Part shown: positions 1 through 43,817 of the stretch, one piece after another | Numbering within the stretch: the first letter of the stretch is position 1 | Layout: each line of letters begins with the position of its first letter | From: Bacteroidales bacterium | Lineage (GTDB): Bacteria > Bacteroidota > Bacteroidia > Bacteroidales > UBA12077 | NCBI GenBank assembly: GCA_028282585.1 | Contig: JANQHR010000081.1 | Location: 1 to 43,817, forward strand | DNA length: 43,817 nucleotides | Reading direction: 5' to 3' | Notes under the pieces: model-generated | What the model was told of the DNA's origin: nothing | Database searches by the model: none | The model's input: the letters and a program-made list of their open reading frames with translations, nothing else | Program-made: the position numbers and the translations under genes

Positions 1-10
1 GTATTTTTTA

Positions 11-125
11 CTTTGAGTAACTTTGTGTCTTCTTTGTGATTCTCTGTGCAACAGCCTTTTATAATTATACCACAAAGTTTCACGAAGCAGGCACAAAGAA
101 CACTAAGACTTTTTGGACATCCCCT
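11..125. repeat. Composite inverted repeat (CTTTGTG x4 / CACAAAG x4) ending in an IS-like terminal repeat; probable right end of a MITE-like element
   Basis: Units ctttgag/ctttgtg/ctttgtg/ctctgtg at 11, 21, 32, 42 are mirrored by cacaaag/cacgaag/cacaaag/cactaag at 71, 81, 92, 101. They are followed by gactttttggacatcccct (107-125), which shares GACTTTTTGG with 3650-3659. Confidence 0.65.
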
Positions 126-127
126 CA

Positions 128-191
128 GCGGAGCTAAAAGCCTTAAATTTGCAATAGTCTCGGCTATTATTTTTATACATTGTTGACATTA
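128..191 (-). repeat. Truncated attC-like site downstream of the cassette ORF
   Basis: Minus strand reads TAA-tgtcaac-aat-gtataaaa: an R''-like box overlapping the stop codon, followed by an L-like GTATA box. Confidence 0.55.
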
Positions 192-806
192 GTTTTTTAT
201 AAATATTTCTCCTTTAAGATTCGTATATGCAAATAAACCCTCTTCAGGTGCCCATAATATTTCATTAATATAAGTTGAGTCTTTCATCCGTTCCGGATAA
301 GAGTGAGGAAACCTATAAAAAGATTTTAGGCCGTATTTTCCAATAAAGGTGTCTTTTTCAATTTTGAAATCCTGATAATCACCGTACATAAAAAGGAAAT
401 TTTTAAAACTTAATATCATATCTACTTCTCTGGGATTTGGAGTAATGTTCATACTCATAAACAATTGATAGTCCTTAATTGCCGCAGTTGAATCTGTTTC
501 CCAGTGGGAATATGGATATTTATGCGTAGGATGATTCAGAATGTGAATACTTTTAGAGTTGGAAGGTTGAACACGAAGAAATCCACATTTTATATTAAAC
601 TCTTTTATTGTTGGTGAGATTTCCTGGACGACTAGGGTGTCAGCATTTCCTTGGTTGCTCAAATAAACAATTGTATCTCCAACAGTGAAGGATGAGAAAT
701 TTTTTAGCTCATTGTCAGTAAATAGTAGTTCCTTTTTATCAATTCCACAATCACAGGAAACAAGCAGAATAGAAAAAAGGATAATATTTGCGATTAGGTT
801 TTTCAT
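189..806 (-). CDS. Hypothetical lipoprotein, probable gene cassette
   Basis: MKNLIANIILFSILLVSC is a lipoprotein signal with a lipobox Cys. ATG at 806 is preferred over TTG at 818, which lies inside the R'-like box. Confidence 0.75.
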   Translation of the reverse strand: MKNLIANIILFSILLVSCDCGIDKKELLFTDNELKNFSSFTVGDTIVYLSNQGNADTLVVQEISPTIKEFNIKCGFLRVQPSNSKSIHILNHPTHKYPYSHWETDSTAAIKDYQLFMSMNITPNPREVDMILSFKNFLFMYGDYQDFKIEKDTFIGKYGLKSFYRFPHSYPERMKDSTYINEILWAPEEGLFAYTNLKGEIFIKN

Positions 807-810
807 AATT

Positions 811-900
811 AATGCCAACGTTTAGCGTATGATTTCTTAAGGGATTACGAGATTCAAACCTATCAAGTTACCACTCAAATTTAACGCGGGTTACAAATCC
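811..900 (-). repeat. Truncated attC-like site upstream of the cassette ORF
   Basis: Minus strand ends atcatac-gctaaac-GTTGGCATT just before the ATG. GTTGGCATT is complementary at 8/9 positions to AATGTCAAC after the stop codon. Confidence 0.55.
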
Positions 901-994
901 GGCTCAGCGGGGTAAAACTGCAGAGATTTTTTTTATCAACTAAGTTTCAATCTTAATAATTTTCAGGTTTCATAGTCATTTTTCATATCGTTAT

Positions 995-1090
995 CGTTCG
1001 ATTATGAACAAATGTGTTCGGAATCGGTTAACCCGAAAAAACCTATAAAACTGCATTCCAGATATTAAGATCTTATGGTATGTTTTTTGA
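995..1090 (+). promoter_or_regulatory. Putative sigma54 promoter with two upstream activator-binding palindromes
   Basis: cgttcg-atta-tgaaca (995-1010) and tgttcg-gaat-cggtta (1015-1030) are 20 bp apart. TGGTAT-N5-TTGA at 1076-1090 has -24/-12 spacing. Confidence 0.5.
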
Positions 1091-1112
1091 GAAAAATGCA
1101 AAAACATTTGCC

Positions 1113-3506
1113 ATGATAAAAAACTACATCCTAATTGCTTTAAGAAAACTAAAGAAAAGAAAGACCCAAACATTTATAAATGTATTTGGATTAATGCTCG
1201 GTATAACGATCTCATGTTTATTATTCATTTATACTATTCATGAAACATCTTATGATAACTTCCATGATAAATCAAAACGCACATTTCGTGTTGTTGAAAT
1301 TTCGGAAGGTAATGAAAATATCCGTTACGTCGGACAAACCGCTCCCGCTTTAGGACCAACTTTAAAACGGGAGTTACCGGAAGTAGAAGAATATGTTAGA
1401 ATATTACAGTTTTTTGGGCATGTTAATGTTGAAATTAACAATGAAAGATTTCATGAACGGGATTGGTTTATGGCCGACAGCAACTTCTTCGATGTATTTA
1501 ATTTTAAATTGATCAGGGGAAATTACAAAAGTGCTCTTAAAGATCCCAATTCGGTTATTTTAACCGAGAGCATTGCAAAAAAGTACTTCGGAACCATAGA
1601 TGTAATAGGCAAATCGTTAAGTTTTGTCCAATTTTCTGAGGTGAAAGTTACCGGCGTACTTGAAGACAATCCGGATAATTCGCATTTAAAATTTGATCTT
1701 TTATTCTCATCCAACACTGCCATTGAAGGGTTGGATGAAATGCTCGAACAATGGGATCTTTATGGTGCATATACATATCTCTTATTAAACAATCCTTCCC
1801 AAAAATCCATTACGGAAAAAAAAGGCAATCAAATTGTAAATGATTTTTGGCAAGACTATGAATACCGATCTGGTTTTTATTTGCAGGCGATCCAGGATAT
1901 TTATCTTGAATCGGAGAATGTTGAATTTGGTATAGAAGCCGCGAAAGGAAACAAATTCTATATTAATTTGTTTCTAATCATTGCATTTATAGTATTAATT
2001 ACGGCCTGCATAAATTATACAAACCTTGCCACAGCTCAATCTCTGGATAATTCGCACGAAATTGGTGTAAGAAAAACCAGCGGAGCAGAAAAAAAACAAT
2101 TGATATTTCAGTTCTTAACAGAATCAGTTATAACGGCACTTTTAGCGTTTATCCTATCTGTCGCTCTTATCGACCTGCTAATTCCTCATTTTAATAATTT
2201 AACAGGTAAAGATTTTGATATGAATTATGAAACATTTGGTTATTATTTCATTTTTACTTTTATAGTAACCATAATAGTTGGAATGGTTTCAGGAAGTTAT
2301 CCCGCATTTTATCTTTCTCGTCTTAAACCAATAATGCATTTTAGAAAAGAGTCAAAAGGAAAAAATCGTTTAGTACTGAGAAAAGTACTGGTAATATCAC
2401 AATTCACTCTATCTGCGATATTGATTATTATCGCAGCTGCTGCATTTTACCAACTACATTTTATTCAAAACTTTGATAAAGGATTCAATGAAGATAAAAT
2501 ATTAGTCATCGATATTAACAGCGGAAATACCAGATCACGCTTCCAAACTGTAAAAAAAGAGTTTAATAACATTTCTGGCGTTGAAGCAGTAGCAGCTTCA
2601 TCACGTGTACCCGGTGAATGGAAAAATATAACAATGATCCATATGAGACCGGAAAAACAATTAAGTACGGATTCAACATTCAGCTATTTCATGTGTTTTG
2701 ATGAAGATATGCTCGATCTTTATGATTTAAAATTAGCAGAAGGAGAATATTATAAAGGACACTTAGCAACAGATTCAATTAAGATTCTTTTAAACGAAAC
2801 CGCTGTTAAAACACTGGGACTAACTAATCCCATAGGTTCCAGAATAAACATAAGTGGAATTAATTATCCATTCGAAGTTATTGGCGTTGTTAAGGATTTC
2901 AATTTTCAATCATTGCACGAGAGAATTGCACCACTCCTTGTTGGGTATTGGAGCAACCCTGTAAGACCAATTGATTATTTTTCTTTGAAGTTAAACAGTA
3001 ATAATTACGATTATATAATTTCCGAAGCGTCTAAGGTTCATGAAAAATTTGATGAAAATACTTCAATGGAATATCATTTTTTAGATCAACAGCTTGATCA
3101 ATTTTATATAGAAGATAAAAGAGCTGGAGATTTATTTATGATAGGTTCCATTTTAGCAATTTTCATAGCTTGTATGGGACTGTTTGGCATGGCTATTAAT
3201 ACAACCGAAGTAAAAAAAGCAGAAATAGGTATAAGAAAAGCCTTTGGATCTTCCAACAGAGAAGTGATCTTTCTTTTATTAACAGATTTTATAAAACTTG
3301 TATTTATTTCAATCGTTTTGGCTATACCGATATCCCTAATATTTTTAAATGAATGGTTACAAAACTTCGCTTATAATACAGGTATTAATTGGTGGTTATT
3401 TATAGGTGTTTTTATTATTTTATTAATAATCGCCATACTTACAGTAGGTGGCCTTGTTTTGAAAACTGCGAGAATTAATCCTGCGGAAATTCTAAGAGAT
3501 CAATAG
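1113..3506 (+). CDS. MacB/FtsX-family ABC transporter permease (duplicated MacB_PCD + FtsX domains)
   Basis: Typical MIKNYILIALRKL N-terminus; ACINYTNLATA..EIGVRK and IACMGLFG..EIGIRKAFG motifs; C-terminal NPAEILR. Start placed at ATG 1113 rather than 1080. Confidence 0.92.
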   Translation: MIKNYILIALRKLKKRKTQTFINVFGLMLGITISCLLFIYTIHETSYDNFHDKSKRTFRVVEISEGNENIRYVGQTAPALGPTLKRELPEVEEYVRILQFFGHVNVEINNERFHERDWFMADSNFFDVFNFKLIRGNYKSALKDPNSVILTESIAKKYFGTIDVIGKSLSFVQFSEVKVTGVLEDNPDNSHLKFDLLFSSNTAIEGLDEMLEQWDLYGAYTYLLLNNPSQKSITEKKGNQIVNDFWQDYEYRSGFYLQAIQDIYLESENVEFGIEAAKGNKFYINLFLIIAFIVLITACINYTNLATAQSLDNSHEIGVRKTSGAEKKQLIFQFLTESVITALLAFILSVALIDLLIPHFNNLTGKDFDMNYETFGYYFIFTFIVTIIVGMVSGSYPAFYLSRLKPIMHFRKESKGKNRLVLRKVLVISQFTLSAILIIIAAAAFYQLHFIQNFDKGFNEDKILVIDINSGNTRSRFQTVKKEFNNISGVEAVAASSRVPGEWKNITMIHMRPEKQLSTDSTFSYFMCFDEDMLDLYDLKLAEGEYYKGHLATDSIKILLNETAVKTLGLTNPIGSRINISGINYPFEVIGVVKDFNFQSLHERIAPLLVGYWSNPVRPIDYFSLKLNSNNYDYIISEASKVHEKFDENTSMEYHFLDQQLDQFYIEDKRAGDLFMIGSILAIFIACMGLFGMAINTTEVKKAEIGIRKAFGSSNREVIFLLLTDFIKLVFISIVLAIPISLIFLNEWLQNFAYNTGINWWLFIGVFIILLIIAILTVGGLVLKTARINPAEILRDQ

Positions 3507-3529
3507 ATCTTTAACAGCTTTAGCAAAAT

Positions 3530-3666
3530 AAGGTGTACAAAAAGGCTCGAAGACATCATTGTGAACCTGCCTTGCCGGTTTAGCCGCCGAAGGAGAACAG
3601 GCAGGCTTCGTAGTCCATGATAGCTATCCTTGCAATGACGTTAGATTTTGACTTTTTGGGCACCTT
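3530..3666. mobile_element. MITE-like element with terminal inverted repeats and nested internal palindromes
   Basis: aaggtgtacaaaaag (3530-3544) and ctttttgggcacctt (3652-3666) are complementary at 13/15 positions. Inner arms are tcattg/caatga and cctgcct/aggcagg. GC-rich relative to the flanks. Confidence 0.6.
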
Positions 3667-3813
3667 CTTTTATTTATCTACTATCTCAAATACAATTTAA
3701 GTTTTCTTATTTACGTCAGAACTTAGTATTAAACGTTTTTTTAAAACTGTTCTTAAAGTTATTTAGCTGCTTTACAACAAAAACATTTTAATCAGCTTTA
3801 CTCAAAATTCTTT

Positions 3814-3821
3814 TATCTTTG
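3814..3821 (+). promoter_or_regulatory. Bacteroidota -7 promoter element upstream of era
   Basis: TATCTTTG matches TAnnTTTG, about 24 nt before the ATG. Confidence 0.55.
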
Positions 3822-3844
3822 CAATAAATTAAATAGTACTCCTA

Positions 3845-4726
3845 ATGCCTCACAAATCAGGTTTTGTAAATATTATCGGAAATCCTAATGTTGGTAAATC
3901 GACTTTAATGAATGCAATGGTAGGTGAAAAGTTATCTATTATTACTTCAAAATCTCAGACAACACGTCATAGAATTATGGGAATTGTTAATCATGATGAT
4001 TATCAAATAGTTTATTCTGACACTCCCGGTATACTGAAACCAAATTACAAACTTCAGGAAAAAATGATGGGATTTGTTGGAACGGCTTTCGACGATGCCG
4101 ATATAGTTCTTTACATAACCGATGTAGTTGAAACCTTGGATAAAAATCAGAATTATATTGATAAGCTTTATAAACTTGATATTCCTGTTTTACTTTTAAT
4201 TAACAAAATAGATTTAAGCGACCAGGAAAAATTGGAAAGTCTGGTTGATATCTGGAAAAAGATGCTACCAAAGGCTGAAATCATGCCTATTTCTGCAATT
4301 AAAAGTTTTAACCTTGATTATGTATTTAAGAGAATTATAGAATTATTGCCAGAAGGTCCGCCCTATTTCCCAAAAGACTCTTTAACAGATAAAACCGAAC
4401 GCTTTTTTGTTTCGGAAATCATCAGAGAAAAAATTCTTTTAAACTATCAGAAAGAAATACCTTATTCGGTTGAAATTGAGATTGAGGAGTTTAAGGATAC
4501 AGAAAAACTGCTAAGAATTATGGCTAACATACATGTTGTAAGACCTTCGCAGAAAGGAATAATCATAGGACACAAAGGGCAAGCACTAAAAAAAGTGGGA
4601 TCTGAAGCCCGAAAAGATATTGAGGATTTTTTTGGAAAAAAGGTATACCTTGAAATCCATGTAAAAGTGAGCAAAGATTGGAGAGATAAAGATCGTCAGT
4701 TAAGAAATTTTGGATATAACAGTTAG
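3845..4726 (+). CDS. era: GTPase Era
   Basis: GNPNVGKS, QTTRHRI, DTPG and NKID motifs; KH domain with SQKGIIIGHKG. Confidence 0.98.
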   Translation: MPHKSGFVNIIGNPNVGKSTLMNAMVGEKLSIITSKSQTTRHRIMGIVNHDDYQIVYSDTPGILKPNYKLQEKMMGFVGTAFDDADIVLYITDVVETLDKNQNYIDKLYKLDIPVLLLINKIDLSDQEKLESLVDIWKKMLPKAEIMPISAIKSFNLDYVFKRIIELLPEGPPYFPKDSLTDKTERFFVSEIIREKILLNYQKEIPYSVEIEIEEFKDTEKLLRIMANIHVVRPSQKGIIIGHKGQALKKVGSEARKDIEDFFGKKVYLEIHVKVSKDWRDKDRQLRNFGYNS

Positions 4727-4731
4727 ATGAA

Positions 4732-4843
4732 AAATCAATATACAAATATCAAAATTCAATTAATTAAATTATAACGTGCCTTTTTTGATTTTGTAATTTA
4801 GCTATTAGTTAAAATTTATAATTTTAGATTTGGAGTTTTAAGA
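4732..4843. repeat. Degenerate 7-nt periodic repeats in opposite orientations
   Basis: aaatcaa|tatacaa|atatcaa|aattcaa (4732-4759), then T-rich counterparts such as ttgattt|tgtaatt and ttataat|tttagat|ttggagt. Confidence 0.45.
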
Positions 4844-4848
4844 ATATT

Positions 4849-5190
4849 ATGGAAGAATTAGAAGTACAAACCTATAAGTTTGCAGTAGAAGGAATTGGTT
4901 TTGTAAAGAGCCTGGAAAAAGAATACCCTGAAATAGTCCCTTCGGAACTTAAATATTCTATGGGAAACGTATCCATGAAATTCATTGATGCTTTAAACTC
5001 TAAAGAAAATGAGAACTTTGCAGAAAACCTGAGAGGTTGCTACGAAAATGCAAAGAAATCTTCGGAATTATTAGTAAAGTTAGAAGGAATCACAAACAAT
5101 TCATTGTTAAAACAAAACGAAAAGCTTATTAATGATATAAGATCGATCATTAATAAACTTGACAATATTAAAAGTAAGCTAATCTATTAA
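4849..5190 (+). CDS. Divergent four-helix-bundle protein (TIGR02436/IVP-like)
   Basis: 113 aa and apparently all-helical. [34 protein letters not shown]...LR....A follows the family pattern, but the core motif is degenerate. Confidence 0.6.
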
Positions 5191-5200
5191 ACCCAGAATT

Positions 5201-6499
5201 ATGATTGTAGCAATAGTTGGAAGACCAAATGTAGGTAAATCAACATTATTTAATCGTTTAACGGAATCGAAACAAGCCATTGTAGATGAAACCAGTGGTG
5301 TTACAAGAGACCGCTTATACGGAAAAGCAGAATGGACAGGTAAAGAGTTTTCGGTAATTGATACAGGCGGCTACATTCGTAACTCCGATGATATTTTTGA
5401 AGAAGAGATCAGAAAGCAGGTTGACATTGCAATGGATGAAGCCGGTTTGATTCTGTTTGTTGTGGACGTTATAAACGGAATAACGGATTTAGATGAAGCT
5501 GTTGCTGAGATTCTTCGCAAATCGAATAAAAAAGTTTTGCTTGTTGCAAATAAGGTTGATAATAACGCGCGAATATTAGATTCCAACGTATTTTACAAAT
5601 TTGGTTTAGGAGATCCTATTTGTATTTCCTCAATAAATGGAAGTGGAACCGGCGAACTTCTGGATAAAATTGTAGAATTAATTGGTGATGAAAAGCCAGA
5701 AGAAGAGTTAGACATCCCGAAATATACAGTTGTTGGTCGCCCAAATGTTGGAAAATCTTCTTTGATTAACGCTTTAATTGGTGAAGAAAGAAATATTGTT
5801 ACACCAATTTCAGGAACTACCAGGGACTCCATTTACACAAGGTATACTAAATTCGATCATGATTTTTATTTGGTAGACACAGCCGGAATTAGAAAGAAAG
5901 GAAAGGTTACTGAAAACCTTGAATTTTATTCTGTACTTCGTTCAATAAGGTCTTTGGAAAAAGCCGATGTTTGTTTGCTTTTAATCGATGCAACACAGGG
6001 AATGGAATCGCAGGACCTGAATATCATTAAGCTGATTCAGAAAAACAAGAAAGGACTGGTAATTCTTGTTAACAAATGGGACTTAATTGAAAAAGAAACA
6101 AATACTTCCAAAGAATATACGGAAGCTATTATGGAAAAAATTAAGCCTTTTGTTGATGTTCCAATAATTTTTACATCTGTAATTAATAAGCAACGAATCC
6201 ATAAAGTTTTAGAAGAAGCTAAGATGGTTTACGAAAACAGAAAAAGAAAAATCACTACAGCAAAGCTAAACGACGTAATGCTTGAAGCAATAGAAACCTA
6301 TTCGCCTCCTTCGGTAAAAGGGAAATTTGTTAAAATTAAATATGTTACTCAATTAAATACCTTTTATCCTTCATTTGCTTTTTTCTGTAATTTGCCTCAG
6401 TACATTAGGGAACCTTACAAGCGTTACTTGGAAAATAAACTACGCGAAAATTTTGATTTTACCGGGTGTCCGATCCAGATATATATGCGCAAAAAATAA
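5201..6499 (+). CDS. der: Ribosome biogenesis GTPase Der (EngA)
   Basis: Two GRPNVGKS G-domains with DTGG and DTAG, plus a C-terminal KH-like domain. Confidence 0.98.
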
Positions 6500-6502
6500 T
6501 AT

Positions 6503-6988
6503 ATGAGAAAAGCGGGAACTTTCATACTGTGTTTCTTGTTAGCAATATCTTGCGAAAAAACTGAAGATTACTCTGAGGTTCCTGCTATTGAATTTATAAG
6601 CTTTAAGGTAATTCCGGGCGATGGAGAATCAACAATAGCAGAAGGGATTCTTACTTTTTCTTTTGTTGATGGAGATGGAAATATAGGTTTTTCTGAAAAT
6701 TTCTCAGACACAATAGTCAGTAATAATCAGATAGATTTTATTTATACTGAATTTTACAAGCAGGACGGCCAATTCATTGAAAAAACCGGAAATACCTATT
6801 ATTTACCATATTTTGAACAAGGGATCTATAGAAAAAGCTTAAAAGGCACAATTGATATTTATTTTTCAAGAACAATTCTTTCTCCCGATACAGTTTATTA
6901 TCAATTCCAGGTAATGGACAGAGACTTTAATTTAAGCAACATAGAAACAACACCTGAAATAATTTATTCTGAATTATTAGAACAATAA
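6503..6988 (+). CDS. Hypothetical lipoprotein
   Basis: LLAISC lipobox; FSFVDGDGNIG motif; starts 3 nt after der. Confidence 0.8.
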   Translation: MRKAGTFILCFLLAISCEKTEDYSEVPAIEFISFKVIPGDGESTIAEGILTFSFVDGDGNIGFSENFSDTIVSNNQIDFIYTEFYKQDGQFIEKTGNTYYLPYFEQGIYRKSLKGTIDIYFSRTILSPDTVYYQFQVMDRDFNLSNIETTPEIIYSELLEQ

Positions 6989-7035
6989 TATTTAAATACT
7001 GTTATTAATGTGTTTTTATATTTTAAAATTCTGTT

Positions 7036-7785
7036 ATGATCATAACTAAAGAAGTAAAAATGGCCGATTTAATTCATATGAATTATTTTGCCCTTTCTGT
7101 TTTAAATCGTTTTGGAATTGAATTGGGATTTGGAGATAAATCGGTTGAAGAAGTATGTAAACAAAATAATGTTGATTTGGGTTTCTTTCTGGATATAGTA
7201 AATACTTTTGTTGATCAGGATTATTTCCCAAAAAAGCATTTACAAACATTTCCTGTGAAACTTATTACTGATTATTTACAAATAACCCATAATGACTATA
7301 ACGACAGTAATGTACCTGAAATTGAGGAATTAATTGAAAAAATGGTGGATTCGAACCAAACACAAAAGGATAATATTGTATTACTTAAAAAGTTCTTTAA
7401 TGAATATAAAGAAGAGTTACAGAACCACATTAACCGAGAAGAAGAAGTTGTTTTTCCATACGCTCATGCCATTGAGGATGCATTTAACTCAAATAAAATT
7501 GATAAATCTGTTATTGAATTAATGCAGAATTACTCAATTGAGGTATTTCAGAATGAACATGATAATATTGAAGAAAAGCTTTTTGATCTAAAAAACATCA
7601 TTATTAAATACCTGCCTCAACCTAAAGATGTAAAATTATGTAAAAAACTCCTGCACGAACTTTTTAGCCTGGAACAAGACCTAAACGATCATGCTAGAAT
7701 TGAAGAAAAGGTCCTGGTTCCAAAAATAAGAGAAATGGAAGAAATCATTCATAAAAGGTTTTCTGAAGAAACAAAAAATGCCTAA
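7036..7785 (+). CDS. Hemerythrin-domain protein (Ric/ScdA-like architecture)
   Basis: ScdA_N-like start (NRFGIELGFGDKSVEEVC); metal-ligand motifs THND, HINREEEVVFP, EHD and HARIEEKVLVP. Confidence 0.85.
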   Translation: MIITKEVKMADLIHMNYFALSVLNRFGIELGFGDKSVEEVCKQNNVDLGFFLDIVNTFVDQDYFPKKHLQTFPVKLITDYLQITHNDYNDSNVPEIEELIEKMVDSNQTQKDNIVLLKKFFNEYKEELQNHINREEEVVFPYAHAIEDAFNSNKIDKSVIELMQNYSIEVFQNEHDNIEEKLFDLKNIIIKYLPQPKDVKLCKKLLHELFSLEQDLNDHARIEEKVLVPKIREMEEIIHKRFSEETKNA

Positions 7786-8365
7786 ATCTAACTTTATACT
7801 CATTGAACAATCATATATTATTCGAAAAGGACTTATATCTTTAATCGAAAAAATACCTAACACACAAGTTATCTCGCAAATAGATAATATTAAAGATATC
7901 GATAATATTCAAAACTATGATCCTGATTTCATTATAATTAACTCTAATCTCATAGATAAAGATGTATCGGATTATTTATCTAAGAATTTAGAAAATGTAC
8001 AAGTTATATCCCTATCAAAAGATCACAACACCTCTTTTTCTGAAATAAACTGGATCGAAAATATACTTCTTAATGAAACTCAAAACTCGATCCTAAAAAA
8101 GATAAATAAATTAATAGGTAATCGTATTTCTAATATGCCGCAACGCTATACACCTGATGAAATTAGTGAACGCGAAGCAGACATATTAAGAAACATTGCA
8201 TTGGGTTATTCCAATAAAGAAATCGCGGATAAGCTTTTTATCAGCACACATACGGTGGTTACGCATAGAAAAAACATAACCCGGAAACTAGGTATAAAAA
8301 CCGTCCCGGGCTTGACTATTTATGCAATTTTAAATAAACTTATCGACTTAGGCGATACCAAATAA
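7778..8365 (+). CDS. LuxR-family regulator with degenerate receiver domain
   Basis: C-terminal ISEREADIL..GYSNKEIADKLFISTHTVVTHRKNITRKLG HTH; overlaps the hemerythrin gene by 8 nt. Confidence 0.9.
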   Translation: MPKSNFILIEQSYIIRKGLISLIEKIPNTQVISQIDNIKDIDNIQNYDPDFIIINSNLIDKDVSDYLSKNLENVQVISLSKDHNTSFSEINWIENILLNETQNSILKKINKLIGNRISNMPQRYTPDEISEREADILRNIALGYSNKEIADKLFISTHTVVTHRKNITRKLGIKTVPGLTIYAILNKLIDLGDTK

Positions 8366-11300
8366 TTATAACCTTACTCCCATAAATAAAACATCATCAA
8401 CTTGTTGTAATTTTCCTCGCCACTCAGTAAAAGTTTTTAAAACATAATCCTGTTGAACTTCCATAGGTTTATCACAAACATCAGCAAGCATGTTTTTTAC
8501 CCGGTCTAATTTAAACTTCTTACCCCTTGGCCCCCCAAATTGATCCGGATAACCATCAGAAAACATATAAATTATATCTCCCTTATGTAATTGGAAACCT
8601 ACATTTTCAAATTGCTTCTCAGCTTTTGGATCTCCTCCAATCGAAGCTTTTGTTCCTTTTACATATTGCAACTCTTTGTCTTTATACAAAATTAATGGGC
8701 GCATTGCAGAAGAGAATCTCATGTAATGCGTATTTACGTCAATTTCGCATACAATTATATCCATACCATCATGTGCACGTTCTGCGTCAATGTTCTGATT
8801 TAATGTGCTTTGCAATTCCTTATCTAATTGTTTCAATACGTCGGATGGAGACTCAATATCTTTCCTTAAACAAATATCTTTAATTAAGGTTGTACCAATC
8901 ATCGACATAAATGCTCCTGGAACCCCATGTCCAGTAGAATCGGCACAAACAATTAAGAATTTATCATTATTTACCTTATCGTACCAATAAAAATCTCCAC
9001 TAACTATATCCCTTGGCTCATAATAAACAAAAGCACCCGAAAAATTCTCATTAATAGTATTTACAGAAGGTAAAATACTTTGTTGTATACGTTGTGCATA
9101 ATTTATACTATCCGTAATATCCCGATTCTTAATCTCTAAGAGTTCCTTCTGCTCAACAACTTCCTTAGTTCTGGCATTTAACTCATTTTCCAGATATTCC
9201 TGTAAAGCTTTTTGTTTACGTTCTCTGTACTTTATAAAGAAATATATTGCTCCAACTCCAACTATCACGGAAAGAATTATAAACCACCAGGTCTTCCAAA
9301 AAGGGGGTTTAATGATAATTTTTATCTCGAAAGGTTCCTCAACACAATAACCGTCTGCATTGCAGGCCTTTAAAATAAATTTATAATTTCCATCTTCAAT
9401 TCTTGGGTAATATACTTCTCGGTTATTTGTAACCTTTGACCATTCCAGGTCGTAGCCGTCGAGCATATATTGATATGTAACCCCTTCAGGGTTACTAAAG
9501 CTTAACCCAACATAAGAAATATTTAGCTTGTATACTTTATATGGGAGCTGAATTGGCTTCTTAAAATCTACCGGTTCATCAGAGAAAAGAACACTTGAAA
9601 TATTAAGTCTGGGAGCTAATTTCACTTTTCGTTCCTTTGTGTGATCAAACATCACTAAACCATCGGTTGTTCCGGTAAGAATAACTCCATTACTTTGCTT
9701 AAAAACAGCGTTATAATTACAATCTCCGGTTATTCCAATTTCTGTTCCATACACTTTTATATCACCCGAACTTATATCAATACTACTAAGACCTAAACGA
9801 TGTCCGATCCACACCCTGCCAACATCATCAGCAATAATACTATAGCAATAATTCGATTTTAGTCCAATGTCAGTTGAAAAATGCCGAATACTGTCTTGTT
9901 CAAATTTAAAAATACCATCACCATAAGTTGCTGCCCAGATATCCCCATTAATATCCTCTGCGATTGAAGTAAACTCAAAATTAATATTACTCTCAATCGA
10001 GTAATTTAACTCTGAATTTATAGAAAAAATTCCCTGACTCTTTGTTGCAACCCAAGTATTATTTTCTGAATCAATATAAATAAATTTAATATTGTTATGT
10101 GGTAAACCTTGCGAAGTATTATATAATTTTCTTTGACCAGTTTTTATATCAAACTCGAGTGCCCCATCTTCCGTTCCTGCCCAAATTTTTGATTCGCTTC
10201 CCGTTAAAGAGTTGATCTTATTTCCAAGTGAATTATTTGATTTATAAAATGAAACTACTCTATTTGAATTTGCTTTTAACTGATATATTCCTTCCACCTC
10301 TGTTCCAATTAAAAGATTTTCACCGCGATCTAAATAAAGTGCAACAACCTTGTCGGCTGGCAATCCATTACCGGCATTTATAACAGATAAATTATTAGTT
10401 TCCTTTTCAATTTTAGCAATAATACCTTCACCTCCCAGCCACAAATAATCATCTGATTCTGTAATAGACAACACATTTCCATTAAACAACTCAAGGTTTT
10501 TATAATGTAAAGTAAATGCTTCGTCAACCAGAAAAGCCAAACCATTGCCATACGTAGCGATCCAATAATTTCCTTCCCAATCTTGAAAAACCTGTTTTAC
10601 AAAATTATTAGGTAATCCGTTTTTTGTGGAGTAATTAACAATATCAATATAGCTGAATTCTGTATCAACTTCCGGCATTAACTTATAAATACCATTACCA
10701 AACGTACTGATCCATAATGCATCATCTTTATCTTCTAATATGGCCTGTACATTCTCATAACTTAAATTATATTCTTCTCCCAGGTTTAGAATCTCATATG
10801 AATCAAATTTTTCTCCTTTTCTTTTTAGGAGGTAGAATCCTGAATCTTCTGTACCGATCCAGAATACTCCATCCGTGTTACTTTTATTAATGGTTTGAAC
10901 TGCAATATAATCCAGCTCATTTATTTTATATTCTTCTTTAAATTCATCTTCTTTTAATGAATAAAGGCTTAGCCCACTTGAAGTACCTATAAAAAAAAGA
11001 TTCATATCAGCCTGAAGTACTGAGTAAATTAAATTCCCGCTAAAAGCTTCACTAAACTTGGTAAGATTATACTCTTTATCAACTTTTATAATACCGTTAT
11101 TTTGAGTAGCAATAAAAACATTTCCATTGTAATCACCTGTTATAGTCGTAATTGTACTACTAACATCTTCTAAATCTAAAAGCTTAAACTCAATACCGTT
11201 GTAATAAGTAACCTGCCCTGAGTTATGACCCAACCAAAGAACTCCTTTATCATCTAAATAACTTGAAGTTACGAATCCATTTGTTAGTGTGTCATTCTCT

Positions 11301-11518
11301 GCACTTACTACAAATTCATAACCATCAAATTTACATAACCCTGCTCCCGTTCCAATCCAAATAAAACCATCCTTATCTTCATTTACGGTATAAACAAACG
11401 GATGACTTAATCCTTCCTCAATTCCATATTCTTTGAATTGATACATTTGCCCATAAATATTCTGAACAAAAAATATCAAAATCAGGATGGTATTAAATTT
11501 AAGTTTTTTGCCACTCAT
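8366..11518 (-). CDS. Membrane sensor: beta-propeller (Reg_prop) + Y_Y_Y + TM + SpoIIE/PP2C phosphatase
   Basis: Repeated D..G..WIGT..G blades; YQYMLDGYD..W; PPFWKTWWF transmembrane entry; VSGDFYW, DSTGHGVPGA, FSDGYPDQFGG and QVDD motifs. Confidence 0.92.
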   Translation of the reverse strand: MSGKKLKFNTILILIFFVQNIYGQMYQFKEYGIEEGLSHPFVYTVNEDKDGFIWIGTGAGLCKFDGYEFVVSAENDTLTNGFVTSSYLDDKGVLWLGHNSGQVTYYNGIEFKLLDLEDVSSTITTITGDYNGNVFIATQNNGIIKVDKEYNLTKFSEAFSGNLIYSVLQADMNLFFIGTSSGLSLYSLKEDEFKEEYKINELDYIAVQTINKSNTDGVFWIGTEDSGFYLLKRKGEKFDSYEILNLGEEYNLSYENVQAILEDKDDALWISTFGNGIYKLMPEVDTEFSYIDIVNYSTKNGLPNNFVKQVFQDWEGNYWIATYGNGLAFLVDEAFTLHYKNLELFNGNVLSITESDDYLWLGGEGIIAKIEKETNNLSVINAGNGLPADKVVALYLDRGENLLIGTEVEGIYQLKANSNRVVSFYKSNNSLGNKINSLTGSESKIWAGTEDGALEFDIKTGQRKLYNTSQGLPHNNIKFIYIDSENNTWVATKSQGIFSINSELNYSIESNINFEFTSIAEDINGDIWAATYGDGIFKFEQDSIRHFSTDIGLKSNYCYSIIADDVGRVWIGHRLGLSSIDISSGDIKVYGTEIGITGDCNYNAVFKQSNGVILTGTTDGLVMFDHTKERKVKLAPRLNISSVLFSDEPVDFKKPIQLPYKVYKLNISYVGLSFSNPEGVTYQYMLDGYDLEWSKVTNNREVYYPRIEDGNYKFILKACNADGYCVEEPFEIKIIIKPPFWKTWWFIILSVIVGVGAIYFFIKYRERKQKALQEYLENELNARTKEVVEQKELLEIKNRDITDSINYAQRIQQSILPSVNTINENFSGAFVYYEPRDIVSGDFYWYDKVNNDKFLIVCADSTGHGVPGAFMSMIGTTLIKDICLRKDIESPSDVLKQLDKELQSTLNQNIDAERAHDGMDIIVCEIDVNTHYMRFSSAMRPLILYKDKELQYVKGTKASIGGDPKAEKQFENVGFQLHKGDIIYMFSDGYPDQFGGPRGKKFKLDRVKNMLADVCDKPMEVQQDYVLKTFTEWRGKLQQVDDVLFMGVRL

Positions 11519-11524
11519 AGTTTT

Positions 11525-12493
11525 CTAGTTTGATTTCTTCTTTACACCAATAGAGTATTTATACTTAGGTACTCCTCCAATTGGGATTGTATAAAATGGT
11601 AAAAGTTCACCATACTGGTTCTTTACCGAGATCACAACATTGTTGTTTTTAACCGGAGGTGATTTTCTTTTTATAAATTGAAAATCGAGGGAGGTATTTT
11701 TTTCTTCATCAAGAATAACAAATTCACTCTCTATCCATTCATCATCGCCTGATACTTTACACGGTAAGCCCGCACGACCAACCGAAACAACACGAATAAT
11801 TCCATCATTATCCCAGTCAAAGTTCTTCTGAACAACTTTTATCGTTTTATCATCTATGTAAGGATAAATATGCGAAACTTCGTTAGGGTCATTATGCATT
11901 CTGAAACTGTATTCATAGGCAAAAGCATTTGCACCTTCAATGCGTTTGTTCTCCGTTTGAGAAGTACTCACAAAGTACTGATACATATTACCATCATCGC
12001 CTGTTACTCCTTCACAAATAATCTTGAATACGTAACCACCGTATTTTTCTACTAATTCCCCCTCGGTTGGGTTAAATGGACCAAAAGTATACCATTTATT
12101 ATCGTATCGTGGATTTTCTCCAAAAACCTTCTTTGCCAAAAGGTTACCACTTTTATAATCTCCCACCGGATCAATTCCTTGCGCATCTTCATTCTCAAAA
12201 GATCCAACTCCTCCATAAATGGAATATTCCATTTTGGTATCCCAAAAACCATTAATTTCATCAACTTCTCCGCCACAATCCGGATCAAAAACTCTAATAA
12301 ATATAGGACTTGTATGTTCTTTTGGAATTAAAACAAAAAATGTTTGTGAAAAATCATCATCGCCCCATGAGATATCCGCTTTATGTCCAAATGTCATAAG
12401 GTATGGAATATTTTCATCTTCGGCAGGAACAGGCTGTGCAAACATATTCACTGCAACTATCATTACAATCCAAAAAAATACTAATTTTTTCAT
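11525..12493 (-). CDS. Secreted hypothetical protein
   Basis: Signal peptide MKKLVFFWIVMIVAVNMFA-Q starting at ATG 12493; acidic WGDDD, FDPDCGG and FDWDNDG motifs; no recognised family. Confidence 0.8.
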   Translation of the reverse strand: MKKLVFFWIVMIVAVNMFAQPVPAEDENIPYLMTFGHKADISWGDDDFSQTFFVLIPKEHTSPIFIRVFDPDCGGEVDEINGFWDTKMEYSIYGGVGSFENEDAQGIDPVGDYKSGNLLAKKVFGENPRYDNKWYTFGPFNPTEGELVEKYGGYVFKIICEGVTGDDGNMYQYFVSTSQTENKRIEGANAFAYEYSFRMHNDPNEVSHIYPYIDDKTIKVVQKNFDWDNDGIIRVVSVGRAGLPCKVSGDDEWIESEFVILDEEKNTSLDFQFIKRKSPPVKNNNVVISVKNQYGELLPFYTIPIGGVPKYKYSIGVKKKSN

Positions 12494-12506
12494 ACTCAAT
12501 TTATTT

Positions 12507-13967
12507 TTAATTACCTCTTCTACCTCTTTCTCTTGAAGAACCAACAACTACAATATTTTTATACACACCTCTCTTTTGTGAATTTCCTTCTCTGTCTGAT
12601 CTGCTTACAACTCCTAACTGAACTATGTAAGTTCCAATGGTTGTGTAAATATGCCTTGCTTCGATTCCCCGTGTTTTTCTGCCGTCACCAAAATCCCAAT
12701 AATATTTATATATTTCAAAATCTGTAATATTCGTTTTTCTGCCGTCAAATACTACTTCCTGTCCCACCTCCACCGTATCGGGACAATTAATATAAACTTG
12801 CACAATATCCTCAATTTTAAGAGGATAAGTTGCTTGTGTATAAAAAACCTCGCCAGTTAATTTATCGATAACATTTAATTCCAGAGTATAATCACCAGGG
12901 CCACTAAAGCAGTGTTCTACCTCTAACCCTCTTGCCTTATAACCATCTCCAAAGGACCATTCATATTCTAGCATCGAAGTATCAGGATTTTCTGCCCCTT
13001 CCTCATAAAGAACGTAACAATAATTATTTTCTTCCTGACGTTGAGAATTCTCAAACATTGGATATAATGGTGTAAAAACATAAATATCATCTGATCTCCG
13101 TTGCCGGTCTGAGCTAAACATTCCAGATTTTTTAAATGCATCTATGATAAAGCCAAAATCATTATACCTGGTGTTTATAGGAGGATCCATGGCAATTGGT
13201 CTGTGCCATTCTCCATTTACTTGTTCAGTATAAAATATATCTAACCTTCCTTTTCCTTCATGTCCGTCCGAGGAAAAGTAAAGTCTGCCAGTACTATGAA
13301 TAAATGGAAAATATTCATTTCCTTCTGTATTTACTGTTGGTCCCAAGTTTTGAGGAGCTCCCCAGCCTCCGCCTTGAGCCTCGCATACATAAATATCTGT
13401 TCCTCCAAATCCTCCATCCATATCAGAAACAAAAAATAAATACCTTTCATCTTCACTCAAGGAAGGGTGTGCGACATTATAATCCGAATCATTATATCTA
13501 AAAGGAGTTGGAGTACTCCAACCACCGGTTCTTCTACTGTATTTTGAATAATATATTCCTAATCTATTGTTCTTATCGATAAAATTACCTATTCGTTTTT
13601 TAACATTTAAATTTCTTGTAAAATACATTTCAGATCCACGACTATTAAAGGTAGCAGGTCCCTCATTAAGATGAGTACGAAATTCTTCATTAAAAGTCTC
13701 AGGATCTCCCCATTCATTTCTTCCAACCTCTTCAACTATAAAAATATCTAAAGCAGGTAAACTTTCTTTTTCATCCGTATAATCGATAAACATGGTATTT
13801 TTTCGATTTGAGCAAAATACAATATCTCCTCTAAAATATACCGGTGCAAATTCATCGTACTTATTTGTACTAAACGGTAACAAACTTACCGAATAATCTT
13901 GTGAACTTGCAGGAGTACTAATTACACCTAGCAATACATATAGCCATATTTTCTTTATTTTTGCCAT
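12507..13967 (-). CDS. PD40 beta-propeller + two PKD domains, secreted
   Basis: PD40/PorE-like blades (FFVSDMDGGFGGTDIY, YFSSDGHEGKGRLDIF); PKD signatures WSFGDG and WDFGDG. Confidence 0.85.
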   Translation of the reverse strand: MAKIKKIWLYVLLGVISTPASSQDYSVSLLPFSTNKYDEFAPVYFRGDIVFCSNRKNTMFIDYTDEKESLPALDIFIVEEVGRNEWGDPETFNEEFRTHLNEGPATFNSRGSEMYFTRNLNVKKRIGNFIDKNNRLGIYYSKYSRRTGGWSTPTPFRYNDSDYNVAHPSLSEDERYLFFVSDMDGGFGGTDIYVCEAQGGGWGAPQNLGPTVNTEGNEYFPFIHSTGRLYFSSDGHEGKGRLDIFYTEQVNGEWHRPIAMDPPINTRYNDFGFIIDAFKKSGMFSSDRQRRSDDIYVFTPLYPMFENSQRQEENNYCYVLYEEGAENPDTSMLEYEWSFGDGYKARGLEVEHCFSGPGDYTLELNVIDKLTGEVFYTQATYPLKIEDIVQVYINCPDTVEVGQEVVFDGRKTNITDFEIYKYYWDFGDGRKTRGIEARHIYTTIGTYIVQLGVVSRSDREGNSQKRGVYKNIVVVGSSRERGRRGN

Positions 13968-13968
13968 A

Positions 13969-14910
13969 TTAAAAATATCTGGGGCTTGTAGCTCTAAATT
14001 TATATTTGAACTCGTAACGTAAAATCACTTCTAATGATCCATTATGTTGACCTGATAAATCTCCGCTAGCAATATCGTATGCAACGCCTGCTCTAATTTG
14101 TTCTGTAGCCTGGTATTCAGCCATGATGACCCATTCGTCGTCTCTTCTGTAAGAAAAGCCTGCCCAAATTGCATCGTATAAAATAAAATTTAAACTTCCA
14201 TCTATTTGATATGTGTTTTCTAATCGGTACCTAAATAAAACAGATGGTTTTAATTTAACCTTATCACTTAATTCGAATAAATATCCTCCTGTAACTAAGA
14301 AATCATAGTTGTTTGGTGATACTGACATTTTCTTTTGTGAACTTTCTATTTCGTATGATAATAATTTCGGCACAGATACTCCAACAAAGTAATTTTCGCT
14401 ATAATAATAAACTCCAAAACCAGCATTTGGGAATATTTCCGATTCATTTTCTAAAAGTAAATCATTTACTTCTCCCTCCGGATTAGCATTTATATCCGCA
14501 TAATCCCCTTGAAAAAACGTTGCTCCTGCTCTTAATCCTAATGAGACTCTTCCATTCCCAAGTTGAAATCTAAAAGCGTAGTTCCCAAATATGTCATAAT
14601 AGTTAGTTACACCAATTTCTTCATGAAATAAGAATAAACCTACTGCATTTTTTTCATCTTTAAATGGAGCATGGCTACTTAATGTTTGAGTAACCGGTGC
14701 GCCTTCAAATCCCATCCATTGGTTACGATATAATATAATGTTACTAAAAGATTCACGGCTTCCGGCATAAGCCGGATTAATTGCTAATCCATTTACCCAA
14801 TACTGACTATAAATTGGCTCATACCTTTGCCCAACCTTTAAACTACCATCCTGACTTAATCCCAATAATGGTATTAAAATAAAAAACCCTATGTATTGTA
14901 ATTTCTGCAT
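13969..14910 (-). CDS. T9SS PorP/SprF-family outer-membrane protein
   Basis: YSQY..NGLAINPAYAGS, YRNQWMGFEGAPVT, C-terminal SPRYF. Confidence 0.93.
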   Translation of the reverse strand: MQKLQYIGFFILIPLLGLSQDGSLKVGQRYEPIYSQYWVNGLAINPAYAGSRESFSNIILYRNQWMGFEGAPVTQTLSSHAPFKDEKNAVGLFLFHEEIGVTNYYDIFGNYAFRFQLGNGRVSLGLRAGATFFQGDYADINANPEGEVNDLLLENESEIFPNAGFGVYYYSENYFVGVSVPKLLSYEIESSQKKMSVSPNNYDFLVTGGYLFELSDKVKLKPSVLFRYRLENTYQIDGSLNFILYDAIWAGFSYRRDDEWVIMAEYQATEQIRAGVAYDIASGDLSGQHNGSLEVILRYEFKYKFRATSPRYF

Positions 14911-17900
14911 TAAAAGCGTTTAAGCACAATAAATCCTGTTTCAGTAACTGTACCTGAAGGTTTATATTTATAGAGTACAAAATAATATGTATCTTCAGAT
15001 AAATCTTTTCCATCATTATTTTTACCATCCCAACCTTCCTGGTTAGAATAGTTATCCAATCTGAAAACTTCCGTTCCCCAACGATTATAAATTATTAATT
15101 CGTTTCTATAATTTTCATTCAATCCATAAACAAAAAGAACATCATTTACACCATCGCCATTAGGTGTAAATCCGTTAGGCACAAAAGTAAAATCTCTCAC
15201 TTCAACTTTACGGGTAATTGTGGTATCCAGGCAGACTCCTTTTTTCACATACCATTCTACCGTAAATTCTCCTACTCCTGATTCCTCCGTCCACGCGTAG
15301 TTTGCTTCATTTTCCAAACTATCACCAATTGTAATGAAACTGTTATCCGTTCTCCATACACTATAAATTACCTCACCGAAACTACTGTTTCTATAGTTTC
15401 CCTTAACAGGCAGTTCCAGTACATTAAAAATAATAGTGTCGACATCAACATTAGCAATAGAATCATCAGGACTAATAATTTGGACATTCGTTAGATTTTC
15501 GTACATACTAATTTCTACTGTATCTGCATCCTGGCAATTCCAATTTGATTTTGACCAAATGTAATTGTAAGTTAAAGCTGAATCAACCGTAATAAATGGA
15601 TTCTCTATCTCCGTATTCGAAAATATTGTTGTTCCATCGGCAGGAATTTGAGTCCATATTCCATTCCCAAAAATTGGAGTTGCAGATAAGGTATAAGATA
15701 ATGAACAAACCTCATCATCGATTCCGGCAAAAGCTGTTGGAATTCCATATGCCATTACCACATCACTTCCGGTAATATCTACTGCCTGGCAAGTACTATC
15801 ATCCACCACCGATACGATCGTATAATCAAATTGCATGCTTTCAACATCCGAAACAGGATTAACAATTTCTGTAAAAGAGTTTGTTGTATTTATATTATTA
15901 ATATTATAAGACGAAAAACCGTCGCTATATGTTAATGTATATGGCTGAACACCTGAGGTTATTTTAAACTCGAGAGAAGTAGCATCACCACTGCAAACCG
16001 TATCAAGATCATTTGTTATTACAGCAATAGGTAAAAGATTAATATTGACTTCTATTGTATCACTTATGCTGGAACAACAATCATCCTGACCTGACACCAC
16101 TAATCTTCTATAAAAAATCGTATCTGTTAATGCCCCAGGTTGATAATCCTCATTTGTTCCGTTTGCAACAACATTGCTCCAGGAAACTCCATCCGTACTT
16201 TCCTGCCATTGATATCTATATGTTCCATCTCCATTAGTTGGTGTAGAGCCATTTATTAGCTCCGGTTGAGTATTATAGCAAGTATAAATCTTGGAACCGT
16301 TTTCAATAAAGTCATTACTTATTGGAAGTAACACATTTATTCTGATAGAATCGCTAATATCAATACAATCGTCAGATTGCACAGTTCTTCTATAATATGT
16401 GGTTTCAATAAGGTTTGAAGGCGCAAAATCTTTTCTTAATGAATCATTTATAACCGCCCAGGGAGTTCCGTCAGTTCTTTTTTCCCAATAATAAGCATAA
16501 GTTCCATCGCCTTTATCCGGCAAGGCTCCAATAATTTCATCAGGAATCTGACCCTCACATATTTCTTGATTTTCGGAAATAACATTGTTTGATATTTGAG
16601 GCAAACCAATAATTTCAATATTGGAAGTTGTATCGTAACAAGCCCCGGATTTAACTATACGTCGCACATAGGTTGTATCCAAAACCGTTCCGGGTAAGCA
16701 AATGGTATCATTTAAGAGTAATACAGAAGACCAAGAACCCTGATCAGTTCTTTGCTCCCAAAAATATTCATACGTAAAATTATCACCACCACTATCCAGT
16801 TGGATTCTTGTTCCTGTTATTGTATCTGCTTGATTACCTACACATATTATTAAGTCATCTCCAAATATATTATTATTAACGATTCGTTCCTGAACAATTA
16901 TTTGTATAATATTCCCTTTATCCGTAACAGCAGCAGACTCCACAATTCGCTGATAATATGTTGTATCTGATAATGCTGGTGGCTGGTAATCTTTACTGGT
17001 TGCACCAGCTATTTGCGTCCAGTTTTCACCATCAGGGCTATCGTACCACTCGTAAGAATATGTTCCGTCTCCTCCACGAGGTTCTGTACCAGAGATTAAA
17101 TTTGGAACTTGGTCTTTACATATTACCTGATCATCAGAAATCCAATTAAATAAGAAACCAGTTAATGGTACATCTGTTCCGGCTTCAGGAAAACCTTCAG
17201 CTCCCGGTTCTGCTTTATGTCTTTGAATATCAGGAAATAAATTTTCAGCATAACCCGAATTACCAGGTTCTGCATCAAAATCCGGAATAGCTTTATAATA
17301 CACAACCGGTCCGCCACCTCCGCCACCTCCAGGTCCAGATTGCTCATGAATTGCCACTCTACCGCCATTTCCACCATTGGTAGATATTCCAAAATTGCCT
17401 TCAATGTATTCAACATCAAAAACTACTCCACCTCCGGCTCCACCACCTCCGGCAGAAGCAGTAGCAATATCCATAACACTCTCTCCCTCCGCCAGTATAC
17501 TATCTCCATTAGATTTTATTACTTTTGCAATTATAATGACTATTCCACCACCATTTCCACCGGCTGTGGCCACAAATCCATCGGAATAAGTTCCCGAGCC
17601 TCCACCTCCTCCCATAAATATCGTATTATCGTCTATATAATCCTTTAAACCAAAACCTCCGGTACCTCCTAATGCATTCCAGTACTTTTCACCACCACCA
17701 CCGATATAATCCGGACTATCTTCAAAAGCCGGTGTAGTGCAAACAGATACATCTTCCTCCCCTCCAAAACCTCCTAAACCGGAACTACCACCGCCGCCAC
17801 CACCAGAAAACCTGGCATTACCTCCTCCTCCTCCATTGGCCCATTTACCAAATCCTTTTCGATATGTAGTATCAAAGCTTGCAATACCTTCTGCTTTGAA

Positions 17901-18548
17901 TCCTGCGCTTATTGTATCACGGCTTTCTTTAAAACTATTTGAACTATAAACCAGAGAATCTCTACTTGCACAATTATCTCCATAACTTAAAAAATCATAA
18001 TAGAATGGCTGTGCTCCCTTAAATCCTTTTCCTGACACGTCGATAGAATCATTTAGGAACAAGGTATCGCCAACCATAAGAACCACAATTCCACCTGTTC
18101 TGTCAGTATGATCCCATGGTTTACAAGTTATAGTACCATCTACAACCGCACTTTTATAAGAAGGAACCCTAATTATTTGTACAAATTCGTCAATATCATA
18201 ATCATTACTAAGAATTGCTTTTAAAATTAACCTGTTTCCTTCAACTTCTTGAACTAAAATAATTTCATATTTTCCTGCTTCTTTTATTTGCGTTCCACTA
18301 ACATCTCCGAATAAATATGGAAAACCAACTACATTAGGATTTGCCCCCTTTGCCTGGTAGATCATTATAGTATCATTTTCACCAAATAATGATGGATTAG
18401 AAACTTCAATGGTATCTTTAGTAGGATAAATAGAATCTACCGCAGCATATGAATTAATTATCCCTGAAATGGATGTTTGAGAAAAACCCAGGTGAGATAT
18501 AAAAATAAAAAAACCAATAATTAATATGGTTAAATTCTCCCTTTTCAA
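14910..18548 (-). CDS. Large T9SS type B CTD surface protein with glycine-rich domain and Ig-like repeats
   Basis: Type B CTD FVPNGFTPNGDGVND..IYNRWG..WDG..TYYF; poly-Gly motifs; about four GDGTY.Y.W..TTYYRR.V.S repeats; TTG start; TAATG overlap with the porP-like gene. Confidence 0.9.
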   Translation of the reverse strand: MKRENLTILIIGFFIFISHLGFSQTSISGIINSYAAVDSIYPTKDTIEVSNPSLFGENDTIMIYQAKGANPNVVGFPYLFGDVSGTQIKEAGKYEIILVQEVEGNRLILKAILSNDYDIDEFVQIIRVPSYKSAVVDGTITCKPWDHTDRTGGIVVLMVGDTLFLNDSIDVSGKGFKGAQPFYYDFLSYGDNCASRDSLVYSSNSFKESRDTISAGFKAEGIASFDTTYRKGFGKWANGGGGGNARFSGGGGGGSSGLGGFGGEEDVSVCTTPAFEDSPDYIGGGGEKYWNALGGTGGFGLKDYIDDNTIFMGGGGGSGTYSDGFVATAGGNGGGIVIIIAKVIKSNGDSILAEGESVMDIATASAGGGGAGGGVVFDVEYIEGNFGISTNGGNGGRVAIHEQSGPGGGGGGGPVVYYKAIPDFDAEPGNSGYAENLFPDIQRHKAEPGAEGFPEAGTDVPLTGFLFNWISDDQVICKDQVPNLISGTEPRGGDGTYSYEWYDSPDGENWTQIAGATSKDYQPPALSDTTYYQRIVESAAVTDKGNIIQIIVQERIVNNNIFGDDLIICVGNQADTITGTRIQLDSGGDNFTYEYFWEQRTDQGSWSSVLLLNDTICLPGTVLDTTYVRRIVKSGACYDTTSNIEIIGLPQISNNVISENQEICEGQIPDEIIGALPDKGDGTYAYYWEKRTDGTPWAVINDSLRKDFAPSNLIETTYYRRTVQSDDCIDISDSIRINVLLPISNDFIENGSKIYTCYNTQPELINGSTPTNGDGTYRYQWQESTDGVSWSNVVANGTNEDYQPGALTDTIFYRRLVVSGQDDCCSSISDTIEVNINLLPIAVITNDLDTVCSGDATSLEFKITSGVQPYTLTYSDGFSSYNINNINTTNSFTEIVNPVSDVESMQFDYTIVSVVDDSTCQAVDITGSDVVMAYGIPTAFAGIDDEVCSLSYTLSATPIFGNGIWTQIPADGTTIFSNTEIENPFITVDSALTYNYIWSKSNWNCQDADTVEISMYENLTNVQIISPDDSIANVDVDTIIFNVLELPVKGNYRNSSFGEVIYSVWRTDNSFITIGDSLENEANYAWTEESGVGEFTVEWYVKKGVCLDTTITRKVEVRDFTFVPNGFTPNGDGVNDVLFVYGLNENYRNELIIYNRWGTEVFRLDNYSNQEGWDGKNNDGKDLSEDTYYFVLYKYKPSGTVTETGFIVLKRF

Positions 18549-18592
18549 AGCTTTAAAAAGTTATATTTTCTTATAAACGGTTCAATATATAA

Positions 18593-18600
18593 CAAATATA
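18593..18600 (-). promoter_or_regulatory. Bacteroidota -7 element for the T9SS cluster
   Basis: Minus strand TATATTTG, about 45 nt upstream of the start. Confidence 0.45.
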
Positions 18601-18735
18601 TAAATAATTTACATGAATTAAGTAACTTTTTACTAAATAAAAACCAGGATAAAATCTAGTAAACACCTGTTTTATATTGATTTAAGAATAAATCATAATT
18701 TAGGCTATTTACTAACAGCTTGATAGAATATTTTT

Positions 18736-21700
18736 CTACGATTGTTTATAAATGGGAAAAGTAACATAAAACGTGGTTCCGATATCCATTTTTGTTTCGT
18801 ACCAGATATCACCTCCGGCATTTACAATAATATTTTTTACAATAGCTAAACCCAATCCCATTCCACTAGTTTTAGTTGTAAAATTAGGTATAAAAAGCTT
18901 TTCTCTTAATTCTTCTGGAACTCCTGAGCCGTTATCAGTAATACTAATTTTAACTTTATCCCTAATTTCCTCAACATTTATTTTTATAACTGCATTTCTT
19001 CCCTTTGGAACAGCTTGTATTCCATTCTGAATTAGGTTACTAAAAACAATTAAAACCTGTTCTTTATCCGCATAAACATACAACTCTTCAATACCATGAA
19101 AATCATTTTCAAACCTCACATTTTCAGTACTTTCTAATAAATTAATAGAGTCGGAAAGTTTGGCTATAATATTTACCTCTTCTGCTCTGGCTCTTGGCAT
19201 TTTTGCAAAATTTGAAAATTCAGTTGCAATGTTTGATAAATTATTTATTTGGCTAATAAGTGAATTAGAGAATTTTTCTAAACGTTTATCAAAATCCGGA
19301 ATTCCGTCATTCCAAGCTTTTTGCAAATACTGAACAGAAAGTTTCATTGGAGTAAGAGGATTTTTAATCTCATGAGCAATTTGTTTTGCCATTTCTCTCC
19401 AGGCAGATTCTCTTTCAGATTTTGCCAGTTTTTCTGCATTATCAGAAAGCTCACTTACCATTCTGTTATATTCACGAATTAAGCTACCGATTTCATCATT
19501 GCTTGCATAATCAATTGGTTCATTTTGTTTTCCCAGATCAATTGCACGAAAACGTTCCTGAATGAGCTCCAATGGTTTTGTAATATTATTTGAAACAAAA
19601 ATAGCTACTACTATAGACAATAAAATTAAAAAGAAATAAATATTGACCACCGCAACGACAATTGTATAAATTTCCTTTCTTAATTCGCTTTGTTTAGTAA
19701 AATAAGGTAAATTAAGATATGCCAGCAACTCGTTATCATCATTTTTAAACGGAACATAAGCCGAATAATAACTTAATTCGCCAATAGATTCTCTATGAAT
19801 ATATTTTCCGCTTTTATTTATTACCATTTGTTTGTAAGCATCGATATCCATTTTGTTACCCATGAGTCCTTTCTCAAACACCTGTGATCTTGAAGATGCC
19901 AGGAGATTTCCTTTTACATCATATAAATTAATATCTATATAAAATACGTTGGAAAACTTTGTGAGTAAATAGTTTAGATAATCGGAGTATTCTTCGTTTA
20001 ATTCAAATTCACCACCCAACTTATGCTCCATCTCTACCAGTACAGATTGTATCTTCTCACCTATACTTTCATATAAATTTCTTTCAAACTGATTAATATT
20101 ATAATATATAGTACCAAATCCGACAATTATAAGAGAAAGAAGCAAGACTCCTATCATCGAAAATTTGATCTTATTTTTAAAATCATAACTAAACCCCTTA
20201 ATATTATCAGGAAACCTTAACCCAAACATTATAAGAGTGTATAAGATATAATAAAAAACAAAAATGTAAGAGAATGAAGCCAAAATGTCAACAAATCTGG
20301 ATTTTGTATTACTTATAACAATTTTAGTAGATTCATCAATTCTATAAATCAAATGTTCATAATCTATGTCGCTTGTGAAAAAATACTCTTCATCGGCCCT
20401 CCAATAATCTGGAAATGACAATTGATATGAAAAATCCCCTGAACGAGTCATTAAGTCACCATTTTCATACTTAGCATATGAGTAATCGCTAAGAACAGTT
20501 GATTTTGTCATCCTGCTATCAAGTAATAATTCAGGGTACCCTAGTTCTTGACTAACTAATTTTGAATCAATATATATGTATAAGGAAACTTCGTTGTCCC
20601 ATCCAGGTTTATCATAGGTAAACTGACCAATATATCTGATAGAACCTCCTACTCCGCTTATAAAATAAAATCTGCTATTTGGAAGCTTGGTTCCTTCAGT
20701 TTCAAATAACTCTTTAAAAAAATCATAACAATGATAGATTTCAACACTGTTTTCTAATTCTAATGTTAAATCTTCTATTGGATTACAAAGTGTAATATCC
20801 AAGTCATATTTTCTAAAATAACCGCTAAAATATGTCATTTGAAGATGTTCTATAATAGCTCCTTTGTTTTGGTGATGCCAGGTAAGCAGATCTCGAACTA
20901 CAGTATCCTGTACAATCTCCAATTCAATGCTTTCCAATAACATTTCAGCAATTTGATCATGCTCATTTGCTAGATTTAAAGCCAGTACTTTCCGAGTTTC
21001 CTTATCTTTTCGATCGCTGGTTATAGTTATAAATATCACAGTATAAAGAGCAAAGACCAACAATACTAATATAAGTATAGGATATGTGTATGATTTTTTA
21101 TATAAACGAACAAAAGCGATATAAAACATTAAAACAGCATAAAAAAGCACAGTTAAAATATACTGTTGTAATGAAAAAATAAATACGATTACAACCAGTA
21201 CAATTAAGATAGGTATAAATAAAAAAGTAAAATCTTTTAAGCTTAAAGTGTTTCTTAAATACTTAAAGATTTTATCAATAAATAAAAATACAGAACCTAA
21301 AAGCAGGACTATAATTAAAAACCCAAACAAACTATAAATTGATAAATCAAAAAATTGATATACATCAAAATTAATGCTTGAATGTAATATCAAGCTTTCC
21401 AAATAAAAATGGATTAATGAAAAAAGAAAAATGGAGCAAAACAGAAATGAAAAAAACAGAGAATATTTGAAAATTATTTTTTTTGGGATCTTTAATTTAA
21501 AATCTATATAAAATATAAGAAATACTGAAAATACAAAAACCGCATGTAAAAGTAGGTCGCCAAGAGATGGAACCATCATTGAAATAGCAAAATGATGTGG
21601 TTTGAATAATTCTAATTGTCTAAATACGTTTGGGAAATGATATTCTAACATAAGGTACCTTAATAAGACAAGGAAAAACATTAGACCTAGAATTATAAAA

Positions 21701-22425
21701 TTTCGTAATCGATCATGCCTGATTCTGGAAATATAAACACGAAGCATTAAAAACATAAAAAGCAATGCTACCAGGTAAAATATCGAAGAGATATAAACAT
21801 TTGTCTTATTATAAATTAAGTTTGAGGTTAGTCTAAGAGAGAACAAATAATTATCGTAATGATCATTAATTTTAAAACCATCTGATTCCTCAAGTCCGAT
21901 ATCAACTGGAATCTCTATATTATAATCGGGAAAATACTCGCTCTTTATAAATTCATTCTGATATGAATATTCATTCTTAATAAGAATTAATCCGAACAAC
22001 TCATAATCATCTATATAGTTATGTCTTATTATAAACCATCCGTTTTTTAATTTTGCAACATCACTATACAATTGATTATCAACAAAATTATTTTCAACAG
22101 GCACTAAATTATCGGTCCAAAAAACCAGGGAATCCGCGGAATACCCTAAAAAAATTATCCCCTCTTCCTCATACATTTCATTTGAAACAAAATCCTGACG
22201 ATGCATTAACTCTTTTAATGTTAAAGAATCTAGATGAACCTCTATTTGGTTTAGTACATCATCAACTTTTTTAGTTTTTTCTTTGATCAGTTTCTGAACA
22301 CTTTTAAACTCCTCCGTTTCATCCGGTTGATATCTAATATTTTGCTCAAAAACCCATCCTAGAAAAAACATTAAAATGAATCCTATGATATACCTGTTTT
22401 TTATAATGAATTGAATAAATTTCAT
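18736..22425 (-). CDS. Multi-TM HAMP sensor histidine kinase (NtrY-like kinase core)
   Basis: AWREMAKQIAHEIKNPLTP H-box, NLIQNGIQA, DNGSG, FTTKTSGMGLGL, and HAMP motif DEIGSL. Confidence 0.92.
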   Translation of the reverse strand: MKFIQFIIKNRYIIGFILMFFLGWVFEQNIRYQPDETEEFKSVQKLIKEKTKKVDDVLNQIEVHLDSLTLKELMHRQDFVSNEMYEEEGIIFLGYSADSLVFWTDNLVPVENNFVDNQLYSDVAKLKNGWFIIRHNYIDDYELFGLILIKNEYSYQNEFIKSEYFPDYNIEIPVDIGLEESDGFKINDHYDNYLFSLRLTSNLIYNKTNVYISSIFYLVALLFMFLMLRVYISRIRHDRLRNFIILGLMFFLVLLRYLMLEYHFPNVFRQLELFKPHHFAISMMVPSLGDLLLHAVFVFSVFLIFYIDFKLKIPKKIIFKYSLFFSFLFCSIFLFSLIHFYLESLILHSSINFDVYQFFDLSIYSLFGFLIIVLLLGSVFLFIDKIFKYLRNTLSLKDFTFLFIPILIVLVVIVFIFSLQQYILTVLFYAVLMFYIAFVRLYKKSYTYPILILVLLVFALYTVIFITITSDRKDKETRKVLALNLANEHDQIAEMLLESIELEIVQDTVVRDLLTWHHQNKGAIIEHLQMTYFSGYFRKYDLDITLCNPIEDLTLELENSVEIYHCYDFFKELFETEGTKLPNSRFYFISGVGGSIRYIGQFTYDKPGWDNEVSLYIYIDSKLVSQELGYPELLLDSRMTKSTVLSDYSYAKYENGDLMTRSGDFSYQLSFPDYWRADEEYFFTSDIDYEHLIYRIDESTKIVISNTKSRFVDILASFSYIFVFYYILYTLIMFGLRFPDNIKGFSYDFKNKIKFSMIGVLLLSLIIVGFGTIYYNINQFERNLYESIGEKIQSVLVEMEHKLGGEFELNEEYSDYLNYLLTKFSNVFYIDINLYDVKGNLLASSRSQVFEKGLMGNKMDIDAYKQMVINKSGKYIHRESIGELSYYSAYVPFKNDDNELLAYLNLPYFTKQSELRKEIYTIVVAVVNIYFFLILLSIVVAIFVSNNITKPLELIQERFRAIDLGKQNEPIDYASNDEIGSLIREYNRMVSELSDNAEKLAKSERESAWREMAKQIAHEIKNPLTPMKLSVQYLQKAWNDGIPDFDKRLEKFSNSLISQINNLSNIATEFSNFAKMPRARAEEVNIIAKLSDSINLLESTENVRFENDFHGIEELYVYADKEQVLIVFSNLIQNGIQAVPKGRNAVIKINVEEIRDKVKISITDNGSGVPEELREKLFIPNFTTKTSGMGLGLAIVKNIIVNAGGDIWYETKMDIGTTFYVTFPIYKQS

Positions 22426-22472
22426 ATTTCTGTTTACAATAAAACGTAAAGTAGTAAATATAATTTCTTTTT

Positions 22473-22946
22473 TTAAATATGATGATAAGGTTCGCCTTTT
22501 ATGATACTCATAGCTCGGTATAACTGTTCAACAAAAATTAAACGGACCATTTGATGAGAAAATGTCATCTTTGATAATGAAATTTTAATATTTCCTTTTT
22601 CATGAACTTGTTTTGAAAAACCGTAAGGTCCCCCAACAATAAAAACCAAGTTCTTTAACCCCGTAATCATTTGCTTTTCAATGAATCTTGAAAAATCAAC
22701 GGAAGAAAACCCTTTACCCTTTTCATCCAGCAAAACCACAAAATCTCCAGAATTTAGCCGATTTAAAATTAGCTCCCCTTCTTTTTTCTTTTGCTGCTCT
22801 TCAGATAGATTTTTAGTATTTTTTAAATCGGTAATAATGATAAAATCGAAGGACAAATAATGCTTTAACCTATTAACGTATTTTTCAATACCCTGCTTTA
22901 AATAACTCTCGTCTGTTTTACCAATTAACAAAAGTTTAATTTTCAT
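22473..22946 (-). CDS. rlmH: 23S rRNA m3Psi1915 methyltransferase RlmH
   Basis: LDEKGK, FIVGGPYGF, SLSKMTFSHQMVRL..EQLYRA and PYHH motifs. Confidence 0.97.
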   Translation of the reverse strand: MKIKLLLIGKTDESYLKQGIEKYVNRLKHYLSFDFIIITDLKNTKNLSEEQQKKKEGELILNRLNSGDFVVLLDEKGKGFSSVDFSRFIEKQMITGLKNLVFIVGGPYGFSKQVHEKGNIKISLSKMTFSHQMVRLIFVEQLYRAMSIIKGEPYHHI

Positions 22947-23017
22947 ATGGAAAATTCAGTTTTTTTATTTGTCTTTTTTTTTTAATTTTCGCAAAATAAA
23001 TCACTAAATTGTAAGAA

Positions 23018-23061
23018 TTGGCACAATTTATGGTTTATTATTTGCGACAACATATCGCAAA
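23018..23061 (+). promoter_or_regulatory. Possible sigma54-like promoter and adjacent palindrome
   Basis: TTGGCAC-AATTT-ATGG (23018-23033); tttgcga-N7-tcgcaaa perfect inverted repeat (23041-23061). Confidence 0.3.
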
Positions 23062-23077
23062 CTTAAGAAGATTTAAA

Positions 23078-23485
23078 ATGAAAACCTTGAAAAAAGCGTT
23101 ACCATTAGTTATTCTATTCTCATTTGTTTTCAACTCAGGAGCCTTTACTTTAAATGAAGAGGTCCCACGTGATATAGCAATAGCTTTTCGGGTTGGAAAT
23201 GCAGAAGTACTTGCTCGCTATTTTAATAATACAATTGAACTAGTGCTTTTGGATACGGAAGATGTTTATAGCAAAGTTCAAGCAGAACAGATAGTAGATA
23301 ATTTCTTTATTGAATACTTTCCAAAAAACTTTGAATTTATACACCAAGGAGGAAAAGGAGAATCTAAATTTGCGATAGGTAAACTTGAAACTTTTAATGG
23401 TACTTTTCGGGTAACAATTTTAATAAAACAAGAAGGGGAAAAACAGCTTATACATCAACTCAGAATTGAAACTGAAAATGAATAA
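23078..23485 (+). CDS. DUF4783 family protein
   Basis: Signal peptide from MKTLKK (ATG 23078); AF..GNA..LA.YF..IEL, YSK.QAE, and IHQLRIE C-terminus. Confidence 0.8.
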   Translation: MKTLKKALPLVILFSFVFNSGAFTLNEEVPRDIAIAFRVGNAEVLARYFNNTIELVLLDTEDVYSKVQAEQIVDNFFIEYFPKNFEFIHQGGKGESKFAIGKLETFNGTFRVTILIKQEGEKQLIHQLRIETENE

Positions 23486-24320
23486 CAAATTTCTTGATGA
23501 TCTAATAAAAATTGCAATTGCAGAAGATATTGGTGATGGCGACCATTCATCTCTTTCATGTATTCCGGCAACCGCAAAAGGTAAGGCCCAGCTCTTAATT
23601 AAACAAAAAGGCATTTTAGCAGGAATGGAAGTTGCAAAAAAAGTCTTTAATAAAATTGACTCTTCTTTAAGTTTTGAACAATTTCTTTTTAATGGAAATG
23701 AAATTAACCCAGGCGATAGAGCTTTTATAGTAGAAGGTAAAATTCAGTCAATTTTGCAAGCTGAACGACTAGTACTTAATATTATGCAAAGAATGAGCGG
23801 TATTGCAACAACAACAAAAATGTACGCTGATAAACTTGCAGGCACAAAAGCTAAAATCCTTGATACAAGAAAAACTACACCAGGATTAAGGTACTTAGAG
23901 AAGCTAGCTGTTAAAATAGGAGGTGGAGAAAATCACAGAATGGGTTTATACGATATGATCATGCTTAAAGATAATCATGTTGATTTTGCCGGAGGAATTG
24001 AAGCTGCTATTACAAAAGCAAACGAATACCTGGAAAATAGTAATAAAGATCTAAAGATTGAAATTGAAGCTCGAAATTTAACAGAGGTAAAAGCCATAAT
24101 AAATTTTGGCGGTGTTGATCGAATCATGCTAGATAATTTTAATTATGATGATACAAGGGAAGCAGTTAAGTTAATTAATGGACGATTTGAAACCGAATCT
24201 TCCGGAGGAATTACCTTAGATACTATTAGAGAATATGCTGAATGTGGCATTGACTATATATCCGTAGGAGCTTTAACTCATCAAATAAAAAGTTTGGATA
24301 TGAGCTTAAAAGCTATTTAA
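23478..24320 (+). CDS. nadC: Quinolinate phosphoribosyltransferase
   Basis: DTRKTTPGLR, HRMGLYD, LKDNH, MLDN, ESSGGI and SVGALTH motifs; ATG 23478 overlaps the upstream stop. Confidence 0.97.
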   Translation: MNNKFLDDLIKIAIAEDIGDGDHSSLSCIPATAKGKAQLLIKQKGILAGMEVAKKVFNKIDSSLSFEQFLFNGNEINPGDRAFIVEGKIQSILQAERLVLNIMQRMSGIATTTKMYADKLAGTKAKILDTRKTTPGLRYLEKLAVKIGGGENHRMGLYDMIMLKDNHVDFAGGIEAAITKANEYLENSNKDLKIEIEARNLTEVKAIINFGGVDRIMLDNFNYDDTREAVKLINGRFETESSGGITLDTIREYAECGIDYISVGALTHQIKSLDMSLKAI

Positions 24321-24351
24321 TTTACGGTAGTGAATTAAGTAAATATTCAAA

Positions 24352-25284
24352 ATGCCTGAAATTAATAGAAGTAATTCCTTTTTAAAGAATAGAATCAGAA
24401 AATTTAAAGATTGGGGCAAAAAAGTTTCTATACCTGGCTTTGATAGAGTTCCTATTTATTATGTGGTTAAGTTCTTTATTTCCGGTGCTAAAAATGGATA
24501 TTTAGCAACCCGAGCCTCTGCAATTGCATTTAATTTTGCCTTGGCTATTTTCCCAACTATGCTATTTATTTTTACTCTAATCCCATTTATACCGGTAAGA
24601 AATTTACAAATTGAACTATTAGAGTTAATGCAAGATTTTTTACCGCAAAATGCATTTCAATATTTTGAGTCAACATTAATTTCTGTTGTAACGGTTAAAA
24701 AAATTGGTATTTTTTCATTCGGGGCATTAGCAAGTCTTATATTTTCCACCAATGCAGTGCACGCTCTTATTCAGGCGTTTAACAATACATATCATAACAT
24801 TGACACTCGTAACTGGACCGCGATAAGGATTGTATCAACATTTTTGGTTTTCACTATATTTATTCTCATAGCGACATCGGTTTTATTAATTACATTCGGT
24901 CAATTTTTTCTTCAAAAACTAGTGGAAGCAGAAATACTGCAAATGAACATCATATATTATCTCATTACTATTACTAAATGGGTTGTGATTTTTGCATTAT
25001 TCTTTTTTTCTATTTCGTTTTTATATTATTTTGCCCCTGCAAAAAAATCCGAATGGAAATTTATGTCATCAGGGTCAACTCTTGCAACAATTTTAGCACT
25101 TTTATCTTCGTTAGGTTTTTCGTATTTTGTAAACAATTTTGGGCAGTACAATAAATTATATGGCTCCATCGGAACAATTATGGTTGTATTATTATGGTTA
25201 TATCTTAACTCCTTTGCTCTAATACTGGGTTTCGAGTTGAATGCCAGTATAAACAATGCTCGACTTGAAAATAAGTCAATTTAA
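24352..25284 (+). CDS. YihY/virulence factor BrkB family membrane protein
   Basis: RASAIAFNFALAIFP, YNKLYGSIG and LGFELNA motifs. Confidence 0.92.
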   Translation: MPEINRSNSFLKNRIRKFKDWGKKVSIPGFDRVPIYYVVKFFISGAKNGYLATRASAIAFNFALAIFPTMLFIFTLIPFIPVRNLQIELLELMQDFLPQNAFQYFESTLISVVTVKKIGIFSFGALASLIFSTNAVHALIQAFNNTYHNIDTRNWTAIRIVSTFLVFTIFILIATSVLLITFGQFFLQKLVEAEILQMNIIYYLITITKWVVIFALFFFSISFLYYFAPAKKSEWKFMSSGSTLATILALLSSLGFSYFVNNFGQYNKLYGSIGTIMVVLLWLYLNSFALILGFELNASINNARLENKSI

Positions 25285-25294
25285 ATGCTTTGAT

Positions 25295-25936
25295 ATGGAT
25301 AAAAATTACGACAAAATAAGAAATGAATACAGGCAAAAACCATTTGGTAAAAAAATTGCAGAACGTGATCCGTTTAAGCAATTCAGTGACTGGATGGATA
25401 TAGCTATGGATTCTGGAATTAAAGAGCCAACTGCGATGGTTTTAGCAACTGTTGGTAAAAATATGCAACCTTCGAACAGAATGGTTTTATTAAAAGAAAT
25501 AAGAAATAATACTTTTATTTTTTACACCAACTATGATAGTAAAAAAGGTCAACAGATTGACGAAAACCACTTTGGAAGTCTCCTCTTCTTTTGGTCTGAG
25601 CTAGAAAAACAAATTCGTATTGAAGGTAGAATAGAGAAAACTCCAAAGGAAATATCAGAAGAATATTACTTAACCAGATCAGCTAAAAGAAGGATCGGAG
25701 CATGGGCCTCTCCTCAAAGCAAAGAAATTCCCAATCGAAAATTTCTTGAGGATAAACAAGCTGAGTTTGAAAAGAAGTTTGAAGGAAAACCAATTCAAAA
25801 ACCTTATAATTGGGGTGGATATATGCTTATACCGTATACCATTGAATTTTGGCAAGGCAGACCAAATCGATTGCATGATCGAATTGAATATTATTTAGAT
25901 GATAATGAATGGAAAATAAGAAGACTTGCACCTTAG
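25295..25936 (+). CDS. pdxH: Pyridoxamine 5'-phosphate oxidase
   Basis: RMVLLK, FYTNYDSKKG, GAWASPQS, EFWQGRPNRLHDR and RLAP motifs; start placed at ATG 25295. Confidence 0.97.
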   Translation: MDKNYDKIRNEYRQKPFGKKIAERDPFKQFSDWMDIAMDSGIKEPTAMVLATVGKNMQPSNRMVLLKEIRNNTFIFYTNYDSKKGQQIDENHFGSLLFFWSELEKQIRIEGRIEKTPKEISEEYYLTRSAKRRIGAWASPQSKEIPNRKFLEDKQAEFEKKFEGKPIQKPYNWGGYMLIPYTIEFWQGRPNRLHDRIEYYLDDNEWKIRRLAP

Positions 25937-25957
25937 TAACTTTTAAAATTTCAGAAA

Positions 25958-28138
25958 ATTAACAATCAAACTCAAAATAATATACCCAAACTAAATACTT
26001 TTGGTGGAGTATTTACGCCTTCCCTTTTAACTATTTTAGGCGTAATAATGTACTTACGTTTTGGATGGGTTGTTGGCAATGTTGGATTAACAGGTACCTT
26101 AATCATTGTTACTCTTTCAACCTCAATTACTTTTTTAACCGCACTTTCAATTGCCGCAATTGCAACTAATGCACCAGTTAAAGGTGGAGGTGCTTACTTT
26201 TTAATTAGTCGATCTTTAGGTATAGAGATTGGCGGAGCTATTGGAATACCTTTATTTCTTGCACAAGCTTTTTCTGTAGCACTCTATATAATTGGTTTTT
26301 CAGAAAGTATAGTTGCCATTTTTCCCGGTGTTGATATAAAGCTAATTGGTATTATTACAACCATACTTCTTGGAACTCTTTCTTTATTTTCGACCAAAGC
26401 CGCTATTCGTGCACAATTTATTATTTTAGGTGTTATTGCATTATCATTATTATCACTTACGTTTGGAAGACCTATAGAAAATACAGATGTTCAATTGTGG
26501 GAAGTGCCTGCATCAAGTGCCGAAAATTTCTGGAAAGTATTTGCAGTATTCTTCCCTGCTGTTACTGGTATTATGGCAGGAGTGAATATGTCAGGCGATC
26601 TTAAAAACCCATCAAAGTCGATCCCCAAAGGAACATTCCTGGCAATTGGTGTTGGTTTTGTAATTTATATGGTTTTACCAATTATCCTTGCAAGCAGAGC
26701 TGACACAAAGACTCTGGTTGAAAATCCTATGATAATGCAAAAAATTGCTTTCTGGGGTGGAGCTATTCTATTAGGAGTTTGGGGTGCCACTCTTTCTAGT
26801 GCAGTTGGTAGTTTATTAGGAGCTCCAAGGGTTTTACAAGCTTTAACAAACGACAATGTTATACCCCGGCAATTTTCGTTTTTAGGGAAAGGTTCAGGAA
26901 AGGAGCAAATCCCTCGAGCTGCAACAATCTTTACGATCATTTTAACATTAATACTAGTTTACCTGGGAAATTTAAACACCATTGCTCCTATTCTTACTAT
27001 GTTTTTTTTAACTACATATGGTATTTTAAATATTACGGCGGGTATTGAAAAGTTAGTAGAGAGTCCATCATTTAGACCAAAGTTCAAAGTTCACTGGGTT
27101 TTTTCATTGTTAGGAACAGTTGGATGTTTTGCAGTTATGTTCTTAATAAATCCAATCGCAACAATTATTGCAATATTATTTATTAGTGTTGTTTACACAT
27201 GGCTTAGAAGAAGAAACCTAAAAACGACATGGGGGGATGTGCGAAGTGGAATGCTTTTACAAATTATCAGGTATGCTCTATTACGATTAGAAAAAGACAT
27301 TAATCCAAAAAGTTGGCGACCAAATATTTTAGTTCTTTCGGGCTCTTTATCAAAAAGATGGCATTTAATAGATTACGCAAACGGAATAACTCAGGAAAAA
27401 GGACTATTTACTATAGCAACAATTCTTTCCGAAAAAGAAGTACCCCAGGAAAAGATAAATGATTTTGAACAACGAATTATTGACTATATTAACAATAAGA
27501 AAATTCGTGCACTTGTAAGGGTTACGCGTGCCGAGAACATATTTCCCGGCGCAATTCAACTAGTTAATTCATACGGACTTGGGCCACTCGTCCCTAATAC
27601 AATATTACTCGGGGAATCGAAAGTTGATGATCATAAAAAAGAATATGCTGATATGATTAATCATTTCTTCAAATCGAAACGAAATATTATCATCATGCAA
27701 GATTTTGTTTCTAAGGATTTTAGGAATAAAAAAGTAGTTGATATTTGGTGGGGTGGTTTAAAAGGTAACGGAGGACTAATGATGATTCTTGGATATTTAA
27801 TGCATAACAGCCCATACTGGAGAGATATCCAAATAAATATAAAAATGCTTGTAAAAACCGAAGATGCAGCCAAGCTTGCTCAAAAAAACCTAACTAACCT
27901 GTTATCAGGAATGCGGGTAAACTTTAGAACAAAAGTACTGGTATCTAAAAACGAATCATTCTGGAATATTCTTAAAATTGAATCTTCCAATTCTGATTTG
28001 GTAATGCTTGGATTAAAAACTCCCGATGATAACTTCGCAAAATATTTTGATAGCTTGAAGGAAAATACCAAAAGTTTGAAAAGGAAGATTTTCGTTCTTG
28101 CGTCCCAAGACATCGAATTCAAAGATGTACTAAATTAA
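25958..28138 (+). CDS. SLC12/cation-chloride cotransporter-like APC permease (start uncertain, probably non-AUG)
   Basis: In-frame KLNTFGGVFTPSLLTILGVI precedes the annotated Met at 26048. Also GGGAYFLISRSLG.EIGG, FFPAVTGIMAG.NMSGDL, WRPNILV, GLGPLVPNT and DIWW motifs. Confidence 0.85.
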   Translation: MNNQTQNNIPKLNTFGGVFTPSLLTILGVIMYLRFGWVVGNVGLTGTLIIVTLSTSITFLTALSIAAIATNAPVKGGGAYFLISRSLGIEIGGAIGIPLFLAQAFSVALYIIGFSESIVAIFPGVDIKLIGIITTILLGTLSLFSTKAAIRAQFIILGVIALSLLSLTFGRPIENTDVQLWEVPASSAENFWKVFAVFFPAVTGIMAGVNMSGDLKNPSKSIPKGTFLAIGVGFVIYMVLPIILASRADTKTLVENPMIMQKIAFWGGAILLGVWGATLSSAVGSLLGAPRVLQALTNDNVIPRQFSFLGKGSGKEQIPRAATIFTIILTLILVYLGNLNTIAPILTMFFLTTYGILNITAGIEKLVESPSFRPKFKVHWVFSLLGTVGCFAVMFLINPIATIIAILFISVVYTWLRRRNLKTTWGDVRSGMLLQIIRYALLRLEKDINPKSWRPNILVLSGSLSKRWHLIDYANGITQEKGLFTIATILSEKEVPQEKINDFEQRIIDYINNKKIRALVRVTRAENIFPGAIQLVNSYGLGPLVPNTILLGESKVDDHKKEYADMINHFFKSKRNIIIMQDFVSKDFRNKKVVDIWWGGLKGNGGLMMILGYLMHNSPYWRDIQINIKMLVKTEDAAKLAQKNLTNLLSGMRVNFRTKVLVSKNESFWNILKIESSNSDLVMLGLKTPDDNFAKYFDSLKENTKSLKRKIFVLASQDIEFKDVLN

Positions 28139-28164
28139 AAAAGCGCACTTAAAAAGTACGCTTT
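28137..28164 (-). terminator. Intrinsic terminator between convergent permease and glnA-like gene
   Basis: Minus strand aaagcgtactt-ttt-aagtgcgcttt followed by a T run. Confidence 0.6.
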
Positions 28165-28184
28165 AGATTTTATAATTGGCAAGT

Positions 28185-29690
28185 TTATTGACAATGTAAG
28201 TATTTCATTACCAATTCTCTTAACTCTTCTTCTTTACCAAACAATCTTTCACTTAAATCTTTATCTTTATAAGACTTAAGCTCGTTAGCAACCTGATCAA
28301 GTGTTCCTGCAGGGAAGATACCATTCTTTTCAAAAAAATCACGTTTTTCTATTAACTTATCTGCAGATTCCCAACAAGATTGTGGCAAATATTCAAGCTT
28401 CTCTAATTTATCTTTATGAGCTTCATCAAAAATATTTACATCCATATAAAGCTTTTCAGCCATATCCAATGCATTAGGCATTTCCAATCCATGCTGAGCT
28501 GCAACCACTATACCAGCCATAAATAAATAAATATTTGCAGAACCATCGCCAGATCTTAATTCCACAGTCTGTTTACCGGGAACGTAAGGAATTACACCTG
28601 TTTCTTGAGGATTAGCATTTTTAATCATACTTGTATCTGCTATCCATCCTAATGGAACTCGAACCAAAACAGAACGGTTTCTGTCCCCCCAACAAATATT
28701 TGTTGGTGCCTCCTGATGAGGAACTAATCTTAAATACGAAGTTGGTATAGTATTTCCAAATGCCGTTAACGGAGCAGCCAAATCTAATATTCCCGCCACC
28801 ATTTTTTTAGCTTCAGGACTTAAACCTTCACCTTCAACCATCATATTACAACCATCCTTCTCAATTAGCATATGAACATGTAATCCGCTTCCAGCCTTGC
28901 CAACTGTAATTTTTGGAGCAAAACTGATGTTAACACCATATTGGTCTCCAAGCATTCTTAAAATCCATTTTGCAATTACTAATTGATCAACTGCATCCTG
29001 TGGATCAACTGGTAAGAATTCAATTTCTTGTTGTTCATAAAGCATATCTCCGCTTTCAAAGTTTCCAACTTCCGAGTGTCCGTATTTAATTTGCCCACCA
29101 CACTGCGAAATTAAACTCATTGCCTCTTTACGAATATGACCATTTTTTGTAAACGGTGGAGATTCATGGTATCCTTTTTGATCAACTCCCGGATACATAT
29201 CTTCTTTCTCACTAACTACATAATATTCCAACTCCCCCATCGCCTTAAAATCATATCCGGTAGATTTACGAAATTCTTCAGTTGCTTTTCTTAGGATATG
29301 TTCAGGTGCACTTTCTAAAGGCTCTCCTTCTCTTGTATAGAAGCTACATAAAATGTCTAAAGTTGGATAATCTGAAAATGGATTTACAAAAGCTGTTTTA
29401 AATCTGGGGATAACATATAAATCGCTTGATCCAGCTTCGATGTATGAAAACAAGCTTGATCCGTCAACTCTTTCTCCGGTTGAAAATAAGTCTTCCAAAT
29501 GTTGTTTACTGTTTAATACAAAATTTAACGATTTTAACTTTCCATCTTCTCCAACATAACGGAAGTTAACCATCTCAATTTCGTTTTCTTCAATAAAATA
29601 GATAATATCCTGACGTGTAAATTCAGATGCCGGTTTCTTTAAAAACTGAACCAATGGGTTCGGATTTAATCTAATTTCTAATTCTTTCAT
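28185..29690 (-). CDS. glnA: Glutamine synthetase type I-like protein
   Basis: DGSSL, GELEYY, HSEVG, GSGLHVH, SYLRLVPHQEAP, WGDRNRSVLVRVP and ELRSGD motifs. Confidence 0.88.
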   Translation of the reverse strand: MKELEIRLNPNPLVQFLKKPASEFTRQDIIYFIEENEIEMVNFRYVGEDGKLKSLNFVLNSKQHLEDLFSTGERVDGSSLFSYIEAGSSDLYVIPRFKTAFVNPFSDYPTLDILCSFYTREGEPLESAPEHILRKATEEFRKSTGYDFKAMGELEYYVVSEKEDMYPGVDQKGYHESPPFTKNGHIRKEAMSLISQCGGQIKYGHSEVGNFESGDMLYEQQEIEFLPVDPQDAVDQLVIAKWILRMLGDQYGVNISFAPKITVGKAGSGLHVHMLIEKDGCNMMVEGEGLSPEAKKMVAGILDLAAPLTAFGNTIPTSYLRLVPHQEAPTNICWGDRNRSVLVRVPLGWIADTSMIKNANPQETGVIPYVPGKQTVELRSGDGSANIYLFMAGIVVAAQHGLEMPNALDMAEKLYMDVNIFDEAHKDKLEKLEYLPQSCWESADKLIEKRDFFEKNGIFPAGTLDQVANELKSYKDKDLSERLFGKEEELRELVMKYLHCQ

Positions 29691-29838
29691 GTGCTATTGT
29701 AGTTTTATTATTTTAACCTTAATCTTTCTTATTTAGCAATACTCAAAATCATCCTTTTTATTTCTCCTGCTTGGAATACTTGACTCACTACTTTCAAAAT
29801 CTTTAAAGTTGCATAAAGGTCTGTAGTTTTGTTTCATT

Positions 29839-29896
29839 AAAAAAGGACTACTAAACTAATGAGAAATCTTTAAAAGTCAATAGCTTGTAGCCCCTT
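29839..29896 (-). terminator. Long-stem intrinsic terminator after valS
   Basis: Minus strand aaggggctac-aagctattga...tcattagttt-a-gtagtcc followed by tttttt. Confidence 0.55.
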
Positions 29897-29953
29897 AAAA
29901 ATATGTTTATTAATATAAAATCTATTAATATCTGATTATCAGCAATGAATTAA

Positions 29954-32605
29954 TCAGGTTAAACTCGCAATTCTTTCTTCCAAAACTTTAATTTTAGCTT
30001 CTGCATCTTCCTTTTTCTTCTTTTCAACGTTTACAACCTTTTCAGGTGCATTGTTCACAAAACGTTCATTGCTAAGTTTCTTCATTACTGAATTCAGAAA
30101 TCCTCTATTATACTCTAATTCTTCTTTTAGTTTCTTTAATTCTTCTTCAACATCAACTAAATCTCCTAACTCAATATAGAACTCCGCGGATTTGACCATA
30201 AAAGTAACAGCACCTTCAATTTTAGTATCTATAGTTCGAATATCAGATAAATTAGCCATTTTAATGATAATGGAATCGTACTTTCTTTCGTAATCACCTT
30301 TTATTTTTAATGATAGAGTTTCTTTTTGAGCTATATTATTTTCATTTCGGATATTTCTCACACCAGAAATAATTTCTTTAACAGATTCAAATGCATTAAT
30401 TATTTCATCATTATAAGGCTCTGATTCTGGCATTTTTTCAATCATTAAACTCTCTCCATCCTTTCGGTTTTCCATTAATTGCCATAATTCTTCTGTAATA
30501 AATGGCATAAAAGGATGTAAAAGTTTTACCATAATATCAAAAAAGGATAAAGTTTCTTCGTATGATGCCTGATCAATTGGTTTTTGATAAGCCGGCTTAA
30601 CAAGCTCAAGATACCAGGATGAAAACTCATCCCAGAATAATTTGTAAACCGCCATTAGCGCGTCCGAAAGTCTGAACTTTTCATATAAATCATTTATGGA
30701 TTCAATTTCACTATTTAACCTGTGCTTAAACCATTCAATTGCCTGTTTAGCAGATTCCGGCTGTTCGATTGTTCCATCAACGTGCCAGCTCTTAACCAAA
30801 CGGAATGCATTCCAAATTTTATTTCCGAAATTACGGCCTTGTTCAGAAAGAGGGTAAGTGTTTTCTCCTGTTTTTGAGTTTTCCTTAATATCAAATAATA
30901 AATCACCTCCTGCCGGCGAACATAGTAACATTCCCACTCTAACTCCATCAGCTCCATAGTTTTTTATTAATTCAAGAGGGTCCGGTGAATTTCCAAGAGA
31001 TTTAGACATTTTTCTTCCCAAACCGTCTCTCACAATGCCTGTTAGGTAAACATTCCTGAAAGGTTTCTCTTCTTTATATTCGTATCCGGCAATAATCATT
31101 CTTGCCACCCAGAAAAACAATATCTCCGGAGCAGTAACCAAATCATTGGTAGGATAATAATAATTGTAATCTTTATTATCAGGATTGTTTATTCCATCAA
31201 ATACAGAAATAGGCCACAACCAAGATGAAAACCATGTATCTAATACATCTTCATCCTGTCTTAAATCAGCTATAGTAATATTTTGATTTCCTGATTTTTC
31301 CTTTGCCAGCAGAATTGCTTCTTCTTCTGTTTCTGCAACAACATAACCACCTTCCGGTAAATAGTATGCAGGAATTCGATGCCCCCACCATAGCTGACGA
31401 GAAACACACCAATCCTTTACATTCTCCATCCAGTGTTTGTAAGTATTCTTAAACTTTGAAGGATGAAACTGAACATTATCATTCATTACATTTTCTAATG
31501 CCGGCTTTGTTAAATCTTCCATTTTCAAGAACCATTGCATTGAAAGTTTAGGTTCAATTACCGCATCTGTCCTCTCGGAATACCCAACTTTATTTATATA
31601 ATCTTCGATCTTAACAATATGTCCAGCTCCTTCAAGATCCTTAACAATTAACTTTCGAGCTTTAAAACGATCTTCACCAATATATAATTGAGCACTTTCA
31701 TTCAAAGTTCCGTCATCGTTAAAAATATCTATTGACTCAAGATTATGTTTATCTCCTATTTCATAGTCGTTAATATCATGAGCCGGAGTAATTTTTAAAG
31801 CTCCGGTACCAAATTCTCTATCAACATAATCATCCTGAATAATTGAAACAGGCCTTTTTACTAAAGGGACAATAACTTTCTTCCCATGTAAATGTTTCAA
31901 TCTTTCATCTTCCGGGTGAACACAAACGGCAGTATCACCTAAGATCGTTTCAGGTCTTGTTGTTGCAATTGTAACATACTCTTCTTCTCCTTCAACCTGA
32001 TATCTTACATAATATAATTTTGATTGAACTTCTTTATAATTAACCTCTTCATCAGAAACAGCCGTCATAGCTTGAGGATCCCAATTTACCATTCGAACGC
32101 CTCTGTAAATCAAACCCTTCTTATATAAGTCTACAAAAACTTTAATAACACTTTTAGACATATCTTCGTCCATAGTGAACTTGGTACGTTCCCAATCGCA
32201 AGAAGCACCTAATTTCTTTAACTGTTCAAGAATAATACCACCATGCTTTTCTTTCCATTCCCACGCGTGTTCTAAAAATTCTTCTCTGGCAAGTTTGTTT
32301 TTATCAATTCCTTCATCCCTTAATTTAGCTACAACTTTTGCCTCTGTTGCAATAGATGCATGGTCAGTTCCAGGAACCCAACATGCATTTTTTCCCTGCA
32401 TTCTGGCACGGCGGACCAATACATCTTGAATTGTATTATTCAACATATGCCCCATATGTAAAACACCAGTGACATTTGGAGGAGGAATTACAATTGTATA
32501 TGGTTCGCGATTATCCGGTTCCGAATGAAAAAAACCATTATCCATCCAGTATTTATACCATTTATCCTCAGTTAATGACGGATCGTACTTTGCAGGAATT
32601 TCCAT
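29954..32605 (-). CDS. valS: Valine--tRNA ligase
   Basis: [31 protein letters not shown] and KMSKSLGN motifs; C-terminal coiled coil. Confidence 0.99.
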
Positions 32606-32791
32606 TTTTATCTTAATTCTATTTTATTCTACTTCTAGTTAATTTTGAAAAGTTTGTAAAAATATAAATTTATTCCCAAAATCTTTTTTTTATCCTGTAT
32701 AATCATAAGTTAAATCGTATAAATATTTAATAACATATTTAATTTTATGAATAAAAGCTAAATTTGTAATCCAATTAAAAATGGGCGTATT

Positions 32792-33217
32792 ATGAAAAAA
32801 ATAATCTTAAGTTTGATTATTGTTACAGTGTCTGTAATGACGGTCCTTTCTCAAAAAGAAATAAAAACAAATCAAAACACAAAAGATATTCCGGAAATTT
32901 ATTTTGAGAATACTACTCATAATTTTGGAGAAATTAAATATGATGGTAACGGAACATGCGAGTTTACTTTTAAGAATACAGGTAAAGAACCTTTACTCTT
33001 AACAAATGTTAAAGCAGCTTGCGGTTGTACAACGCCAACATGGCCAAAAAGCCCAATAAAAAACGGTAAGAAAGGAACCATTGTTGTGAAATACAACACT
33101 AAAATTATAGGTTCGTTTACAAAATCTATTCGAGTTTATTCAAATGCAAAAACTTCACCTGTTACTTTAAAAGTAACAGGAACAGTTACAAAACCTGAAA
33201 CAGCAAGCACAAATTAA
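32792..33217 (+). CDS. DUF1573 Ig-like protein
   Basis: Signal peptide; F.F.NTG.EPL...V.AACGCT.P motif; TAAATTTG promoter motif at 32759-32766. Confidence 0.9.
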   Translation: MKKIILSLIIVTVSVMTVLSQKEIKTNQNTKDIPEIYFENTTHNFGEIKYDGNGTCEFTFKNTGKEPLLLTNVKAACGCTTPTWPKSPIKNGKKGTIVVKYNTKIIGSFTKSIRVYSNAKTSPVTLKVTGTVTKPETASTN

Positions 33218-33243
33218 TTGAAATTTAATTAATAAATATAAAC

Positions 33244-34443
33244 ATGCCACAAATATCGCAAAAAGGACAAATGATGCCAGCTTCACCAATCAGGAAGTTG
33301 GTTCCATATGCTGAAGAAGCAAAAAGAAAGGGACATAAAGTTTATCATCTAAATATTGGGCAACCTGACATACCTACTCCGGAAGTAGCGTTGGATGCAG
33401 TAAAAAATATTACGGAAAAAGTTATTGAATATAGTCATTCGGCAGGAAATGAATCGTATAGAAAAGGTTTAGCAAAATATTACCAGGGAGTTAATATTGA
33501 TGTTGACCACACTGAAATGCTTATAACAACAGGTGGTTCGGAAGCAATAACATTTGCTTTCCTTTCAACTCTAAATCCTGGTGATGAAGTAATTATTCCT
33601 GAGCCATTTTATGCTAACTATAATGGTTTTGCGGTTTCTGCAGGAGTTGTTGTAAAACCAATTACTTCAACAATTGAAAGTGATTTTGCTTTGCCAGCAA
33701 TTGAAGAATTTGAAAAATTAATTACTCCAAAAACAAAAGGTATTGTAATTTGCAATCCTAATAATCCAACAGGATATTTATATTCTGAAGCTGAATTACA
33801 ACAATTAAAGACATTGATTGAAAAATACGATTTGTATTTATTCTCAGATGAAGTTTATCGCGAATTTTGTTATGATGGAAATACTCACTTTTCTGCAATG
33901 CATTTAAAAGGTATTGAGCAAAATGTAATTATGATGGATTCGGTTTCAAAACGTTATAGCATGTGCGGTGTTAGAGTTGGAGCATTGGTAACCAAAAACA
34001 AAGATGTTATCAACGCTGCAATGAAATTTGCACAAGCTCGTTTATGCCCTCCATCATTCGGTCAATGGGCAAGTGAAGCTGCTTTGGAAACAGGCAACGA
34101 ATATTTTAATGAAGTTTACAATGAATACATCGAGAGGAGAAACTTCATGGTTGATGAATTGAATAAAATGGAAGGCGTATATTGCCCAAAACCTAAAGGT
34201 GCTTTTTATACGGTTGTAAAACTTCCGGTAGACGATTCGGATAAATTTGCTCAGTGGATTCTAAGTGAGTTTGACCATAATAAACAAACTGTTATGGTAG
34301 CTCCTGCATCCGGATTTTACGCTACACCTGGCGCCGGTAAAAACGAGGTTCGAATTGCATATGTACTAAACAAAAAAGATTTGGCAAATGCAATGGAAAC
34401 ATTGGAAGCAGCATTAAAAGTTTATCCTGGTAGAACTATCTAA
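33244..34443 (+). CDS. PLP-dependent class I aminotransferase (aspartate aminotransferase-like)
   Basis: NIGQPD, NPNNPTG, SDEVY and SVSKRYSMCGVRVG motifs. Confidence 0.93.
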   Translation: MPQISQKGQMMPASPIRKLVPYAEEAKRKGHKVYHLNIGQPDIPTPEVALDAVKNITEKVIEYSHSAGNESYRKGLAKYYQGVNIDVDHTEMLITTGGSEAITFAFLSTLNPGDEVIIPEPFYANYNGFAVSAGVVVKPITSTIESDFALPAIEEFEKLITPKTKGIVICNPNNPTGYLYSEAELQQLKTLIEKYDLYLFSDEVYREFCYDGNTHFSAMHLKGIEQNVIMMDSVSKRYSMCGVRVGALVTKNKDVINAAMKFAQARLCPPSFGQWASEAALETGNEYFNEVYNEYIERRNFMVDELNKMEGVYCPKPKGAFYTVVKLPVDDSDKFAQWILSEFDHNKQTVMVAPASGFYATPGAGKNEVRIAYVLNKKDLANAMETLEAALKVYPGRTI

Positions 34444-34460
34444 TTTGTAATGATATTAAC

Positions 34461-34491
34461 AAAAAACCGAAGTTAATGCTTCGGTTTTTTT
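34461..34491 (+). terminator. Bidirectional intrinsic terminator
   Basis: aaaaaaccgaag-ttaatg-cttcggttttttt. Confidence 0.85.
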
Positions 34492-34496
34492 ATTCC

Positions 34497-34518
34497 CATC
34501 GGACAGGAATGTCTGATG
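34497..34518 (-). repeat. REP-like hairpin
   Basis: Minus strand catcagaca-ttcc-tgtccgatg. Confidence 0.6.
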
Positions 34519-34592
34519 AATTAACTCAAGGTGAATATTTCATGATATTGAATCACTTATAAAAGGATTAAATTCACTTACTAAAGATTTAA

Positions 34593-34818
34593 TTATCTGT
34601 CAAGTAAAGTGTCGAACTCATAAAAGTACTCATCATAAATTTCAAGTTAATCTAATTTTTAGTATTGAAGAATTTGCAACTACCCTCTTTGCTTTTTTTA
34701 TTTCTTTCTCATAATCATTCTCAAATTGACTATGACATCAATTATTTACATGGAATGTTACAAAGAAAACCCCATCATTTGGTAAAATATGCGGCAAATT
34801 TCTTTTATATTCAATCAT
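34593..34818 (-). pseudogene. Decayed REP-associated tyrosine transposase (RAYT/TnpA-REP), 5' fragment
   Basis: Manual translation: MIEYKRNLPHILPNDGVFFVTFHVNN* then CHSQFENDYEKEIKKAKR..., and after a frameshift LEIYDEYFYEFDTLLDR*. This matches the RRNLPH..FVTF N-terminus of Y1 RAYTs. Confidence 0.65.
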
Positions 34819-34824
34819 ACGTCT

Positions 34825-34846
34825 CAACACACATTCTTATGTGTTG
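34825..34846 (+). repeat. REP-like hairpin
   Basis: caacaca-cattctta-tgtgttg; shares the ACATTCYT core with the 34497 hairpin, in opposite orientation. Confidence 0.55.
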
Positions 34847-34851
34847 CACTT

Positions 34852-36045
34852 TTACTTAAAATCTTTATAAATAAGATATTTTTTTCTTAGCTGTTTAAAC
34901 TTCTTTAAATCAGTATCCCACCCCTGTTTAATCTCCTCTGCAGTTTTCCCTTGCTCAATCTGCTCTCGAAGTATTTTATTTCCGGATATATTATAAAAGA
35001 AAGCATTAAAAAATTCTTCCCTGTTTGAAGTATTATTATAAGCATCAATTATCCAATTCAGGTTAATGCTTTTACTATTAACATACGATTCAATATCAAT
35101 ATTTCTAAGGTCAACCCCCTTACATAAAACATTGCGATATTTAGGATATTTACTTGCTCCATCAATTCTTACAGGGGTAAAAGTAAATTCATCATTTTTA
35201 TAATCAGGGCTTCCATATACCTGAAATGGAAATTCTGTTCCTCGCCCTGCACTAAAACTGGTTCCCTCAAATAATCCCAAAGAAGGATATAAATAAACAG
35301 AAAGCATATTCTGTAAATTAGGAGAAGGATTAACAGGCAGTTGATATAAAGAATCATGCGTATAATTCTCACATGAAATATAACTAAGCATACACTTTAA
35401 TTCATCTTTTAACCAACCTTCTCCATTGATCATTTGCGCATATTCAGCGATGGTCATTCCATGAACAATTGGAACCGGATGCATTCCCACAAAAGACCTT
35501 AAAGAAGTATCCAAAATTGGTCCATCAACATAAAATCCGTTAGGATTAGGCCTGTCAAGAATTAAGAGTTCCACATCCTTTTCAGCACATGCCTCCATAA
35601 CATAATGCATAGTAGAAATATAAGTATAAAATCTTACTCCCACATCCTGTAAATCAAAAACTACAATATCAACACCATCAAGATCTTCAAGCTTTGGTCT
35701 TTTGCTACTTCCATAAAGTGAAATAACCGGCAAACCTGTTTTTTTATCCATATAATTCTTTACGTACTCTCCTGCATCAGCATCGCCCCTAAAACCATGT
35801 TCCGGACTAAAAATCTTTTCAACATTAATACCCAAACTTAAAAGCGAATCAACTAAATGTGATTCATTGATATTTGTTGTATGATTAGCAACAACAGCTA
35901 CCCTCTTATTTTTAAGCAATGGAATATATTTTTCTGTTTGTTCCGCCCCGGTTTCAATCCTAACACTCTTTTTTCCTGAGCTTTGCATAAAACAACTATT
36001 TAGCACAACACTAATTAAAATAAATATGTATTTTCTATTTCTCAT
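34852..36045 (-). CDS. namZ: Exo-beta-N-acetylmuramidase NamZ family (DUF1343) lipoprotein
   Basis: FSPEHGFRG, DLQDVGVRFYTYISTM, LDRPNP, HGMTIAE, PSPNL and GRGT motifs. Confidence 0.88.
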   Translation of the reverse strand: MRNRKYIFILISVVLNSCFMQSSGKKSVRIETGAEQTEKYIPLLKNKRVAVVANHTTNINESHLVDSLLSLGINVEKIFSPEHGFRGDADAGEYVKNYMDKKTGLPVISLYGSSKRPKLEDLDGVDIVVFDLQDVGVRFYTYISTMHYVMEACAEKDVELLILDRPNPNGFYVDGPILDTSLRSFVGMHPVPIVHGMTIAEYAQMINGEGWLKDELKCMLSYISCENYTHDSLYQLPVNPSPNLQNMLSVYLYPSLGLFEGTSFSAGRGTEFPFQVYGSPDYKNDEFTFTPVRIDGASKYPKYRNVLCKGVDLRNIDIESYVNSKSINLNWIIDAYNNTSNREEFFNAFFYNISGNKILREQIEQGKTAEEIKQGWDTDLKKFKQLRKKYLIYKDFK

Positions 36046-36259
36046 GTAAATCAGCTTATTGAAACGCCTAAAATAATAATTTTATTTTCAAACTTGGGTA
36101 GTTCATTTACATTTAATGCATTAAGTAAACAATTTTTCAGATATTTCGCGTTTAATTTTTACTACATTTGTGAGGATTTAAATACTAAATCATAATTTAA
36201 GGACGCCATTTTATAGGTAAGGCATTCTTTTTGAAAGGAAAGATTAAAATTGATAATTA

Positions 36260-37504
36260 GTGAATACAGAACTTTTTATAGCAAAACGTATATACTCTGA
36301 TAAAACAGTAAAAAAGGGAATATCGCAGCCCATTGTTTCAATAGCAGTTTTTGGAATAGCGTTAGGCTTAGCTGTAATGATACTCTCTGTTGCAATTGTT
36401 ACCGGATTTAAATCTGAAATCAGCAATAAAGTAATTGGGTTTGGTTCGCACATTCAAATCGTAAATTACGATGCAAATATTTCTTTTGAAACAACCCCTA
36501 TCAATAAAAATCAACCTTTTTATGTGGATATTGAAAATCTAAAAGGCATAAAATCACTACAAGAATTTGCTATTAAAGCAGGAATCATAAAAACCAAAAC
36601 CGATATACAGGGAATTGTACTTAAGGGTGTTGATAAATCCTTTGATTGGACATTTTTTGATGAAAGCATGATAGAAGGAAATTCTTTCAGAGTAACAGAC
36701 ACATCCAAAACAAATGATATCATTGTTTCTAAGTATTTGGCTAATCTTTTGAATTTAAACGTAGGCGATAGAATTGCAGCTTATTTTATTCAGGATCCTC
36801 CAAGAATGAGGCCATTTAAAATTACCGGAATATATGAAACAAGCCTGGCAGAATTCGATGAAAAATTTGCTTTAGTTGACATCAAACATATTCAGAGATT
36901 AAATAATTGGACCGAAGATCAAATTACCGGCTTTGAAGTTTTAATTGATGATTATTCTGAAATGGATGAAATGACCAGGGACGTTCGCGATATCGTTGGA
37001 TTTCATTTCAATCCGGATGGAACCAAGTTAAGAGTGATAAGTATTAAAGAAAAATACCCTCAAATGTTTGATTGGTTAAATCTAACCGATATGAATGTTT
37101 ATATAATTCTGGCCTTAATAATTGCTGTAGCAGGGTTTAATATGGTCTCGGGACTGTTAATTATAATCCTGGAAAGAACTAATATGATAGGTATATTAAA
37201 GGCTGTAGGTACAAGGAATTGGTCAATCCGAAAAATATTTTTATATCAGTCAGGATTTCTAATTTCAAAAGGATTATTCTGGGGAAACATAATTGGTATT
37301 GCGATATGTATCATGCAATCCCAATTTCAAATTTTTAAATTAGATCCTACCTCTTATTATCTTGATGCAGTTCCAATTAATTTAAAAGTCTGGCATATTT
37401 TAGCCTTAAATTCTGGTACCTTAATAACAACAGTACTAATGCTGGTAGTTCCGTCCTATATCATATCAAAATTAAGCCCTGAAAAAACTATCAGATTTAA
37501 TTAA
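36260..37504 (+). CDS. LolC/E-family lipoprotein-releasing ABC permease
   Basis: FIAKR..IAVFGIALG, ILERTNMIGILKAVG and LDPTSYY motifs; GTG start; TACATTTG promoter motif at 36163-36170. Confidence 0.88.
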   Translation: MNTELFIAKRIYSDKTVKKGISQPIVSIAVFGIALGLAVMILSVAIVTGFKSEISNKVIGFGSHIQIVNYDANISFETTPINKNQPFYVDIENLKGIKSLQEFAIKAGIIKTKTDIQGIVLKGVDKSFDWTFFDESMIEGNSFRVTDTSKTNDIIVSKYLANLLNLNVGDRIAAYFIQDPPRMRPFKITGIYETSLAEFDEKFALVDIKHIQRLNNWTEDQITGFEVLIDDYSEMDEMTRDVRDIVGFHFNPDGTKLRVISIKEKYPQMFDWLNLTDMNVYIILALIIAVAGFNMVSGLLIIILERTNMIGILKAVGTRNWSIRKIFLYQSGFLISKGLFWGNIIGIAICIMQSQFQIFKLDPTSYYLDAVPINLKVWHILALNSGTLITTVLMLVVPSYIISKLSPEKTIRFN

Positions 37505-38101
37505 ATTTTACCAGAAACTAATCTTAAAAGATCAAAACAATATCAAATAAATTTTATAAACTTTCATATAGTTTGCATTTAGAACGAGTATTTATATGTT
37601 TTGTGCGACTATAAATACAATTGAAACAATATAGTTTGCATTATATACATACATTAATATAATAAAAACGATATTTTATACATTATACACGATTTTTAAA
37701 ATAGAAAACACGTATAATAATATACTTAGAACGATCATAAATACATAATTAAAGGCGATAGATACAATTCAAACGATTAATTATTTATAATCCTTTTTTT
37801 TATGGCTACTTACCACTACCTGAAAAACAATTCCATTACATTCATACATTATAGTCGGTCTAAACAAATTTAAATTGCAATTGCCCCAACCTGTAAAATT
37901 CATATCCAAATTTTAATTTGCATTTTGGAATCTTCTTATTAATATCAATTACTCGGTTACAAACATTTTCTACAACATTATTTCCAAACTGTTTCAGATG
38001 TAGATTTCTTATCGTACTTTTTTTTTACTAATTTAACGCTCTTTCAAAGCATATATATGTGCTTTAAAATTCTAATCCTAAAACATACAAGTTATTATAC
38101 T

Positions 38102-40093
38102 ATGAAAAAAAATAATTGCCCCGAAATTACTGAATTCAACCCTCAAAAAAATTATGAACAAACCCGGCAGGAGATAGGATACGTTAAAAGAAAAGAAGCT
38201 ACAAAAGCCGATTACGAAAGAATTGGTTTTATGTCTGGTTTAGAAGTTCACCAACAATTAAAAACCAAAGAAAAACTATTTTGCCATTGCCCTGCAGGGA
38301 TCTATCATGATAATGATGATTACGATGCCGAAGTTATCCGTCATATGCGTCCAACTTTAAGTGAATTGGGAGAATATGATGGTACAGCTCTGATGGAATA
38401 CAAAACACGAAAAGAAATAGTATATCGATTAAATAATAAAACCGCCTGCACCTACGAAGTTGATGATACTCCACCTTTTAAAATTGATAAAGAAGCTTTA
38501 GAATACGCTTTGGAAATCTCATTGCTCTGTAAATTAAATATTGTAGGCGAAGTTCACATTACAAGAAAGCAATATCTGGATGGAAGTATACCAACCGGAT
38601 TTCAGAGAACAGCTATTTTAGGTGTAGAAGGTGAAATTCCACTTAAAAATAAAAAAGTAAGGTTAATTCAACTAAGTATTGAAGAGGATTCCTGTCGTGA
38701 AATCTCTGATATAAGACACACGAGAATTTATAAAACGGACCGATTAGGAATGCCTTTGATTGAAACCGTTACCTACCCGGATATGTTAACACCTGATGAA
38801 TTAAAAGAAGCAGCGGAATATATTAGATTTTTAAACAGAAGTACAGGTAAAGTTAGAGTTGGCAGTGGTGCAGGCCGAGAAGATGTTAATGTAAGCTGTA
38901 AAGGAGGAACGCGCGTTGAAATAAAAGGTGTTTCCTATAATAGGATGATTCCCGAATTGTCACACAACGAAGCTTTCCGCCAGTGGGCTCTGTTAAATGT
39001 TCGCGGCAAATTAAATGATAAGATTAAGGATGCCTCCAAATGGAAAATGCAACATCAGGAAATTGATTATCGCGATTATGAATTAAAATATGAACCCATT
39101 ACAGACGGATTAATAGATAAATACAGAATTATAGCGGTAAACCTTCCAGGCTTTAAAGGAATTTTATCACACTTTACTCAACCAGGAAAGATTTTTGCCA
39201 ATGAGATTTCTGATAGACTAAAGGTAATTGCTTGTTTGGAAAAACCCAATATGGTTCACTCTGAAGAGTTAGAAACAAAAGTTATCGAAGAAAACTTCTG
39301 TAAGCTACAAGAACTTTTTGATGCAAGCGATAATGATGCTCAAATTATTTTCTGGGCTCCCGATGAAGATATTCCTACAGCATTAGAAACTATCGAAGAA
39401 AGATGCCAAATGGCCTTTGAAGGAGTTCCTCCAGAAACAAGAAAATCTTTCTTGGATGGAACCTCCATATTTGAGAGAGTTCTACCTGGAGCAGATAGGA
39501 TGTACCCAGATACAGATTCGGCACCAATTCCATTGGAAAATAGTTATATTGATAATTTAAGTAAAAACTTACCTACAGATATAATTGACAGGTATAAACA
39601 ACTTAAAACGTGGAAAATTCCTGAAGACACATTCAGATTTATTTTTAGAAATAACTTGTTCCCATTAATTGAAAAAATCATTCAAGACTTAAAGTTAAAT
39701 CCTACCTTCATTGGCACATTTATCGGGCACAAATTAAAATTTGTAGAAGGACATTATACTTCCGCCGAAAAGTTTGAATACTCCAAAATTTACGATCTGT
39801 TTAAATTTCTTATCGATAACAATCTGGACATTCAGTTAAGTAAAAAAATGATTCCGGTAGTTTATGAACACCCAAAAATGGATTTTGATTCAATCTTAAC
39901 AAGCATAAACTTCAAGAAAATACCTAAAGAGGAAATACTGTCTAAAATTCCTTTTTTAAAACAGAAATTCTCCGAAATCAAAATATCAAAAAATGACTCA
40001 GTAGCTAAACAATGGATCATGGGAGAGTTACAAAAAACTGCAATAGGAAATATTTCTCCGGATGTATTAGCTAAAGCAATTGAGCAAAATTAA
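38102..40093 (+). CDS. gatE: Glu-tRNA(Gln) amidotransferase subunit E
   Basis: DYERIG..GLEVHQQL, KLFC, RPTLSELGE, DGS..TGFQRT, EED, DRLGMPLIE, DVNVS..GG.RVEIKGV; a GAD-like insertion (HSEEL, GVPPETR); LPGADRMYPDTD. ATG 38102 is preferred over 38057. Confidence 0.93.
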   Translation: MKKNNCPEITEFNPQKNYEQTRQEIGYVKRKEATKADYERIGFMSGLEVHQQLKTKEKLFCHCPAGIYHDNDDYDAEVIRHMRPTLSELGEYDGTALMEYKTRKEIVYRLNNKTACTYEVDDTPPFKIDKEALEYALEISLLCKLNIVGEVHITRKQYLDGSIPTGFQRTAILGVEGEIPLKNKKVRLIQLSIEEDSCREISDIRHTRIYKTDRLGMPLIETVTYPDMLTPDELKEAAEYIRFLNRSTGKVRVGSGAGREDVNVSCKGGTRVEIKGVSYNRMIPELSHNEAFRQWALLNVRGKLNDKIKDASKWKMQHQEIDYRDYELKYEPITDGLIDKYRIIAVNLPGFKGILSHFTQPGKIFANEISDRLKVIACLEKPNMVHSEELETKVIEENFCKLQELFDASDNDAQIIFWAPDEDIPTALETIEERCQMAFEGVPPETRKSFLDGTSIFERVLPGADRMYPDTDSAPIPLENSYIDNLSKNLPTDIIDRYKQLKTWKIPEDTFRFIFRNNLFPLIEKIIQDLKLNPTFIGTFIGHKLKFVEGHYTSAEKFEYSKIYDLFKFLIDNNLDIQLSKKMIPVVYEHPKMDFDSILTSINFKKIPKEEILSKIPFLKQKFSEIKISKNDSVAKQWIMGELQKTAIGNISPDVLAKAIEQN

Positions 40094-40109
40094 ATTCATT
40101 TTAAACCCA

Positions 40110-40125
40110 CCTGCCAGCTGGCAGG
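40110..40125. repeat. Perfect 16-bp GC-rich palindrome
   Basis: cctgccagctggcagg in the gatE-gatD spacer. Confidence 0.8.
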
Positions 40126-40141
40126 ATCAAATTCTAAAATA

Positions 40142-41527
40142 ATGAGCGAAGATATATTTCAAGGATATAAAGGTAAAGCACTAGAAATACTTAAAAAATA
40201 TAATGTAAGAGTTTGGGGACAGGCAGTAATCCAAACTACCAGAGGTAACTTTGAAGGCACGGTACTTCCCAGAGCCGAAAATGATGATGATATTCACATT
40301 GTATTAAAGATTGTTACAGGATACAATATTGGTATCGATATCGGTACCATAAAAGATATGAAAGAAACTGGCTATAAAAAAGCTAACTATAAAATTCCCG
40401 AGAAAGAATTTCCGACAACTAAAGGACTACCAAGCGTTAAACTTTTTGGAACAGGAGGAACTATTGCTTCCCGATTGGATTACAGAACTGGTGCTGTAAT
40501 TCCAGCTTTCTCTCCAGGTGAATTATATGGCGCTGTTCCCGAACTTGCAGACATTTGTAACCTAACTACCGAAAAAGTATTTGCAGTTTTTAGTGAAAAT
40601 ATGGGCCCTAAGCAATATATTGCACTTGCTAAAGCAATTGGAGAAGAAATCAAGAATGGAATTGATGGTATCGTTATTGGTCACGGAACTGACACTTTGC
40701 ATCATACAGGTGCAGCATTAACCTTTATGGTTCAAAACTCTCCAGTTCCAATTGTATTAGTGGGTTCGCAGCGCTCTTCGGACCGTCCCAGCTCCGATGC
40801 TGCATTGAATTTAATGCATGCTATGAAAACAGCCGGACACTCGGATATTGCCGAAATAATGGTTTGTATGTTTGGCCCAACATCTGATGAATATGGGCTT
40901 TTACATAAAGGTACAAGAGTCAGAAAAATGCACTCATCATATCGATCCACATTTAGAACAATTGGCGACACCCCATTGGCCACAGTTGATAGAAATAAAA
41001 TTACTCCAATCAAACAAAACTATAAACATAGACGAAAAGACAGAGATGTTGACATTCTTCCATATTTCTCAGACAAAGTAACTATGTTATATTATTACCC
41101 GGGAATGAAACCTGATACAATTGATAGCTTAGTTGATAGTGGCTATAAAGGAATTGTAATTGTAGGAACAGGACTTGGCCATGTAAATAAAGAATTGTAT
41201 CCAGCTATCGAAAGAGCGAACAAAAAAGGAGTTATGATGTATATGACATTACAGACACTTTGGGGATATGTTCATATGTTTGTATATGATACGGGAAGAG
41301 ATATGATGGCAAAAGGAATCATTCCTGCAGGAAATATGTTACCAGAAGTAGCCTTTATTAAATTAGGTTGGGCTTTGGGACAAACCGAAGATCCGGAAGA
41401 AGTAAAACGAATTATGTTAACACCAATTAATGATGAAATTACAACAAGAGAGCCATATAATGGTTACCTAATCTACCAGGGCGGTGTTCCGGAAGTAGAA
41501 GATTTTGTGAAAAAGTTTAGAAAATAA
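40142..41527 (+). CDS. gatD: Glu-tRNA(Gln) amidotransferase subunit D
   Basis: GatD-type N-terminal domain (G.VLPR...D..HIVLK..TGYNIGI) plus asparaginase core TGGTIASRLDYRTGAV, HGTDT, GSQRSSDRPSSDA, GTRVRKMHSS.R..F. Confidence 0.94.
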   Translation: MSEDIFQGYKGKALEILKKYNVRVWGQAVIQTTRGNFEGTVLPRAENDDDIHIVLKIVTGYNIGIDIGTIKDMKETGYKKANYKIPEKEFPTTKGLPSVKLFGTGGTIASRLDYRTGAVIPAFSPGELYGAVPELADICNLTTEKVFAVFSENMGPKQYIALAKAIGEEIKNGIDGIVIGHGTDTLHHTGAALTFMVQNSPVPIVLVGSQRSSDRPSSDAALNLMHAMKTAGHSDIAEIMVCMFGPTSDEYGLLHKGTRVRKMHSSYRSTFRTIGDTPLATVDRNKITPIKQNYKHRRKDRDVDILPYFSDKVTMLYYYPGMKPDTIDSLVDSGYKGIVIVGTGLGHVNKELYPAIERANKKGVMMYMTLQTLWGYVHMFVYDTGRDMMAKGIIPAGNMLPEVAFIKLGWALGQTEDPEEVKRIMLTPINDEITTREPYNGYLIYQGGVPEVEDFVKKFRK

Positions 41528-41530
41528 AAA

Positions 41531-42163
41531 ATGTTTGCTGATTTTTTTGAAATATTAAAAGCAGAATTAAAGAAAGATTTACCTGGAGAAAAAGCCCAGG
41601 TTAAAATGGCTCCAGGTGTTAGGAGCCATTTTAAGACTTCAGCAAAAAGTAGAAAGGCGGGTGTTCTGATTTTAATTTACCAGAAAGATCAAAACTTATA
41701 TGTTTCCTTTATACAACGTACCGAATACAATGGCCCGCATAGTGGACAAATCTCTTTCCCTGGAGGAAAATCCGAAAAAAGTGATAAAAATATATTTGAA
41801 ACCGCTTTACGGGAAAGTAATGAGGAAATAGGAATCAACCCCGATTTAGTTGAAATTTACGGACAACTTACACCACTGCATATCCCAATAAGTAATTTCA
41901 TTGTTTATCCGGTAATAGGTATTTATAAAGGAGTTCCTGATTTCCTTATTGATCCTGCTGAAGTTAAAAAAATTATTGAGGTAAAATTAAAGGACCTCCT
42001 TGATCCGAAATATTGTACAACAAAAGAATTTAATTACGGTGATCTTTCCTTTATGGCCCCTATTTATAATCCAAATGATTTAACAATATGGGGTGCTACA
42101 GCAATGATACTATCAGAATTTCTTGAAATTGTTAAAAATAACTATTCTAAGTTTCAGGTATGA
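41531..42163 (+). CDS. Nudix CoA pyrophosphatase (NudL-like)
   Basis: HSGQISFPGG..TALRESNEEIG, NP/DP.EV and IWGATA motifs. Confidence 0.9.
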   Translation: MFADFFEILKAELKKDLPGEKAQVKMAPGVRSHFKTSAKSRKAGVLILIYQKDQNLYVSFIQRTEYNGPHSGQISFPGGKSEKSDKNIFETALRESNEEIGINPDLVEIYGQLTPLHIPISNFIVYPVIGIYKGVPDFLIDPAEVKKIIEVKLKDLLDPKYCTTKEFNYGDLSFMAPIYNPNDLTIWGATAMILSEFLEIVKNNYSKFQV

Positions 42164-43580
42164 TATTTTTGTAATGCTCATATCGATCTAGAATCTGATA
42201 AACATAATTGTAGGTTTCAGATCCTCTACAGTATCCATACTTAACTATAGGATCTTTATAATACTTAGGATTTGATTTCTTTAAAATGTATTCATCAACA
42301 TTTTTTTCCCAAACATCCGGATCTTTACCTTCTTTTTCGGCTAATCTTCTGGCATCTAAAATATGCCCTAAACCAACATTATAGGAAGCCAAAATAAATT
42401 TAATTTTTTCTTCTTCATCTGTAATTCCTCTGTTTTCAAATCTTTTATTGAGCCATTTTATAAAATCAACACCTGCTTTTATATGCTTTTCTGGCGGAGA
42501 ATTTCGATTAACACCAAATCTTTGAGCTGTTGTAGGCATTAACTGCATTAAACCAAATGCCCCGGCCCATGATTTTACATTAGGCTTAAACCTGGATTCC
42601 TGGTAAATTAAAGAAGCTAACAATCTCCAATCCCAATCAATGTCCTTACTATATTTTTTGATGTAATCATCATAATTTGATACCCTTCCACTCGTAATAG
42701 CATAAAAGTCACTTTCTACAATTCTTACCGAACGTGGATTCTTAAAGTATTTATTATAAATTAAAGCATAATTAAGTGAACCCTTAAAATCTTTCAACCA
42801 TGTATCTATTTCCTTTTTTAATAAGTCATCACCTTTTCTTATCCCCCAAGCTAAATTTTGAGGAAAACTAACCGCTGTTTTAACATCTAAAACTGGATAA
42901 TAAATTTGATTTACCATTGCAACATTTTCATCTGCGACAGTATATTCAATTTCTCCATTAGCTACCAATTCAATTAATTCTTCAACCTCTTTATCAGTTT
43001 GCTCAATTAAATTGATACTATCACCAATCTCATCCGATAAATTATACATTCTTTGGGCATGTGATGAACCTTTTTGTACATATATAACCTTACCAGCTAA
43101 ATCAAGCTGATTACGTAGTAACTCCTTTTCCAACTCTTCATTTGATAAATCTTTCCAGTTTTCAGGTTTTCTTTGAACCAAAACCTGGCGTGTTTGGCTA
43201 TGTGGGTATGTAAAGTCAATAACTTTTGACCTTTCTTTTGTTACCGTAAGATTAATACCTATAATATCGCATTCACCTTTCTGTAACATCTCAAAGTTTC
43301 TGTCAATATCATTTTCAACTTTTACTTCTAGTTTAACCCCTAGATGATCAGCTAAAAGTTGAAGTAACTCATACTGATATCCCATGGGTTCTCCTCTATA
43401 TATAAAATAATTAGTTGAATTATAATCCATTACTGCAATTAAAGTTCCTCTCTTTTGAATCTTTTCAATTGAGTTAAGATTAACAAAGGACTCTTTTTGC
43501 TTCTCTTTACAGGTATTAAGAGTAACAAATAATAGTATTAGTAGTGCAGGAAACTTTAGAACTTTAAAAAATTCTTTCAA
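42147..43580 (-). CDS. mltF: MltF-like lytic transglycosylase (SBP_bac_3 + SLT)
   Basis: YFIYRGEPMGYQYEL substrate-binding domain; YQESRF, GLMQLMP and ASYNVGLGH SLT motifs; TAACTTTG promoter motif on the minus strand at 43636-43643. Confidence 0.88.
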   Translation of the reverse strand: MKEFFKVLKFPALLILLFVTLNTCKEKQKESFVNLNSIEKIQKRGTLIAVMDYNSTNYFIYRGEPMGYQYELLQLLADHLGVKLEVKVENDIDRNFEMLQKGECDIIGINLTVTKERSKVIDFTYPHSQTRQVLVQRKPENWKDLSNEELEKELLRNQLDLAGKVIYVQKGSSHAQRMYNLSDEIGDSINLIEQTDKEVEELIELVANGEIEYTVADENVAMVNQIYYPVLDVKTAVSFPQNLAWGIRKGDDLLKKEIDTWLKDFKGSLNYALIYNKYFKNPRSVRIVESDFYAITSGRVSNYDDYIKKYSKDIDWDWRLLASLIYQESRFKPNVKSWAGAFGLMQLMPTTAQRFGVNRNSPPEKHIKAGVDFIKWLNKRFENRGITDEEEKIKFILASYNVGLGHILDARRLAEKEGKDPDVWEKNVDEYILKKSNPKYYKDPIVKYGYCRGSETYNYVYQILDRYEHYKNIIPET

Positions 43581-43718
43581 AATAACTATTTTAAATTTAG
43601 CAAATAAATTTACGTGATGTATTTATATTTTGTTACAAAGTTATTGAGTTAACTTTTTTGCAACAAAATATCAAGTAGTAGATGTATGTTGTAATATTCA
43701 AATAAATATTTTTTTTAT

Positions 43719-43749
43719 AAAAAAGCCTCAATCTTGATGATTGAGGCTT
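43719..43749 (-). terminator. rRNA operon terminator
   Basis: Minus strand aagcctcaatc-atcaa-gattgaggctt followed by a T run. Confidence 0.85.
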
Positions 43750-43757
43750 ACATAAAG

Positions 43758-43817
43758 TCGGCGGCGACCTACTCTCCCACAAACGCAGTACCATCGGCGC
43801 TAACGGGCTTAACTTCT
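43758..43817 (-). rRNA. rrf: 5S rRNA, 3' portion (runs off the window)
   Basis: ggcggcgacctactctccc..gcagtaccatcggcgc..gggcttaacttct is the reverse complement of the conserved 5S 3' half. Confidence 0.93.

What the first reader, a model, noticed from the sequence alone, without database searches (positions are those of the whole stretch)
38102..41527. Intact archaeal-type GatDE amidotransferase operon in a Bacteroidota chromosome
Seen: full-length GatE, with the GAD-like insertion that GatB lacks, and GatD, with its N-terminal domain and catalytic Thr/Thr-Asp/Lys motifs. They are adjacent, AT-rich like the host, embedded among bacterial genes and near a bacterial 5S rRNA, with no transposase or integrase alongside. 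Established: GatDE is regarded as the archaeal route to Gln-tRNA(Gln), while bacteria use GatCAB or GlnRS. Inference: an old inter-domain transfer giving a third bacterial route to Gln-tRNA, or a repurposed amidotransferase. Database annotations of such bacterial genes may exist, but I know of no functional description.
Basis: partly seen in the sequence, partly recalled or inferred. Interest (0 to 1): 0.88.

Follow-up and report, generated by a model that had tools for sequence, protein, structure and literature searches.

The report
Archaeal-type GatDE amidotransferase in bacteria
A Bacteroidales bacterium carries an intact, strongly conserved copy of the two-gene enzyme GatDE, long regarded as exclusive to archaea; the same pair turns out to be widespread in several bacterial phyla, almost always beside the ordinary bacterial enzyme for the same job, so its role there is an open question.

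Summary
gatE (38102-40093) and gatD (40142-41527) are intact, adjacent and on the same strand. Both score above NCBIfam's GatE/GatD equivalog cut-offs and keep the catalytic motifs. A confident model reproduces the full GatE architecture, including the AspRS-like insertion. The locus is not chimeric: six congeners, one a closed chromosome, share the synteny, and the contig ends in an rRNA operon.

It is not a one-off transfer. GatE is found in most congeners and in 4-5 of 16 other families of the order. The best 80 matches among species genomes are all bacterial and span at least nine phyla. All of them form one well-supported clade apart from named archaeal GatEs.

GatDE is not needed in the obvious way. 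GlnRS is present in 40 of 41 relatives and in 22 of 24 GatDE holders from other lineages. The host also has AsnRS, AsnA/AsnB and two GS-family genes, and lacks GatCAB. Both genes are under strong purifying selection. The tRNA-binding tail has a clade-specific motif.

Best reading (0.45): an active tRNA-dependent amidotransferase adapted to bacterial tRNA(Gln), running parallel to GlnRS. A repurposed specificity is the main rival. I found no functional description in print.

The parts
38102..40093 (+). gatE, 663 aa: the tRNA-dependent kinase/transamidase subunit. The longest ORF starts at 38057, but relatives support a start at 38102.
   Evidence: NCBIfam GatE equivalogs above cut-off. Best PDB matches 2d6f_C at 279 bits and 1zq1_C at 273 bits. 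Relatives are 663 aa. Model pLDDT 89.9; fold Z 37.0 to 2d6f_D over 511 residues.
38207..39001 (+). GatE cradle (catalytic) domain, about aa 36-300, with motifs GLEVHQQL, CTYEVDDTPP, RKQYLDGS, GFQRT, SIEEDSCR, DRLGMPLIE, REDVNVS, RVEIKGV
   Evidence: Pfam GatB_N 151 bits. 71 of 75 columns that are at least 95% conserved in archaeal-type GatE are kept over the whole protein; this region is 42% identical to archaeal rows. Motif coordinates.
39032..39424 (+). GatE-specific AspRS-like (GAD-type) insertion domain, aa 311-441
   Evidence: Fold match to AspRS insertion domains: 6wom_A Z 10.8, 1eqr_A Z 10.2. Not detected by Pfam. 24% identity to archaeal rows.
39914..40090 (+). GatE YqeY-like tail, aa 605-663, carrying the clade-specific motif WIMGELQKTAIGN (40013-40051) in place of the archaeal LMG..MK..RGK.DGK
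   Evidence: Fold match to YqeY 8xjg Z 7.6 over 53 residues; GatB chains align as far as residue 663. Tail consensus by clade. Motif coordinates.
40110..40125 (+). 16-nt perfect palindrome CCTGCCAGCTGGCAGG inside the 48-nt gatE-gatD spacer, with no T tract after it
   Evidence: Read from the sequence printed. No plus-strand terminator-like site in 37400-42300.
40142..41527 (+). gatD, 461 aa: the asparaginase-type glutaminase subunit, with an N-terminal GatD domain and motifs GTGGTIAS (40448-40471), HGTDT (40682-40696), RSSDRPSSDA (40772-40801), VRKMHSS (40919-40939)
   Evidence: NCBIfam GatD equivalogs 499 and 496 bits. Pfam Asparaginase N and C plus GatD_N. PDB 2d6f_A 387 bits, 1zq1_A 382 bits. 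Lowest dN of the 8 genes compared against three congeners.
41531..42163 (+). NUDIX hydrolase gene starting 3 nt after the gatD stop. It may be co-transcribed. It is conserved next to gatD only within the genus, so it is not part of the module.
   Evidence: Pfam NUDIX; NCBIfam CoA pyrophosphatase 91.8 bits, below its cut-off of 134. Synteny. No neighbour recurs across phyla.
43756..43817 (-). 3' part of a 5S rRNA gene, cut by the contig end (context only)
   Evidence: Rfam RF00001 35.4 bits, E 2.6e-4, model positions 48-120. Full rRNA operon at the same place in closed congener G008.

Best explanation
The pair encodes an active heterodimeric tRNA-dependent amidotransferase of the GatDE type. 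GatE would bind a mischarged Glu-tRNA(Gln) of the bacterial type (U1-A72) and phosphorylate the glutamyl side chain. GatD would release ammonia from Gln or Asn, and GatE would amidate the intermediate to give Gln-tRNA(Gln). In this bacterium the route runs beside GlnRS rather than instead of it. It would act as a conditional or back-up supply, for example when free glutamine is scarce and Asn can serve as donor, or it would clear Glu-tRNA(Gln) made by a GluRS that does not discriminate perfectly. Shown: gene integrity, family membership, catalytic residues, full domain architecture, strong purifying selection, wide bacterial distribution as a fixed gene pair, and co-occurrence with GlnRS. Inferred: enzymatic activity, the substrate, the source of Glu-tRNA(Gln), and the physiological condition. 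On origin, the genes belong to a single bacterial GatDE clade, probably founded by one ancient acquisition from archaea and then spread between bacterial phyla. The host genus inherited them vertically.
For: Both proteins exceed the curated GatE/GatD equivalog cut-offs. 71 of 75 columns that are at least 95% conserved in 32 archaeal-type GatEs are kept in the window's GatE, and 67 are kept at 90% or more across 30 crown bacterial rows. The GatD Thr / Thr-Asp / Lys motif blocks align with 2D6F and 1ZQ1. The model (pLDDT 89.9) matches archaeal GatE at Z 37.0 and 34.1 and shows both the insertion and the tail. Against three congeners, dN/dS is about 0.03 for gatE and 0.017-0.029 for gatD, as low as or lower than ValRS next door, and gatD has the lowest dN of 8 genes; dS is saturated, so the ratios are rough. 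gatD follows gatE in 69 of 80 bacterial loci; 8 of the 11 without it are cut by contig ends, and in 2 of the 3 genomes where the genes are unlinked gatD is present elsewhere. The changed tail motif is itself conserved within the crown clade, as expected if tRNA binding is still selected. Host tRNA(Gln) has U1-A72 and host tRNA(Glu) has G1-C72, so the first-pair discrimination used by these enzymes is available (PMC2811023 abstract and passages). Archaeal GatD is glutaminase-inactive without Glu-tRNA(Gln), and the archaeal enzyme uses Asn about as well as Gln (PMC2330236, passages), so keeping both subunits argues for a tRNA-coupled reaction. The closed Phycisphaerales chromosome G042 has GatDE, GatB and AsnRS but no GlnRS, so Glu-tRNA(Gln) must exist in at least that holder.
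Against: GlnRS is over its cut-off in the host, in 40 of 41 relatives and in 22 of 24 other holders. Of the two exceptions, one has GatB, and the other (G053) lacks even the usual GluRS cross-match and is probably missing genes. No genome was found where GatDE is clearly the only route. The host has a single bacterial-type GluRS with Arg at the position of T. thermophilus Arg358, the discriminating-type residue. That Arg is present in 21 of 21 GluRS examined (12 from GatDE-positive genomes, 9 from GatDE-negative), so there is no sign of a relaxed GluRS in holders. This is weak evidence, because the determinant does not transfer between phyla (PMC3927822, passages). Host tRNA(Gln) has U1-A72, not the archaeal A1-U72 that GatDE is reported to read (PMC2330236). 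The GatE tail is only 16% identical to archaeal tails and has lost the basic residues of the archaeal motif. tRNA(Gln) gene content does not differ between holders and non-holders. There is no expression or activity evidence.
Confidence: 0.45

Rival explanations
1. Repurposed amidotransferase. The bacterial crown-clade GatDE keeps the kinase/amidase chemistry but acts on another substrate, such as Asp-tRNA(Asn) (which also has U1-A72 in the host), both amide tRNAs, or an aminoacyl-tRNA used outside translation.
For: The canonical product is already supplied by GlnRS in nearly all holders. [quoted passage not shown] The insertion domain that excludes ND-AspRS in archaea (PMC2943598, passages) is only 24% identical to archaeal rows. 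Host tRNA(Asn) has U1-A72 like tRNA(Gln). The crown clade has an added N-terminal segment of about 35 residues.
Against: The host also has AsnRS and AsnB plus AsnA, so an Asn route is no more needed than a Gln route. 71 of 75 archaeal-conserved GatE columns are kept, with no visible remodelling of the catalytic pocket. No gene family that could point to another pathway recurs next to the pair across phyla.
Confidence: 0.25
2. GatDE works with GlnRS rather than GluRS. GlnRS is the bacterial homologue of the archaeal-type GluRS that GatE binds through its insertion-domain pocket. The complex would correct or modulate charging of tRNA(Gln).
For: GatDE co-occurs with GlnRS in 40 of 41 and 22 of 24 genomes. 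Archaeal GatDE binds archaeal ND-GluRS through the GatE insertion domain (PMC2943598, passages). That GlnRS descends from the archaeal/eukaryal GluRS type is my own recalled knowledge, not tested here.
Against: The co-occurrence may only reflect that these phyla carry GlnRS anyway: GatDE-negative relatives have it too. G042 holds GatDE without GlnRS. No interaction was tested.
Confidence: 0.07
3. Functionless passenger or decaying relic of a horizontal transfer.
For: It looks redundant beside GlnRS, AsnRS and AsnA/AsnB.
Against: Both frames are intact in the host and in most congeners. dN/dS is about 0.02-0.03. GatD is 67-94% identical across phyla. Catalytic residues are kept. The pair is retained even when unlinked.
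Confidence: 0.03
4. Assembly or binning artefact: an archaeal fragment joined to a bacterial contig.
For: The genome is a 173-contig assembly with 3.9% estimated contamination, and the pair lies 2.3 kb from a contig end.
Against: The same gene order, valS-DUF1573-aminotransferase-namZ-lolE-gatE-gatD-nudix-mltF, is seen in six congener genomes, including the single-contig chromosome G008, where an rRNA operon follows mltF. GC matches the flanks. The nearest relatives of both proteins are bacterial.
Confidence: 0.01

Closest known systems
Archaeal GatDE, the Glu-tRNA(Gln) amidotransferase (M. thermautotrophicus 2D6F, P. abyssi 1ZQ1)
   Same: Two subunits. GatE has cradle, AspRS-like insertion, helical and YqeY-like tail domains. 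GatD has an N-terminal domain plus a type I asparaginase fold with Thr/Thr-Asp/Lys motifs. Both score above the equivalog HMM cut-offs. Fold Z is 37.0 and 34.1.
   Different: The host is a bacterium with GlnRS, a bacterial-type GluRS and a U1-A72 tRNA(Gln). The GatE tail motif is changed, with the basic residues lost. There is an N-terminal extension of about 35 aa. The genes are fixed in the order gatE-gatD. The proteins form a separate clade from named archaeal GatEs.
Bacterial GatCAB (GatB subunit)
   Same: GatB is a paralogue of GatE with the same cradle, helical and tail fold (Z 27-31). The chemistry is the same, and it reads U1-A72 and the D-loop of bacterial tRNA(Gln)/tRNA(Asn) (PMC2811023).
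   Different: GatB has no insertion domain and pairs with the amidase GatA plus GatC rather than with an asparaginase-type subunit. GatB models score 46-124 bits here, against cut-offs of 315 or more. The host lacks GatB and GatA.
Bacteria that keep GatCAB alongside GlnRS and AsnRS (Deinococcus, Thermus, Bdellovibrio; PMC4206432, abstract and passages)
   Same: A tRNA-dependent amidotransferase is kept although both direct synthetases are present.
   Different: In those cases the retained enzyme is explained as the only route to asparagine. The host here has AsnB and AsnA, so that explanation does not carry over.
Type I L-asparaginase (AnsA)
   Same: GatD contains the asparaginase N and C domains and scores 373 bits on the type I asparaginase subfamily model.
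   Different: GatD scores higher on the GatD equivalogs (about 496-499 bits), carries the GatD N-terminal domain and is paired with gatE. A separate, shorter asparaginase-like gene lies elsewhere in the genome (C84:2776-3801).

Membership tests
GatE (Glu-tRNA(Gln) amidotransferase subunit E) | Scores above the curated equivalog HMM cut-offs | tested here: met
   NF003107 471.7 bits against 456; TIGR00134 410.3 against 319.55
GatE | Catalytic cradle domain with the conserved kinase/transamidase residues | tested here: met
   Pfam GatB_N 151 bits. 71 of 75 columns at least 95% conserved in archaeal-type GatE are kept.
GatE | AspRS-like (GAD) insertion domain that GatB lacks | tested here: met
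   Model residues 311-441 match AspRS insertion domains at Z 8.1-10.8. The Pfam GAD model did not detect it.
GatE | C-terminal YqeY-like tail domain | tested here: met
   Residues 605-663 match YqeY 8xjg at Z 7.6 and rmsd 2.1 over 53 aligned residues, and full-length GatB chains align as far as residue 663. Z is modest for a helical unit, and the Pfam GatB_Yqey model did not detect it.
GatE | Archaeal-type tail sequence motif (consensus LMG..MK..RGK.DGK in the archaeal rows used here) | tested here: not met
   The window has WIMGELQKTAIGN and the crown consensus is WIMGqL..A(I/L)GN. The basal bacterial tier keeps RGR.
GatE | Partner GatD encoded and forming the GatD2-GatE2 complex | tested here: inconclusive
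   gatD lies 48 nt downstream here and follows gatE in 69 of 80 bacterial loci. Physical association was not tested.
GatE / GatDE system | Substrate tRNA(Gln) with the archaeal A1-U72 pair | tested here: not met
   The only tRNA(Gln) found in the host has U1-A72. The genome's tRNA set is incomplete (36 genes found).
GatE / GatDE system | Non-discriminating GluRS supplying Glu-tRNA(Gln), and no GlnRS | tested here: not met
   GlnRS is present at 770.6 bits. There is a single bacterial-type GluRS with Arg at the Arg358-equivalent position. Whether that GluRS discriminates cannot be read from sequence.
GatE / GatDE system | ATP- and amide-donor-dependent conversion of Glu-tRNA(Gln) to Gln-tRNA(Gln) | not testable with these tools
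   Needs an enzyme assay.
GatD (Glu-tRNA(Gln) amidotransferase subunit D) | Equivalog HMM scores, GatD N-terminal domain, asparaginase N and C domains, Thr / Thr-Asp / Lys motifs | tested here: met
   NF003217 499.1 against 310; TIGR02153 495.6 against 324. PF18195, PF00710 and PF17763. Motifs aligned to 2d6f_A and 1zq1_A.
GatB (subunit of GatCAB) | Scores above GatB equivalog cut-offs; no insertion domain; about 480 aa | tested here: not met
   Best GatB model 124.2 bits against a cut-off of 338. The protein is 663 aa with an insertion domain. In the tree it lies in the GatE clade, with GatB as outgroup.

The most novel reading that the evidence does not exclude
Bacterial GatDE is not an occasional archaeal import. 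It is an old, self-standing bacterial lineage of the enzyme, sister to rather than nested within archaeal GatDE, and re-tuned through its tail, insertion and N-terminal extension to bacterial U1-A72 tRNAs. It would give anaerobic FCB-group and other bacteria a second route to Gln-tRNA(Gln), or to both amide tRNAs, that bypasses GlnRS and can draw the amide from asparagine, and that is needed when free glutamine runs out. If so, GatDE is not an archaeal signature, and the argument that it dates to LUCA gains a bacterial witness.
Probability: 0.15. Interest if true: 0.85.

Novelty: new variant of a known kind. Interest (0 to 1): 0.62.

Why it matters
Reviews and primary papers call GatDE "exclusively" archaeal and "an archaeal signature protein" (PMC2811023 abstract; PMC2330236 and PMC9499178, passages). 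Arguments about how glutamine entered the genetic code, and about which amidotransferases LUCA had, rest partly on that distribution. Here the pair is shown to be a stable, strongly constrained chromosomal trait of many bacteria that already have GlnRS. This undermines the usual genomic shortcut that "no gatCAB means the indirect pathway is defunct", which was used for Bacteroidetes in PMC3927822. It also poses a clear question: what does a second, archaeal-type amidation route do in a cell that charges tRNA(Gln) directly? Cultured holders exist (Marinifilum flexuosum DSM 21950, Labilibaculum sp. K2S, Perlabentimonas gracilis), so the question can be tested at the bench.

Tried and rejected
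- **Asn route.** I considered that GatDE supplies asparagine, as GatCAB does in Deinococcus, Thermus and Bdellovibrio. I rejected this as a necessity: AsnRS, AsnB and AsnA, split over two contig ends, are all present.
- **Missing glutamine synthetase.** Rejected: two GS-family genes are present, one of them in the window.
- **Relaxed GluRS in holders.** The Arg358-equivalent residue is Arg in 21 of 21 GluRS, 12 from holders and 9 from non-holders, so there is no association.
- **Dedicated or extra tRNA(Gln) in holders.** BLAST with the host tRNA(Gln) found UUG alone or UUG plus CUG in both groups. It found nothing in 2 of 5 holder genomes and 3 of 5 non-holder genomes, probably because a 74-nt query is not sensitive enough.
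- **Conserved neighbours or adjacent tRNA genes across phyla.** None beyond gatE-gatD.
- **Plasmid or phage carriers.** The only hit was a 987-kb Natrinema replicon at 34% identity. There was no phage match.
- **Expression.** The look-up of sequencing runs (rna) listed no RNA holder. That is no evidence either way, and read laying was therefore not used.
- **Complex prediction.** GatE residues 30-445 with host GluRS gave the verdict "no answer" (score 0.00, mark 0.32). That is no evidence either way.
- **Promoter and terminator scan.** Promoter-like sites were not above shuffles (30 found against 22.2 ± 5.4), and there was no plus-strand terminator in 37400-42300.
- **Protein atlas.** It gave only coarse, mixed taxon labels for the basal tier.
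- **Donor lineage.** Three basal-tier proteins are labelled Thermoplasmata or Thermoplasmatota archaeon. They cluster tightly with a Bacteroidetes-labelled protein, and the cluster of one lists a 5.16-Mb longest contig, so I do not accept them as evidence for a Thermoplasmatota donor.
- **Topology test not done.** I could not run the AU test of whether the archaeal-type rows can form one clade, because the script machine was lost.
- **Supplements not seen.** The supplementary tables of PMC3927822 and PMC4206432 list genomes surveyed for GlnRS, GluRS and gatCAB. They could not be seen and might include GatDE-bearing bacteria. Sheppard & Söll 2008 (J Mol Biol) is not held; I know it only through what other papers say of it.

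Full report
**What is there.** The window is the whole of contig C5 of a 4.89-Mb, 173-contig assembly, 98% complete with 3.9% estimated contamination. Two plus-strand ORFs sit at 38057/38102-40093 and 40142-41527. The first scores 471.7 and 410.3 bits on the two NCBIfam GatE equivalogs (cut-offs 456 and 319.55) and only 46-124 bits on the GatB models. The second scores 499.1 and 495.6 bits on the GatD equivalogs (cut-offs 310 and 324). Pfam finds GatB_N in the first, and Asparaginase N and C plus the GatD N-terminal domain in the second. Close relatives are 663 aa long, which places the start at 38102. The best solved relatives are the two archaeal GatDE structures: 2D6F and 1ZQ1 give 279 and 273 bits for GatE and 387 and 382 bits for GatD, with all motif blocks aligned.

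**Architecture.** Pfam did not report the GAD-type insertion or the YqeY-type tail, so I folded GatE from a 40-row alignment (mean pLDDT 89.9, pTM 0.88). The model matches archaeal GatE at Z 37.0 (511 residues aligned) and Z 34.1. Its residues 311-441 match the insertion domain of bacterial AspRS (Z up to 10.8). Its last 59 residues match YqeY proteins (Z 7.6), and GatB chains align to the very end of the model.

**Context.** The GC content of the pair (0.32-0.38) lies inside the window's range. The surrounding genes are ordinary Bacteroidota chromosome genes: ValRS, a GlnA-like gene, DUF1573, an aminotransferase, NamZ, a LolE-like permease, NUDIX, an MltF-like transglycosylase, Era, Der, and type IX secretion PorP/SprF with a CHU_C cargo. 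I scanned 30 of the 33 ORFs of 100 aa or more and found no transposase or integrase domain. The three ORFs left out are nested inside longer ones, and four of the scanned ORFs matched no family. Rfam's gathering threshold gave nothing. A permissive scan found the 3' part of a 5S rRNA cut by the contig end at 43756-43817. In the closed congener chromosome G008 a full 16S-23S-5S operon sits at that place next to mltF. The order valS-DUF1573-aminotransferase-namZ-lolE-gatE-gatD-nudix-mltF recurs in six congener genomes. A chimeric assembly is excluded.

**Distribution among relatives.** Among 40 relatives, GatE is over its cut-off in 19 of 24 congeners. Two more congeners have contig-cut pieces. 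The three without it are 63-91% complete. GatE is also over its cut-off in 4 of the 16 other families of the order, and a fifth family has GatD only, in a 700-contig assembly. GatD shows the same pattern. In the two other families I fetched, only the pair itself is syntenic.

**Distribution in the phylum and beyond.**
- An even draw of 250 further genomes of the phylum, each at least 90% complete, gave 12 holders. All 12 belong to other classes and are concentrated in a few families.
The best 80 are all in records titled as bacteria, apart from one record titled only "metagenome".
- Those 80 comprise 49 Bacteroidota records, including the cultured Marinifilum flexuosum DSM 21950, Labilibaculum sp. 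K2S and Perlabentimonas gracilis. The rest are Ignavibacteriota, Cloacimonadota, Planctomycetota, Aminicenantes/Acidobacteriota, Zixibacteria, WOR-3, Omnitrophota, Rhodothermota, Chlorobiota and a few labels that look unreliable.
- gatD follows gatE in 69 of the 80 loci. Eight of the other 11 are cut by contig ends. In two of the three genomes where gatE stands without gatD, gatD lies elsewhere in the genome.
- No other gene family and no tRNA(Gln) gene recurs beside the pair across phyla.

**Phylogeny.** A search of 1.84 billion representative proteins gave 598 hits below E 1e-30. There is a tier at 43-54% identity (400-620 bits), and typical archaeal-level hits at 30-38% identity. A profile of the lower tier retrieved only archaeal organism names: Asgard, Bathyarchaeia, Thermoprotei, Nezhaarchaeales, Pyrohabitans. 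A GatB-rooted maximum-likelihood tree of 109 rows (IQ-TREE, LG+G4, short search) puts every bacterial row and the whole upper tier in one clade of 71 rows (SH-aLRT 100, stem 0.28). Its sister is an unnamed sequence whose nearest atlas clusters are archaeal (support 84). The archaeal-named rows, other than the three labelled Thermoplasmatota, fall in a separate clade. A 193-row FastTree agrees.

Inside the bacterial clade the phyla are intermixed. Cloacimonadota and Ignavibacteriota each appear in several places, which points to transfers between bacterial phyla. Three proteins labelled Thermoplasmata or Thermoplasmatota archaeon sit in a tight cluster with a Bacteroidetes-labelled one, next to Zixibacteria. 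The cluster of one of them lists a 5.16-Mb longest contig, so I treat those labels as doubtful. The base of the GatE tree is unresolved. The test of whether the archaeal rows can form one clade could not be run because the script machine was lost. A single ancient origin of the bacterial clade is therefore well supported, while its donor, and even the direction of transfer, are not settled.

**Is it needed?**
- The host has GlnRS (770.6 bits), AsnRS (629.5 bits), one bacterial GluRS, AsnB, AsnA (split over two contig ends) and two GS-family genes.
- It has no GatB or GatA over the family cut-offs.
- GlnRS is over its cut-off in 40 of 41 relatives, and GatB in only 4 of 41.
- In 24 holders from other lineages, GlnRS is over its cut-off in 22 and GatB in 5.
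- The two holders without GlnRS are a closed Phycisphaerales chromosome that has GatB and AsnRS, and a Rhodothermaceae assembly that lacks even the usual GluRS cross-match and is probably missing genes.
- I therefore found no genome in which GatDE is clearly the sole route.

**Is it functional?**
- Of 75 alignment columns that are at least 95% conserved in 32 archaeal-type GatEs, 71 are kept in the window's protein, and 67 are kept at 90% or more in the crown bacterial clade.
- Against three congeners, dN is 0.067-0.092 for gatE and 0.032-0.044 for gatD, the lowest of eight genes compared. dN/dS is about 0.03 and 0.02-0.03. dS is saturated, so the ratios are approximate.
- GatD is 67-94% identical across phyla, and GatE 44-89%.
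- Divergence from archaeal GatE is uneven: cradle 42%, insertion 24%, helical 28%, tail 16%.
- In the tail, the archaeal consensus LMG..MK..RGK.DGK is replaced in the crown clade by a fixed WIMGqL..A(I/L)GN. The basal bacterial tier keeps RGR.
- The crown proteins also have an N-terminal extension of about 35 residues, which is helical in the model.
[quoted passage not shown] It places binding of the archaeal GluRS in the insertion-domain pocket (PMC2811023, PMC2943598, PMC2330236; abstracts and passages read).

**Tests of why it is kept.**
- The host tRNA(Gln) and tRNA(Asn) have U1-A72. tRNA(Glu) and tRNA(Asp) have G1-C72.
- The GluRS residue aligned with T. thermophilus Arg358 is Arg in the host and in all 21 GluRS compared, from 12 holders and 9 non-holders. 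There is thus no sign that holders have a relaxed GluRS. PMC3927822 (passages) notes that this determinant does not transfer between phyla.
- tRNA(Gln) gene content does not separate holders from non-holders.
- No plasmid or phage carrier was found.
- No RNA run was listed, and the complex job gave no answer. Neither counts as evidence.

**Literature.** Five full-text searches found no paper that describes GatDE in bacteria. The papers I read state the opposite:
- "occurs exclusively in archaea" (PMC2811023, abstract);
- "an archaeal signature protein" (PMC2330236, passage);

PMC3927822 classed Bacteroidetes GluRS as discriminating because gatCAB is absent, and it does not mention GatDE (0 occurrences). 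Database names such as "GatE [Bacteroidales bacterium]" already exist. The library lacks most subscription journals. Supplements were closed, and Sheppard & Söll 2008 is not held, so an earlier mention cannot be excluded.

**Verdict.** These are genuine, intact, chromosomal GatDE genes of non-bacterial type, but they belong to a large, old bacterial clade rather than to a local transfer, and they accompany GlnRS rather than replace it. I commit at 0.45 to an active tRNA-dependent Glu-tRNA(Gln) amidotransferase adapted to bacterial tRNA and running beside GlnRS. A changed substrate specificity follows at 0.25, a GlnRS-linked role at 0.07, and relic or artefact together below 0.05. The remainder is unassigned. 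The family is known, but the bacterial clade, with its altered tail and its redundant-looking genomic setting, is a new variant whose function has not been described.

Noticed in passing
window 37505-38101: The lolE-gatE spacer is about 600 bp and very AT-rich here, against 137-163 bp in five congeners (from the coordinates). It holds short direct repeats, including ATATAGTTTGCATT twice, 63 nt apart. Rfam gave no match there.
   Followed up: partly
window 40110-40125: A perfect 16-nt palindrome, CCTGCCAGCTGGCAGG, lies in the 48-nt gatE-gatD spacer with no T tract after it. It might be an mRNA stem-loop. I did not check whether relatives conserve it.
   Followed up: no
window 28185-29690 (-): A glutamine-synthetase-family gene (Gln-synt_C 180 bits; GlnA model 217 bits, below its cut-off of 429) lies next to valS, 8.4 kb upstream of gatE. 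A second GS-family frame of 731 aa lies on contig C74.
   Followed up: partly
window 43756-43817 (-); L032 1067-5838: The contig ends inside a 5S rRNA gene. The closed congener has the full rRNA operon at that spot, which explains the assembly break.
   Followed up: yes
G000:C118:6-650 and G000:C98:2-382: asnA is split over two contig ends, so the two contigs probably abut.
   Followed up: no
proteins P0289, P0360, P0367 versus P0301: GatE proteins labelled Thermoplasmata or Thermoplasmatota archaeon cluster tightly with one labelled Bacteroidetes inside the bacterial-type clade. The cluster of one lists a 5.16-Mb longest contig. Either the MAGs are mislabelled or this is a bacterium-to-archaeon transfer.
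   Followed up: partly
L049, L057, L065, L064, L103, L105, L114: Records titled Eubacteriales, Lentisphaeria, Thermotogae or Hyphomicrobiales carry GatE that nests among Bacteroidales or Ignavibacteria sequences. The automatic taxon labels of these co-assembled MAGs look unreliable.
   Followed up: no
G044:C1:1328531-1330291; G031:C4:32761-35032: A tRNA-Gln(CUG) gene lies directly beside glnS in one GatDE holder and in one non-holder.
   Followed up: no
G049, G052, G055: Some GatDE holders from other phyla (Acidobacteriota, Omnitrophota, Cloacimonadota records) show two separate GluRS-like frames of about 480-520 aa. These could be a second GluRS, which is relevant to where Glu-tRNA(Gln) might come from.
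   Followed up: no
G014:C195:5547-6964: One congener has a GatB frame interrupted by a TAA, while four others have an intact GatB beside GatDE. GatCAB seems to be in the process of being lost within the genus, while GatDE is kept.
   Followed up: no
window 12507-18548 (-): A type IX secretion cluster: a PKD/PD40 protein, PorP/SprF, and a 1212-aa protein with a CHU_C sorting domain. The segment at 17001-18000 has the window's highest GC, 0.43.
   Followed up: no
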